Below, piece by piece: positions 1-49,923 of a DNA stretch of 49,923 bases. Source of the stretch: an uncultured Acidimicrobium sp. (GTDB lineage Bacteria > Actinomycetota > Acidimicrobiia > Acidimicrobiales > Ilumatobacteraceae); contig CAITUB010000008.1 of NCBI GenBank assembly GCA_903895515.1, positions 1 to 49,923 of the forward strand. Reading direction: 5' to 3'. The notes under the pieces are model-generated. The model ran no database searches. It was given only the letters and a program-made list of their open reading frames with translations, and was not told the origin of the DNA. Both the position numbers and the translations under genes were made by a program. How positions within the stretch are numbered: position 1 is the first letter of the stretch; the number at the start of each line of letters is the position of its first letter.

Positions 1-15
1 ACCACCACCACCACC
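1..15. repeat. (ACC)5 trinucleotide repeat at the window edge
   Basis: Read directly: accaccaccaccacc. It may extend beyond the window. Confidence 0.9.
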
Positions 16-21
16 ATCGCG

Positions 22-561
22 CTACACATAGACGTATCTAACGTGGTAGCTAAAGTCCTCGGTGGGCGCGTAGGAGTCGACGAAGATATACTTGTGGCCA
101 GGTTCGTTCTTAGTCTCGGGGTGCAACTGGGCCACGGCCGCGTAGATGTCAAAGTAGGTGGGATCGAGCAGGATGCTCGAGTGGAAAAATTCCAACGTCG
201 GAGACATGGTCATGATCTGCACCAGCACTCGAATCTTGCGTTTACCGACGTAGTACTGAGCCTTTTCGTCCGGGCTCACGAACTTGTCGTCGAGGTTGTC
301 GTCCTCCTCCAGGAACCCGCAGTCGGGCGACTTGCCAAACACGCGCAAATAGCGCGAGGCGAAGGACCTGTTGGGAGAGTCGAAGCGCGAGGCCGACTTG
401 GGCGCCTGCTTGGGGGGCGCGGGCTTGAAGTTGGCCTGCAGATCCAAAAAGCCGCCGCCGCCGCCGCCTTCTTCAAAGATGAAGTAATTTCCGACAAAGA
501 ACCCCACGATTGCGGCGACAAGCACGACGAGCCCCGCGGTCGCCAGAGGACTTAGCACCAT
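22..561 (-). CDS. hypothetical single-pass membrane protein with foreign composition
   Basis: The track ORF 22..642 starts at TTG; the first ATG is at 561. MVLSPLATAGLVVLVAAIVGFFVGNYFIF is one TM helix, followed by Gly6 and a ~130 aa soluble part. Most codons end in G/C and Lys is almost always AAG, unlike the rest of the window. No family recognised. Confidence 0.4.
   Translation of the reverse strand: MVLSPLATAGLVVLVAAIVGFFVGNYFIFEEGGGGGGFLDLQANFKPAPPKQAPKSASRFDSPNRSFASRYLRVFGKSPDCGFLEEDDNLDDKFVSPDEKAQYYVGKRKIRVLVQIMTMSPTLEFFHSSILLDPTYFDIYAAVAQLHPETKNEPGHKYIFVDSYAPTEDFSYHVRYVYV
451..468. repeat. (GCC)6 trinucleotide repeat encoding Gly6 on the minus strand
   Basis: Read directly: gccgccgccgccgccgcc. 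It lies inside ORF 22..642. Confidence 0.9.
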
Positions 562-635
562 GCCCTCCTCCTGTGCTGCGTTAAAGTTGTCTGCTGCTCC
601 GCTGCCAAAGACCAGGGCTGCGCCGGGATCGACAC

Positions 636-1136
636 GTGCCAAAAGTGATCGAGCTCAGGTGCAGTACGCTTAGTTTTAGATCTGGTATAGCAGATAAAAG
701 CGACGGTCTGTTCTGCGAGGGCGTGCGAATTGACAAATACTTGGGAGACGGCCTGATGGCTGTTGCCGTAGAAGCCGAAGACGGCATCACCTTTGCCATG
801 ATGCTCCAGCGCAATGCAGCGCTTGCATGTGCGCCGCTGTCGTTGCGCATTGGTATTGCCACCGGCGACACCATGTTGTTCGAGGGTCAGGACTACATCG
901 GCTCTGCGCCAAACATGGCAGCGCGCTTATGCGATGCCGCTGCAGGACTTGGCACACTCATTCCACTTGACCAAGCGTCTGAATTGCCAGTTGGCGTGTA
1001 CACCGTGCCTCACGAACCTGTCGCGCTGCCTGGTTTTGCTCAGCCAATTGAAGTTGCAATTCTTGCGGGCGAGCCGCTCATTGATAGTCGTTCAGACATC
1101 AATGAAGTGTGGAATCGCTCCCCTTTTGTTGGCTAA
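636..1136 (+). CDS. class III adenylate/guanylate cyclase homology domain protein, short and probably degenerate or 5'-truncated
   Basis: KYLGDGLMAV and RIGIATGD...GQDYIGSAPNMAARL resemble the cyclase catalytic core. GTG start. Only ~35 aa precede the GDG motif, and no F-x-D-x-x-G-F-T metal-binding motif is present. Confidence 0.5.
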   Translation: MPKVIELRCSTLSFRSGIADKSDGLFCEGVRIDKYLGDGLMAVAVEAEDGITFAMMLQRNAALACAPLSLRIGIATGDTMLFEGQDYIGSAPNMAARLCDAAAGLGTLIPLDQASELPVGVYTVPHEPVALPGFAQPIEVAILAGEPLIDSRSDINEVWNRSPFVG

Positions 1137-1143
1137 TTAAGCC

Positions 1144-2571
1144 TTATCCGCGCGAGCGATACGTGGCGCGCGAACCCGTTGAGTCCTTGTTTAAACGCTT
1201 CGAAAGATGCAAGCCCTCGAGCACAAACTCCACTGCACTTGCCACTACTGCTGGAGTTGCATCTGCACCAACAATTTGTGTGACTAACTCGCGCAGCGCA
1301 GGTATATCGGTGAACATCGCGCCGTAGGCAACGGACTCAACATCTTCGCCAGCGTGCAACACCACTCCACCATCAAATGCTTCAACAACTTCACGAATCT
1401 TTTCTCCAGTGACGCGTTGTTTGAAAACTTGAAGCACTGCAGTCTTCACAATGTTTTCCAAAATTGCAGACTCTCGACCGTCTTCTGTGGTTTCGAATTC
1501 CACTTTTCCGGCCGTAGAGGCTGCGAGCGATGCGAGGTCGCTCACGCGCGGTGCAACCTGTGTTTCGCCCATGCGCAAGGCACGACGAACAGCGTTAGCC
1601 GCAAGCGTTTCGTAGTTGCTGACCGACAACCGCACGCTGACGCCGCTGCGTTGATTGACATGACTGCTTGAGCGTGCGATGTGGCTGATGGTGGTCACCA
1701 CTTCTTCCATGAACGATGGCCACGTAACCACAACATCACCAATGCTTGAGGTACGAGCCTCTTGGCGAACGATATTCATTTCGGTTTCCACTTCAAGTGG
1801 ATAGTGCGTGCGAATTTGGCTTCCGAAACGATCCTTCAGCGGCGTAATCATGCGACCGCGATTGGTGTAGTCCTCGGGGTTGGCCGACGCCACCAACATC
1901 ACGTCGAGTGGCAAGCGAATTTTGTAACCCCGAATTTGTACGTCACGCTCTTCAAGCACGTTGAGCAAACCAACTTGAATTCGTTCAGCCAAGTCGGGTA
2001 ATTCATTGATTGCAAAAATGCCGCGATTGGTGCGCGGAACAAGGCCATAGTGAATGGTCAGTTCGTCGCTGAGGTAACGCCCTTCGGCAACTTTGATGGG
2101 GTCAACTTCACCAATGAGGTCGGCAATCGATGTGTCTGGCGTTGCGAGTTTTTCACCGTAGCGATCTTCACGATTCACCCATGAGATTGGTGCGTTGTCG
2201 CCCATTTTTTCTACAAGCTCGCGCGCGTGTCGCGACACTGGGTTGTAGGGATCATCATTGATTTCACTGCCTTCAATGATTGGCATCCACTCATCCAGCA
2301 AGCCAGTGAGCGACCTGATCATGCGCGTTTTTGCTTGACCACGTTCTCCAAGAAAAATCACATCGTGTCCTGCCAACAATGCATTTTCAAGTTGTGGCAT
2401 CACCGTGTCTTCGTAACCCAACACTCCCTCGAACAATTGCTGTCCTGCTGAAATTCGAGCGACAGCATTGCGACGCAATTCTTCTTTTACGGGAATGGAT
2501 TGCCAGCCCGAGGTGCGAAGTGCTCCAAGAGTTGTAGGCAGCGAGTGTGCGGAGGTGTGGGCGTTGGCCAT
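1144..2571 (-). CDS. AAA+ ATPase, ChlI/Mg-chelatase-like (resembles M. tuberculosis Rv0958 family)
   Basis: 475 aa. LGYEDTVMPQLENALLAGHDVIFLGERGQAKTRMIRSL is a Walker A-like GERGQAKT. The N-terminus is conserved with actinobacterial ChlI-like ATPases as I recall them. Confidence 0.65.
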   Translation of the reverse strand: MANAHTSAHSLPTTLGALRTSGWQSIPVKEELRRNAVARISAGQQLFEGVLGYEDTVMPQLENALLAGHDVIFLGERGQAKTRMIRSLTGLLDEWMPIIEGSEINDDPYNPVSRHARELVEKMGDNAPISWVNREDRYGEKLATPDTSIADLIGEVDPIKVAEGRYLSDELTIHYGLVPRTNRGIFAINELPDLAERIQVGLLNVLEERDVQIRGYKIRLPLDVMLVASANPEDYTNRGRMITPLKDRFGSQIRTHYPLEVETEMNIVRQEARTSSIGDVVVTWPSFMEEVVTTISHIARSSSHVNQRSGVSVRLSVSNYETLAANAVRRALRMGETQVAPRVSDLASLAASTAGKVEFETTEDGRESAILENIVKTAVLQVFKQRVTGEKIREVVEAFDGGVVLHAGEDVESVAYGAMFTDIPALRELVTQIVGADATPAVVASAVEFVLEGLHLSKRLNKDSTGSRATYRSRG

Positions 2572-2629
2572 GCGCAGACGATACTTGCCGCCTGCGTATG
2601 TGACATAGGCGAGCGTTTATTGTGAGTTC

Positions 2630-3517
2630 ATGACTACTTCCTCACCACAAGTCGCCGTTGTTACTGGAGCCAATTCGGGTATCGGACGTGCCACCGCACT
2701 GCACCTCGCCCAACAGGGTTACCGCGTCTTTGGCACGGTTCGTTCGATCGACAAAGCCGGCAAGTTGCAGGCTCGCGCCAACGAATTAGGCGTGGCGGTA
2801 GAACTCATTGAATTGGATGTTGCAGACGATGCATCAGTGCAACGTGGATTCGCCGACATTTTTCGCGCCACGAATCGTGTTGACGTGTTGGTAAACAATG
2901 CCGGCATTGGAGGCAACGGTGTAGTTGAGGAAAGCACGTCGCAGATGTACCACGATGCGTTCAACGTGAACGTAGTTGGCGCCATTCGATGCACTCAACA
3001 AGTGCTGCCAAACATGCGTGAACGAAAAAGTGGAACCATCGTGAATATCACTTCGGTTGTTGGCAAATTTGCAGCAATCGCACAGGCTCCATACGTCGCA
3101 TCAAAGTGGGCATTCGAAGGTGTCAGTGAAGAACTCGCTCAAGAATTGGCGCCGTTCGGTATTCGCGTGGTGATTATTGAACCTGGTGTCACCAAGTCAT
3201 CGATCTTTGCGAAGAACATCGACGCTCCAAATCAAAGCGGTGCATACGATGCTCACTATCGACGCATGTTTGCGTTTTACGCCGCAGGAATTACGAATGC
3301 CACTCCTGCGGAAGAAGTTGGCTCGCTCATTCATCACGCGATCACTACTAACACCCCACAACTTCGTTATGCATGTTCGTGGGCAGGCCCAGAAATCGTG
3401 ACGGGTCGTGCTGCGCAGTCGGACAAAGACTGGGTCGCCATGGCTACTTCCGAGAACGATTCGGACTACTTCGATGCCTTTAAAACCGCGTACGGAGTGG
3501 GTTTGAGCAATAGTTGA
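2630..3517 (+). CDS. SDR family oxidoreductase
   Basis: TGANSGIG Rossmann motif, NNAG, and catalytic YVASK (Y-x3-K). Confidence 0.85.
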   Translation: MTTSSPQVAVVTGANSGIGRATALHLAQQGYRVFGTVRSIDKAGKLQARANELGVAVELIELDVADDASVQRGFADIFRATNRVDVLVNNAGIGGNGVVEESTSQMYHDAFNVNVVGAIRCTQQVLPNMRERKSGTIVNITSVVGKFAAIAQAPYVASKWAFEGVSEELAQELAPFGIRVVIIEPGVTKSSIFAKNIDAPNQSGAYDAHYRRMFAFYAAGITNATPAEEVGSLIHHAITTNTPQLRYACSWAGPEIVTGRAAQSDKDWVAMATSENDSDYFDAFKTAYGVGLSNS

Positions 3518-3562
3518 CAAAATTGGTCGGGATTCAGATATCGTGACGGCTCCACGTTCTAC

Positions 3563-3568
3563 AAGGAG
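3563..3568 (+). promoter_or_regulatory. Shine-Dalgarno AAGGAG, 6 nt upstream of the peroxiredoxin ATG
   Basis: acaAGGAGatcaacATG read directly. A TTGACA hexamer at 3514-3519 is a possible -35, but no good -10 follows. Confidence 0.6.
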
Positions 3569-3574
3569 ATCAAC

Positions 3575-4207
3575 ATGTCCGTACGTCTTGGCGATGTCGC
3601 CCCTGACTTCACTGCACAAACCACCCAAGGTGAAATCAAGTTTCACGAATGGTTGGGCGATTCATGGGGCGTGCTGTTTAGCCACCCGAAAGATTTCACA
3701 CCGGTCTGCACCACTGAACTTGGTTATGTAGCCAAGATCAAACCAGAGTTCGACAAGCGCAATGTGAAAGTCATCGGACTTTCAGTTGACAGCGTTGAGT
3801 CACACGAAAAATGGGAAAGCGACATTGGCGAAACTCAGGGAACTCCTGTGAACTTCCCCATGATCGGTGACCCAGATCGCAATGTTTCCAACCTGTACGA
3901 CATGATTCACCCAAATGCAAACGACACCCTCACGGTTCGCAGCGTGTTCGTTATTGGACCAGACAAAAAGGTGAAGCTCACCATCACCTACCCAGCATCA
4001 ACTGGCCGCAACTTTGATGAAGTGCTTCGTGTCATTGACTCGTTGCAACTCACCGCAAAATTCAAAGTGGCAACACCTGCAAACTGGAAAGATGGCAATG
4101 ACGTCATCATCGGTGCTGCCGTAACCGACGAAGAGGCAAAGACCCTCTTCCCTGGTGGCTGGAAGACCGTGAAGCCATACCTTCGTGTTTTGCCGCAACC
4201 AAAGTAA
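3575..4207 (+). CDS. peroxiredoxin, 1-Cys (Prx6-like)
   Basis: LFSHPKDFTPVCTTELG is the peroxidatic Cys motif. 210 aa, typical of the Prx6 subfamily. Confidence 0.85.
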   Translation: MSVRLGDVAPDFTAQTTQGEIKFHEWLGDSWGVLFSHPKDFTPVCTTELGYVAKIKPEFDKRNVKVIGLSVDSVESHEKWESDIGETQGTPVNFPMIGDPDRNVSNLYDMIHPNANDTLTVRSVFVIGPDKKVKLTITYPASTGRNFDEVLRVIDSLQLTAKFKVATPANWKDGNDVIIGAAVTDEEAKTLFPGGWKTVKPYLRVLPQPK

Positions 4208-4260
4208 ATAGTAAGTAAAGAAGGCAATTCGGGCATTTCGCCCACAATCATTGAGCCGTA

Positions 4261-4289
4261 GGCTGAGGGGTATGAACAACCCCTCAGCC
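4261..4289 (+). promoter_or_regulatory. perfect 10-bp inverted repeat (stem-loop) enclosing the SD and start codon of the ABC ATPase gene
   Basis: GGCTGAGGGG (4261-4270), tatgaacaa loop, CCCCTCAGCC (4280-4289). The ATG at 4272 lies in the loop. Confidence 0.45.
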
Positions 4290-5003
4290 GCGACCGCTAC
4301 TAACGTCTCCAAAATTTACGGACACGGAGACAGCGAAGTACGAGCACTTGACAATGTGTCAGTGCAGTTCGAAACCGGAAAATTCACTGCCATCATGGGG
4401 CCAAGTGGCTCCGGCAAATCCACCCTCATGCATTGCATGGCGGGTCTCGATGAAATGACACAGGGTTCAGTCACCATCGCCGACATTGACATCGCAAGTT
4501 TGAAAGATAAAGACCTCACCAAACTTCGCAGAGACAAAATCGGTTTCGTGTTTCAGTCGTTCAACTTGGTTCCCACGCTTACAGCAGATGAAAACATTCG
4601 TCTGCCATTGCTACTTGGCAACAACAAGGGCAACGAAGAATGGATCCAGAAAGTAATTAATACGGTCCATTTACAAGACCGTTTGACTCACCGTCCAAGC
4701 GAGCTTTCCGGCGGACAACAACAGCGTGTTGCGGTTGCCCGTGCACTTGCCAGCGAACCAGCAATTATTTTCGCTGACGAGCCAACAGGAAACCTCGACT
4801 CAACAACCGGAAACGAAATTCTTTCCTTCATGCGCAAAGCAGTTGATGAGTTGGGACAAACGATCGTGATGGTGACGCATGATCCTGTTTCTGCAAGTTA
4901 CGCAGACCGCATTGTGTTTTTGAAGGACGGAAAAATTGCTGGTGAATTGCTCAATCCAACTCCAGAACTCGTGCTTGATTACATGAAGAATCTAGGTCAC
5001 TAA
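4272..5003 (+). CDS. ABC transporter ATP-binding protein (MacB/LolD-like)
   Basis: Walker A GPSGSGKST, signature LSGGQQQRV, Walker B IIFADEPT. The track ORF starts at TTG 4251; ATG 4272 is preferred, but the start is uncertain. Confidence 0.9.
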   Translation: MNNPSAATATNVSKIYGHGDSEVRALDNVSVQFETGKFTAIMGPSGSGKSTLMHCMAGLDEMTQGSVTIADIDIASLKDKDLTKLRRDKIGFVFQSFNLVPTLTADENIRLPLLLGNNKGNEEWIQKVINTVHLQDRLTHRPSELSGGQQQRVAVARALASEPAIIFADEPTGNLDSTTGNEILSFMRKAVDELGQTIVMVTHDPVSASYADRIVFLKDGKIAGELLNPTPELVLDYMKNLGH

Positions 5004-5006
5004 ACC

Positions 5007-7547
5007 ATGTTTCGTATCGCTCTCAAAGGCATATTGGGTCGCAAGGCTCGCTTAGTTCTCACATCGCTTGCGGTCATTTTGGGCACTTCATTTCTGTCGG
5101 GAACCGCAGTGTTCTCTGCGACACTGAATCGCACGTTTGACAACTTGTTTAGCGATGTGTTCCGCAACGTCGATTCCTATGTTCGATCGACACAAGTTAT
5201 TGAAGCCGACTTCGGTGCGGAAGAGCGTCAGCGAATTCCTGTCGAATTAGTTGACATGGTGAAACAAGTCCCAGGTGTCGCCGATGTGCAAGCCGATATC
5301 CAGGCATTTGCTCGAATCATTGGCAAAGACGGCCAACCACTCGGCTCTGAAGGTGCAGGACCACCAACATTTGGCGGCGTTGGTCAAGAATTCAAAGGTG
5401 CACTCTGGACTATTAGCGAAGGCCGTTTTGCTGCAGGACCAACCGAGGTTGTCCTCGACGAATCATCGGCTAAAGCCGGAAAGTTTGCGCTGAACGACAA
5501 AGTGAAAGTTGTTGCACAAACCGGTAGCCGTGAATTCACACTTGTTGGTATTGCCAGTTACGGCGATGTGCGCTCACCAGGTGGAGCAACGTTTGCTCTC
5601 TTCGACCTTGCAACAGCGCAAGAATTTCTCGCCAAGCCTGGCTTCGTTGACGACATTTTAGTTTCTGGCGATGGAACCCTGTCCGACGAGGAATTAGCAA
5701 AGGCAATTTCTGCCGCAATCCCAAGTTCCTACAAAACCGAGACTCTGACGGGTGCGCAAATCACAAAGGAAACCCAGGACCAAATTGGAACTGCACTCAG
5801 TTTCTTCAGCATTTTGCTTTCCACATTTAGCTACATCGCGCTCGGCGTTGGCAGCTTCGTCATTTACAACGTGTTTTCCATTAGCGCCGCACAGCGCCAA
5901 CGCGAAAATGCACTCCTGCGAGCAATCGGTGCGTCAAAGAAACAAGTAACGCGCGCATTGATGATTGAGTCAGTAGTCGTTGGTCTATTTGGTTCAACCA
6001 TTGGGTTGTTCGCAGGCATTGGCCTTTCAAAGGCACTGAGTGCGTTACTGAAAGCCGCGAGCATCGACCTTCCAAGCGGCGGTCTCGTGGTGCCAAGCTC
6101 AGCAATCATCAACACCATCGTGGTGGGTCTCATCGTGACTGTTGCATCGGCTTGGCTTCCAGCGCGTCGTGCAGGCAGAGTCCCTCCACTTGCAGCAATG
6201 CGTGAAACTGCTATTGAAGTTGTTGCTCTAAGTCGTCGTCGCACACTGTTTGGTTTGCTTCTCATTGCTCTCGGCGCTGCAACCATTATTGCGGTAACAA
6301 GCGGTGCAAGTAACAAATGGTTGGGTCTTGGAATTCTCTTTGTCTTTTCTGGCACCATCACACTCGGACCAGTTATTGCTCGACCAGTTGCATTGCTGCT
6401 GGGCAAGCCGGCAGAAAAGCTCCGCGGCGTAACAGGAACCATGGCTCGTCAGAACAGTGCACGTAACCCGAAGCGCACGTCGCGCACGGCTGCCCCAGTG
6501 CTCATTGGAGTTGCGCTTGTTACTGCGGTCGCGGCCCTTGCAGCAAGCATCAGTACGCAAATTGACGGTGTTTTCACACAACAATTCAAAGGCGACTACG
6601 CAATTAGCACCAATGCTCGTGGTTTCGGTGGCCTCAGCCCATCACTTGCCGACGACATCAACACGCTTCCAGAAGTTGAACGCGCAACGGGAATCGGACT
6701 GCTTACCGTAAAGATTGACGGCAAGGGTCAGTACCTCACCACCATTAACCCGGCAACAGTTGATGGCGTATTTGACATTGGACTTACCTCTGGAACGTAT
6801 GCAGATCTCACTGCAGAAACCATTTTTGTTTCGCAAAAATATGCAGAGAACAACAAAGCCAAACTTGGTGACACTCTGCAAGTAACCCTTGCCGATGCGC
6901 AAGTGAAAACTCTGACTATCGCAGGAATCTACGAGTTTGATGACATTGCCGGAAAGTACACGGTGAGTCGCGACCTCATCAAAGATTCCACGGTGATCAA
7001 CTTTGACCTAGGGGTCTATATCAAGTTGAAATCCGGGGTGTCAGACCAATCGGCGCGAACAGTTTTGCAAGCAGCAGTTGATAAATATGGGCAAGGTACT
7101 TTGCTGTCGAAACGCGAGTACATCGATAAACAGTCTGGAAGCATCAACCAACTACTTGGTCTGATCTATGGCTTGCTCTTCCTGTCGGTCATCATCGCTG
7201 TCGTCGGAATTATCATCACTTTGCTGCTCTCCGTGTTCGAGCGTCAGCGTGAAATTGGTCTATTGCGTGCTGTAGGAATGACCAAGAGCCAAGTGCGCAC
7301 AACGGTTCGTTGGGAGAGTGTCATCACCTCCCTTCTTGGTGCAGTGGTGGGAATTGTGTTGGGAGTCGGTTTGGGCTGGGTCATTGTGTATGCACTTCGC
7401 GACCAGGGACTTTCTTCATTTTCTGTGCCAGTGGGACCAACCGTGTCGATTCTCGTCATGGCCTTTGTCATTGGCGTACTTGCCGCCGTGTACCCAGCCT
7501 GGCGTGCCACTCGCGTGAACCTGCTCGCGGCAATCACCACTGCGTAA
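5007..7547 (+). CDS. ABC transporter permease, FtsX/MacB-type with duplicated FtsX module
   Basis: 846 aa. Two clusters of TM helices are separated by large extracytoplasmic regions. It starts 3 nt after the ATPase stop. Confidence 0.85.
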   Translation: MFRIALKGILGRKARLVLTSLAVILGTSFLSGTAVFSATLNRTFDNLFSDVFRNVDSYVRSTQVIEADFGAEERQRIPVELVDMVKQVPGVADVQADIQAFARIIGKDGQPLGSEGAGPPTFGGVGQEFKGALWTISEGRFAAGPTEVVLDESSAKAGKFALNDKVKVVAQTGSREFTLVGIASYGDVRSPGGATFALFDLATAQEFLAKPGFVDDILVSGDGTLSDEELAKAISAAIPSSYKTETLTGAQITKETQDQIGTALSFFSILLSTFSYIALGVGSFVIYNVFSISAAQRQRENALLRAIGASKKQVTRALMIESVVVGLFGSTIGLFAGIGLSKALSALLKAASIDLPSGGLVVPSSAIINTIVVGLIVTVASAWLPARRAGRVPPLAAMRETAIEVVALSRRRTLFGLLLIALGAATIIAVTSGASNKWLGLGILFVFSGTITLGPVIARPVALLLGKPAEKLRGVTGTMARQNSARNPKRTSRTAAPVLIGVALVTAVAALAASISTQIDGVFTQQFKGDYAISTNARGFGGLSPSLADDINTLPEVERATGIGLLTVKIDGKGQYLTTINPATVDGVFDIGLTSGTYADLTAETIFVSQKYAENNKAKLGDTLQVTLADAQVKTLTIAGIYEFDDIAGKYTVSRDLIKDSTVINFDLGVYIKLKSGVSDQSARTVLQAAVDKYGQGTLLSKREYIDKQSGSINQLLGLIYGLLFLSVIIAVVGIIITLLLSVFERQREIGLLRAVGMTKSQVRTTVRWESVITSLLGAVVGIVLGVGLGWVIVYALRDQGLSSFSVPVGPTVSILVMAFVIGVLAAVYPAWRATRVNLLAAITTA

Positions 7548-7954
7548 TGACCCCAGCAGACCTCACTCCAGAAATGTTGGAGTTCCTTCGGGAACGACAT
7601 TTAGCAACGCTCACTACCCTTCGCCCAGATGGTTCACCTCACGTGGTGCCAGTTGGTTTCACATACGACGAAGACAAACACGTAGTACGCGTGATCACGT
7701 TTGCACCATCGCATAAAGCAAAACATGCGCAACGCGGTGGACGAGCAGTGGTGTCGCAAGTAGATGGTGGTCGTTGGCTCACACTAGAAGGAACAGTGCG
7801 TCTGGCAACACGAGAGAACGACAATGCGGAAGTGAACGAAGCGTGTGCTCGTTATGCGCAGCGTTACCGTCAACCAAAGGAACGCGACAACCGCGTAGCA
7901 ATCATTATTTCTGTCGACCGCATAATGGGTCGGGTAACTGCAGCTAACGAGTAG
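7547..7954 (+). CDS. PPOX-class (pyridoxamine 5'-phosphate oxidase fold) protein, probably F420-dependent
   Basis: MTPADLTPEMLEFLRERHLATLTTLRPDGSPHVVPVGF. The ATG overlaps the permease TAA (taATGa). The upstream extension in the track (from 7310) lies inside the permease gene. Confidence 0.65.
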   Translation: MTPADLTPEMLEFLRERHLATLTTLRPDGSPHVVPVGFTYDEDKHVVRVITFAPSHKAKHAQRGGRAVVSQVDGGRWLTLEGTVRLATRENDNAEVNEACARYAQRYRQPKERDNRVAIIISVDRIMGRVTAANE

Positions 7955-8872
7955 TTAGTTGAACGAATCTTGTCCGTCACCGCGCATGGTGACGAATTCA
8001 TTCATCAAGATTTGTGAAGCAGGATGGCTGTCACCAAATGCTGGTGTGCGATCAATTGATAGCGGCGTGAAGTTTGGACTGACCAGCGGTTGATGTCCTG
8101 TTTGGCAACCTGGGCACCAGTACAACACGCGGTTTGCTTCACCGTGATGAGCAACGCGGATGAGATCGCCACATCGCTGACACGATTTACCTTGGCGTCC
8201 ATAAACGGCCATTTCATTGGGTGAAGTGGCGTTTTTTGCCTCGTAATGCATATGTGCAAGCAGCGACTCTTGGGCAAGTGTCAGCAATTCGCGGCACTCC
8301 GCGCGCTTCATTTCACCAATGCGCGCCCATGGGTGCACTTCACATGCCCACATAATTTCGCAGCGAAACACGTTGCCAACTCCGGACACCACACGTTGAT
8401 CGAGCAACACTTCAGAAACAGTTGCATCTTTATCTTCGTATTGCATCATGCGATCAACGCACTCTTCAATATCAACATCGTGATGACACAAGTCGGGGCC
8501 AAGCTTGCCAAGAATTGGATGTCGACGCGGATCAAAGTCGCGGAAGGTTTCCAAACTGACTGCACCGAAGCACACTGCAATCCAATCTGAAACTGCAATC
8601 ACTACTTGCGCGCGTTCACGCGGCTTTGACCATTGTTCTCCGCGGCGATATAAGTGCCACGAACCAGAAATACGAAATGTTGAATGCAACACCACTCCGT
8701 CATCCCACACCATTTCAATGTTCTTTCCAAACGTGCGAACTTCTTCAATGGTGTGCCCAAGTACTGGGCGAATTCCATCGCAGTCAAGCGCGTCAAAAGC
8801 CAATGTTTGTTTGCCGATTAGAGCGGTGCGAAGAGCAACTGCGGTGCGATAAACCGAGTTGACTTCAAGCAT
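7955..8872 (-). CDS. Fpg/Nei family DNA glycosylase-like protein (Nei2-like), N-terminus M-L-E instead of M-P-E
   Basis: N-terminal MLEVNSVYRTAVALRTAL, FGK, and a C-terminal zinc finger CQRCG...WCPGCQ. A ~48 aa tail follows the finger. Confidence 0.75.
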   Translation of the reverse strand: MLEVNSVYRTAVALRTALIGKQTLAFDALDCDGIRPVLGHTIEEVRTFGKNIEMVWDDGVVLHSTFRISGSWHLYRRGEQWSKPRERAQVVIAVSDWIAVCFGAVSLETFRDFDPRRHPILGKLGPDLCHHDVDIEECVDRMMQYEDKDATVSEVLLDQRVVSGVGNVFRCEIMWACEVHPWARIGEMKRAECRELLTLAQESLLAHMHYEAKNATSPNEMAVYGRQGKSCQRCGDLIRVAHHGEANRVLYWCPGCQTGHQPLVSPNFTPLSIDRTPAFGDSHPASQILMNEFVTMRGDGQDSFN

Positions 8873-8917
8873 GAGGAAAGATTATTCACCCCACCCTGTA
8901 GTTTGAGGGATCACCCC

Positions 8918-9208
8918 ATGAACGACACGCAAGACGACTCTCAAGACCCACTCGTTCGACGAGCAGCGCAACGGTACGGAACTGTTGGCGCGATGTTGGC
9001 GGGTGGAATGGTGGTGTTCGACAAACTACTTGGACGCAAACCAAAACAAGAAGCTGCTGTTGTTTTTGAAGCGTCAAGTGATCCAATTGATATTGATAAC
9101 GATGGCATCACAGTTGAGTTAAGTGAGCACCTCACCGTGCATTCGCCCGCACCAAGCAAGCGAATCGGCGTTGCAAGGGTGGTCAAGAAACGCCGTAAAA
9201 CCGAATAA
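8918..9208 (+). CDS. hypothetical small protein
   Basis: ATG at 8918 is preceded by GAGGGA at a 7-nt spacing. One weak hydrophobic segment (GTVGAMLAGGMVVF) and a basic C-terminus. No family recognised. Confidence 0.45.
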   Translation: MNDTQDDSQDPLVRRAAQRYGTVGAMLAGGMVVFDKLLGRKPKQEAAVVFEASSDPIDIDNDGITVELSEHLTVHSPAPSKRIGVARVVKKRRKTE

Positions 9209-9225
9209 ATATAAGGGTTTTACGG

Positions 9226-9762
9226 TTATGGAAGCTGGCCGACTGAAGCCAGTGCCAAGCGCACCAAGCGGTCGTGACCGCTGGTCATTTCCTTCACCAT
9301 TTGTTCCGAAGTTGCCTGAGTAGGTGTGAACCATCCAAGGTCTAAAGCTTGTTGCGTTGGTTGGCAATCGCCCGACACGGGAACAACGTAGGCCAAGCTC
9401 ACCGCATGATGACGCGGGTCGTGAAAGCCACTGATGCTTGGGTCCGGAAAATATTCAACAACAGTGAATGGGGCTGGCTCTAGCGGTACTCGCGGCAGCG
9501 CAAGTGGCCCTAAGTCTTTTTCCAAGTGGCGCAGTATCGCTTCGCGAATGCGTTCGCCCAGTAAAACCCGCCCCGATACAACGGTGCGACTAATCGACCC
9601 GTCCGGCGCTTGGCGCAACAACATGCCCACATGGGTTACCTCACCCATGTCATTGACCCGCACAGGCACGGCATCGACATACACAAGAGGCACTTGCCCA
9701 CGCACATCGTTCAGAGTTTGCGGATCAAGCCAGTTGGTTTTGACATCAATACTGTCGGTCAC
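9226..9762 (-). CDS. Nudix-fold protein with degenerate Nudix box (DUF4916-like)
   Basis: GRVLLGERIREAILRHLEKDLG resembles G-x5-E-x7-R-E-x2-E-E-x-G. GTG start with AGGAGG upstream. Confidence 0.5.
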   Translation of the reverse strand: MTDSIDVKTNWLDPQTLNDVRGQVPLVYVDAVPVRVNDMGEVTHVGMLLRQAPDGSISRTVVSGRVLLGERIREAILRHLEKDLGPLALPRVPLEPAPFTVVEYFPDPSISGFHDPRHHAVSLAYVVPVSGDCQPTQQALDLGWFTPTQATSEQMVKEMTSGHDRLVRLALASVGQLP

Positions 9763-9857
9763 AGCGCCTCCTCATTGCGTTGATCCATTGTCCCAGAAAC
9801 TTCTGCGTAAGCGTGGAATACCTCACACACAGTGAATTCATATGCGAAGGTATCTAG

Positions 9858-10271
9858 ATGAATCGCGCATCACTGAAAGACAAACTTTGGATTCCGCTCG
9901 GCGTATTTGTGCTGCTTGCAGGAATCACCCATTTTGCAAACCCCGACTTCTTCGATGCCATTGTTCCCCCCTGGCTGCCACCAAGCGAGCGCTTCTGGAC
10001 ATACATCAGTGGACTTGCCGAAATTGCAATCGGTACAGCCGTTTTGACGCCTAAATATCGTCGCCTCGGCGGCTGGGCAGCGTTCGTGCTGTTTGTCGCC
10101 GTGTACCCAGCCAATCTCTACATGGTGTGGGACTGGCGCGACCGCTCTACTGCAGAGCAAGTGGTGTCATGGGTGCGATTGCCATTTCAATTGCTGTTTT
10201 TGTGGGTGGCAATGCAGGTGGCAAAAAGCAGTGCAGTTACTTCGTTAACTCAACACCAGAAATCTGCTTAA
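9858..10271 (+). CDS. DoxX-like small integral membrane protein
   Basis: 137 aa, about 4 TM helices. The FWTYISGLAEIAIGTAVL pattern is typical of the DoxX/YphA-like family. Confidence 0.5.
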   Translation: MNRASLKDKLWIPLGVFVLLAGITHFANPDFFDAIVPPWLPPSERFWTYISGLAEIAIGTAVLTPKYRRLGGWAAFVLFVAVYPANLYMVWDWRDRSTAEQVVSWVRLPFQLLFLWVAMQVAKSSAVTSLTQHQKSA

Positions 10272-11097
10272 TTCGGTCGCGCAAAAACTCGAAAGCCGTT
10301 TTGTTTTCGGCTATCAACACGTCATCTGCCGGGTGCAAAAACAGCGGAGTTGAAATTCGCGCACGCTTGGCGGCTTCGCCAACAGGGTTGTTCACTCGGT
10401 GAGTGGTGCTTGGGTAATACCCATTCGTTACATAGTCCAACATGTCACCCGCATTGATAGCCACGCTGCCTGGGTCACAGGGCACGTCGTGCCAATTCCC
10501 GTTCAGGTCACGTACTTGTAGACCCGGCTCATTTGAAGCCGGCAACACCGTGATCATGTTGATGTCTTCGTGAGCCGCAGCACGCACCGCATCTGCAGGC
10601 TCGTCGCCACGCAATGGTGGGTAATGCAAAATTCGCAGCAATGTGCGGCGTGTGCCTTCAATCATTTGCGAAAGAGGCATGGAGAAGTTCTTTGAAATTT
10701 CTTCTGGCGTGTTCGCCTCGACCCACGTGAGCAACTCTGCTGCAAGCGACCAACCTGCTTGATACACCGCTGCCGCACTTGCTGACTCAAGCTCTGGCTG
10801 ACGACCCCACGGATACCAGTGGTAATACTCCTTAATATCTTTCACCTCGGCGCCAACAGCGGTTTCGGCTTCTTCAAGAGGTCGGTAACCATCTTGTTCT
10901 GTTTCGCTTGGCAAATAATTCCATTTGCGCTCTGAACGAAAGAAGTCGTGCCACTCGCTTTGTAGACGCACAACAATGTCGTACGGAATGGGGTGATTGA
11001 TCAGTACCGCAAAGCCAGTTTCACGAAGCGACTTAGTGAATAGCTTCGGTGCATCTGGCGATGTGTAGTCGACTACTGCGACGTCCATGCCTTCCAC
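10237..11097 (-). CDS. 2-oxoglutarate/Fe(II)-dependent oxygenase (isopenicillin N synthase-like)
   Basis: HEDINMITVL (H-x-D), distal TTHRV His, and an N-terminal non-haem dioxygenase region. Confidence 0.75.
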   Translation of the reverse strand: MEGMDVAVVDYTSPDAPKLFTKSLRETGFAVLINHPIPYDIVVRLQSEWHDFFRSERKWNYLPSETEQDGYRPLEEAETAVGAEVKDIKEYYHWYPWGRQPELESASAAAVYQAGWSLAAELLTWVEANTPEEISKNFSMPLSQMIEGTRRTLLRILHYPPLRGDEPADAVRAAAHEDINMITVLPASNEPGLQVRDLNGNWHDVPCDPGSVAINAGDMLDYVTNGYYPSTTHRVNNPVGEAAKRARISTPLFLHPADDVLIAENKTAFEFLRDRIKQISGVELTK

Positions 11098-11158
11098 ACT
11101 ACGGCGATCTAGATGCTGTCGCCACTCATGTCATACCCATGTTCACTAATGTGGCACA

Positions 11159-12328
11159 GTGCATACGAAGCGATTAATCCTCACGCTTCAAATTGCTATG
11201 GGCGTGTTGGCATCCGGGTATGGCGTCATGTTCACCATGCTCGATGACTGGCGAACCGCATACGGAATTCAAGAAACCGGCCTCAGCATGATCATTGCTG
11301 TTGGCTTTTTCACTTCATTTGTTGCCCAACTCACAATCGCTCCGTTTGCCGACAGAGGCCATGCTCGCAAGCTGATGACCGTTGGCATGGCCGCAAACGC
11401 AATCGGCGCATTGCTGATGGCTTTCGGGGCTTCACTTCCTGCGTTTCTACTTGGACGATTCATCATGGGTGTTGGTGCAGGTATCGCGATTCCCGCAATT
11501 AAACGAATCGTCATTGTGAGTGATCCTGAAAACATGGGTGGCAATCTTGGGCGAGGCGTTTCAATTGAAGTAGGTGGTTTTGCAATAGGTCCAGTCATTG
11601 CTGCACTTACCGTTGACTCCATCAGCCTTGCTGCACCATTCATTCTTATTGCCCTGCTCATTGCCATCACTGGCGTCATCATTGCGCGACTCAGCATTAC
11701 CGAGACCGCAATCGAAGATCGAACAGATGAACGATTCGCAATTGACTTGCTGAAGAATCGTGCTGTGCTCGGGTCCATCCTCGTTGGGCTAGCGCTGTTC
11801 GTCATGATTGGCGTATACGACTCGTTGTGGGTCATCATCATGGATGACTTGAAGGCACCGCACTGGGTAGGCAACGCAGGTGTTGCACTGTTCGGATTGC
11901 CATGGATTTTCTTTGGGGCACTTGGTGGAAGAATCGCTCAGAAGCACGGACCGCTTCGAGTCAGTGCGTTTGGTTTGGCACTTGGTTCGTTGTACATGAC
12001 CTCGTATGGATTCATGACCATGCCGTACTTCATGCTTGGGGTTGGGCTCACCCAGTCCATGGTCGATTCACTCACGGTTACCGGAATTGGCGTTGCCGTT
12101 GCACAAGCAACCCCACCCGAACGCCAAGCGGGTGCATCGGGTTTGCTCGGCGGAATGCAAACACTTACCGGCGGAATTGCAGCCATGTTCGCGGGCACGA
12201 TGTACGAACATTTCGGCCAAAAATTTGCGTTCACTGCAACTGGTGTTGCAATGGCAATTCTCGTTGCACTTGGATGTTTCCTTGTTGGCAAAAAATGGCT
12301 GCAAAAGCCAGAACTTGCTACTGCTTAA
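11159..12328 (+). CDS. MFS transporter
   Basis: 389 aa, about 12 TM helices. FADRGHARK-like loop 2-3 motif. Confidence 0.8.
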   Translation: MHTKRLILTLQIAMGVLASGYGVMFTMLDDWRTAYGIQETGLSMIIAVGFFTSFVAQLTIAPFADRGHARKLMTVGMAANAIGALLMAFGASLPAFLLGRFIMGVGAGIAIPAIKRIVIVSDPENMGGNLGRGVSIEVGGFAIGPVIAALTVDSISLAAPFILIALLIAITGVIIARLSITETAIEDRTDERFAIDLLKNRAVLGSILVGLALFVMIGVYDSLWVIIMDDLKAPHWVGNAGVALFGLPWIFFGALGGRIAQKHGPLRVSAFGLALGSLYMTSYGFMTMPYFMLGVGLTQSMVDSLTVTGIGVAVAQATPPERQAGASGLLGGMQTLTGGIAAMFAGTMYEHFGQKFAFTATGVAMAILVALGCFLVGKKWLQKPELATA

Positions 12329-13651
12329 TCAGGCTGGGCCTGAGAACATTCCACCCATTCGCTCGTACGTCGTTACTGGCGACTTATCGTCTTCGTAACG
12401 GTTGATTTCGGCGCGACCCACAACGTGCCAGTGCACTTCGTCTGGTCCGTCAGCCAAGCGCAATGTGCGCTGACCTGCGTATAGACGAGCTAGTGGAGTC
12501 CATTGCGAAATGCCTGTGGCTCCAAATACCTGAATGGCTTCGTCGATGATCTTGCACACACGCTCAGGAACCATGGCCTTCACTGCGCTCACCCACACAC
12601 GAGCTTCTGCGTTGCCCAATGTGTCCATGGCCTTTGCCGCGCGCAACACCATCAGGCGCATGGCTTCAATTTCAATACGTGCCTTGGCAATGGTTTCGGT
12701 GTTCTTGCCCAAACGTGCAATCGGCTTACCGAATGCTTCGCGTGAAAGACCACGGCGAATCATCAATTCGAGTGCTCGCTCGCCTGCACCAATTGAACGC
12801 ATGCAGTGGTGAATGCGTCCTGGTCCTAAACGAACCTGTGAAATTTCGAATCCACGACCTTCACCCAACAGGATGTTTGATGCCGGCACGCGAACGTCGG
12901 TGAAACGCAAGTGCATGTGACCATGTGGGGCGTCGTCTTCGCCGAACACTTCCATTGGGCCAAGAATTTGCACGCCAGGCGTATCCATTGGTACCAAAAT
13001 TTGCGAGTGGCGCTTGTGTGGCGGCGCATCAGGGCTAGTGAGCAACATGCAGATCATGATCTTGCAACGCGGGTCGCCAGCACCAGAGATGTAGTACTTC
13101 TCGCCGTTGATCAGCCACTCTTCACCGTCAAGTTCTGCGCGGCATTCCAAATTCTTTGCATCAGAAGATGCCACATCTGGTTCGGTCATTGCATACGCCG
13201 AGCGAATTTCACCAGCAAGCAGCGGCTTCAACCACTTCTCTTTTTGCTCTGGCGTACCAACGCGCTCCAACACTTCCATGTTGCCCGTGTCAGGTGCACT
13301 GCAGTTCATCGATTCAGAAGCAATTGGGTTCTTGCCAAGTTCAACAGCAATGTATGCGTAGTCCAAGTTTGATAGGCCTTCTCCGGTTTCAGAGTTTGGC
13401 AAGAAGAAGTTCCACAAACCCTTCGCTCGCGCCTTGCGCTTCAGTTCGTCGAGCAACTCAAGTTGGCCTTCGCCGTATTGCCAGCGATCGGGACGCCCTT
13501 CACCGAGTGCGAAATACTTTTCGGTTACTGGCTCAACTTCATTAGCAATAAATTCCTTTACCGCGTTATACAACGGAACTGCTTTGGCCGACATGGCCAA
13601 GTTCATTGCATCGTCAGTGGTAATTCCTGAATACATTCCGGGTGCTGGCAT
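12329..13651 (-). CDS. acyl-CoA dehydrogenase family protein (ACAD10/11 / FadE2-like)
   Basis: 440 aa. AMTEPDVASSD, ISGAGDPRCK, a C-terminal helical domain and the LRLADGPDEVH motif. Confidence 0.85.
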   Translation of the reverse strand: MPAPGMYSGITTDDAMNLAMSAKAVPLYNAVKEFIANEVEPVTEKYFALGEGRPDRWQYGEGQLELLDELKRKARAKGLWNFFLPNSETGEGLSNLDYAYIAVELGKNPIASESMNCSAPDTGNMEVLERVGTPEQKEKWLKPLLAGEIRSAYAMTEPDVASSDAKNLECRAELDGEEWLINGEKYYISGAGDPRCKIMICMLLTSPDAPPHKRHSQILVPMDTPGVQILGPMEVFGEDDAPHGHMHLRFTDVRVPASNILLGEGRGFEISQVRLGPGRIHHCMRSIGAGERALELMIRRGLSREAFGKPIARLGKNTETIAKARIEIEAMRLMVLRAAKAMDTLGNAEARVWVSAVKAMVPERVCKIIDEAIQVFGATGISQWTPLARLYAGQRTLRLADGPDEVHWHVVGRAEINRYEDDKSPVTTYERMGGMFSGPA

Positions 13652-13684
13652 ACCCCCACGCTACCCCTCGCGAATAACTGGGTC

Positions 13685-14107
13685 TTAGTTGAGGATGACG
13701 AGCGGGATTTCGCGGTCAGTGCGCTGCTGATACCCGGCATACCCCTTGTACTGCTTCTCCACAATCGGCCACATGCGTGCACGTTCTTCAGTCGTTGCGG
13801 TGCGTGCGGTCATCATTTTGTTAGGTCCACCTTTGTAGCGCACCTGTACCTGTGGATTATCGACCAAGTTCAAATACCACGCAGGATGAAAATCGTCTCC
13901 ACCACGCGAAGCAACGATCACGATGGATTCACCTTCTTGAATTGGTGAAGTCAACATGCAGCTGCGAGGTTTGCCGCTCTTGCGGCCAATTGTGGTGAGT
14001 TCGAGCACAGGCATATTGCCTGCGGTCCAACCCGCTTTACCGCGCGTAACGCCCAGTATCAAACGGTGAATTCCATTCATGGATTTGAGTGCAAAGTTAC
14101 TTGGCAT
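13685..14107 (-). CDS. deazaflavin (F420H2)-dependent nitroreductase family protein (Ddn-like)
   Basis: LTTIGRKSGKPR, GGDDFHPAWYLNL, ERARMWP. The start overlaps the upstream MFS stop by 1 nt. Confidence 0.75.
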   Translation of the reverse strand: MPSNFALKSMNGIHRLILGVTRGKAGWTAGNMPVLELTTIGRKSGKPRSCMLTSPIQEGESIVIVASRGGDDFHPAWYLNLVDNPQVQVRYKGGPNKMMTARTATTEERARMWPIVEKQYKGYAGYQQRTDREIPLVILN

Positions 14108-15402
14108 CAGTGCACCGGCATTCCGTCAACAGCACCAACTACTCCCGACACATACTTCGGTCGGAAGAGCAGCACGAACGACAGTCCCGCGAGGCCAATG
14201 CACACAGATGCAACGATCAGCGGTTGACTCGACGTAATTGACGTTGTGATGTATCCGACCAACACGGCTGCCGGAACCTGCGAAAGGCTCGACACGCTGG
14301 CATAAATTCCCATGGCTTCACCTTGTCTGCCCATTTCTGCAGAACGACTGATGAGACTCGAGGTATTTGCCATGCACAGACCATTAAATGTTGCGAAGAA
14401 TGGAATGACCATGTACAAGTACATCGAACTAGATGTTGGAGTGAGGAAGTAAATAAGCATCATTGCGCCGGTTCCAAACATGGAGAACTTCAACACCTTG
14501 TAGTCCACGAGTTTCTTCGCAACACGACCAACAACGAGTCCCTGTGACAGTGCGATGCACAAGCCAACGATTGCAAAGTAGTCACCAATTTTTGACGAAC
14601 TGAAACTGAACTTGTTACGCAAATACACACCAAAGAACGTGGTAAAGAACGTGAACCCAGCGCTGAACAAAAAGCTTGAAATTAAAACTACGCGCAGGCG
14701 ATCTGACTTGAAACCGTTCACGACGTTGTTGACAGCTTGTCCAACCCTGATTTTTCCACCATGGAATTTTTCTTTAATGGTTTCAGGGAACGTGGTGATA
14801 ACTGCCGTGCAGTTCATCAATGCAATAATCGCTGCGAACCAGAATGGGGTCGTTGCACCAAACCAATGTGGAGTGTTGAACAAGCCATAGAAACTGACGC
14901 TTGGCGAACTGAGCTTTCCGCCTAAATACGGTCCAATAATGAATCCCAATCCAAAGGCCGCACCCATGAAGCCGAAGTTCTTCGCACGGTTTTCGTGTGT
15001 ACTGATGTCACCAATTGCTGCTTGGGCGACTGCCAAGTTTCCACCAGTCAAACCATCAAGCCCACGTGCTGCGAACAACAACGGCAAATTACCAGTGCTA
15101 ATACCAATGGCGAACAACACATAACCAACTGCAGTACCAAAAATTGAAAACGCAAGCACTGGGCGTCGCCCGTGGCGGTCAGATAGCTGGCCCAAAATCG
15201 GCGCGGCGATAAACATGCAGAACGGATAAATGGCTTGCAGCCAACCGAGCATGATTAACCCCTGCGTAAACGACCAGCTTTCTGGTGTCACACGAAATGG
15301 TCCATCAGTAATAAGCAGTGGAAAGACAGGAATCAGAATTCCAAATCCCAAGAGATCAATAAAGACTGTGGTGAATATTGCCAACATGGGGTTCTTACGC
15401 AT
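14107..15402 (-). CDS. MFS transporter (Tet/TCR-like)
   Basis: 431 aa, 12 TM helices. GQLSDRHGRRPV motif A. Confidence 0.85.
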   Translation of the reverse strand: MRKNPMLAIFTTVFIDLLGFGILIPVFPLLITDGPFRVTPESWSFTQGLIMLGWLQAIYPFCMFIAAPILGQLSDRHGRRPVLAFSIFGTAVGYVLFAIGISTGNLPLLFAARGLDGLTGGNLAVAQAAIGDISTHENRAKNFGFMGAAFGLGFIIGPYLGGKLSSPSVSFYGLFNTPHWFGATTPFWFAAIIALMNCTAVITTFPETIKEKFHGGKIRVGQAVNNVVNGFKSDRLRVVLISSFLFSAGFTFFTTFFGVYLRNKFSFSSSKIGDYFAIVGLCIALSQGLVVGRVAKKLVDYKVLKFSMFGTGAMMLIYFLTPTSSSMYLYMVIPFFATFNGLCMANTSSLISRSAEMGRQGEAMGIYASVSSLSQVPAAVLVGYITTSITSSQPLIVASVCIGLAGLSFVLLFRPKYVSGVVGAVDGMPVH

Positions 15403-15425
15403 TGAAAGATCGTAGTCTTGACGAG

Positions 15426-16196
15426 ATGAAAGACATCTTCTCTTTAAACGGCAAAGTGGCCCTTGTTACCGGTGGCTCACGCGGAATTGGCGCAATGATC
15501 GTGCAGGGGTTCCTGGAACACGGTTGCTCGCGCGTGTACATCACCGCACGCAAGGCAGCACAGTGCGACGCTGCAGCCAAGGAACTCTCTATGTATGGAG
15601 AGTGCATCTCCATACCGGGAGATGTTTCGACCCAAGAAGGCATTGCTGCTCTTGCTGCCGAAATTGCCAAGCGCGAATCAAAACTCGACATCCTGGTGAA
15701 CAACGCTGGAGCCGCATGGGGCGCTGACTTTGACGAGTTCCCAGAAAGCGGATGGGACAAAACCGTAGACCTCAATATGAAGACACCATTCTTTCTTACG
15801 CAGGCCCTTGCTCCACTCCTTCGCGCAGCAGCGTCGAAAGATCACTTGGCCAAAGTCATCAACATCGCATCAATCGATGGCGTATCGGTCAATGAAATGG
15901 AAACCTATCCATACGCAGCCAGCAAAGCGGGCCTCATTCACATGACTAAGCGCATGGCCCTTCGTCTCATTAAAGACAACATCGGAGTAACCGCAATTGC
16001 TCCTGGCGCATTCGCTTCAGAAATGAACAAAGTCGCACGCGATCATGGCGACGCCATTTCAGCAGCAATTCCAGCAGGTCGTATCGGCACCCCTGAAGAC
16101 ATGGCGGGTGCTGCTATTTACCTTGCGTCACGCGCCGGCGATTATGTCGTTGGTTCAACCGTCATCGTTGATGGCGGAGTGACGTACGCACGATGA
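15426..16196 (+). CDS. SDR family oxidoreductase
   Basis: VTGGSRGIG, NNAG, YAASK. The ATG at 15426 (MKDIFSLNGK) is preferred over the track start at 15378, which overlaps the divergent MFS gene. Confidence 0.85.
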   Translation: MKDIFSLNGKVALVTGGSRGIGAMIVQGFLEHGCSRVYITARKAAQCDAAAKELSMYGECISIPGDVSTQEGIAALAAEIAKRESKLDILVNNAGAAWGADFDEFPESGWDKTVDLNMKTPFFLTQALAPLLRAAASKDHLAKVINIASIDGVSVNEMETYPYAASKAGLIHMTKRMALRLIKDNIGVTAIAPGAFASEMNKVARDHGDAISAAIPAGRIGTPEDMAGAAIYLASRAGDYVVGSTVIVDGGVTYAR

Positions 16197-17638
16197 CCCG
16201 CAAACTTCCATTTGAATACAAGTGGGTTGTAGCGGTCATTTTTGTACTCGGTCTGTTCATGGAAATCATGGACACCACCATTGTCAACGTTGCTATTCCT
16301 ACGCTGCAAAAGACTTTTAATGCAACTGGTGCAGGAATTGAATGGGTCGTCATTGGTTACCTTCTTTCCATTGCGGTGTGGATTCCTTCATCAGGATGGA
16401 TCGGTGACCGCATTGGCACCAAGCGCACGTTCCTGTTTGCACTACTCATGTTCACTACTGCTTCAATTTTGTGCGGACAAGCCCACAGCATTGGAGAGCT
16501 GATCGCCTTCCGCATTTTGCAAGGCGTCGGCGGCGGAATGCTTACTCCTGTTGGCACAGCAATGTTGTTTCGCGCATTCCCACAGGAAGAACGTGCTCGT
16601 GCATCAACAGTGCTCATCATTCCAACCGTTATTGCTCCAGCTCTCGGGCCAATCATCGGTGGCCTCTTAATCGACAACTTGTCGTGGCGATGGATTTTTT
16701 ATGTGAACGTGCCAATCGGCATCTTCGGATTTATTTTTGGTGTTCTGTACTTGCGCGAAAGCAAAGAACCAACAGCCGGAAAGTTTGATGTGGCGGGTTT
16801 CCTGCTTGCAGCAACTGGGCTTGCCGGAATGTTGTATGCCCTATCGCAAGGCCCAGAAAAAGGTTGGCTGTCAAACGAAGTACTGATTACCGGAATTGCT
16901 GGAACATTTCTCACCATTGTGATGGTCATCGTTGAACTTCGTGTTGATGAACCAATGCTGACTCTTCGTCTATATCGCGATCGCATGTTCCGCAACTCGA
17001 ACATGGTTAATACATTGTCGTATGCATCGTTCGCAGCCTTTCTGTTCCTACTTCCCCAGTTTCTGCAAACGCTGCTCGGTTATTCAGCACTTGAATCCGG
17101 TCTGACTACATTCCCTCAGGCAGTTGGTGTGATTCTGGCTAGTCAATTTGTTGGCAAGCTGTACCACACCGTTGGACCGCGCAGGCTGGTGGCATTTGGA
17201 CTCTTATGCGTGTCGTTGTCCAACATTCCGTTTATGTTCATCTCGCTTGACGTCAGTCAAATGGTCATTCGAGAACTCATGTTCTTGCGAGGACTGAGTA
17301 TGGCATTTGCTTTTGTTCCACTACAGGCAGCCACATACGCCAACATTGCAAAGTCAGACACTGGCAGGGCATCAGCGATCTTCTCCACGCAGCGACAAGC
17401 ATCAGCCGCAATTGGTGTTGCGATTTTGGCCACACTGTTCCACTCGCGGCTCATTCACCTTTCGGGCGGAACTGAAGCAACACATGAGGTAACGCTCAAG
17501 GCATTTCACTTCGCGTTTGCTGGAAGCATCGTGATCTCACTTCTTGGTTCGCTATACGCTGCGGTTTTCTTTCGCGACATTGATGCCAAGCCAACCATGC
17601 ACCCTCGGCCAAAAAAGCAAAAAGCCGTTACTGCGTAA
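16193..17638 (+). CDS. MFS transporter, DHA2 (EmrB/QacA-like, 14-TMS)
   Basis: 481 aa. MEIMDTTIVNVAIPT N-terminal signature. ATGA overlap with the SDR stop. Confidence 0.85.
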   Translation: MTRKLPFEYKWVVAVIFVLGLFMEIMDTTIVNVAIPTLQKTFNATGAGIEWVVIGYLLSIAVWIPSSGWIGDRIGTKRTFLFALLMFTTASILCGQAHSIGELIAFRILQGVGGGMLTPVGTAMLFRAFPQEERARASTVLIIPTVIAPALGPIIGGLLIDNLSWRWIFYVNVPIGIFGFIFGVLYLRESKEPTAGKFDVAGFLLAATGLAGMLYALSQGPEKGWLSNEVLITGIAGTFLTIVMVIVELRVDEPMLTLRLYRDRMFRNSNMVNTLSYASFAAFLFLLPQFLQTLLGYSALESGLTTFPQAVGVILASQFVGKLYHTVGPRRLVAFGLLCVSLSNIPFMFISLDVSQMVIRELMFLRGLSMAFAFVPLQAATYANIAKSDTGRASAIFSTQRQASAAIGVAILATLFHSRLIHLSGGTEATHEVTLKAFHFAFAGSIVISLLGSLYAAVFFRDIDAKPTMHPRPKKQKAVTA

Positions 17639-18118
17639 TTAGTGCTTATAGCGCGCGAGCGCGTCTTGAATTTCCTTAGTAGCGGCGTCGCGGCCTTCCC
17701 AGCCCTTCACCGTGGTGTCTTTGTTTGGCTCAAGCAGTTTGTACACCTCGAAGAAGTTGCCCACTTCATCAAGTAGGTGTTCTGGCAAGTCTTCAATGTC
17801 TTGATACGCCGCATATCGAGGATCATGTGAAGCAACACAGAACACTTTCGCGTCTGGACCCTTTTCATCCGACATCCAGAACACGGCAACTGGCCGCACC
17901 ATGACGTGGCATCCAGAAAAGGTTGGTTGGCTGAGCCACACCAATGCGTCAAGTGGGTCACCGTCTTCGCCAAGTGTGTTGGGAAAAAAGCCATAATCAA
18001 GTGGGTACTGCGTTGCAGTAAAGAGCGTGCGATCAAGCCAAATCTCGCCTGTGTCGTGATTCATTTCGTACTTATTGCGTGACCCCTGAGGGATCTCAAC
18101 GATCATTTCAACTTCCAT
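17639..18118 (-). CDS. ppa: inorganic pyrophosphatase
   Basis: EIPQGSRNKYE, YPLDYGFFPNTLGEDGDPLDALV. 159 aa. Confidence 0.93.
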   Translation of the reverse strand: MEVEMIVEIPQGSRNKYEMNHDTGEIWLDRTLFTATQYPLDYGFFPNTLGEDGDPLDALVWLSQPTFSGCHVMVRPVAVFWMSDEKGPDAKVFCVASHDPRYAAYQDIEDLPEHLLDEVGNFFEVYKLLEPNKDTTVKGWEGRDAATKEIQDALARYKH

Positions 18119-18145
18119 AGCAACAGCCTACGGAATAAATGCGGA

Positions 18146-18727
18146 CTACTTCAGGACGCGATTAACAATTGAGCGCACTTTTTCAATTCCTTCATTGGTA
18201 CTTGTGCTCGTCCACACCACTTCGCTTGGGTCTACTTCACAGTTTTTTGCTAGATCGCGCTTGCGTGTCTCTCGCTGCGATGGCTTTACTTTGTCCTGCT
18301 TTGTGGCAATGATCTGGAAATTCACTTCACTGGCCCGCAACTGCTCAAGCATCATGAGGTCTAAATCAGTTGGTCCAATCACTCCATCAACGAGCACCAA
18401 GATGAGGTCAAGTTCCTCTCGTTCATTCAGGTAGCCAACAATCATTTTTTCCCAGCCGCGCTTCAACTTTCCCGAAACCGCCGCATAGCCGTACCCAGGT
18501 AGGTCGACAACGGTTCCACCAGTTGGAGTTTGAAACAAATTGATGAGTTGTGTGCGACCGGGGGTATTTGACACGCGAGCCAAGCTCTTGCGATTACACA
18601 CTGCGTTCAACAATGCAGACTTCCCTACGTTCGACCTGCCAACCAACGCAATCTCTGCCTTTGATTCGGGCAACTGGTCAACATTCGTTGCCGAAAGAAC
18701 AAACGACATTTGTATCGGCTTAGTCAC
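18146..18727 (-). CDS. engB: ribosome biogenesis GTP-binding protein YihA/YsxC
   Basis: G1 GRSNVGKS, G3 DLPGYG, G4 TKQDK. 193 aa. Confidence 0.88.
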   Translation of the reverse strand: MTKPIQMSFVLSATNVDQLPESKAEIALVGRSNVGKSALLNAVCNRKSLARVSNTPGRTQLINLFQTPTGGTVVDLPGYGYAAVSGKLKRGWEKMIVGYLNEREELDLILVLVDGVIGPTDLDLMMLEQLRASEVNFQIIATKQDKVKPSQRETRKRDLAKNCEVDPSEVVWTSTSTNEGIEKVRSIVNRVLK

Positions 18728-18728
18728 A

Positions 18729-18752
18729 GCGCAAGGCTACGAGCCATTGCGC
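18729..18752. repeat. imperfect inverted repeat in the 39-nt engB / oxidoreductase divergent spacer
   Basis: gcgcaaggct acg agccattgcgc: a 10-bp stem with one bulged base and a 3-nt loop. Confidence 0.4.
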
Positions 18753-18766
18753 CCTAAAGTGGCGAC

Positions 18767-19843
18767 ATGGTTACGCGCATTGGTGTGATTGGTACGGGAA
18801 TGATGGGTTGCGAGCACATTCGCAATGTGAACGCCAATCCGACCGCCATCATCACTGCAATTTCAGACCCTCATGAAGAGCCTCTCGAATGGGCAAGGAA
18901 GGCGCTCGGCGCTGACAACTCAGTTGCTGAGTTTCGCGATCACCGTGAATTACTGAACTCAGGAGAAATTGATGCGGTAGTCGTTGCTTCTCCTAATTTC
19001 ACGCATCATTCTTTGCTGCTCGACATCTTGCGCACCGATATTCCCGTACTGGTGGAAAAGCCCATGTGCACAACCGTTGAACACTGCCAAGACGTAGTTG
19101 CACTCGCCCAGCAGCGCAGTGCGCTCACATGGGTTGGCCTTGAATACCGATACATGACGCCCATTGCGCGCTTGCTCGACGTGGTGGATTCAGGAGAACT
19201 TGGTGATGTGAAAATGCTCAGTATTCGCGAACACCGCTTCCCGTTCTTAAAAAAGGTCAACAACTGGAATCGTTTTTCACGAAATACAGGCGGAACATTG
19301 GTCGAAAAATGTTGTCACTTCTTCGACCTCATGAACCTGATTGCACAATCCCCTCCCGTACGCGTGATGGCAAGTGGATCACAAGACGTAAACCATCTTG
19401 ACGAGTTTTACGACGGCGAGCGCTCAGACATTTTGGATAACGCATACGTGATTGTGGAGTTTGAAAACTCCATGCGCGCAATGCTCGACCTCAGCATGTT
19501 TGCTGAAGCTGGAAGAAACGAGCAAGAAATTGCTGTTGTTGGCAGTCATGGAAAAGCCGAAGCGCATATTCCTGGACCAGGACATATTTATGTTGGAAAC
19601 AGGTCAAGCCGGGAAATTCGAAAAATTGATGCAACGATGAGTAGTGATGTGGCATATGCCGGTGCTCACTTCGGCGCAAGTTACGTAGAAATAGACAAGT
19701 TTGTTCACGCGGTTAGTGCACAGGGCACAGCCGACGTAACGGTAAACGACGGATTGTGGTCAGTGGTTCTTGGAGTTGCAGCACACCGTGCAATTGAAGA
19801 ACGACGCGTTGTCGAGATTGCCGAATTCAATCTTCGAACGTAA
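18767..19843 (+). CDS. Gfo/Idh/MocA family oxidoreductase
   Basis: IGVIGTGMMG Rossmann motif, VLVEKPM motif. 358 aa. Confidence 0.85.
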   Translation: MVTRIGVIGTGMMGCEHIRNVNANPTAIITAISDPHEEPLEWARKALGADNSVAEFRDHRELLNSGEIDAVVVASPNFTHHSLLLDILRTDIPVLVEKPMCTTVEHCQDVVALAQQRSALTWVGLEYRYMTPIARLLDVVDSGELGDVKMLSIREHRFPFLKKVNNWNRFSRNTGGTLVEKCCHFFDLMNLIAQSPPVRVMASGSQDVNHLDEFYDGERSDILDNAYVIVEFENSMRAMLDLSMFAEAGRNEQEIAVVGSHGKAEAHIPGPGHIYVGNRSSREIRKIDATMSSDVAYAGAHFGASYVEIDKFVHAVSAQGTADVTVNDGLWSVVLGVAAHRAIEERRVVEIAEFNLRT

Positions 19844-21317
19844 CTTTGGATCCAGCAGAAATCATTTGTGCACTAGTTGGTTTGCGGTAAATCAAAATCA
19901 TCAAAATTCCTGCAGCTAGATACACGACTCCATTGATCGTCCATGCAGTGTGATACGCCGAGAGGTCAAGTTTTGCTGTTTCCGACGTCCAATTCAATGG
20001 TGAACCAGATGCCGCGGCTTCCTTTGCACGCATGCCAAGCAAGTAAATCTGCTTAAACGCAGGAGCCGCAACGGTAAGTGCGATTGCTGAACCGAGCGCT
20101 GTACCAATTTGGCGAGTCGTCGTATTTAACGCAGATCCCATTGCGAACTCAGATGGTGGCAAAAATGCGGTTGCTGAACTCGACAGCGTCGAAATAGACA
20201 GTCCAACTCCCATGCCCGTGACCAGCATCCAAGGCAGGTAATGCATTACATAATTTGGGTCTGTCGTCATGAAATGCGCCAGCATGAACGTTCCGAAACT
20301 GAGCATCACCGCTCCCACAAATAACACACGCGCGTGGCCAAGTTTCATTGCATATTTGCCTGCAAAAGGGGCAATAAACGCCGCCATTGCTGGGCCTGGA
20401 AATGTTGCAAGGCCAGAACGCACCACGCTGTAGTGCCACACCTGCTGCAACCAAGTGGTGTTCAGAAGCCACATGCCAATGAAGCCGACACTGAACAACA
20501 CACCAGACAAATTGGAAGCAACAACAAACGGAAGTTTGAACAACGAAAGATCAAGAAGTGGACTCTCCACTGTTTGACAACGACGAATAAACCCGCCGAT
20601 CAACATCAGCCCGAGTGCAAACACAATTCCCGTTCGCTTATCTACAAATCCCCATTCTTCACTTTGGGAAATGGCAAGAACAACAAGTGCCACTCCCGAG
20701 AAACCAAACAACACACTCGGGTAATCCACTTTGCGCTGCGCATTTGCATCTTTGCTTTCATGCAAAATTCTGCGACCCATAATCACCGTAAAAATACAGA
20801 ATGGAACGTTGACAAAGAACAGTGATCGCCAGCCCCACCAATCCACGAGCACGCCACCAGCAGATGGTCCAATTGCTGCCGCAAGTCCACCGACAGAACC
20901 CCAAATAGCAATCGCTTGTGTTCGTTTTTCAACGGGAAACTCTGGCAACACCAATGCAATGGAGGCTGGTGTGAGCTGTGCTCCACCAATTGCTTGAATG
21001 ACTCGCGCAAGAACCAGCATTAACGCTGACGGAGCTATTCCGCACAGCACCGATCCAATACTGAAAATGGTGAGGCCGCGCAAGAATGCGCGCTTACGAC
21101 CAAACACATCTGCAAAGCGACCTGCTGTTAACAAGCCTGCGGCGTACGCAATGGAATATGCCGAAAACACCCAAGCCAGAATGTTGGCTTGATCGTGACC
21201 AAAGGTCTCCTCAATTTTTCCGCGAGCAACAACCACAATGCTCAGGTCAAGAGACACAAGAAATGTTGCAATTGCGGTCAAGCTCAACACCCGATATGCG
21301 CGAGACATTTTCGCCAT
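19827..21317 (-). CDS. MFS transporter, DHA2 family
   Basis: About 14 TM helices. The start MAKMSRAY at 21317 immediately follows the stop of the upstream yjdM-like gene. The track start at 21383 overlaps that gene. Confidence 0.82.
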   Translation of the reverse strand: MAKMSRAYRVLSLTAIATFLVSLDLSIVVVARGKIEETFGHDQANILAWVFSAYSIAYAAGLLTAGRFADVFGRKRAFLRGLTIFSIGSVLCGIAPSALMLVLARVIQAIGGAQLTPASIALVLPEFPVEKRTQAIAIWGSVGGLAAAIGPSAGGVLVDWWGWRSLFFVNVPFCIFTVIMGRRILHESKDANAQRKVDYPSVLFGFSGVALVVLAISQSEEWGFVDKRTGIVFALGLMLIGGFIRRCQTVESPLLDLSLFKLPFVVASNLSGVLFSVGFIGMWLLNTTWLQQVWHYSVVRSGLATFPGPAMAAFIAPFAGKYAMKLGHARVLFVGAVMLSFGTFMLAHFMTTDPNYVMHYLPWMLVTGMGVGLSISTLSSSATAFLPPSEFAMGSALNTTTRQIGTALGSAIALTVAAPAFKQIYLLGMRAKEAAASGSPLNWTSETAKLDLSAYHTAWTINGVVYLAAGILMILIYRKPTSAQMISAGSKVTFED

Positions 21318-21319
21318 GA

Positions 21320-21676
21320 CTACATCACCTTTCGAACAACACTTGACTTTAAATACATGGCACCAAAACCATCGATCTTGCAATCAATATCATGGTCCCC
21401 GTTGTCGCGCACCAAACGAATGTTGCGCACTTTTGTTCCCACTTTGATGGAGGTTGGTCGCCCCTTCACCTTCAAGTCTTTCACCACTTGCACAGAGTCG
21501 CCATCTTGCAGAATATTTCCTGCTGTGTCTCGAATTTCAGATGGGCCGACATTTTCTGTGTCTTCAGCAGCAACACTCACCGACCATTCATGCGCGCATT
21601 CTGGGCACGCAAACATTTCACCGAGTTCGTAGGTGTATTCGCACGAACATTGTGGGCATGGCGGCAATGTGGTCAC
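21320..21676 (-). CDS. yjdM: zinc-ribbon protein YjdM/PhnA family
   Basis: CPQCSCEYTYELGEMFACPECAHEW zinc ribbon plus a C-terminal KVKG...IDCKIDGFGAMYLKS domain. 118 aa. Confidence 0.85.
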   Translation of the reverse strand: MTTLPPCPQCSCEYTYELGEMFACPECAHEWSVSVAAEDTENVGPSEIRDTAGNILQDGDSVQVVKDLKVKGRPTSIKVGTKVRNIRLVRDNGDHDIDCKIDGFGAMYLKSSVVRKVM

Positions 21677-21696
21677 AGACCACAGTACCCCGATAT

Positions 21697-22155
21697 CTAT
21701 TGGGCAATTGTGCTGAAGTCTTCCGAACGAGGCAACGACAGTATCGCTTTCATCAGGTTTTCGGGAGGGGCGATCATTTTGCGCGTCGCCAAATCAAAAA
21801 ATGCAACAAGGCTCGAAATCTTGCACGCAAGTTTTCCATTTTCCTTGATGAACTGATTGCGAAAGATAAACCGCGTGTTGTCTTCACTGATGCCAGCAAG
21901 TTCATTCGTCACTGTCAGATCTTCGGCTAAACGGACTTCTCGCTTGTATTCAATTTCATCTTTGAGTACAACAGGTCCAAGCCCAGCGCCAAAAAACTCC
22001 GTGAGTGTGTAACCATTGGCATTGAAAAACTCCATCCGCGAATTTGCAGAAATATCAAGGTACGCCACATTGCGCATATGTCCATTGGAGTCAATCTCGC
22101 CCCAGCGGGAGCGAATATGAATTTCAGAGCGATCGTCAGCTGCCATGACTACCAA
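21697..22155 (-). CDS. hotdog-fold acyl-CoA thioesterase (4HBT/YbgC-like)
   Basis: RWGEIDSNGHMRNVAYLD motif. 152 aa. Confidence 0.7.
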   Translation of the reverse strand: MVVMAADDRSEIHIRSRWGEIDSNGHMRNVAYLDISANSRMEFFNANGYTLTEFFGAGLGPVVLKDEIEYKREVRLAEDLTVTNELAGISEDNTRFIFRNQFIKENGKLACKISSLVAFFDLATRKMIAPPENLMKAILSLPRSEDFSTIAQ

Positions 22156-22161
22156 GGCTAG

Positions 22162-24372
22162 TCACAACTCAATTCTCTCCTGAACGTGAAATAGAGCAGA
22201 CAACGATTCTGGATCACCTGAGAATTGTCCAATTTCACAATTCCATGTTCCACCTTCTACAAACCAACTGTGACTCTGCACATCTCGTGTTGCCAAGCGC
22301 TGGAGTGGAACTTCACATTCAACTTGCACGGTTTCTCCAGCAGCAACGTCAACTCGCTTAAATGCAACGAGTCTGCGTAGTGGTCGCTCAATTGTCGACT
22401 CGTTACGACCTACGTACACCTGCACCACTGTGGCGCCATTACGCGCTCCCGTATTGCGCACTGCACAACGAACCTTCACTACTTCTGCAATTTCAACACT
22501 TGCGTCTACATACGAAAAGGTGGTGTAACTGCAGCCGAACCCAAACGGAAACATCGCCTTGTTTCCATCGCGATCAAGTTTCCATTGTCCGTGCCAGTAG
22601 TCGTACGTAATTGCTTTGGCATTGCGGTCAAAGAACGGAAGATGCGATTCGTCGTGCGGAATGACGAAAGGCAAATGTCCAGACGGATTCACCACGCCAG
22701 CCAACACATTGGCAAGCGCTCGGCCACCGTTGCTACCGCTGTACCAACCCATCAGAACAGCAGGCACTTCATGTATCCATTCCGACATGACTACTGCGCT
22801 ACCTGCGACAATCACCACGATGGTTCGGGGTTGCACTTGGGCAATGGAATGAATCAATTGAACATCGGCATCCATTAGTCGCAATGACTCTCGATCGCCA
22901 CCAATGGAGAACGTGCCGTTACGCGACTTGATGCGCAATTCATCTGGTGCGTAATGATGATTTTCGTGCATGTACTTTTCGTATTCACGCGCCAATTCCG
23001 GGTCATCTTGTCGTGGAATGAGTGAAAGCATTGGGGCAGTATCTTCCGAATCACCAATGAATTCACCCTCTTCTTCCTTGGTGTAGCCAACAACGATGAT
23101 GGCCACATCAGATTGTTTTGCTTGCGCAACTTGAGCAGCGAGCATTTCCTCAGGATTGTGCACAACCTTGCAATCGGCAAAGTGCTCAGTGATGCCTTGT
23201 AGTGGAGTTACAACATTTGGCGCCATCACATCACTGCTTCCGCCATCACCAATGTTGCGCACTCCGGCAAGTCGTCCGAACACACCAATGGTCGATCCAG
23301 CAGCAAGATTCAGTGGAAGTAATGCCGAACCTTTAACGTCATCATTTTTCAACAGCACCATGGACTTTTCTGCAACTTCTTGACTCAGTGCAAGATGCTC
23401 TTCGCACAACACCACCGAACGATCATTCACTGGCAATTGACCAACGCCGAATTTCAACATGGTGGTCAGCGTGCGAGTGACAGCACTTCCAACAAGTTCC
23501 TCAGTGATTAATCCTTCAGCAAGAGCAGATGTAATTGGTGCATTGCGAATCATGCGATATGGCATTTCAACATCCAGCCCTGCTTGCAAACTCTTCACAC
23601 CATCGCGCAGTCCAAAGATCCAGTCCGAAATAACAAAGCCGGCAAAGCCCCATTCATCGCGCAAGATGTCGGAAATTAATGCGTTGTTCTCGCCACACCA
23701 TTCGCCATTCACCGAGTTGTATGCGGTCATTACGCAGGCAACGCCTTCATCGATAATGCGCTTGAAATGAGGGAGATAGACCTCATGCAATGCCCGCTCA
23801 TCAATACTTACGTCAACCCCGAACCTGGCGTTTTCCATTGAGTTCAATGCGAAGTGCTTAAGCGTTGCCATGACGTGACGTTGCGCTCCACTTGTGAGAC
23901 TTGCACCCATTTCGCCAACATGGTGCGGGTCTTCGCCGTACGTTTCCTGTGCTCGCCCCCAAGCTGGGTGTCGCAGCAGGTTGACGCAAATGCCGCCATA
24001 CAAGTCTGCGCCAACTGCTCGCAATTCTTTGCCAATGGCATCGCCAACACGCACTTCTAACTCAGGGTCGAAGGTTGCTCCGCGCGCCATTGAGACTGGG
24101 AAGGCTGTTGCTTCGCCAACAACAACACCGCGTGGTCCATCGGAGAAATGAAACCCTGGAATTCCTAGTCGCTCAACTCGGGCACCTCTAAATGGACGAC
24201 TGTGATACCCACCTGTTGTGATGTCGCCAACACCAATCCAAAACGGAACTCCGCCATCGAGACAATGCACCTTTTCATCAAGCGTCATGTGAGCAACAAG
24301 GTCTCGAGCGGCAACTTGAGGAAGTGTTCCACTTGCGACTTTGGCAAGCGCTTGCTCGTATGCAGAGTCCAC
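22162..24372 (-). CDS. glycoside hydrolase family 3 (beta-glucosidase-like)
   Basis: LKHFALNS, GFVISDW nucleophile region and a C-terminal Fn3-like domain. 736 aa, no signal peptide seen. Confidence 0.85.
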   Translation of the reverse strand: MDSAYEQALAKVASGTLPQVAARDLVAHMTLDEKVHCLDGGVPFWIGVGDITTGGYHSRPFRGARVERLGIPGFHFSDGPRGVVVGEATAFPVSMARGATFDPELEVRVGDAIGKELRAVGADLYGGICVNLLRHPAWGRAQETYGEDPHHVGEMGASLTSGAQRHVMATLKHFALNSMENARFGVDVSIDERALHEVYLPHFKRIIDEGVACVMTAYNSVNGEWCGENNALISDILRDEWGFAGFVISDWIFGLRDGVKSLQAGLDVEMPYRMIRNAPITSALAEGLITEELVGSAVTRTLTTMLKFGVGQLPVNDRSVVLCEEHLALSQEVAEKSMVLLKNDDVKGSALLPLNLAAGSTIGVFGRLAGVRNIGDGGSSDVMAPNVVTPLQGITEHFADCKVVHNPEEMLAAQVAQAKQSDVAIIVVGYTKEEEGEFIGDSEDTAPMLSLIPRQDDPELAREYEKYMHENHHYAPDELRIKSRNGTFSIGGDRESLRLMDADVQLIHSIAQVQPRTIVVIVAGSAVVMSEWIHEVPAVLMGWYSGSNGGRALANVLAGVVNPSGHLPFVIPHDESHLPFFDRNAKAITYDYWHGQWKLDRDGNKAMFPFGFGCSYTTFSYVDASVEIAEVVKVRCAVRNTGARNGATVVQVYVGRNESTIERPLRRLVAFKRVDVAAGETVQVECEVPLQRLATRDVQSHSWFVEGGTWNCEIGQFSGDPESLSALFHVQERIEL

Positions 24373-24383
24373 TTAATTAGCGT

Positions 24384-25340
24384 ATGTCAAACAACAGTTT
24401 CGCTCGGACTCGGAGCGAAACTGATCTGGCAGAATGGCTAGCGATGAAGATTTCAATTGATTCAGGAATTCGGTTGTGGTGCGATATTGACGGCGTTGGT
24501 CTCATCCCCAATGGCGACTCCATGCGTGCAAAGCCAACGCTGTTACTCATGCATGGTGGACCCGGTAGCGACCACTCGGCTTTCAAACCTGCCTTCGATG
24601 CAATGACCGATGTTTGTCAGGTGGTGTACTACGACCATCGCGGGCAAGGTCGCAGCGATAAGAGCACACCGGACAATTGGAACCTCAGCCGATGGGCCGA
24701 CGATGCCGTTGAACTGTGCAACGCATTAGGAATTGAGAAGCCATTCGTTCTTGGAAATTCGTTTGGTGGGTTTGTTGCTCAACGCATGGCAAGTCGGCAT
24801 CCAGGGTTTGCTCAGGCATACATTTTCAATAGCACTCGTTCCGATAACGATCGCAGCGCGATGTACGTGATGTTTCAAAAACTTGGCGGGCAAGAAGCAC
24901 ACGATGCTGCGCGAACATTTTGGGAAGCGCCAAGCGAAGAGGCCATGGCAAAAGCAGCTATGCAGTACCTCAAGATATGTGGACCGCTGTACACGCAAAG
25001 CCGTATGAATCCATTTGAAGGAAATCGTGCCGTGCGCAGTACTGACGTACTTACTCATTACAACCAAAACGAAGGACCAGCGCTTAACTTGCTCCCTGAG
25101 TTGGCAAAGGTGCAAGATCCAGTTTTAGTAATCACCGGCGAAATGGACCCAGTGACCCCAGCAAGCGATGCCGAGTTGACAGTGAGAGCACTGCCCCAAC
25201 ACCTAGTGCAGTTTGAACGCTTTGCGAACTCCGGTCACGGTGTGTACCGCGACGAACCAGAACGTTATTTCGAAGTACTCAAAGCGTTTGTTAACGCACA
25301 CTCATCTGGTTTACCTGCTGCCAAAGTGATTGACGGTTAA
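24384..25340 (+). CDS. alpha/beta hydrolase, proline iminopeptidase-like (S33)
   Basis: LLMHGGPGSDH, nucleophile elbow GNSFGG, C-terminal SGHGV. Confidence 0.78.
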   Translation: MSNNSFARTRSETDLAEWLAMKISIDSGIRLWCDIDGVGLIPNGDSMRAKPTLLLMHGGPGSDHSAFKPAFDAMTDVCQVVYYDHRGQGRSDKSTPDNWNLSRWADDAVELCNALGIEKPFVLGNSFGGFVAQRMASRHPGFAQAYIFNSTRSDNDRSAMYVMFQKLGGQEAHDAARTFWEAPSEEAMAKAAMQYLKICGPLYTQSRMNPFEGNRAVRSTDVLTHYNQNEGPALNLLPELAKVQDPVLVITGEMDPVTPASDAELTVRALPQHLVQFERFANSGHGVYRDEPERYFEVLKAFVNAHSSGLPAAKVIDG

Positions 25341-26246
25341 CTTCCGTATCAAGTTTTCTTGATTGTGGAGTTTTGTGCGTTGGACGAACTTCACGATCAG
25401 ACCAAAAGGTACCGCTTGCTTTCGACAACGGATTCACCGCCGCGAGCCAAGCAATGGTGTCAGCGCCTTCACTGGCTGACCGGAGAATTGGCGCTGTTAC
25501 TCGTCGAAATCCGGGAATGCTTTCTTGCACTCCTGGCGTATCTGCCCATCCTGGGTGCATTGAAACGAACTCGGTTTGGGGTTCGCGCGTTGCCCACATT
25601 TCAGTCAGCGTTACTTGTGCTCGTTTAGCAATTGCGTACTGTTTTGATCCGCCATATTTATGAACGGGCATCTCGAGAGTTTCACCATTGTTGAAAGCTG
25701 GAAGCCCACTGGAATACATGCCGCCTGACGACACCGTAACCACTCGACCTCCATCCATCAGTGGAAGAAGCAATGTGGTCATAAGAAATGGACCAACTAC
25801 GTGAGATGCAATTGTTTGTTCAATTCCTTGTGGCGATACCTGACGAGTATTGAGTAATGCACCTGCATTATGATTCACACATCTATATGAGTGCTTTGTT
25901 GGTGTATCGCTGCACATGCACTGCGAACCGATTCCAAATCTCCCATCTCTGCGCGCACGAATACCGGTGTATTTCCCGTGCACAGCGGCGTAATTTCATC
26001 AATGACGCGTGCACATTTTTCTTCGTTTCGTGCCACTAAGACCAAGTTTGCGCCCGTTGGCGCGAGTTGTCGAGCGACCTCTTTTCCTAGCCCTGAAGTT
26101 GGGCCAGTAATGACGACAGTTTTCCCTCGCAGATCAAAACCCGAAATTGGCTGCCAATTCCCCATTCGCTTACGAATCGCATAACCAATTTTGGAGAACC
26201 CTGGCACCACTGCAGCGTCGAGCGCATTGCTGAGAAAAGTGTTCAC
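25291..26246 (-). pseudogene. SDR family oxidoreductase interrupted by a frameshift (or a sequencing error)
   Basis: The N-terminal ORF 25875..26246 has the VVITGPTSGLGKE Rossmann motif and ends ...THIDV-stop. The next frame continues VNHNAGAL...SSGGMY...YAIAK down to 25291. The frames switch inside tgtgtg (plus strand cacaca, 25876-25881). Confidence 0.7.
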
Positions 26247-26311
26247 AGGCGCAGGTTAGAACCAAATTGATAATTCCTGACTACCAAGGTGGCACTACGA
26301 TAATCACCACT

Positions 26312-27337
26312 ATGCGCGCACTATTTAAGCCATCCGCGGCACCTGGTCTGGAAATGATCGAGTGCGCTGAACCAAATCCCGGTCCAAACGACGTCAAGAT
26401 CCGTGTTGAAAAAACCGGCATCTGTGGCACCGACCTCCATATTGAGTCGTGGGATGCATGGGCCGCATCAGCAGTAAATGCACCGCTCATCATTGGTCAT
26501 GAATTCTCTGGTCGCATTGTGGAGTTGGGTTCAGAAGTGACATCACTCGAAGTTGGTGCGCTGGTGTCGGGTGAAGGACACATCATTTGTGGAACGTGCC
26601 GCAACTGCCGTGCTGGTCGACGACACATGTGTAAGAACACTTCAAGTGTTGGAGTGAACCGCAATGGTGCATTCGCCGAATACGTGGTTATTCCTGCAAG
26701 CAATGTGTGGGTTCACTCTGCAGCAGTCGACGCCGAACTTGGTGCGATCTTCGATCCGTTCGGAAACGCAGTGCACACCGCACTCACCTTTCCCGTTGCC
26801 GGTGAAGACGTATTAATTACTGGAGCAGGGCCGATTGGACTCATGGCTGCCAAAGTGGCGCGACACGTTGGTGCGCGCTATGTGGTCATTAGCGATATCA
26901 ATGAATCGCGTTTGGAACTTGCTCGCTCAATGGGCGTTGACATTGCAGTGAATCCAATGACTTCTTCAATTGCCGCAACACAGAAAACTCTGGGCATGAA
27001 AGAAGGCTTTGACGTTGCACTCGAGATGAGTGGAGCTCCGACTGCGCTTCCAGACATTTTGGACAACCTCAGCCACGGCGGTCGCATTGCCGTGCTTGGA
27101 TTGCCAAGCAAAGAAATCTCCATCAACTGGGCGAAGCTGGTCACTCACATGATCACCATTAAGGGCATTTACGGCCGCGAAATGTATGAGACGTGGTACG
27201 CAATGAATTCACTGATTCAAACTGGCCTCGACATTCGCGACGTGATCACCGATCGCTTTCCTGCAAACGAGTGGGACAAAGCATTCGCTGCAGCACGTTC
27301 ATCAAATGCTGGCAAAGTAATCATGGATTGGTCATAA
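26312..27337 (+). CDS. tdh: L-threonine 3-dehydrogenase
   Basis: MRALFK... GICGTDLHI, GHEFSG, and the CGTCRNCRAGRRHMC structural zinc site. 341 aa from the ATG at 26312. It sits directly upstream of kbl. Confidence 0.88.
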   Translation: MRALFKPSAAPGLEMIECAEPNPGPNDVKIRVEKTGICGTDLHIESWDAWAASAVNAPLIIGHEFSGRIVELGSEVTSLEVGALVSGEGHIICGTCRNCRAGRRHMCKNTSSVGVNRNGAFAEYVVIPASNVWVHSAAVDAELGAIFDPFGNAVHTALTFPVAGEDVLITGAGPIGLMAAKVARHVGARYVVISDINESRLELARSMGVDIAVNPMTSSIAATQKTLGMKEGFDVALEMSGAPTALPDILDNLSHGGRIAVLGLPSKEISINWAKLVTHMITIKGIYGREMYETWYAMNSLIQTGLDIRDVITDRFPANEWDKAFAAARSSNAGKVIMDWS

Positions 27338-27346
27338 GGCAGAGTC

Positions 27347-28528
27347 ATGTACACAAGCGTTAAAAACGACCTGAAGAAGACCCTCGAAGACATTCAAACT
27401 GCGGGTTTATACAAGCGTGAGCGTTTGATTGACTCTCCGCAGGCTTCACATGTTCTCAGCAGCACTAAAGACCTCATTAACTTTTGCTCAAACAACTACA
27501 TGGGACTCGCCAATAATTCTGCGATTATTTCAGCGGCCAAAGAGTCGCTCGATATCAATGGCTTTGGCATGGCAAGCGTGCGGTTTATTTGTGGAACCCA
27601 GTCGCAACACGATGAACTTGAATCACGTTTGTCCATATTGCTCGGAACCGACGCCACCATTTTGTTTCCTTCGTGCTTCGATGCAAATGGTGGAGTATTC
27701 GAAGTATTGCTCGACCAAGACGACGCCGTTATTTCAGACGAACTAAATCACGCCTCCATCATTGACGGAATTCGTCTGTGCAAGGCAACCCGTTACCGCT
27801 ACAAGAACCGCGACATGGCCGACCTCGAGGCCCAACTAGTTGCTGCTCGCGGCGCTCGTCGAACACTGATTGTCACCGACGGCGTGTTCTCCATGGACGG
27901 ATCGTTTGCTCCACTCAAAGAAATTTGTGACCTTGCCGACAAATACGAAGCGATGGTCATGGTGGATGACTCACACGCCGTTGGCTTCATTGGCGCAACA
28001 GGCGCAGGCACACCTGAAAAGTTTGGCGTTCGTGACCGCGTTGACATTATTTCGGGAACACTCGGCAAAGCGTTAGGCGGCGCATCTGGTGGCTACATTT
28101 CGGCGCACCAGGAAATCGTTGATCTACTTCGTCAACGTGCTCGCCCGTACTTGTTCTCCAACTCCATTCCACCAACGGTGGTGGCTGGATCGCTCGTTGC
28201 GCTCGATCTCGTTGCACAAGGTGCGAACACACGCGAAACCCTTCGAGAGAACGCTAAATATTTCCGCGATCAAATGGCAGCTGCAGGATTCACGTTGCTT
28301 CCAGGAGAGCATCCAATTGTTCCTGTCATGTTTGCCGACGAACACGAAGCCGTGCGCATGGCAGCAGAGCTATTCAAACTTGGCATCTACGTTGTGGCGT
28401 TTTCGTACCCCGTTGTGCCAATGGGTAAGGCTCGTATTCGCGTACAAGTGTGCGCAACGCACACGAAGGCAGATATCGATACTTGCGTTGCTGCGTTTGT
28501 TACTGCGCGCGAACTCGGCAACAACTAG
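27347..28528 (+). CDS. kbl: glycine C-acetyltransferase (2-amino-3-ketobutyrate CoA ligase)
   Basis: AONS-family PLP enzyme: DDSHAVGF, SGTLGKALGG (PLP Lys). 393 aa, paired with tdh. Confidence 0.88.
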   Translation: MYTSVKNDLKKTLEDIQTAGLYKRERLIDSPQASHVLSSTKDLINFCSNNYMGLANNSAIISAAKESLDINGFGMASVRFICGTQSQHDELESRLSILLGTDATILFPSCFDANGGVFEVLLDQDDAVISDELNHASIIDGIRLCKATRYRYKNRDMADLEAQLVAARGARRTLIVTDGVFSMDGSFAPLKEICDLADKYEAMVMVDDSHAVGFIGATGAGTPEKFGVRDRVDIISGTLGKALGGASGGYISAHQEIVDLLRQRARPYLFSNSIPPTVVAGSLVALDLVAQGANTRETLRENAKYFRDQMAAAGFTLLPGEHPIVPVMFADEHEAVRMAAELFKLGIYVVAFSYPVVPMGKARIRVQVCATHTKADIDTCVAAFVTARELGNN

Positions 28529-28538
28529 TCGCGTCTTG

Positions 28539-28994
28539 TTAGGCGCAAGCCTTCGCCAAGTTTTGCAGCGTCACTTCCATGTTTTTCCGGTTGTGTGTTG
28601 CGCGGTCAGCAACACCACTGACTAATTTGCCCAGAAATCCAGCGACAGCACCACGGTGATCTATCCAACTGTGTGTAACTCTGCAACCTGTAGCCGTTGG
28701 CTCAATCTCATACACCCAATCACACCAGTTTTTTCTGTTGACCATCAGCCCAAATGAAAACTTCTTTGGCGCATCGCATGCATTAACTACGACGTTTGTA
28801 CCCCACTTTTTCTTGCCATTTTTATTTCTGCCCTTAAATGTTGCGCCAATTGCTGGTCCCGTAGCTCCCTTGGCCCATTCTCCACCTTGGTTTTCAGGTG
28901 ACCACTCGCCCATCCGAGGCAAGTCGGTAATCATTGCCCATACTTTTTCTACTGGCGCATTGATCTCTACAGATACTGAAACTGGTGTCGTCAT
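28539..28994 (-). CDS. SRPBCC (START/polyketide cyclase-like) family protein
   Basis: VEINAPVEKVWAMITDLPRMGEWSPE is a typical N-terminus. 151 aa. Confidence 0.78.
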   Translation of the reverse strand: MTTPVSVSVEINAPVEKVWAMITDLPRMGEWSPENQGGEWAKGATGPAIGATFKGRNKNGKKKWGTNVVVNACDAPKKFSFGLMVNRKNWCDWVYEIEPTATGCRVTHSWIDHRGAVAGFLGKLVSGVADRATHNRKNMEVTLQNLAKACA

Positions 28995-29055
28995 CTCTTC
29001 ATTGTGTCACGACTCGGCAGTCATGCCCGGAATCACAACCGTTTTGCCGTGATAG

Positions 29056-30027
29056 TTACTGCGCGCTCCACTGGATAGCTAATCCGTCACGCGAAGCATT
29101 GCCTTCAATGCGTGCTCCACGAGCCACCATTACAGGTTCAATTTTTGCCCACAGTTTTGGCAACTTGTAGTGCACCACGCGTGGATACAGGTGATGCAAT
29201 AAGTGATGATCGTGCCCACGAATAAGCAACGTTGACCCAAGAAACGTTGCAACACGTGTATCGCGGTAACGCTCGGTTTCTTGATGCGGGTGATGTGGGT
29301 ACCAGCCAAAAATAAATGCAACCCACATGAATGCAAGGCGTGTGGCTACGTACCACAGCAGCAAAATCTCAGGCGCAAATCCTGCAATTGAGAACCCGAC
29401 CAATACGAATACGTCGATGAAGCTTCGTTTCACGCGCAGCTTCATGTCCTGCACATCCACTTCGGAACGTGAATCTGCGCCAAGTCGCTTGCCAACCCAC
29501 GTGGGAATAAATTTGCGAGTTACTGGCACAAGTGCAAACACTGGGGTAAGTAGCGACATCACCGACATTAAAACTGCAGATCCTGGAATGCGCTTTGGAT
29601 CTCCCGACAACACCATGTCTGGGTCTTTTCCAGGAACGTTGGTGTGCGCATGATGTTTCAAATGCGACAGTCGATGCTGGGTTAAGCCAAATGTAAAAAT
29701 CATCCCTGCCATTCGACCAACGAGTTCGTTCAGCCACTGCATCTTCGGATTATCGCCAGCCACATTTTTGTGCACACTCTCGTGCAATGGCATGTAAATC
29801 ATCGCCGAGCTCACTATGCAAATAGGAAAAGCAGCCCACAGTGAAATTTGCCCAGTAGATGCAAGTACAAATGCAACTACAAATGCAGCCCATGTGAACG
29901 CGAATTCAATTATTAAACGCCACGAAATGGTTGCTCTAAATGGCGCAACGATGTCGTTTTCTTCGCGCAACTGCGCTTTTCGGATATCCGTTGAATTCGG
30001 CTCAATGGCATCTGTGTTCATAACCAA
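29056..30027 (-). CDS. membrane fatty acid desaturase family protein
   Basis: Three His boxes: HESVH, HRLSHLKHHAH and HDHHLLHH. Several TM helices. Confidence 0.75.
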   Translation of the reverse strand: MVMNTDAIEPNSTDIRKAQLREENDIVAPFRATISWRLIIEFAFTWAAFVVAFVLASTGQISLWAAFPICIVSSAMIYMPLHESVHKNVAGDNPKMQWLNELVGRMAGMIFTFGLTQHRLSHLKHHAHTNVPGKDPDMVLSGDPKRIPGSAVLMSVMSLLTPVFALVPVTRKFIPTWVGKRLGADSRSEVDVQDMKLRVKRSFIDVFVLVGFSIAGFAPEILLLWYVATRLAFMWVAFIFGWYPHHPHQETERYRDTRVATFLGSTLLIRGHDHHLLHHLYPRVVHYKLPKLWAKIEPVMVARGARIEGNASRDGLAIQWSAQ

Positions 30028-30036
30028 AACTTACAT

Positions 30037-31248
30037 CTATTCGATGCGTAGGCCCGAGATGGCGCGCGAAATGACCAACTGCTGAATCTCTGAAGTGCCT
30101 TCAAAGATGGTGTGAATCTTGGCGTCACGGTGCCAGCGCTCCACTGGGTATTCGCGTGTGTAGCCATAGCCACCCAAGATTTGAATGGCGTCTTCCGTTA
30201 CTCGTACCGACATTTCAGATGCGAAGTACTTGCTCTGTGAACCTTCGGCATTCTTATAGCCTCCGTTCTTTGCAAGCCACGATGCACGCCAGATGAGCAA
30301 ACGTGCTGCATCAATTTGGGTAATCATGTTGGCAAGTTTGAACGCAATTGCTTGGTTCATAATGATTGGCTTGCCAAATGCATGACGCTCTTTTGCGTAA
30401 TCCAATGCGTATTCATACGCAGCACGTGCAACACCAAGTGCTTGTGCACCTACTGCTGGGCGAGTTGCTTCAAAGGTTGCCATTGCAGGCTGCTTGCCGC
30501 TTGACGTTCCTTCGCGGTAGCGAGCAAGTTTGGCATCGAGCTTTTCTTTTCCGCCCAACAAGCAACGACCAGGTACACGCACATTGTCAAGCACTACTTC
30601 TGCTGTGTGGCTTGCACGAATTCCATGTTTCATATATTTCTGACCCTGTGACAAGCCTTTTGTTCCTGGAGGAATAATGAAGCTTGCCTGACCACGGCCC
30701 TTAAGTTCTGGGTCAACTGCAGCAACAACCACGTGCACGTTGGCAATTCCGCCGTTGGTGATCCACGCCTTCGTTCCGTTGATTACCCACTCGTCATTCG
30801 CTTCGTCGTATACCGCACGCGTGCGCAAGTTTGATACGTCGCTACCTGCATCAGGTTCGCTCACGCAGAATGCGCCAAGCTTTACATCGTCAGCTGTTCC
30901 ATAACACTGTGGAACCCACTCCATCATTTGCTCCGGTGTTCCGTTACCTGCAATACCTGCTGCAGCAAGACCTGAACCCATGATTGCCATGCCAATACCA
31001 GCATCGCCCCAGAACATTTCTTCGATAGCAACCACCATGGTGAGACCACTTGGGTCGGCCATTGCATTCATAATGAAATCCAGACCGTACAAACCAATTT
31101 TTGCGGCTTCCTGCACGACTGGCCATGGGAACTCTTCTTTTTCATCCCACTCATGTGCTGCAGGACGAATGGTGTCTACTGCAAACTGGTGGATCCAGTT
31201 CTTGAGTTGTATTTGGTCATCGTTGAGTGCAAGGGAAAAATCAGCCAT
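30037..31248 (-). CDS. acyl-CoA dehydrogenase
   Basis: CVSEPDAGSD, WITNGG and a C-terminal IFEGTSEIQ motif. ATG at 31248 (MADFS); an alternative GTG lies at 31254. Confidence 0.88.
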   Translation of the reverse strand: MADFSLALNDDQIQLKNWIHQFAVDTIRPAAHEWDEKEEFPWPVVQEAAKIGLYGLDFIMNAMADPSGLTMVVAIEEMFWGDAGIGMAIMGSGLAAAGIAGNGTPEQMMEWVPQCYGTADDVKLGAFCVSEPDAGSDVSNLRTRAVYDEANDEWVINGTKAWITNGGIANVHVVVAAVDPELKGRGQASFIIPPGTKGLSQGQKYMKHGIRASHTAEVVLDNVRVPGRCLLGGKEKLDAKLARYREGTSSGKQPAMATFEATRPAVGAQALGVARAAYEYALDYAKERHAFGKPIIMNQAIAFKLANMITQIDAARLLIWRASWLAKNGGYKNAEGSQSKYFASEMSVRVTEDAIQILGGYGYTREYPVERWHRDAKIHTIFEGTSEIQQLVISRAISGLRIE

Positions 31249-31280
31249 GCGCACAAGTTACCGCACGGTAAGCGCCACGG

Positions 31281-33287
31281 CTACTTCGTACGGGTAACGG
31301 GAATTTGCAGCAGTGCCGGCGCAATTGACTCCAAAATGAGCTTCGCGCCTGGCTTATATACGTGTACTCCATCCCAGCGGTAGCTCAGGCTGTTAGCAAT
31401 CTTTGGGTCGGTGCACCATTCCTTGGGGCCGTTCACGAAATACACCCCATCGTTTTCAGGGGCGGCCATTTCGCGCATCAATGCGTTCAGGTGACTAGTG
31501 CGAGTGTCATCGCCGCGCTGCGGCAATGGTGGAACTGGCCCACCTTTCGATTCAACCGGTCGCATACATGCAACTTCAAGCAATGCAACAGCCACATTTT
31601 GTTTACGCAGCGCATCGATACCTCGCTGCAATTGCGTTTTGAAAATGGTGTCTGCAGGAACAGTGTTCAGCTTGAACAAAAAGCTATTGATTTGTAAGTC
31701 CATTACTTCCCACGCGCCAATAACAACGAGAGCGACATCTGCACGTGACGCAGCAGCAGTCTTTGCCCACTTCGTCTCAAAACCTTTGCAGTTTTCAAAG
31801 TTGCGACGGAACTTCCCTGTTGCTCCACCAATGCCAACACCTCGGTCATACACACCACAGCCGTCAATTGAACCGTCAGTAATGTCGAATGTCTTTTCAA
31901 TGCCGCTTGGTTTATTGATGGCAATGGCGTGTGCTTGCGAATCACCAACAATCAGCAAACGTCGTGGAAGCTTTGCCAGTGTTGTGCTGGTAACTGGAGT
32001 GTTGGCCAGTGTGGTGACTGAACCAGGAACACTCGTTGGCACAACAAAGACCACGTCTGCATTTCCAGTATCAACCGAAACATCGCGTGCCTGAATTCCC
32101 GACAATTGCACGCTTGTCACTCCAGCAAGTGCAACGAGAACTGCGGTGAGTACAACTGGGAGTCGGCGACGCATGGCAGACAATTGTCGCCGTTGACGCA
32201 ACCAATTACCAATCGCCCCTTTTCGCGCTGGCGTTTCAATGAATTGATACACGAATTCATTTACAATGACAGTTGCGGTTAGTGCATATGCAAGACGGAT
32301 TGACGACAGCCGCGCACTGGTCACAACAAAAATTGGCCAATGCCATAAATAGAGGCCGTATGAACGGCGACCAATTTCGACCAGCAGTGGGATCGACAGC
32401 ACTTCCTTGACTAATGAATTTCCAGAACGTACGACGACCGCAATGACGACGACTGATGCAACGGTTGCGGCAGCGAGACCGCCTACGTACAACCGCTCGT
32501 CGGCAACATGAATAACAGCGGCAATGTAGCCAAGTGTTGCGAACGCTCCGAGCGCCAGCACGTCTGAAACCGCTGCTCGCACTTTGGCAAATTTCGTAGA
32601 TGCTTTTTTCCATGGACGCCATGCACATGCCAGGGCTGCGCCAAGCAGCAAACCGCTCGATCGAGTGAGTGTGCTCAGGTACAAAAAGTTGATGCGAGTT
32701 TCATTGTCGGCAATAAAAGCCAGCGCGGTCCCCACCATTACCCCAGCTGCCAATAGCCCAATGACTACCGATGAAATCCATCGTGGAACGCGCTTGTTGC
32801 CCAGCACAAACACAAACACAATTGGCCACAGCACATACCACTGCTCCTCGACTGCGAGCGACCATAGGTGGCGAAGCATGGGCAATGAGTTCGCGGCGAA
32901 ATATGGCGTATCTACGAAATAGATTTGCCACCAGTTGGAGAAGTACCCAAGTGCTGGTCCAACATCACGACGGAAATCGGGTGCAGAATCCTTCGCAAAA
33001 AACGTCACTGCAACGAGTGCAACAACCAGCATCGTGAACAACGCTGGAAGCAACCGACGTGCACGCCGAATCCAAAATTGTTTCAGGCTCACGCTGCCTG
33101 AAACGTGCTGTTCGTCAATGAGCAGCGACGTGATGAGAAAACCACTAACAACGAAAAACACTTCAACTCCAATAAACCCACCTGGGATCCAATGCACTCC
33201 CGCGTGATACAACATGACCGCAATAACACTGAGTGCTCGAAGGCCATCGAGTGCAGGCTGATAGCCCATGCGTGTTTCTTCGCTCAT
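31281..33287 (-). CDS. acyltransferase family 3 (OafA-like) fused to a C-terminal SGNH hydrolase domain
   Basis: PALDGLRALSVIAVMLYHAG N-terminus, about 10 TM helices, then LLIVGDSQAH (SGNH block I). 668 aa. Confidence 0.82.
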   Translation of the reverse strand: MSEETRMGYQPALDGLRALSVIAVMLYHAGVHWIPGGFIGVEVFFVVSGFLITSLLIDEQHVSGSVSLKQFWIRRARRLLPALFTMLVVALVAVTFFAKDSAPDFRRDVGPALGYFSNWWQIYFVDTPYFAANSLPMLRHLWSLAVEEQWYVLWPIVFVFVLGNKRVPRWISSVVIGLLAAGVMVGTALAFIADNETRINFLYLSTLTRSSGLLLGAALACAWRPWKKASTKFAKVRAAVSDVLALGAFATLGYIAAVIHVADERLYVGGLAAATVASVVVIAVVVRSGNSLVKEVLSIPLLVEIGRRSYGLYLWHWPIFVVTSARLSSIRLAYALTATVIVNEFVYQFIETPARKGAIGNWLRQRRQLSAMRRRLPVVLTAVLVALAGVTSVQLSGIQARDVSVDTGNADVVFVVPTSVPGSVTTLANTPVTSTTLAKLPRRLLIVGDSQAHAIAINKPSGIEKTFDITDGSIDGCGVYDRGVGIGGATGKFRRNFENCKGFETKWAKTAAASRADVALVVIGAWEVMDLQINSFLFKLNTVPADTIFKTQLQRGIDALRKQNVAVALLEVACMRPVESKGGPVPPLPQRGDDTRTSHLNALMREMAAPENDGVYFVNGPKEWCTDPKIANSLSYRWDGVHVYKPGAKLILESIAPALLQIPVTRTK

Positions 33288-34450
33288 GCTGCGTGATGCA
33301 ACGAGCGACGTGATGCAACAACAATGGCAACGAGGTACACACCAGCACCAAGTGTGAACGGCGCACCGATACCAATGTGGTCAAAGGCCAAACCAGCAAG
33401 CGGCGGACCAATAACACGTGCGAGTGCGTTTGACGACTGTTGAAAACCAAGCACTTCTCCGCGCTTTGCTTCTGGAGCAGAGTTGGCAACAAGTGTTGTC
33501 AGCGAAGGGCTTGCAATTCCTGCACCAATAACCATCAAGGCAAGAGCAAGAAACAACACCGGCCATACAACAGCTGCACCAAGGAACAACATTCCCACCG
33601 CAACGAACACTTGACCCATTCGTAGCAACTTCAACGAGCCAAACTTTTCTGTAAGCGGGCCAATCAACCCACCTTGCACCGCAGACATCAGTAATCCAAC
33701 TGCAAGAAATACAGCAGCCGTTGATGCTTCGGTCAAGTTAAATCGTGATCCGCCAAACAGCGAAAACGTTGCTTCAAAACCTGCGAATGGAAGTGTGGAG
33801 AAGAACCCGATGGCAACCCAGGAAGAAATGCTCCGGTGTTTGCGCTCATGCGTTTCGACTGGAACTTCTTCTCGTGCAGTTTTGGTTTCTGGCAAGCGAA
33901 TGATTGCTGCAACCGCGTTGATTGATGCAAGTACACCTGCAACATAAAAAGGAACGTGCGGTCCGCCAAGTGCTGCAAGGCCACCAAGTGCTGGTCCAAC
34001 TACAAACCCAACGCCGAATGCCATGCCCAACATGCCAAGCATTCGCGCGCGTTGCTTTGGCGCACCAAGATCGGCGATCGCACTTTGTGCCACCGACACA
34101 CTCGCTCCCGATGCTCCATCAATTAGGCGACCCGCGAACAACACCCACAGCGCACCTGCAGCACCAGTGATAAAGCTGCCGATTGCAGTTCCGATTAATG
34201 AAATAACAATGACCGGTTTGCGACCAACTCGGTCTGACCAGCGACCAAGAATTGGTGAGAACACCATTTGGGCTAATGAAAACGAGGCAAACAACAGGCC
34301 CACCTGAAATCCGTTCGCACCAAAGCGGTCGGCATAGCGGCCAAGAATTGGTGCAACAATGCCGAACCCGACCATGTCGAGTGCAACGGTTGACCAGATG
34401 ACCCAAAAGCCACGCGGCAACGGTTCCCGAACTGTTTTTTCAGCGTTCAT
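33284..34450 (-). CDS. MFS transporter
   Basis: 388 aa, 12 TM helices. GRWSDRVGRKPV motif A. 4-nt overlap with the downstream acyltransferase gene. Confidence 0.85.
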   Translation of the reverse strand: MNAEKTVREPLPRGFWVIWSTVALDMVGFGIVAPILGRYADRFGANGFQVGLLFASFSLAQMVFSPILGRWSDRVGRKPVIVISLIGTAIGSFITGAAGALWVLFAGRLIDGASGASVSVAQSAIADLGAPKQRARMLGMLGMAFGVGFVVGPALGGLAALGGPHVPFYVAGVLASINAVAAIIRLPETKTAREEVPVETHERKHRSISSWVAIGFFSTLPFAGFEATFSLFGGSRFNLTEASTAAVFLAVGLLMSAVQGGLIGPLTEKFGSLKLLRMGQVFVAVGMLFLGAAVVWPVLFLALALMVIGAGIASPSLTTLVANSAPEAKRGEVLGFQQSSNALARVIGPPLAGLAFDHIGIGAPFTLGAGVYLVAIVVASRRSLHHAA

Positions 34451-34467
34451 GATGAGTGGAACCGAAT

Positions 34468-35835
34468 CTAACTGCGACGCACTCGCGTGCCGTCTTTCGT
34501 GGTTTCCACCACATAGCCAGCCGCTTGAAGTTCATCACGAATGGCGTCAGCTTGTGCGAAGTCTTTTGCTTTTCGTGCGGCGTCCAAAGCGTTTGCGCGC
34601 TCCACGATTGCAGAATCAATATCGTCCCCTGCACTCAACTTCAGACCAAGCGCTTGTGTCATTTCGGTAACTGCACTCGCAAGTGCGGCAGTGGTCGCAC
34701 TGTCACCAGATTCTGCTGCGATGTTTGCGCGACGCACGGCATCAAAAATAAGCGCCATTGCCGATGACGTGTCCAAGTCGTTGTCCATGTGCGTGCGGAA
34801 CTGCGCAATCACGGTTGCATCTGCCTGCGCGGTTGGCAGCGAAGCATTCGCCATACGGTTAGCGAATCCATCCAGACCAGCAAGTGAATTCACTGCAGCA
34901 TCAATGTTGTCTTGACCAACTTTTACCGGTGAGCGATAGTGCGTTTGCAACAGCAACATGCGGTACGCGCGTGGGTCGTAGTGCTGCACCAAGTCCACCA
35001 GGTTCGTTACATTGCCAAGGCTCTTCGACATTTTTTCGCCTTCGGTATCGACAACAAAACCGTTGTGCATCCAGTGCTGCGCGAACGTTTTCCCGAGTGC
35101 CACCGCTTGCGCGCGTTCGTTTTCGTGATGCGGGAAACGCAAGTCCGCTCCGCCGCAATGCAAGTCGAATCCTTCGCCCAATAATTCCAAACTCATGACC
35201 ACGCACTCACTGTGCCAGCCAGGCCTGCCCGCTCCCCATGGCGATTCCCAACTTGGTTCACCAGGTTTCGAAAACTTCCACAATGCAAAGTCTGCTGATT
35301 GACGCTTTTGTGCAGCACCAAGAACTTCCCGATCGCCACCGCCACTCAACATGTCATCCAAACTCTGATGCGCAAGTAAGCCGTAATCGGGAACAGATGA
35401 AATGTCTAGATACACGCCATCATCAGTGGTGTACGCAGCGTTGCGTGACATGAGGTCACCAATCATTGCCACCATCTGTTCTACGTATTCAGTTGCATGG
35501 GGAACATCAGTTGGGCGCGACACGCCAAGCTCACCCATTGCCTTAAACCAGATGTCTTCACACTTGTGCGTGATCTCGGTCCAGTCGCGATTTTCTCGAT
35601 TCGCGCGGTCAATAATTTTGTCGTCAATGTCGGTGATATTCGACACCAGTCGAACCTGCACGCCTGACCACTCCAAGTAACGCCGCAAGATGTCGTACAC
35701 CAATGTGGCTCGACCATGACCCAAATGCGGTGGCCCGTACACAGTTGGACCGCACAAATAGATGCCCAACTTGCCTGGCTCTCGCATTTTCAGTTCGCGC
35801 ACATCGCGCGTAACGGTGTCGTACAAATGCAGCAC
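34468..35835 (-). CDS. cysS: cysteine--tRNA ligase
   Basis: HLGH (HIGH), KMSKSLGN, and a C-terminal KDFAQADAIRDEL...G domain. 455 aa, GTG start. Confidence 0.9.
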   Translation of the reverse strand: MLHLYDTVTRDVRELKMREPGKLGIYLCGPTVYGPPHLGHGRATLVYDILRRYLEWSGVQVRLVSNITDIDDKIIDRANRENRDWTEITHKCEDIWFKAMGELGVSRPTDVPHATEYVEQMVAMIGDLMSRNAAYTTDDGVYLDISSVPDYGLLAHQSLDDMLSGGGDREVLGAAQKRQSADFALWKFSKPGEPSWESPWGAGRPGWHSECVVMSLELLGEGFDLHCGGADLRFPHHENERAQAVALGKTFAQHWMHNGFVVDTEGEKMSKSLGNVTNLVDLVQHYDPRAYRMLLLQTHYRSPVKVGQDNIDAAVNSLAGLDGFANRMANASLPTAQADATVIAQFRTHMDNDLDTSSAMALIFDAVRRANIAAESGDSATTAALASAVTEMTQALGLKLSAGDDIDSAIVERANALDAARKAKDFAQADAIRDELQAAGYVVETTKDGTRVRRS

Positions 35836-35850
35836 GGGTCAAGCCTAGAG

Positions 35851-35879
35851 GCGCAACAAGATGCCAAGCCCAGTTGCGC
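35851..35879. repeat. 7-bp inverted repeat in the cysS / valS divergent spacer
   Basis: GCGCAAC (35851-35857), 15 nt, GTTGCGC (35873-35879). Confidence 0.5.
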
Positions 35880-35899
35880 TCCAATACAGTTGAACCGCG

Positions 35900-38458
35900 A
35901 TGAACGTCCCCGAAAAGCCAACCCTCGACAACCTGGAATCCTCTCTCATCGAAAAATGGGAGCAATCGGGCGTCTACACCTTCGATCGCAGTGCATCGCG
36001 CGACCAAGTATTTGCCATTGACACCCCACCACCAACTGTCAGCGGTTCGTTGCACATGGGACACGTATTTAGTTACACACATACCGACACCGTTGCCCGC
36101 TTTTGGCGCATGCGCGGTAAGAGCGTGTTTTACCCAATGGGGTGGGATGACAACGGTTTGCCAACCGAACGACGAGTTCAGAACTACTTCGGCGTGTCGT
36201 GCGACCCAAACGTTGCCTATGACCCGAAGTTCACTCCGCCATTTCGTGGTGACGTGCCCAAGGATCATCGCGCAGTAGCAATTTCGCGTCCGAACTTCAT
36301 TGCGTTGTGTGTCGAACTAACACACCAGGACGAAAAGATTTTTGAAGACCTATTCCGCAGGCTTGGGCTATCGGTCGACTGGTCGTTGTTGTACACCACT
36401 ATTAGTGACTACGCGCGTCGAACAAGTCAGGCTGCATTCATTCGCAACTTGTCTCGCGGTGAGGCGTACGCGCAAGAAGCGCCAACGCTGTGGGACGTCG
36501 ACTTCGGTACTGCAGTTGCGCAAGCCGAACTTGAAGATCGCGAGCGACCTGGCGCGTATCACTCCATCAACTTTGCGCGCACCGACGGTTCGGGCAACGT
36601 CACCATTGCCACTACTCGCCCAGAATTAATTCCGGCTTGCGTTGCACTCGTTGCTCACCCAGATGACCCGCGCTACCAGCCACTGTTTGGCAAAACTGTG
36701 CGCACTCCTTTGTTCGATGTTGAAGTTCCTGTCGTTGCACACGAACTTGCTCAAATTGACAAGGGCACTGGCATTGCCATGATTTGTACATTCGGCGACC
36801 TCACCGACGTCATTTGGTGGCGCGAACTTAATTTGCCAACTCGGCCAGTGATTGGTCGCGACGGCCGCATTGTTGCCGACATGCCTGACTGGATTACGTC
36901 AGCAACAGGAACTGCAAACTACGCAGCACTCGCTGGAAAAGGCGTGAAGCAAGCGCAAACAGCAATCGTTGACATGCTGCGCACAAGCGGCGACATGAAC
37001 GGCGAACCAGAGCCAATCACTCACCCGGTGAAGTTCTTTGAAAAAGGCGACCGCCCACTCGAAATTGTGACCAGCCGTCAGTGGTACATCCGCAATGGTG
37101 GTCGCGACGAAATACTGCGGGCTGCATTGTTGAAGCGTGGCGACGAGCTTGCATGGCACCCCGACTTCATGCAACACCGCTACACCAACTGGGTTGGCGG
37201 GCTGAATGGCGACTGGCTCATCAGTCGTCAGCGTTACTTCGGAGTTCCGATTCCGTTGTGGTATCCACTTACCGCCGCAGGCGAACCCGACTTCAATAAC
37301 CCAATAATTCCGAGCGAATCAGACCTGCCGATCGACCCAAGTTCTGACATTCCTGCTGGCTTTACCGAAGCACAACGGGGATTCGCTGGCGGATTCATGG
37401 GCGAACCAGACGTCATGGACACATGGGCAACATCGTCGCTCACTCCGCAAATTGCGGGCCGTTGGATTGACGACCAGAAGTTGTTTAACAACATCTTCCC
37501 GATGGATGTTCGCCCACAAGCTCACGACATCATTCGTACGTGGTTGTTTGCCACCACCGTTCGTTCGCACTTCGAGCACAACATTGCACCATGGAAGAAC
37601 GCCGCGCTATCTGGATGGATTCTTGACCCAGACCGCAAAAAGATGTCGAAGTCAAAGGGCAACGTCGTAACACCAATCGATTTGTTTGAGCAGTACGGCA
37701 GCGATGCAGTTCGCTACTGGGCAGCAAGTGCTCGCCCTGGAGTTGACACCGCATTCAGCGAAGACCAAATGAAGGTTGGCCGCAAGCTTGCGACAAAATT
37801 GTTGAACGTCACCAAGTTTGTCCTCGGCTTCGGTGAGGCAAACCCAACTGCCACTCCAACAGAAGCAGTTGACATTGCCATGCTCGCCCGCTTGGCATCA
37901 GTTGTTGACGAAGCAACTACTGCTTTCGAAACATATGACTATGCACGAGCGCTCGAGAAGTCCGAATCATTCTTCTGGTGGTTCTGCGACGACTATGTAG
38001 AACTCGTGAAAACTCGCGCATATTCGGAAGGCACTGGTTCAGATTCTGCTCGTGCAGCGTTGCAACGCGCACTTAGCACTCTGCAGCGATTGTTCGCACC
38101 GCACATTCCATTTGCAACCGAAGAGGTGTGGAGTTGGTGGCAAACCGGAAGCATTCACCGTGCATCGTGGCCAACACGTGCAGACTTGCTTGGCGGAACT
38201 TCGACTGTTGAAGCAACCGAAGACTTGCTGGACGCGGTATGTAACGTGCTCGCTGTCATTCGCCGTACCAAAACCGAGGCAAAAGTTTCACAACGCGCCG
38301 AAGTTGAACATGTGCTCGTTTCTGCAACTGATACACAAGTATCACTTTTGCAATTGGGTCTCGTTGACTTGCTGAACGCTGGTGTTGCTCAAGAGATTGA
38401 GTTCGTCGCGCATACAAGTGAGCACATTTCAACAACCGTTCGCTTGTTGGCCCAATGA
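35900..38458 (+). CDS. valS: valine--tRNA ligase
   Basis: PPPTVSGSLHMGHVFSYTHTD (HIGH-type), KMSKSKGN. 852 aa. Confidence 0.9.
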   Translation: MNVPEKPTLDNLESSLIEKWEQSGVYTFDRSASRDQVFAIDTPPPTVSGSLHMGHVFSYTHTDTVARFWRMRGKSVFYPMGWDDNGLPTERRVQNYFGVSCDPNVAYDPKFTPPFRGDVPKDHRAVAISRPNFIALCVELTHQDEKIFEDLFRRLGLSVDWSLLYTTISDYARRTSQAAFIRNLSRGEAYAQEAPTLWDVDFGTAVAQAELEDRERPGAYHSINFARTDGSGNVTIATTRPELIPACVALVAHPDDPRYQPLFGKTVRTPLFDVEVPVVAHELAQIDKGTGIAMICTFGDLTDVIWWRELNLPTRPVIGRDGRIVADMPDWITSATGTANYAALAGKGVKQAQTAIVDMLRTSGDMNGEPEPITHPVKFFEKGDRPLEIVTSRQWYIRNGGRDEILRAALLKRGDELAWHPDFMQHRYTNWVGGLNGDWLISRQRYFGVPIPLWYPLTAAGEPDFNNPIIPSESDLPIDPSSDIPAGFTEAQRGFAGGFMGEPDVMDTWATSSLTPQIAGRWIDDQKLFNNIFPMDVRPQAHDIIRTWLFATTVRSHFEHNIAPWKNAALSGWILDPDRKKMSKSKGNVVTPIDLFEQYGSDAVRYWAASARPGVDTAFSEDQMKVGRKLATKLLNVTKFVLGFGEANPTATPTEAVDIAMLARLASVVDEATTAFETYDYARALEKSESFFWWFCDDYVELVKTRAYSEGTGSDSARAALQRALSTLQRLFAPHIPFATEEVWSWWQTGSIHRASWPTRADLLGGTSTVEATEDLLDAVCNVLAVIRRTKTEAKVSQRAEVEHVLVSATDTQVSLLQLGLVDLLNAGVAQEIEFVAHTSEHISTTVRLLAQ

Positions 38459-39714
38459 CCAAATACCAGCGCCCGCGCTCGCACTATGCGGTGCTGATAT
38501 TCAACATTGCAATTGCCGCTTCATTGCTCATCGTTGGTGGTGGCCTGTTGTATGCAGGCCAGCGATTGGGTGCTCGTCAAGTTGTCAGTTTGAATCGTGG
38601 CGACGATATTGCCGTCAACGAAGACGCCAATATCGCTCCATCAGACCAATGGAACCTCAGCGAGGGCGACCTCGAGGCAAAAAACTTCCTGCTCACCGGC
38701 TCCGATAATGGCAGCTGTGTAGACCCAAATTCCCCATATGCAGGGGCTTTTGGTGACCGCACATCATTCGGCGAACGCAGCGACACCATCATGATTATTC
38801 GGGTCAATCCGAAGGACAACCAAGCCGCATTTCTCTCGTTTCCACGCGACCTGTGGGTGAAGATTGCAGGATCAACACGATCGAACCGAATTAACACTGC
38901 ATTCGAACGCAAGAACCCCAACACGCTTGCTGACACCATTTATCAAAACTTTGGAATCAACATTGATCACTACGTCAACATTGACTTTTGCGCCTTTAAA
39001 GAAATCGTGGATGCCGTAGGTGGAGTAAAGGTTCCGTTCCTCTACGAAACCCGAGACAAGAAAACAGGTCTGTACGTTCCAGCACCAAGTTGCTTCGAGT
39101 TCAGCGGCGATCATGCACTTGCATACGTTCGTTCACGCTCTGGATATTCATACTTTGACACTGCAAAAAATACATGGGTCTCTGACGGAACCTCCGACCT
39201 CGGTCGAATCAGTCGCCAGCAGGACTTCATTCGTCGAGCAATGCAACGCGCACTCGACAAAGGATCGTCTAGTCCAAAAGTTGCAAACCAACTATTGAAC
39301 GCCGCGTTAAAGAACGTCATTACCGATGACCGGCTTACTCCTATCACCATGTTGCAACTTGCTCAAGCAATGCGCAATTTGAACACCAGTGGAATTCCTA
39401 CATACACAGTTGAAAGTTCTGGACAAATGATTGGCGATCAAGCCGTCCTTGTTCCACGAATTCAAAACGACACTATGCGCGAAATTCTTGCGCTATTCCA
39501 GGGCAAAGCAAGTTTTGCAACACCGGGTTCTGCTGCGAACAATCCTTCGCCGGATACCACTTCTGCTGAAGGTGCCATGGGAGCAATCATTTCTACGGTT
39601 GCCTACATGAATGCACAACCAAGTAACGGTGTTACTCCAACAACAATTCCTGTTGTTGCACCAGAACAAAACTCGTACGGCATTTCGCCACCAAACGACC
39701 CAAGCTGTCGTTAG
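38455..39714 (+). CDS. LCP family (LytR-CpsA-Psr) cell-envelope phosphotransferase
   Basis: N-terminal TM anchor, SDTIMIIRVNP, FLSFPRDLWV, NRINTAF. ATGA overlap with the valS stop. Confidence 0.82.
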   Translation: MTKYQRPRSHYAVLIFNIAIAASLLIVGGGLLYAGQRLGARQVVSLNRGDDIAVNEDANIAPSDQWNLSEGDLEAKNFLLTGSDNGSCVDPNSPYAGAFGDRTSFGERSDTIMIIRVNPKDNQAAFLSFPRDLWVKIAGSTRSNRINTAFERKNPNTLADTIYQNFGINIDHYVNIDFCAFKEIVDAVGGVKVPFLYETRDKKTGLYVPAPSCFEFSGDHALAYVRSRSGYSYFDTAKNTWVSDGTSDLGRISRQQDFIRRAMQRALDKGSSSPKVANQLLNAALKNVITDDRLTPITMLQLAQAMRNLNTSGIPTYTVESSGQMIGDQAVLVPRIQNDTMREILALFQGKASFATPGSAANNPSPDTTSAEGAMGAIISTVAYMNAQPSNGVTPTTIPVVAPEQNSYGISPPNDPSCR

Positions 39715-40559
39715 TCAAGAACGCGACGCATTGCGTCGGGAATATCACTTGGCCCACTCACCGTTGTAAAACGGGCTCCAACAGAATCTGCAAACACTCG
39801 CGCCTCTGCATCATCTTCTAACGGCGCAATGATTACAAGTTCGTCCAATGACTTCGCTGCGGCTCGCGCATCGCCATCAACAGTTGCTCGACAATCAGAC
39901 AACAGCACAGTGATTCTCCGTGATGCTCGTGAGCGTGCAAGTTGTTCTCGTGATGCATGCAATGCCCCGGCCAAGTCGGTGGTACCAAACCCGCGAAGCG
40001 CAAGCACGGTGTTCACCACGTCATCGCCAGACTTATGAACGTCTTGTGACTTCGCCGCAATTACGTCTTTTCCGAATACCAGCACGCTGTAGTCAGCTGG
40101 CTCACGGGCAGCAATAGAGGCTGCAGCCATTGCCGAATTAGCAAGTGGCTTGCCGCCCATCGAGCCACTGCGGTCGACCACAAGACTGATTGCTGTGCCT
40201 GGTCGTAGCCATCCGCGCACACGTAATTCATCGGCATCTACTACACCAGTTGCGCGCAATTCGTTTAGCGCATCCAAGCTTGCATCAATATCAATGTCGC
40301 CAGCATCGGGTTGATATTTGCGCAGCGACATTTTCCCAATTCCGCGCGGTCGAGGTTTTCCACTTTGTGCCAGTTCAATCAAAATTCGTCCGGCCAGTTT
40401 TCGTGCGAGTTCACGTAATGCAGGGTCGGTTGCAGCTGTTAAGTCGGCAAGCATCGACAACGTTTCATCTGGCGAATTCTGCATCGCCTCATCGAAAGCA
40501 ACTTCGTCAAGTTCGCCAACTTCAGGAGAGATCTCTTCAAACCCTGAGTGCTTCGACAA
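39711..40559 (-). CDS. VWA domain protein (MoxR partner)
   Basis: MIDAS motif VVDRSGSMGG. 282 aa. TTG start without a clear SD, so the start is uncertain. Confidence 0.72.
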   Translation of the reverse strand: MSKHSGFEEISPEVGELDEVAFDEAMQNSPDETLSMLADLTAATDPALRELARKLAGRILIELAQSGKPRPRGIGKMSLRKYQPDAGDIDIDASLDALNELRATGVVDADELRVRGWLRPGTAISLVVDRSGSMGGKPLANSAMAAASIAAREPADYSVLVFGKDVIAAKSQDVHKSGDDVVNTVLALRGFGTTDLAGALHASREQLARSRASRRITVLLSDCRATVDGDARAAAKSLDELVIIAPLEDDAEARVFADSVGARFTTVSGPSDIPDAMRRVLD

Positions 40560-40627
40560 TTCTTTGCGTGATGTGGTGCGCTTGCTCGCCTGTTGCGCTG
40601 CCTGTTCGGCCTGCGCGCCTTCTTTAA

Positions 40628-41572
40628 CTAACGGGAGTTCGTTGCCCCAGTCGGGGCGCCAGCTTTTCCCGCGTCGCCGTCTTCCGCTTTCACGCCAAAC
40701 ACATCTGCGAAAATTTCACTAATCACTTCTTCTGCGGTGCGCACACTTCCCTCGCGCAACTTCACCCGACCTGTAAGCGCCACAAGCGCGCTGTCTAATC
40801 CAATTGAGGTGGTTTCAACCGACGCATTACGCATCGCCGACAAACTCGCAGCAACAACTGCCGTATCAATTGCACCACGAACCGATGAACCAAAACGCAA
40901 GTCGGAATGATTCCGCGTGCGTCGTACCATTTCCACTACTTGGCCAACCCAGTCGCGCGACACCTTTGACTTGCTGTTCTGTTTCGTGGTTTCGCGAATC
41001 ACGATTTCTACTTCGTCTGTCGCACTTTGATATGTCATTGCAACGCGGCACACGCGGTCGTACACCGCACTCGAAATACGTGCTGTGCCCACAGCATCAA
41101 ACGGGTTCATTGCCGCAACAAGTCGAAAACCAGCAGCGCTTTTCACGGTGCCAAGTCGTGGAACCGTAATTTCACCTTCGCTCATCACGGTGATGAGCAC
41201 GTTCAATGTTTCTTCCGGAATGCGGTTGATTTCTTCTACGTACAACAACGAACCATCACGCAATGCCGACACCAGTGGTCCATCAACAAACACATCCGCG
41301 CTGTAGCCATCCGTCAGCACTCGCGCAGGGTCGAAGTGTCCGACTAAACGTGCTGGAGTGAGTTCGGCATTGCCTTCAACAAAGGCGAACCCAACGCCAA
41401 GTGCTTCGGCAACAGATCGTAAAAGCGTTGATTTTCCTGTGCCCGGAGGGCCTTCCAACAAGATGTGGCGACCACCATGCAATGCAGCGACGACAAGTTC
41501 TAGTTCGCGCGCGCGACCAACAACCGAAGCTGCCGAAACGCGAAGAACGTCGCTTGCCGACGCTGCTGCCAT
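40628..41572 (-). CDS. MoxR-family AAA+ ATPase
   Basis: HILLEGPPGTGKST (Walker A), LLYVEEINR (Walker B), AAMNP. 314 aa. Confidence 0.88.
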   Translation of the reverse strand: MAAASASDVLRVSAASVVGRARELELVVAALHGGRHILLEGPPGTGKSTLLRSVAEALGVGFAFVEGNAELTPARLVGHFDPARVLTDGYSADVFVDGPLVSALRDGSLLYVEEINRIPEETLNVLITVMSEGEITVPRLGTVKSAAGFRLVAAMNPFDAVGTARISSAVYDRVCRVAMTYQSATDEVEIVIRETTKQNSKSKVSRDWVGQVVEMVRRTRNHSDLRFGSSVRGAIDTAVVAASLSAMRNASVETTSIGLDSALVALTGRVKLREGSVRTAEEVISEIFADVFGVKAEDGDAGKAGAPTGATNSR

Positions 41573-41584
41573 GAGTGTGACTAA

Positions 41585-42697
41585 CTAGTCGAACTTGATA
41601 ACGCCACGGATGTTTTCTCCGTCACGCATTGCTCGGTAACCCTCGTTGATGTCGCTCAGTTTGTATTCCTTGGTGACAAGACCGTCGAGGTCGAGCTGAC
41701 CTTCGCGATACAGGCCCATCAACTTTGGAATGTCGGAACGTGGGTTGCCCGAACCAAACAGCGAACCAACCAACTGCTTTTCCATCAAGGTGAGATCGAG
41801 CAAGCTCATGCCTGCACCAAACTCTGCTGCCGGGTGAATGTTGGTTACAACAACACGACCACGTTTTGCGGTGAGTGCCATTGCTTCGTGAATAACAGCG
41901 CCGTTACCAACGCCCATGGTCATAATCACTTTGTTGGCCATGGTTCCCCATGTCAATTCTTGCAACAGAGGCAACGCTTCAGCCATCGAGTTTGCAGTAT
42001 GTGTTGCACCAAACTCCATTGCCTTTTCGCGCTTGAACTCCACTGGGTCAATTGCAACAATGCGCTTTGCACCAGCAATACGAGCACCCTGAATAGCGTT
42101 GGCACCAATTCCACCGGCACCCACAACGACAACTGTGTCGCCAGGTTTTACTTCTGCTGCATACACGCTTGAGCCCCAACCGGTAACTACACCACAACCG
42201 AGCAAACATGCGCGGTCAAGAGGCACATCTTTTTCAATCTTGATGCAACTTGCTTCGTGCACAACCGTGTGTTCAGCAAACGTTCCAAGGAGGCACATGA
42301 TGCCAACGTCTTTCCCACCGGCGTGGTGACGCGATGTCTGATCACTAATTTGCTTTCCTGTTGCCATATACGCACCAAGGTCGCACAAGTTTTGGTGACC
42401 AGTGCTGCAGCTCACGCAACGACCACATGACGGAATGAATCCGAACACCACGTGATCGCCCGGTGCCAACCAACTGACATTCGATCCAACTTGTTGCACA
42501 ACACCAGCACCTTCGTGACCACCGATAATTGGAAGTTCAAATGGCAAGTCGCCAGTAACCACGTGCTCATCGCTATGGCACATGCCGGAAGCGGCAAGCT
42601 TGACCAACACTTCGTTTGGACCCGGCGCATCAAGTTCAATTTCTTCGATTGTCCATGGAGCATTCAGCTCCCACAACACTGCTGCCTTCGTCTTCAC
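41585..42697 (-). CDS. Zn-dependent alcohol dehydrogenase, NDMA-dependent / mycofactocin-associated type
   Basis: MKTKAAVLWELNAPWTIEEIELD, GMCHSDEH catalytic Zn site, structural CGRCVSCSTG, VVVVGAGGIG Rossmann motif. GTG start with GAGGGGG SD. Divergent from mftA. Confidence 0.8.
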   Translation of the reverse strand: MKTKAAVLWELNAPWTIEEIELDAPGPNEVLVKLAASGMCHSDEHVVTGDLPFELPIIGGHEGAGVVQQVGSNVSWLAPGDHVVFGFIPSCGRCVSCSTGHQNLCDLGAYMATGKQISDQTSRHHAGGKDVGIMCLLGTFAEHTVVHEASCIKIEKDVPLDRACLLGCGVVTGWGSSVYAAEVKPGDTVVVVGAGGIGANAIQGARIAGAKRIVAIDPVEFKREKAMEFGATHTANSMAEALPLLQELTWGTMANKVIMTMGVGNGAVIHEAMALTAKRGRVVVTNIHPAAEFGAGMSLLDLTLMEKQLVGSLFGSGNPRSDIPKLMGLYREGQLDLDGLVTKEYKLSDINEGYRAMRDGENIRGVIKFD

Positions 42698-42818
42698 ACT
42701 GACCCCCTCGTCATGGTCGCCAAGCGCAGGGTGCGCCAGCGAGTTACTGGCTCTATTGTTGCCCAGCCATCGGCGCTGACGCTACCCCGAGCCCGCAGCC
42801 TGAGTACTGTGGACGGTG

Positions 42819-42968
42819 ATGGACACCACAGCACCACTAGCCGTTGATACCGCCCAGGCCCAGACTGCAAGCCACGACAGCGTTTCCTCGGCAACCACCA
42901 CACCGCACATCGTTGAAGAACTCCTCGTTGAGGAAATTTCCATCGACGGCATGTGTGGTGTGTACTAA
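42819..42968 (+). CDS. mftA: mycofactocin precursor peptide MftA
   Basis: Not in the ORF track (49 codons). My translation is MDTTAPLAVDTAQAQTASHDSVSSATTTPHIVEELLVEEISIDGMCGVY followed by TAA. The C-terminal IDGMCGVY signature is present and the ORF ends 17 nt upstream of mftB. An alternative in-frame GTG start lies at 42816. Confidence 0.9.
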   Translation: MDTTAPLAVDTAQAQTASHDSVSSATTTPHIVEELLVEEISIDGMCGVY

Positions 42969-42985
42969 CCCGCAGACGTTTCACT

Positions 42986-43255
42986 ATGACCGTCACCCTG
43001 GATTCAGCGTGTGAGTTGCACCCTCAAGTTGCACTTCGTCCTGAACCATTCGGAGCACTTGCCTATCACTATGGCAATCGCAAACTTGTTTTTTTGAAAC
43101 ACCCAGACGTCGTTGCTGTTCTGCGCGATGTTGCTGCACACGACACACTCGCCGACACGTTGGTTGCACACAATGTTGCACCAGAACGTTGGAATTCATT
43201 TGTGAGCGCACTCAGCTCACTTGAGACATCGGAGATTATTCGTGTCCGTCAGTAA
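42986..43255 (+). CDS. mftB: mycofactocin biosynthesis chaperone MftB (RRE/PqqD-like)
   Basis: LHPQVALRPEPFGALAYHYGNRKLVFLK carries the RPExFGAL signature. ATG at 42986 is preferred. The track start at 42953 (GTG) overlaps the last codons of mftA. Confidence 0.9.
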   Translation: MTVTLDSACELHPQVALRPEPFGALAYHYGNRKLVFLKHPDVVAVLRDVAAHDTLADTLVAHNVAPERWNSFVSALSSLETSEIIRVRQ

Positions 43256-44363
43256 CTTAACCACACAACTCAAGGGCGGGCTTGACGCGCCAATTTGTTT
43301 GACATGGGAACTCACCTATGCATGCAACTTGCAATGCATCCATTGTTTGTCCAGTAGCGGTCGTCGCGACCCGCGAGAGCTTGACACTGATCAAGTGAAG
43401 AACGTTCTTGACCAGTTACGCGACTTGCAAGTGTTCTACATCAACATCGGTGGCGGCGAGCCAATGATTCGCAAAGACTTCTTCGAGATTCTTGAACATG
43501 CCGAGCACAACAACATTGGCGTGAAGTTTTCCACCAACGGCACTTACATCACTGCAGAAAATGCGAAGCGCCTTGCTTCCATGAACTACCTCGATATTCA
43601 AATCAGCATGGACGGCGTCGACCGTGCAACAAATGACGCCGTGCGCGGTGAAGGTTCGTTTGACACATCTATTGCTGCCATGAACCACTTGCGTGATGCA
43701 AACTTTGGACCGTTCAAAATTTCCGTAGTGATGACCCGACACAACGTTGATCAGCTCGATGCTTTCAAGCAACTTGCCGATAGCTACGGCGCGCAACTGC
43801 GTATCACGCGCTTGCGTCCTGCCGGTCGTGGTGCAGATACATGGAATGAATTGCACCCAACTCAGGCACAGCAACGACAGATCTACAACTGGCTTATTGC
43901 ACATGGCGACAACGTGCTTACTGGCGACTCGTTTTTCCATCTCAATGCATTTGGTGAATCGCTTCCAGGTTTGAACTTATGTGGCGCTGGTCGCGTGGTG
44001 TGCCTCATCGACCCAATTGGCGATGTGTATGCATGCCCGTTTGTGATTCACGATCAATTCAAAGCAGGTTCGGTTCACGATGCGGGCGGCTTTGCGAACG
44101 TGTGGCGCAACAGCGATCTATTCCTCTCGCTACGCGAACCAGAGTCGGAAGGTGCATGCACATCGTGTGGCAACTATGACTCATGCCAAGGCGGTTGCAT
44201 GGCGGCAAAGTTCTTTACTGGCTTGCCACTCGATGGCCCAGACCCAGAATGTGTAATAGGCGCAGGCGAATCCTTGCTGAAGAACGCAACCGTGACCCTC
44301 ATTCCAAAACCGAGCATGGACCATTCGCGTAAAGTTTCGGTAACTATTGGGGGAAACAAGTAA
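43221..44363 (+). CDS. mftC: mycofactocin radical SAM maturase MftC
   Basis: GLDAPICLTWELTYACNLQCIHC (CxxxCxxC), SPASM cysteines CGAGRVVC...CPF...CTSCGNYDSCQGGCMAAKFFTGLPLDGPDPEC. Start is TTG 43221 or in-frame GTG 43242; both overlap the end of mftB. Confidence 0.93.
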   Translation: MRHRRLFVSVSNLTTQLKGGLDAPICLTWELTYACNLQCIHCLSSSGRRDPRELDTDQVKNVLDQLRDLQVFYINIGGGEPMIRKDFFEILEHAEHNNIGVKFSTNGTYITAENAKRLASMNYLDIQISMDGVDRATNDAVRGEGSFDTSIAAMNHLRDANFGPFKISVVMTRHNVDQLDAFKQLADSYGAQLRITRLRPAGRGADTWNELHPTQAQQRQIYNWLIAHGDNVLTGDSFFHLNAFGESLPGLNLCGAGRVVCLIDPIGDVYACPFVIHDQFKAGSVHDAGGFANVWRNSDLFLSLREPESEGACTSCGNYDSCQGGCMAAKFFTGLPLDGPDPECVIGAGESLLKNATVTLIPKPSMDHSRKVSVTIGGNK

Positions 44364-45001
44364 TGGACTTTTCATTGAACGGCGTTGAGCCGATTTATGT
44401 AGCGGGCGCAATTATCGTGTCCTACTTTCTCGGCACTATTCCAAGCGCGCTCATCGTTGCTAAGCGCGGCGGTGTTGATGTAACCGCAGAAGGATCTGGT
44501 AACCCTGGAACGTCAAACGTGGTTCGCCTTCTTGGTTGGAAGTACGGCCTCGTGGTGTTTGTATCCGATGTATTGAAGGGTTCTGCCTCGGTTGGTATTG
44601 CGTACTACCTCACACATCACTTCGGTGATGGTCTTAACGTTTCATACTTGGCGTATGCATGCGCATACGCAGCGGTGCTTGGTCACACGTTCCCCGTCAC
44701 TCGTGGTTTCCACGGCGGTAAAGGCGTGGCAACAGGTGGCGGGACCATGTTCGTGCTGTACCCAGTAATGAGTGCAGTGTTGTGCACCTCGTGGTTCGTA
44801 TTGCGCAAACTCACTGGCAAGTCTGCACTTGCTTCACTCATCATCACCATCGCAGTACCTGTGTATGTCATTGCCACTGTTGGATTCGGCGAACCAGACT
44901 CGTGGCAAATTGCTGCCGTACTTGGACTCGTTGGCATGATCATCATTCGTCACCTGCCAAACATTCGACGCATGCGCGCGAACGAGGAACTCGCCGCGTA
45001 A
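44363..45001 (+). CDS. plsY: glycerol-3-phosphate acyltransferase PlsY
   Basis: GSGNPGTSNV, GHTFPV...FHGGKGVATGGG, RHLPNIRRM. The ATG shares its A with the mftC TAA. Confidence 0.85.
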   Translation: MDFSLNGVEPIYVAGAIIVSYFLGTIPSALIVAKRGGVDVTAEGSGNPGTSNVVRLLGWKYGLVVFVSDVLKGSASVGIAYYLTHHFGDGLNVSYLAYACAYAAVLGHTFPVTRGFHGGKGVATGGGTMFVLYPVMSAVLCTSWFVLRKLTGKSALASLIITIAVPVYVIATVGFGEPDSWQIAAVLGLVGMIIIRHLPNIRRMRANEELAA

Positions 45002-45022
45002 ATTGCTCGCGCTTCCACCAAT

Positions 45023-45637
45023 ATGATTTCACTCATCAATGAGTTCTTTAACGGACTCAAGGATTTTTCTGATTCCTATTGGTTTTACGTCATTATCTTT
45101 GTTATCGCGGTGCTCGATTCCGTGATTCCAATCGTGCCCAGCGAAACATTGGTCATCATTGGTGGAGTTAGCGCTGGTTCGGGTTCGCTATCACTTGGAA
45201 TCGTTCTGTTATGTGCAGCGACTGGTGCATTTATTGGCGACCATGTTTCATACGAAATTGGGAAAAAGGCGAGCGCATTTGTTACCCGTCGTTATGAACG
45301 AACCGAAAAGGGCGCAAAGCGACTCAACGCAGTTATTCACCACATCAATGAACGTGGTGGATTACTGCTTGTGACTGCTCGCTTTATTCCAGGCGGGCGA
45401 ACGATCTTGACCCTGACCTGCGGTATTACCCACCAACGCCAACGATGGTTTTCGGGTTGGATTGCCGTCGCCACCATTATTTGGGCAACATATGCATCGT
45501 TGCTTGGGTTTATCGGCGGAAAGACATTTGCCGACAATCACACGCTGGCCTTTACCTTCGCTTTTGGTTGCGCCATTGGAGTTACGGGTGTGATTGAACT
45601 TGCGCGTTTCATTTTGAAAAAACGCAAGTCACAATAA
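45023..45637 (+). CDS. DedA family (VTT domain) membrane protein
   Basis: VIPIVPSETLVIIGG, RFIPGGRT. 204 aa. Confidence 0.8.
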   Translation: MISLINEFFNGLKDFSDSYWFYVIIFVIAVLDSVIPIVPSETLVIIGGVSAGSGSLSLGIVLLCAATGAFIGDHVSYEIGKKASAFVTRRYERTEKGAKRLNAVIHHINERGGLLLVTARFIPGGRTILTLTCGITHQRQRWFSGWIAVATIIWATYASLLGFIGGKTFADNHTLAFTFAFGCAIGVTGVIELARFILKKRKSQ

Positions 45638-45640
45638 GGC

Positions 45641-46318
45641 ATGCCCAGTTCGCCAACGTGGCCTGAAATTCCACGCAATGCATGTGTCGTCATTCCCGTT
45701 GGCTCTTTCGAACAACACGGTCCGCACTTACCGCTCGACACTGATACACAAATTGCAGTGCACCTGTGTACCGCTGCCACAAAAGGCATCAACCACGTCG
45801 TTATTGCCCCACCGCTGTCAATTACCGCAAGCGGCGAGCACGCAGGATTTCCAGGCACTATTTCTATTGGCACCGAAGCTCTCACCACAGTGATCGTTGA
45901 GCTAGTTCGATCTTGTGATTGGGCAAGTGGCGTGATCTTGGTGCATGGTCACGGTGGAAACTTGGCAGCCGTACAACGAGCAAATACGTTGTTGCATTCT
46001 GAGCAACGCAACATCGCTAGTTGGTGGCCACGCATTCAAGGAGCCGATGCCCATGCCGGACACACGGAGACCTCGCTTATGTTGGCAATTGATCCGCGCT
46101 TAGTTCGTGCCGACAAATTGAACGTGGGCAATGTGCAGCCGATGAGCGAAGTGCAACATGACTTGCAAACACAGGGAGTGAAAGCAGTGAGTGAAAATGG
46201 AATTCTTGGGGACGCTCGCATGGCAACCGCAGAACATGGCGAACAGTTGCTAGCAATGCTCACCGAAGACCTGCGCGCATTCATTCACGCCACTTGCACG
46301 CAATGGAACACTGCGTGA
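45641..46318 (+). CDS. mftE: mycofactocin precursor peptidase MftE (creatininase family)
   Basis: PVGSFEQHGPHLPLDTD, HGHGGN, HAGHTETS. It starts 3 nt after the dedA stop. Confidence 0.85.
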   Translation: MPSSPTWPEIPRNACVVIPVGSFEQHGPHLPLDTDTQIAVHLCTAATKGINHVVIAPPLSITASGEHAGFPGTISIGTEALTTVIVELVRSCDWASGVILVHGHGGNLAAVQRANTLLHSEQRNIASWWPRIQGADAHAGHTETSLMLAIDPRLVRADKLNVGNVQPMSEVQHDLQTQGVKAVSENGILGDARMATAEHGEQLLAMLTEDLRAFIHATCTQWNTA

Positions 46319-47709
46319 CAAGCACTGTTCGCTTCATCGCCGACAGTTCGTGGCGTCGGCCAGCAAACGGAAATGTTGTTCTTGCCGGTTCGCCACTGAA
46401 GTTGTTTTCCCTTTCGCAAGCCGGTCAGGCAATTGCCGAATGCATTGAGCGTGCACAGACTCTTCCTGTAGGTCATGAAGTCCTCACTGAACGATTGCTT
46501 GATGCTGGAGCAATTCACCCAGTTCCAAGCACAGTCGATTCTGCTCGCTTTGTGCTCAACACCGTTACTGCAGTTATTCCTGCCTGCATTCGCACTGCTC
46601 AAGAAGCAGAATCACTGCAGTCGCTCGTTACCTCATGCTCAGCACTGCATGGTGTTGTCGTCGTCGATGACTGCTCGCCACATGCACTTCCCAATCTTGG
46701 TGCGGCACGGGTAATCCGTCTCGAAAAGAACAGTGGACCCGCTGCCGCGCGCAATGCAGGTTTGGCGGTGGTTGATACTCAATTCATTGCCTATATCGAT
46801 GTCGATGTGGCGATTTCCTCCGACACCATTTCGACACTGCTGCCCTATTTCGCAGACGACAAAGTCGCACTCGTTGCACCCCGTGTGAAATCCCCCACAA
46901 CTGCAACCGTTCTTGGGGAATACGAAGCCGTCGCAAGTGTGCTCGACATGGGCGAAACCGAGGCTCGCGTGCGTGCTGGAACTCGCGTCAGTTACGTACC
47001 GTCTGCAATGTGGTTGTGTCGAACTGCATCGCTGCGCTCTATTTCTGGTTTTTCTGATTCACTTCGCTCTGGCGAAGACGTCGACGTGGTGTGGCGCCTC
47101 AACGATGCAGGATGGCGATGTCGCTACCAGCCACAAGCAGAGTGTTCGCATTTGCCTCGCACAACATTGCAGCAGTTCGCGCGACAACGCATGTCGTATG
47201 GAGAATCAGCTGCACCGCTCGCCAAACGACACACAGGGAAACTTGCGCCAGCAAAATTCAATGTGTGGCAAGCATCAACATGGCTCTTAGTTCTGCTCGG
47301 CATGCCATTCATTGCACTTGGAGTTGCAATTGTGGCTTCTGTATCAACTGCAAAGAAACTGAGAAGGTTTCCACAACTGCGTGATGAGAGTTTCCGCATC
47401 GCTCTGCATGGAACAGTACAAAGTGCTCAGACTGCTGCGAGCGCCATCAACCGCGTGTGGTGGCCAATTGCATTTGCGCTTGCATTATTTTCACAGCGAT
47501 TACGAGTGCTGTTCGTAGCTGCAGCACTCGCGCCTGCCGTGTACGAATGGTGGACCAAGCGACCACATCTCGATGTCGTACGTTTTGTGCTCATCAAAAT
47601 GTTGGACAACACCGCTTACGGAGCTGGCGTGTGGAAAGGCGTGATTGCTTCGCGAAATGTCGCGCCGCTTATTCCTACAGTGAAGAAGTCTGTAACGAAC
47701 GAGGAGTGA
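46303..47709 (+). CDS. mftF: mycofactocin system glycosyltransferase MftF (GT2)
   Basis: N-terminal RFIADSSWRRPANGNVVLAGSPLKLFSLS, then VVVDDCS, NSGPAAARNAG, DVDV, plus C-terminal TM helices. Start candidates are TTG 46294, ATG 46303 and GTG 46315 (GTGA overlap with the mftE stop). Confidence 0.85.
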   Translation: MEHCVTSTVRFIADSSWRRPANGNVVLAGSPLKLFSLSQAGQAIAECIERAQTLPVGHEVLTERLLDAGAIHPVPSTVDSARFVLNTVTAVIPACIRTAQEAESLQSLVTSCSALHGVVVVDDCSPHALPNLGAARVIRLEKNSGPAAARNAGLAVVDTQFIAYIDVDVAISSDTISTLLPYFADDKVALVAPRVKSPTTATVLGEYEAVASVLDMGETEARVRAGTRVSYVPSAMWLCRTASLRSISGFSDSLRSGEDVDVVWRLNDAGWRCRYQPQAECSHLPRTTLQQFARQRMSYGESAAPLAKRHTGKLAPAKFNVWQASTWLLVLLGMPFIALGVAIVASVSTAKKLRRFPQLRDESFRIALHGTVQSAQTAASAINRVWWPIAFALALFSQRLRVLFVAAALAPAVYEWWTKRPHLDVVRFVLIKMLDNTAYGAGVWKGVIASRNVAPLIPTVKKSVTNEE

Positions 47710-48172
47710 AGTTATTGCATTCCTCACACACTTCTTGAGGAATAACACCAAATTTCATTAAATATCCAAATGCAATGCAACCGAGGCACACGGCAAATGC
47801 GCTTTCCAGAAACGCTGCGACAACGAGTGCTGCAATGACAAGTTGCGAAGCACCGAATGCACCTGTGATGTACAACACAGATGCGGTAATGGTGAATGCT
47901 GCTCCAACACCTTGAGCAAATCGTTTTGGTGGACCAGGAACAAATCGATGCTGGAGTGAAAGCTTCGGCGTAATCACCTGTGTTGCCAATCGACCAAGTG
48001 GGCTAAATGTTGGGCCGGCCAGCACGCGAGCAATGAACCCATAAGTCAACGGAACAAGAATCCAGCCATTGCCAGTGATCGCAAACGCGATGCCCATGAG
48101 AACTGCACCACCAGCAACGATGCGAGCCGATGTCTCATTCACAGGGTTTGGGAAACTGAAGATTTTCGCCAT
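47675..48172 (-). CDS. DUF4395-like membrane protein
   Basis: FPNPVNETSARIVAGG N-terminus, about 4 TM helices and a Cys-rich C-terminus CLGC...CEEC. 165 aa. Confidence 0.55.
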   Translation of the reverse strand: MAKIFSFPNPVNETSARIVAGGAVLMGIAFAITGNGWILVPLTYGFIARVLAGPTFSPLGRLATQVITPKLSLQHRFVPGPPKRFAQGVGAAFTITASVLYITGAFGASQLVIAALVVAAFLESAFAVCLGCIAFGYLMKFGVIPQEVCEECNNFTPRSLQTSSL

Positions 48173-48232
48173 TCCATAAGCCTAAAGGTCAATTGTTGAC
48201 TTAACAAGTCGGCTTTTAACCGGTTGCCCGCG

Positions 48233-49216
48233 ATGCCCGAAAACAGTCAGATACCGTCAAGTGCAATGACTTTGTGCCTCACCGTGAATCGCCAAGCTTG
48301 GCTCGATCACGTTCGACTTACCGCTTCCCAGCACGGCACCACCCTGCCCGTAGTGAAGGGCAACGGCTACGGGTTTGGTCGCCCAATTCTGTTCGAACAG
48401 ACAGCACATCTTGCTGAGCATGTTGCAGTGGGAAACGTCTATGAAGCCACAGATGTTCCCGCATCGCTTTCTCCTGTTGTGCTCACACCTGTTGGCTCAC
48501 ATATTCCACATTCGCTCCCAACACGCTCAGTACTCACTGTTGGATCGCTCGATCACGTTGCATCGCTTCGCTCACACAATTGGCAAGGCAGTGTGCTCAT
48601 CAAGTTGCAGTCCACCATGCAACGCTTTGGCGTTTCCGGAGGCGACCTGGCTGCACTTCGTTCTGCATGCGAGCAGGCATCGCTCAATGTTGTTGGCTAT
48701 TCAATACACCCTCCACTAAATAACAATGGACAAGACCGCAGTGGCGAAGTGTCGTGTTGGCTAGAACTGTTAACCGATAATTTGCCAATTCACGTCAGTC
48801 ACCTCACTGCTGAGCAAATTGGTCTGTTGCGATCACAGTTTCCGAAGCGCACGTTTATTTCACGCATCGGAACGGCATTGTGGCTAGGTGACAAATCCAT
48901 GATGAAACTGACGGCCGAAGTACTCGACGTTCATCAAGTTGATGGTGGAACAGCTGGTTACCGATCAATCGCACTTCCTGGATCTGGACATCTCGTCATT
49001 GTCGGTGCAGGATCGGCGCACGGAGTAAGTGAAATTGTGGGGGTAGGAAGTCCGTTTCATTTTGCACAGCAACGCATTGCACTTGTTGAACCACCACACA
49101 TGCACAGCAGCATGCTGTTCTTTCCTGCAGGTCAAACCGTTCCGCGCATTGGCGATCAAGTTGACGTTCAGCAACCACTCACCCGCGTAAGCGCTGACAC
49201 CATTTCGTGGGAATAA
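48233..49216 (+). CDS. alanine racemase-fold (fold-type III PLP) protein, divergent
   Basis: LPVVKGNGYGFG resembles the alanine racemase PLP-Lys motif VVKANAYGHG. IKLQSTMQRFG resembles KVDTGMGRLG. Only ~328 aa and divergent elsewhere. Confidence 0.55.
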   Translation: MPENSQIPSSAMTLCLTVNRQAWLDHVRLTASQHGTTLPVVKGNGYGFGRPILFEQTAHLAEHVAVGNVYEATDVPASLSPVVLTPVGSHIPHSLPTRSVLTVGSLDHVASLRSHNWQGSVLIKLQSTMQRFGVSGGDLAALRSACEQASLNVVGYSIHPPLNNNGQDRSGEVSCWLELLTDNLPIHVSHLTAEQIGLLRSQFPKRTFISRIGTALWLGDKSMMKLTAEVLDVHQVDGGTAGYRSIALPGSGHLVIVGAGSAHGVSEIVGVGSPFHFAQQRIALVEPPHMHSSMLFFPAGQTVPRIGDQVDVQQPLTRVSADTISWE

Positions 49217-49923
49217 CAAGCAACACAATTCGTCCACCTCGAATTCCGAGTTTGGACGTCACTCGCGCCATAGCTCTCGTTGGCGTGGTGATCATGAACT
49301 ATCACGCCTACCTCAACACAGACAAGGCGTTTTACCCTCCGCATCCATCGTTTGCCGAGCGAGTGTTTAATCCACTATCTGGAATTCTGACCACTCGGTT
49401 TGCAGCAACATTTGTGCTCGTTGCAGGAATTGGCATTGCGCTTTTGGTGCAATCAGCAGTTCAGTCGGGAAACAGCGAACTTATCCACGCCACACAAATG
49501 AAGTTGGCTCGTCGGGGATTGTTTCTGTATGTCGTTGGCGCGGCTGTGCAGTGGATATGGCCGGGAACCATCCTGTTCTATTACGGCGCTTTCTTCCTCA
49601 TTTCAGCGGTTATTTGCACATGGTCAAACCGCAGCCTCATTGCTGTCTCGGCAATATCAATTGCAGTTTCAACCGGACTTTCCGCTTGGCGTGGATACCA
49701 GTTCTTTCAGGGCAACTTCACGCAGTGGCTGTCACCCACCCCCAATTCCCCGCGAAATCTATTGATTCGAACGTTTGTTGATTACACGCATCCAGTTTTC
49801 CCGTGGATCACATTCATCTGCGCCGGAATCATTCTGGGACGCAACATTCATCGGCTCGCACAATTACGCACACGCATCATGGTGTGGTCCGGTATCACGC
49901 TGTTTATCACCTTTGTTTTTCGT
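49207..49923 (+). CDS. DUF418/YeiB-like (acyltransferase-3-related) membrane protein, 3'-truncated by the window end
   Basis: Not in the ORF track because no stop lies in the window. The frame is open from 49198 to 49923. My translation is VGITSNTIRPPRIPSLDVTRAIALVGVVIMNYHAY..., with the R-x-x-SLDV-x-R motif and several TM helices. The putative GTG at 49207 overlaps the upstream stop. Confidence 0.55.
   Translation, partial: MGITSNTIRPPRIPSLDVTRAIALVGVVIMNYHAYLNTDKAFYPPHPSFAERVFNPLSGILTTRFAATFVLVAGIGIALLVQSAVQSGNSELIHATQMKLARRGLFLYVVGAAVQWIWPGTILFYYGAFFLISAVICTWSNRSLIAVSAISIAVSTGLSAWRGYQFFQGNFTQWLSPTPNSPRNLLIRTFVDYTHPVFPWITFICAGIILGRNIHRLAQLRTRIMVWSGITLFITFVFR

Follow-up and report, generated by a model that had tools for sequence, protein, structure and literature searches.

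A 49-codon mycofactocin precursor gene with a long N-terminal extension and a probable leaderless promoter in an uncultured freshwater Acidimicrobiia bacterium

The window analyzed here is a 49,923-nucleotide stretch of DNA (GC content ∼51%) from an uncultured freshwater Acidimicrobiia bacterium of the Ilumatobacteraceae type. Its nearest relatives are freshwater Acidimicrobiia MAGs, mostly labelled Ilumatobacteraceae, the best of which shows 99% identity in MftC. Neither tRNAs nor Rfam families were found in scans that covered all of the window. On the forward strand, positions 42819–42968 hold an open reading frame of 49 codons that runs from ATG to TAA and encodes MDTTAPLAVDTAQAQTASHDSVSSATTTPHIVEELLVEEISIDGMCGVY, in exact agreement with an earlier sequence-only reading of the window, which had translated this unlisted frame. 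That reading took it for mftA, the gene for the mycofactocin precursor peptide, and the identification is borne out by gene context, by the C-terminal motif, and by family scores. Against NCBIfam TIGR03969 the peptide reaches 53.9 bits, where the cut-off is 25, and against Pfam PF23709 it reaches 52.2 bits, where the cut-off is 27; the two models match only residues 25/28–49 and leave the N-terminal part unmatched. Its C terminus is ISIDGMCGVY, with TAA immediately after, and so contains the IDGMCGVY that the reading had singled out. A family-wide profile search of 1.84 billion representative proteins returned 6,386 MftA clusters; the best 150 of these all end in CG[VI]Y.

Four public pipelines (JGI, Logan, NCBI, and ENA assemblies) each arrived independently at an identical 49-aa gene, and the order mftA-mftB-mftC recurs in 75 related loci, where the ORF is kept beside mftB. 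Because the family scores are twice the cut-offs and the peptide recurs beside mftB and mftC in these 75 loci, the ORF lies far beyond chance. We regard it as nearly certain that it is a genuine, expressed mftA. The finding is correct and largely ordinary, in that it adds a further member to a known peptide family; its value for annotation is that a real, highly expressed 49-codon gene had fallen beneath the 60-aa limit set for ORFs. Two ORFs on the opposite strand (42694–42996 and 42782–42952) overlap mftA; they have no family matches and were treated as spurious. The earlier reading's description of the mftA region as the largest non-coding gap depends on the ORF track it used, because other apparent gaps of the window contain ORFs of 100–140 aa.

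mftA heads a compact operon with the order mftA-mftB-mftC-PlsY-like-DedA-like-mftE-mftF, in which junctions either overlap or are 3–22 nt apart. The PqqD/RRE-type peptide chaperone MftB is encoded at 42986–43255 (+; TIGR03967, 90.9 bits, cut-off 33), starting 18 nt after the mftA stop across a 17-nt gap. The gene for the radical SAM/SPASM maturase MftC (43221–44363, +; TIGR03962, 592 bits, cut-off 265) overlaps mftB; public gene calls start it at GTG 43242, which gives 373 aa. The mftC stop overlaps (TAATG) the start of a gene for a homologue of PlsY-family acyl-phosphate:glycerol-3-phosphate acyltransferases (44363–45001, +). The product scores 141.7 bits against PF02660 and 129 bits against TIGR00023, below the cut-off of 137 for the latter; it keeps the catalytic motifs of the family (GSGNPGTSN, DVLKG, and GHTFPV..GGKG) and matches the structure 5XJ5 with 85 bits. 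Next comes a DedA/VTT-family, UptA-like membrane protein (45023–45637, +; PF09335, 68.4 bits, with weak matches to the UptA and DedA NCBIfam models), whose gene occupies the same position in related loci L001–L003, L005, L007, L008, and L021. The creatininase-family peptidase MftE (45641–46318, +; TIGR03964, 273 bits, cut-off 172) starts 3 nt after the DedA-like stop and is followed by the GT2 glycosyltransferase MftF (46294–47709, +; TIGR03965, 373 bits, cut-off 280). Individual RNA contigs run from mftA through mftB into the start of mftC; mftA is co-transcribed with mftB and mftC. Divergent from mftA, at 41585–42697 (−), lies a gene for an NDMA-dependent zinc alcohol dehydrogenase (ADH) of the mycofactocin-coupled type (TIGR03989, 560.9 bits, cut-off 440).

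The closest counterparts of this arrangement are mycobacterial. MftA of M. tuberculosis, M. smegmatis, and M. ulcerans has the same C-terminal IDGMCGVY with an acidic LVEE-type region ahead of it, its gene likewise immediately precedes mftB and mftC, with an NDMA-dependent or nicotinoprotein dehydrogenase in the vicinity. In M. smegmatis an MftR operator is located at −79 to −53; here, in contrast, mftR (TIGR03968) has no match in the window, and a search of the 121-nt gap upstream of mftA for inverted repeats that might act as operators, with seeds of 6 nt or more, found none. The MftA peptides of other Acidimicrobiia (Ilumatobacteraceae MAGs), Streptomyces, Actinomadura, and Frankia share the core and carry long, variable, acidic extensions rich in Thr and Ala. 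The PqqA/PqqD/PqqE system likewise employs a small ribosomal peptide, a PqqD-like chaperone, and a radical SAM/SPASM enzyme to build a redox cofactor, and MftC matches PqqE with 125 bits, but the two systems differ in peptide family, cross-link chemistry, and cofactor, and the likeness is one of analogy only.

In-frame ATG, GTG, and TTG codons of the open frame occur only at 42816, 42819, Met45, and Val48, the first of these being a GTG one codon upstream of the ATG. Because there is none between 42819 and Met45, the product must be 49 or 50 aa long and the long leader must really be translated; a product shorter than 49 aa would be possible only with a non-canonical start codon.

The hexamer TACTGT (42805–42810, +), of the TANNNT −10 type, ends 8 nt before the mftA ATG, where the sequence-only reading had placed it. 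It is the putative −10 element of a proximal mftA promoter with a predicted start at 42818 or 42819. The element belongs to a block, TGAGTACTGTGG, that is conserved in ten strains. The 8 nt that follow vary among these strains in sequence, not in length, and in all of them a pyrimidine at −2 is followed by a purine at −1; a variable spacer of fixed length that ends in pyrimidine-purine at −2/−1 fits transcription start at 42818 or 42819. GGACGG (42811–42816) does lie 2 nt before the ATG, as had been reported, but its proposed role as Shine-Dalgarno complementarity does not hold up, since those 8 nt vary freely among strains.

In close relatives, the only part of the DNA 5′ of mftA that can be aligned is a TAC-NN-T hexamer, which keeps a constant distance to the ATG. 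mftA could be located in 75 of 80 related loci. In 56 of the 75 a TANNNT hexamer precedes the nearest ATG by 5–8 nt: 30 loci have a spacing of 7 nt, 17 of 6 nt, and 9 of 8 nt. As a background, the layout occurs at 1.3% of the ATG triplets found anywhere in this DNA. When any candidate start was allowed the count rose to 61 of 75, with the motif picking out a longer start in L033, L036, L053, L059, and L072. Most Acidimicrobiia copies of mftA share the hexamer beside the ATG, and this provides a simple rule for correcting MftA start sites in that class. The loci without the motif belong mainly to outgroups (Streptomyces, Actinomadura, Spirillospora, and Solirubrobacterales), together with some Acidimicrobiales. 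Most of them have a GGAGG-type Shine-Dalgarno sequence 5–9 nt upstream instead, and the outgroups, unlike the present locus, also keep mftD.

The same layout is found elsewhere in the window. Thirteen of its 43 genes (∼30%) carry TANNNT just before the start codon, and only a few genes, the divergent ADH gene among them, have a clear Shine-Dalgarno sequence. Judged from these sequences, leaderless-type promoters appear to be routine in this genome. The spacing is 6 nt at the other 12 genes, as opposed to 8 nt at mftA, a difference that likely leaves mftA with a 1-nt leader. This arrangement matches that of actinobacterial leaderless mRNAs with a TANNNT −10 element, which likewise combine a −10-only promoter, no Shine-Dalgarno sequence, and a predicted 5′ end at most 1 nt from the start codon. 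A sigma-70 consensus scan of 42500–43100 found no promoter there, which is expected for −10-only actinobacterial promoters and is uninformative.

The locus occurs in many metatranscriptomes from freshwater, river, and estuary samples, and these were used to probe the 5′ end. They were available as Logan contigs, which hold no strand information or 5′-end chemistry, and contig ends served as the proxy. Seventeen RNA-labelled runs cover mftA. Fourteen of them have an mftA contig whose first nucleotide falls within the ORF: seven start at 42827, and one each at 42826, 42831, 42840, 42843, 42852, 42876, and 42922. None of these 14 runs has a contig over ∼42762–42825, and some of them lack RNA there despite contig depths of 17–31. 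In one run the sequencing adapter abuts 42827, indicating that real cDNA fragments end at that position. Unlabelled, DNA-like runs, which served as a control, cover the gap continuously. The three exceptions (X26–X28) have contigs that extend upstream, to 42798, to 42772, or right across the gap. DNA contamination was rejected as their cause because their depth is strongly peaked on ADH-mftA-mftB. We attempted to calibrate the 5′ shortfall of the RNA at other putatively leaderless genes, where ends ranged from −3 to +35 nt, too noisy to use.

The RNA boundary at 42826/42827 falls inside the ORF, past the only usable start codon (42819), and as a site of transcription start it is implausible because it would exclude that codon. 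We take the +8 boundary to reflect the true 5′ end less terminal nucleotides lost in the cDNA libraries. It seems likely to us that the major mftA transcript is leaderless. The sequence-only reading had suggested as much, and the comparative and metatranscriptome evidence supports it, probably with either no leader or a leader of 1 nt.

An alternative is that the main transcript is leadered, starting for example near 42766, that translation begins by internal initiation at 42819 without a Shine-Dalgarno sequence, and that 42827 marks a processing site or an effect of assembly. The upstream gap contains only three TANNNT hexamers, all in conserved blocks, and one of them, TATTGT (42754–42759, +), is a weak candidate −10 element for an upstream promoter, in a block conserved in 10 strains, with a predicted start at 42766–42768. 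It would suit the contig that begins at 42772 and the two other runs with RNA across the gap, and an upstream start would also accommodate the observation that the boundary of eight runs is 42826/42827 and not the AUG. Against this alternative, 14 of the 17 runs lack RNA over 42762–42825, even where contigs reach depths of 17–31; in 56 of 75 loci with unalignable flanking DNA a TACTGT-type hexamer stays 6–8 nt from the ATG; and moving the start to 42826/42827 itself would forfeit the only usable start codon. We consider a mainly leadered transcript unlikely. As a lesser role, TATTGT could drive a minor leadered isoform alongside the leaderless one. A hairpin at 42735–42751 was considered as a terminator and rejected, as there is no forward-strand gene ahead of it and the TATTGT hexamer makes up its T-rich tail.

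The third hexamer, TAGCGT (42779–42784, −), also lies in a conserved block and is a candidate −10 element for the divergent ADH gene, with a predicted start at 42770–42772, a leader of ∼73 nt, and GAGGGG as its Shine-Dalgarno sequence. RNA contigs on the ADH side end at 42755 and 42761 with the adapter attached. In four river, estuary, and freshwater metatranscriptomes, ADH together with mftA-mftB is the best-covered part of the 38–50 kb region. This coverage points to an abundant, uncultured freshwater lineage in which mycofactocin-linked oxidation of alcohols or aldehydes is an active trait.

The peptide falls into two parts. Codons 1–30 (42819–42908, +) form a variable N-terminal extension, Thr/Ala/Ser/Gln-rich as the sequence-only reading had described it and devoid of any hydrophobic stretch. 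Codons 31–49 (42909–42965, +), IVEELLVEEISIDGMCGVY, comprise the conserved recognition region and the Val48-Tyr49 core (42960–42965), and are invariant in 13 homologues. The DNA of ten strain-level mftA genes was compared by the Nei-Gojobori method. In the extension (codons 2–30), dN/dS is 0.50 at a dS of 0.36 and 22 of 29 residues are variable; in codons 31–49, dN/dS is 0.01 at a dS of 0.49 and none of the 19 residues varies. This pattern indicates very strong purifying selection on the C-terminal 19 residues, while the extension is only weakly constrained, as would be expected of a disordered spacer.

Length behaves differently within the clade and beyond it. The nine close homologues (73%–94% identical) are every one exactly 49 aa, and the ten strains show no indels in the extension. 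In the 75 related loci, MftA measured from the nearest ATG has a median length of 40 aa (range 30–60); several peptides are 47–60 aa, and 49 aa lies in the upper tail, with only 5 of 75 loci at or above this value. Taking the shortest possible start in each locus still gives a median of 39 aa. In ten strains the long leader, whose conservation the earlier reading had proposed to check, is fixed in length and variable in sequence; neither its length nor its sequence is conserved in the wider relatives. Among the best 150 of the 6,386 clusters the median is 48 aa, with N-terminal parts of the same A/T/E/D/P/S-rich composition. No tandem or direct repeats were found that might have given rise to the extension; the core contains the sole repeat, a VEELL/VEEIS pseudo-repeat present throughout the family.

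The leader was correctly described as roughly 20 aa longer than that of the ∼30-aa mycobacterial peptides (mftA of M. smegmatis is 93 nt; PMC8728441), and a range of 30–80 aa for MftA has already been published (PMC3023750, PMC5264612). Across the sequences compared here, a long leader does not appear unusual, MftA of 40–50 aa being the norm outside mycobacteria. Both features that the sequence-only reading found striking, the long leader and the leaderless-type promoter, are normal for this lineage and partly documented, and their significance had been overstated.

The N-terminal 30 residues might nonetheless have a function of their own, as a second contact with MftB or MftC, as protection from proteolysis, or through a role of the released leader. 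The invariant length of 49 aa in ten strain-level sequences is in keeping with this idea, given a low-complexity composition and divergence of up to 27%, as are a dN/dS below neutrality and an acidic, Thr/Ala-rich composition that is common to the whole family. It is difficult to reconcile with the variation at 22 of 29 positions within the clade and with relatives of identical core that range from 30 to 60 aa and whose extensions cannot be aligned. Moreover, the ∼30-aa mycobacterial peptides are fully processed in vitro by MftB, MftC, and MftE, according to the literature as cited in PMC5264612 and PMC11778925. An independent function is improbable in our judgment, and we favor a spacer; the fixed length and a dN/dS of 0.5 rather than 1 leave a small margin for function in the extension.

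Two further alternatives concern the start codon. In the first, translation would begin at the GTG at 42816, directly upstream and in frame, to give a 50-aa peptide from a transcript that starts at that G, 5 nt past the hexamer. In actinobacteria, leaderless initiation can take place on a 5′-terminal GUG. Five of the 10 strains, however, have GTA or CCA in place of this GTG (at −3), whereas ATGGAC is invariant; relatives keep ATG-GA(N) without an upstream GTG, and a distance of 5 nt between hexamer and start is seen at no other gene of the window. We consider initiation at the GTG very unlikely. The second, that the long N terminus is a start-site artefact and the true peptide is ∼25–30 aa, draws on the founding paper, in which unalignable MftA N-terminal regions were put down largely to wrong start predictions (Haft, 2011; PMC3023750), and on a family model that spans only about the last 23 residues, but it is scarcely tenable for a frame with no ATG, GTG, or TTG between codons 1 and 45, in a family whose shortest possible members have a median of 39 aa over 75 loci, and with a −10 element adjoining the ATG of the long form. 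The new point of this analysis is that in this clade, as read from its sequences, the extension cannot be such an artefact; the long N-terminal parts are truly translated.

Taken together, family membership, gene context, a forced start codon, a conserved promoter element, expression, co-transcription with mftB and mftC, and the pattern of selection, all drawn from the data described above, make it probable that this is an mftA with a leaderless, −10-only promoter whose product is a two-part peptide with a discarded spacer. The model would run as follows. The −10-only promoter TACTGT would direct transcription to start at the AUG or 1 nt before it, and ribosomes would initiate on the 5′-terminal AUG with no need of a Shine-Dalgarno sequence. 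MftB would bind the invariant acidic C-terminal 19 residues and pass the 49-aa peptide to MftC. MftC would remove the carboxyl group of Tyr49 and join this residue to Val48 by a cross-link, by analogy with the mycobacterial work to which PMC5264612 and PMC11778925 refer. Cleavage by MftE after Gly47 would then release the two-residue Val-Tyr core for glycosylation by MftF, and the first 30 residues, weakly constrained and probably disordered, would be discarded. That MftA is a substrate of MftC and MftE here is suggested by the invariant core and by the presence of mftB, mftC, and mftE.

The composition of the gene cluster is, in our view, the more interesting lead and could open new biochemistry. 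In mycobacteria the redox-active cofactor depends on mftD, whose product creates the redox-active keto-amide; since the window lacks mftD, later steps of the chemistry may be different here. The mycobacterial cluster differs from this one in having mftD and in lacking the PlsY-like and DedA-like genes between mftC and mftE. Compared with the canonical six-gene mftA–F cluster, mftE and mftF are present, whereas mftD, mftR, and its palindromic operator were not found in the window. The search for mftD (TIGR03966/FMN_dh) covered gene-like ORFs of at least 150 aa across the 49.9-kb window and the syntenic 20-kb loci L081–L083, and found none; mftG and mftR were absent both from the window and from syntenic 20-kb loci of other assemblies. 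MftD probes verified beforehand (650–690 bits to TIGR03966) were also run by tblastn against the 80 related loci, where mftD was detected in only 6, all of outgroup type. In 43 of the 80 the gene after mftC is PlsY-like, and no locus combines a PlsY-like gene with mftD. Among relatives, genes already assigned to the mycofactocin system (OYE-type oxidoreductases 1 and 2 and the mycofactocin-associated EtfA) alternate with the PlsY-like and DedA-like genes in an order that varies by locus, which argues for a functional link and not merely inherited synteny.

We raise, as a tentative proposal that we consider rather unlikely, that freshwater Acidimicrobiia of the Ilumatobacteraceae type have a distinct mycofactocin variant, with a leaderless operon that has recruited a PlsY-family acyltransferase and an UptA-like DedA protein and lacks MftD. 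If the proposal is true, there would be an unrecognised replacement for MftD, or the Val-Tyr core would yield a lipid-linked or membrane-associated glycosylated product. The PlsY-like and DedA-like genes could instead be housekeeping envelope genes that share the operon, and mftD could be located elsewhere in the genome. No paper in the searched literature ties mycofactocin to PlsY, DedA, or Acidimicrobiia; MftD has been described as "not universal" (Haft, 2011; PMC3023750).

Downstream of mftF, a gene at 48224–49216 (+; ORF330) encodes a fold type III PLP enzyme of the alanine-racemase type (PF01168, 41 bits), which has weak matches to alanine racemases (E ∼1e-4) and no match among PDB sequences. 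It was considered as a stand-in for MftD, but as a distant PLP barrel of this kind there is no case for it. The gene is syntenic, following mftF also in L002, L004, L005, L008, L021, and L081. The same is true of the gene between the two, at 47675–48172 (−), which encodes a DUF4395 protein (PF14340, 118.6 bits) and is found after mftF in L002, L008, L030, and L081.

The operon that opens with the mycofactocin precursor gene mftA has no mftD (43221-47709, the stretch from mftC to mftF). Between mftC and mftE lie genes for a PlsY-family acyltransferase (44363-45001) and a DedA/UptA-like protein (45023-45637). Locus comparison placed PlsY after mftC in 43 of the 80 related loci (noted for L001-L056) and found mftD in six; none of the 80 loci contains both. 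The gene order in the related locus L006 is mftABC, OYE1, PlsY, OYE2, DedA, mft-EtfA. Adjoining mftF at the other end are two genes (together 47675-49216): a minus-strand DUF4395 gene and one for an alanine-racemase-type PLP-barrel protein of ~320-330 aa. One or both also sit directly 3' of mftF in related loci L002, L004, L005, L008, L021 and L081, and no curated mycofactocin family exists for either gene.

Four metatranscriptomes (river, estuary, freshwater) were compared over 38-50 kb. By far the highest coverage fell on 41585-43255, which holds the NDMA-type alcohol dehydrogenase (ADH) gene and mftA-mftB, whereas mftC to mftF had hardly any in the same four samples. This difference suggests either strong polarity in the operon RNA or a separate stability of its 5' part.

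Directly downstream of the mycofactocin-type ADH gene, and in the same orientation, are genes for a MoxR-type AAA ATPase and a VWA-domain protein (39711-41572, minus strand). The same three genes are found together in many related loci, often accompanied by a second ADH paralogue. One possible role of the ATPase and the VWA-domain protein is to act as a pair that activates or chaperones the dehydrogenase.

Short tandem duplications beside the conserved C-terminal core lengthen the mftA leader in three related loci, L044, L056 and L059 (LIDNELLIDNELLIEE, LLTEELLTEELLVEE and VGDMVGDMVADIVAD), and such duplication is one route by which the length of the MftA leader drifts. A repeat search of the window's mftA found no tandem duplication of this kind. 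A locus from another member of the Acidimicrobiia (L048, 5402-5604) has one normal mftA and two further ORFs upstream, in which unrelated, Arg-rich sequence is followed by a C-terminal ...HGMCGVY; these could be duplicated 3' ends of mftA that have degenerated.

A TANNNT hexamer stands exactly 6 nt upstream of the start codon in 13 of the 43 window genes examined, including the divergent pair 18146(-)/18767(+), and very few of the 43 have a Shine-Dalgarno sequence. In the source genome, operon-first genes seem to be transcribed without a leader by default.

Elsewhere, the window encodes a 140-aa Ddn-like F420H2-dependent quinone reductase (PF04075; 13685-14107, minus strand), which suggests that the source organism also uses cofactor F420. 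Across 1-20 kb, RNA contig depth is by far the greatest on the peroxiredoxin gene (3575-4207), where it exceeds 100 in two runs. Adapter is attached to one contig at 3568, 7 nt before the ATG of this gene and downstream of an AGGAG sequence.

Follow-up and report, generated by a model that had tools for sequence, protein, structure and literature searches.

A mycofactocin operon without mftD in a freshwater Ilumatobacteraceae-type species: probably a split gene set

Introduction

Mycofactocin has been studied mainly in mycobacteria, whose mft genes lie in one cluster. The stretch of DNA analysed here—a window of 49,923 nt from a low-GC (0.51) freshwater species of the Ilumatobacteraceae-type Acidimicrobiia—carries a mycofactocin (mft) locus of another layout: plsY and dedA stand between mftC and mftE, and mftD is missing. 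Does this species encode an ordinary MftD at a distant site, does a non-homologous enzyme perform its step, or does the pathway end in a different product? A first-pass annotation had left these three options side by side. Our analysis favours the first, given that mftD is unlinked to mftC in the clade and that low-GC relatives carry it as an orphan gene; the other two options are not favoured.

Following the established pathway, MftB and MftC would turn the C-terminal Val-Tyr of MftA into a lactam, MftE would release AHDP, MftF would glycosylate it, and an alcohol dehydrogenase would use the finished cofactor as electron acceptor. The step in question is AHDP's oxidative deamination to premycofactocin, which, to judge from relatives, would fall to an unlinked MftD.

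A compact and intact operon

Positions 42819–47709 form one tightly packed operon in the order mftA-mftB-mftC-plsY-dedA-mftE-mftF, and NCBIfam and Pfam searches agree with the gene order and coordinates of the first-pass annotation. All seven genes share one orientation and are spaced by gaps of 0–21 nt or by overlaps; the five mft genes exceed the curated NCBIfam cut-offs in profile searches. On the forward strand, mftA (42819–42968; 53.8 bits on TIGR03969, cut-off 25) encodes a precursor peptide of 49 amino acids, whose translation ends in the canonical IDGMCGVY; the Pfam family PF23709 for MftA is called in the loci L005, L007, and L192. It is followed, on the same strand, by mftB (42986–43255; TIGR03967, 90.4 bits against 33) for the precursor-binding chaperone, which overlaps by 14 nt with mftC (43242–44363; TIGR03962, 592 bits against 265) for the radical SAM/SPASM maturase. 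Next come a plsY-type gene of the acyl-phosphate:glycerol-3-phosphate acyltransferase type (44363–45001, forward; PF02660, and TIGR00023 with 129 bits at a cut-off of 137.2) and a gene for a DedA-family (VTT/SNARE-associated) membrane protein (45023–45637, forward; PF09335). The creatininase-family peptidase gene mftE (45641–46318, forward; TIGR03964, 273 bits against 172) overlaps by 16 nt with mftF (46303–47709, forward; TIGR03965, 373 bits against 280), which encodes a GT2 glycosyltransferase. Promoter and terminator scans gave no signal above chance, and searches of the window for Rfam families and tRNAs gave no matches.

Such a layout could also stem from a decaying locus or from an assembly chimera between mftC and mftE, the latter raised already by the first-pass annotation. 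An apparent frameshift in mftE of the sister-species metagenome-assembled genome (MAG) L010 might point in this direction. However, all seven ORFs are intact, in identical order, on more than 25 contigs assembled independently (ENA, JGI, Logan, and NCBI assemblies)—among them two same-species MAGs with 97.4% nucleotide identity—and the plsY-dedA junctions are identical between assemblers and projects. At least 20 contigs encode the exact MftE protein and 11 more a 95%-identical allele, all of them with the same gene order. This repetition refutes a misassembly. Furthermore, dN/dS values of about 0.01–0.11 for the alcohol dehydrogenase, MftC, PlsY, DedA, MftE, and MftF, obtained against a sister species at 88% nucleotide identity, speak against pseudogenisation and bear out the earlier claim that the pathway is not simply decaying; for mftC the value is 0.014, for mftF 0.11–0.18. 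Hence, all five mft genes (A, B, C, E, and F) are intact, purifying selection acts on them, and a decaying or chimeric locus is highly improbable.

Neighbouring genes

Divergently from mftA lies a gene that adds to the first-pass annotation: a zinc alcohol dehydrogenase of the NDMA-/mycofactocin-dependent subfamily (41585–42697, reverse strand; TIGR03989, 560.9 bits against 440). Its dN/dS against L010 is 0.016, and the enzyme probably consumes the cofactor. Beside it, a MoxR-like AAA+ ATPase (40628–41572, reverse; Pfam bpMoxR/AAA_3/AAA_5, with weak NCBIfam matches; dN/dS 0.05, likewise against L010) and its VWA-domain partner (39711–40559, reverse; Pfam VWA_CoxE/VWA_2) form a pair that is conserved family-wide next to the alcohol dehydrogenase and mft genes. 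The order LCP-VWA-MoxR-ADH-mftA is kept in many relatives, and in locus L088 the MoxR-VWA pair is placed between mftE and mftF. On the other side, a DUF4395 membrane protein gene (47675–48172, reverse; PF14340) converges with mftF and overlaps its 3′ end; it follows mftF also in L011, L017, and L037 and is, hence, a syntenic neighbour. The gene of an Ala_racemase_N-like PLP-barrel protein (48266–49216, forward; PF01168) is a syntenic neighbour of mftF, too.

Absence of mftD, mftR, and mftG around the locus

The absence of mftD, mftR, and mftG from the 50 kb, as described in the first-pass annotation, is confirmed by three kinds of search. FMN_dh, TetR_N, and GMC domains were all absent when about 40 window ORFs were scanned with Pfam, about 20 window ORFs scanned with NCBIfam gave no match to the MftD, MftR, or MftG models, and tblastn of the window with Actinomadura MftD gave no match in any frame at E ≤ 0.01. 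At locus L001, which reaches 10 kb past mftF, there is no FMN_dh gene either; homologues of MftD, MftR, and MftG are found neither in the window nor in the next 10 kb downstream. The expected position of mftD is occupied by dedA, which leaves a gap of 3 nt to mftE and no mftD remnant.

For MftR and MftG, this absence needs no special explanation, since neither is universal in mycofactocin systems; MftG is missing from about 25% of MftC-encoding genomes (PMC11778925). The Mycobacterium-style layout mftR-mftABCDEF with mftG, against which the locus had been measured at first, is thus not a valid expectation here.

For mftD, a true loss in the species or clade has to be weighed. A non-homologous enzyme would then oxidise or transaminate AHDP, or the end product would be a glycosylated amine-type AHDP-n with a different function. 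The absence of an MftD homologue from about 60 kb around the locus, the tight junction of dedA and mftE, the lack of an mftD contig tied to the window species, and the fast evolution of MftE and MftF in this branch (their identity to L011 is 55% and 51%, that of MftC 85%) are all consistent with a loss. On the contrary, the operon holds no candidate for a replacement enzyme. The Ala_racemase_N-like and HGSNAT genes downstream of mftF are no substitutes, since both co-occur with mftD in an Ilumatobacter MAG, and neither is plsY, which co-occurs with mft loci whose D-E-F genes are elsewhere. Further candidates in the window were rejected: the PNPOx-like gene at 7310–7954 lies 35 kb away and encodes an F420-dependent enzyme (TIGR03618), and the aminotransferase at 27347–28528 adjoins a threonine dehydrogenase gene; neither is credible in this role. 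The OYE-like flavoproteins of relatives are no new MftD analogues but belong to the curated families 'mycofactocin system FadH/OYE oxidoreductase 1/2', which are absent from the window.

The alcohol dehydrogenase bears on the same question, as its very strong constraint argues that a redox-active cofactor is made. In M. smegmatis, deletion of mftD abolishes mycofactocins and lets AHDP-n accumulate, which is not a functional cofactor there (PMC7491314). Given this phenotype, the conserved alcohol dehydrogenase and the conserved pathway imply the presence of the deamination step somewhere in the cell. Together with the orphan mftD genes of sister lineages described below, this makes a true loss unlikely. 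It is likewise improbable that this abundant freshwater species is truly devoid of MftD and has a glycosylated AHDP-type amine product or an unrecognised non-homologous keto-forming enzyme; plsY and dedA could then belong to a membrane- or lipid-linked variant of the pathway.

A split system across the family

Our survey found 80 species-level loci with MftC, of which 71 are informative. The synteny comparison proposed by the first-pass annotation, run on these loci, places plsY after mftC in 42 of the 71 (MftC identity 71–99%, GC 0.51–0.73), and the plsY-dedA insertion is thus nothing special to the window locus. None of these 42 loci has mftD within 10 kb, and mftE and mftF are absent as well from 21 of the 26 plsY loci with at least 6 kb of downstream sequence. 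No linkage of mftC and mftD occurs in the Ilumatobacteraceae-type loci surveyed: a split mft system is normal in this family. Where the missing genes may reside is illustrated by an Ilumatobacter MAG (L090), which carries a separate block mftD-mftE-mftF-HGSNAT/DUF418-Ala_racemase_N. Its last two genes are also those that follow mftF at the window locus (L001), and in L090 only the HGSNAT/DUF418 gene separates mftF from the Ala_racemase_N gene.

With the other Ilumatobacteraceae-type loci (L012–L065; Ilumatobacter sp. GCA_046290335.1), the window shares mftABC followed by plsY, the lack of linkage between mftD and mftC, the upstream genes LCP-VWA-MoxR-ADH, and the Ala_racemase_N/HGSNAT neighbours downstream of mftF. 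Unlike the window, most of these relatives keep mftE and mftF at a second locus—in Ilumatobacter together with mftD—and relatives carry FadH/OYE oxidoreductases (TIGR03996/TIGR03997) and ETF/FixCX genes near plsY. In the window clade, mftE-mftF directly follow dedA and the locus bears no OYE or ETF genes. It looks as if an mftABC-plsY-dedA block and an mftE-mftF block had been joined without mftD.

The canonical Mycobacterium/Mycolicibacterium cluster mftR-mftA-B-C-D-E-F (with mftG) has the IDGMCGVY tail of MftA in common with the window, as well as MftB, C, E, and F above the equivalog cut-offs and an adjacent mycofactocin-type dehydrogenase. The window differs in the lack of a linked mftD, mftR, or mftG, in plsY and dedA between mftC and mftE, and in the divergent MoxR-VWA pair and alcohol dehydrogenase. 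Another incomplete set has been published for Herbiconiux sp. L3-i23, which is decaying, with mftB, mftC, and mftE lost and mftD, mftF, and mftG kept (PMC11778925); in the window, on the other hand, the five genes mftA, B, C, E, and F are all complete and evolve under constraint, with mftD alone unlinked.

Orphan mftD genes in low-GC relatives

A metagenome scan yielded ten low-GC (0.50–0.54) contigs with an orphan mftD, and further look-ups added about 65 low-GC contigs of this kind; about 100 contigs were examined in all, with no other mft genes in their flanks. The encoded proteins score about 700 bits on TIGR03966 (cut-off 471) and are bona fide MftD, labelled by NCBI as Ilumatobacteraceae or Acidimicrobiia. 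Two settings recur: behind a HAD-family hydrolase gene next to a ZnuABC transporter, and directly downstream of an MTTB-family methyltransferase and two dimethylglycine/sarcosine-dehydrogenase-like genes. The TetR genes that accompany mftD on contigs of relatives give no match to TIGR03968 and were rejected as MftR. To the high-GC Ilumatobacter MftD, the low-GC proteins show only 64–67% identity, compared with 77–83% for MftC. The retention of a genuine orphan mftD in sister low-GC lineages speaks against its loss in the window species.

Orphan-mftD lineages and lineages with an mftD-less locus are linked by NCBI taxon labels, pyrophosphatase identity, and base composition. Three orphan-mftD contigs carry an inorganic pyrophosphatase 86–90% identical to that of the window, and their tetranucleotide composition lies in the range seen for the loci L011, L014, and L017, which lack mftD. 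This measure does not separate sister lineages—two 10-kb pieces of one genome differ by 0.013–0.017, which equals the distances to sister loci—and assignment of an mftD contig to a species by tetranucleotides was, therefore, rejected. In several relatives, mftD lies 4–7 kb from the pyrophosphatase gene. The window pyrophosphatase gene (17639–18118) has different neighbours and no mftD within 17–32 kb; hence, the arrangement of the relatives is not preserved there.

None of the mftD contigs could be tied to the window species; the mftD alleles examined belong to other samples or to lineages that are clearly different. Protein searches, cluster listings, and mftD look-ups gave no sample or MAG overlap between mftD matches and this species, the annotated MAG protein accessions do not match (MftE MEI8069240.1; MftDs MEI8286104.1 and MEI7966751.1), and no single genome with both an orphan mftD and an mftD-less mft locus was found among the contigs examined. 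For this reason, we infer the unlinked mftD of the window species from its relatives only.

plsY and dedA inside the cluster

The start of plsY overlaps the stop of mftC by 1 nt, which suggests translational coupling. Both inserted genes are constrained (dN/dS 0.011 for plsY and 0.031 for dedA). The DedA-type protein reaches 39–49 bits on the UptA/DedA NCBIfam models, far below their cut-offs of 236–300, and a dedA homologue is present in 10 related loci. In the survey, 31 loci have plsY no more than 300 nt from mftC and 11 others have it within 10 kb, spread over a GC range of 0.51–0.73. In L018, L033, and L039, the order is mftC-OYE1-plsY-OYE2-dedA-etfA-fixC, so that plsY and dedA are interleaved with NCBI-curated mycofactocin-system families (TIGR03996, TIGR03997, NF038209).

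This embedding might mean that plsY and dedA work as part of the mycofactocin system of Ilumatobacteraceae, either coupling cofactor supply to membrane-lipid synthesis or serving a lipid-linked or membrane-associated glycosylation step of MftF. Such a role is compatible with either fate of mftD. The proximity to mftC over a wide GC range, the interleaving, and the overlap of 1 nt agree with it, and a report on mycobacterial MftR describes a response to long-chain acyl-CoA (PMC8728441). However, unrelated genes, some of them on the opposite strand, lie between mftC and plsY in 11 loci, and Acidimicrobiales outside the clade (L074, L076, L081, and L083) have mftC-OYE1-OYE2-etf without plsY. PlsY also retains GSGNPGTSN, DVLKG, GHTFP, and GGKGVAT, which we take to be the conserved motifs of the housekeeping enzyme, and as a rule a genome has just one plsY, an essential gene. 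PlsY or DedA are not mentioned together with mycofactocin in the literature searched. A functional part of the two genes is, thus, a tentative and rather doubtful proposal; most simply, they are the cell's own lipid genes in an old conserved synteny. In either case, the old and stable placement of plsY, in many cases along with dedA, within mft clusters is a family-wide feature that is undescribed in the literature searched.

Conclusions

An ordinary MftD is probably encoded at an unlinked site in the window species, and the odd layout of the locus is most likely a family-typical rearrangement rather than new chemistry. To judge from the relatives, the mft genes of the Ilumatobacteraceae-type family would routinely be spread over two or more loci. 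Hence, an mftD missing from a contig is no evidence of new chemistry, and presence/absence calls for mft genes must use whole genomes. Tools that call the system only where mftA-F stand side by side would go wrong for an entire family of Acidimicrobiia abundant in lakes and rivers. If functional, the embedding of plsY and dedA would link the cofactor to membrane-lipid metabolism in these organisms.

The mycofactocin locus and its missing genes

The mycofactocin (mft) locus (42819–47709) consists of seven genes in one orientation with next to no intergenic space: mftA (42819–42968), mftB (42986–43255), mftC (43242–44363), a plsY-type gene (44363–45001), a dedA-type gene (45023–45637), mftE (45641–46318), and mftF (46303–47709). 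All five mft genes score well over the NCBI curated equivalog cut-offs, and the translated MftA ends in the canonical IDGMCGVY. The PlsY-type protein reaches 129 bits against TIGR00023—slightly below the cut-off of 137.2—and carries what we take to be the conserved PlsY motifs, while the DedA-type protein bears PF09335 with no specific equivalog match. Opposite mftA lies a divergent zinc alcohol dehydrogenase gene of the NDMA/mycofactocin-type subfamily (TIGR03989, 561 bits), and beyond it a MoxR ATPase and then a VWA protein. Judged by its sequence, the locus is a real, working mycofactocin system, split in the way typical of the family.

The MoxR AAA+ ATPase–VWA pair (39711–41572, minus strand) accompanies mft genes in Acidimicrobiia more generally (L085, 20079–21056; L088, 12568–14500; L-numbers denote contigs of same-species strains or relatives). 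Ilumatobacteraceae have it upstream of the alcohol dehydrogenase gene, and in L088 it separates mftE from mftF; the two proteins may serve to mature the dehydrogenase or act as its chaperones.

The first-pass annotation had noted that mftD, mftR, and mftG are lacking. Pfam reveals no FMN_dh, TetR_N, or GMC domain in about 40 ORFs across the whole window; among the roughly 20 window ORFs scanned with NCBIfam, none matches mycofactocin-coupled SDR, MftR, or MftG; a tblastn search of the window with a bona fide MftD query gives no match in any frame; and mftD is also absent from the 10 kb further downstream on a same-species MAG contig. These negative results therefore confirm the observation. 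The dedA/mftE junction—the exact site of the missing mftD in the window clade—is only 3 nt wide. MftG is missing from about 25% of MftC-encoding complete genomes (PMC11778925), and the lack of MftR and MftG is unremarkable outside Mycobacteriales. The window holds no TetR-family gene, and TetR genes on the mftD contigs of relatives were rejected as MftR since they do not match the MftR model.

A misassembly between mftC and mftE, which would have explained the gene order, is refuted. An identical MftE protein was recovered from at least 20 contigs in ENA, JGI, Logan, and NCBI assemblies of independent origin, and a 95% identical allele from 11 more, all with the order mftB-C-plsY-dedA-mftE-F; the NCBI MAGs GCA_040401655.1 and GCA_037142455.1 share 97.4% nucleotide identity with the window. 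Every gene compared with the sister species L010 (88% nucleotide identity) is under purifying selection, with dN/dS values of 0.016 for the alcohol dehydrogenase, 0.014 for MftC, 0.011 for PlsY, 0.031 for DedA, 0.096 for MftE, and 0.106 for MftF, which bears out the earlier view that the pathway is not decaying.

The mftE of the L010 MAG (7472–8129) shows an apparent frameshift and a small deletion, and identity to the window falls from 96–100% over mftA–dedA to 77–91% in mftE and 80% in mftF; candidate causes are a true lesion, a boundary left by recombination, and an error in assembling the MAG. Two same-species strains also differ from the window in the LytR-CpsA-Psr gene (window 38455–39714; L001 2657–4071; L006 2660–4074), where about 150 nt are added near the 3′ end—about 55 nt of them duplicating adjacent gene sequence—and the gene is not called intact.

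A split system in relatives

A scan for MftC with one genome per species yielded 80 loci, onto all of which mft-related genes were mapped; 71 had enough sequence 3′ of mftC to be informative. The nearest loci belong to freshwater MAGs labeled Actinomycetota, Acidimicrobiaceae, or Ilumatobacteraceae, with the window in a low-GC subclade (0.51–0.54) of a family mostly at 0.6–0.7. The synteny comparison proposed in the first-pass annotation finds plsY after mftC in 42 of the 71 loci (within 300 nt in 31, within 10 kb in 11), spanning MftC identities of 71–99% and GC contents of 0.51–0.73. None of these 42 has mftD within 10 kb, and of the 26 that extend 6 kb or more downstream, 21 are also without mftE and mftF. 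Members of this family thus have their mft genes split as a rule; mftC-linked mftD is confined to seven outgroup loci (other Acidimicrobiales, Solirubrobacterales, Actinomadura, Spirillospora, and Frankia).

The full mftABC-plsY-dedA-mftE-mftF order is found in the window species, L010, L011, L014, L015, and L017, and without dedA in L012, L013, and L037. The high-GC relative L029 (11171–13800) reads mftABC-plsY-dedA-mftF-Ala_racemase_N without mftE and mftD, a further sign of single mft genes entering and leaving the locus. Many relatives (L013, L014, L017, L029, L033) bear two tandem TIGR03989-like alcohol dehydrogenase genes 5′ of mftA, about 84% and 57–60% identical to the window enzyme, and the window species keeps a single one.

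Might plsY and dedA be functionally linked to mycofactocin? The position of plsY directly 3′ of mftC across a deep clade of diverse composition speaks for it, as do L018 (11142–19540), L033, and L039, whose order mftC-OYE1-plsY-OYE2-dedA-etfA-fixC-fixX-...-mftF interleaves both genes with NCBI-curated mycofactocin-system families—FadH/OYE oxidoreductases 1 and 2 (TIGR03996/TIGR03997) and mft-associated ETF alpha (NF038209)—and with FixC and FixX. None of these redox genes is present in the window locus, and Acidimicrobiales outside the clade show mftC-OYE1-OYE2-etf without plsY. On the other hand, unrelated genes separate mftC from plsY in 11 loci, and what we take to be the PlsY motifs are conserved, as they would be in a housekeeping enzyme. 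A literature search found no paper pairing PlsY or DedA with mycofactocin. We hence regard a functional link as rather doubtful; the embedding poses a modest, testable curiosity.

Orphan mftD genes in low-GC Ilumatobacteraceae

A protein search with MftD from an Acidimicrobiales locus returned thousands of homologues, one of them in an Ilumatobacter MAG in the context mftD-mftE-mftF-HGSNAT/DUF418-Ala_racemase_N, the last two of which also follow mftF in the window species. Scanning metagenomes with an Ilumatobacteraceae MftD gave 10 contigs (GC 0.50–0.54) with mftD alone on each; a protein search with one such low-GC MftD gave hundreds of alleles with identities of at least 86%, and look-ups added about 65 low-GC contigs. 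The flanks of these orphan genes hold no other mft gene and show two recurring contexts: TetR-(ppa)-...-ZnuABC-HAD-mftD, with ppa encoding inorganic pyrophosphatase, and two DMGDH/SarDH-like genes followed by MTTB, mftD, and an ABC-F gene. The proteins are true MftD (TIGR03966 about 700 bits, cut-off 471), and NCBI labels within their clusters are Ilumatobacteraceae bacterium, Acidimicrobiia bacterium BACL6, and Acidimicrobium sp.

In the second context (L193, 8417–11173; also L172, L213, L233, and some 40 other contigs), mftD begins 7 nt downstream of the MTTB-family (trimethylamine/glycine-betaine methyltransferase-like) gene, with two DAO-FAO_M-GCV_T (dimethylglycine/sarcosine dehydrogenase-like) genes just upstream, which suggests co-transcription with a methylated-amine catabolic cluster in this group.

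Three orphan-mftD contigs carry a pyrophosphatase 86–90% identical to that of the window, and their tetranucleotide distance to the mftD-less L011, L014, and L017 is that of two pieces of one genome—a measure by which sister lineages are inseparable. MftD is not known to have a substrate without MftABCE. Since, in addition, every low-GC mftABC(E) locus found lacks mftD, orphan-mftD and mftD-less lineages must, on this genomic evidence, largely coincide.

The fate of mftD and the biology of the organism

Probably, then, mftD lies unlinked elsewhere in the window genome. This is an inference: no mftD contig could be assigned to the window species (those alleles that were looked up are from other samples), the pyrophosphatase gene near mftD in several relatives has different neighbors in the window, and composition does not split sister lineages. 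A last candidate with matching abundance footprint was rejected as belonging to a GC 0.60 lineage. The rival reading, in which mftD is truly lost and either another enzyme replaces it or the product is altered, appears distinctly improbable: the operon holds no candidate replacement, relatives have its neighboring genes alongside mftD, constraint on the mycofactocin-type alcohol dehydrogenase is very strong, and Mycobacterium smegmatis with mftD deleted makes only AHDP-n (glycosylated AHDP) and no mycofactocin (PMC7491314).

Elsewhere in the window, an L-threonine 3-dehydrogenase gene (NF003808, 534 bits) directly followed by one for a class I/II aminotransferase-fold protein (26267–28528, plus strand) looks like Tdh/Kbl-type threonine degradation, unrelated to the mft finding. 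From two further enzymes—an F420-linked PPOX-class oxidoreductase (7310–7954, plus strand; TIGR03618) and an F420H2-dependent quinone reductase (13685–14107, minus strand; PF04075)—the organism seems to employ F420 as well as mycofactocin. The absence of mftD from the locus most likely reflects an operon rearrangement, and the gene layout is a novel version of an already known system rather than new biology.
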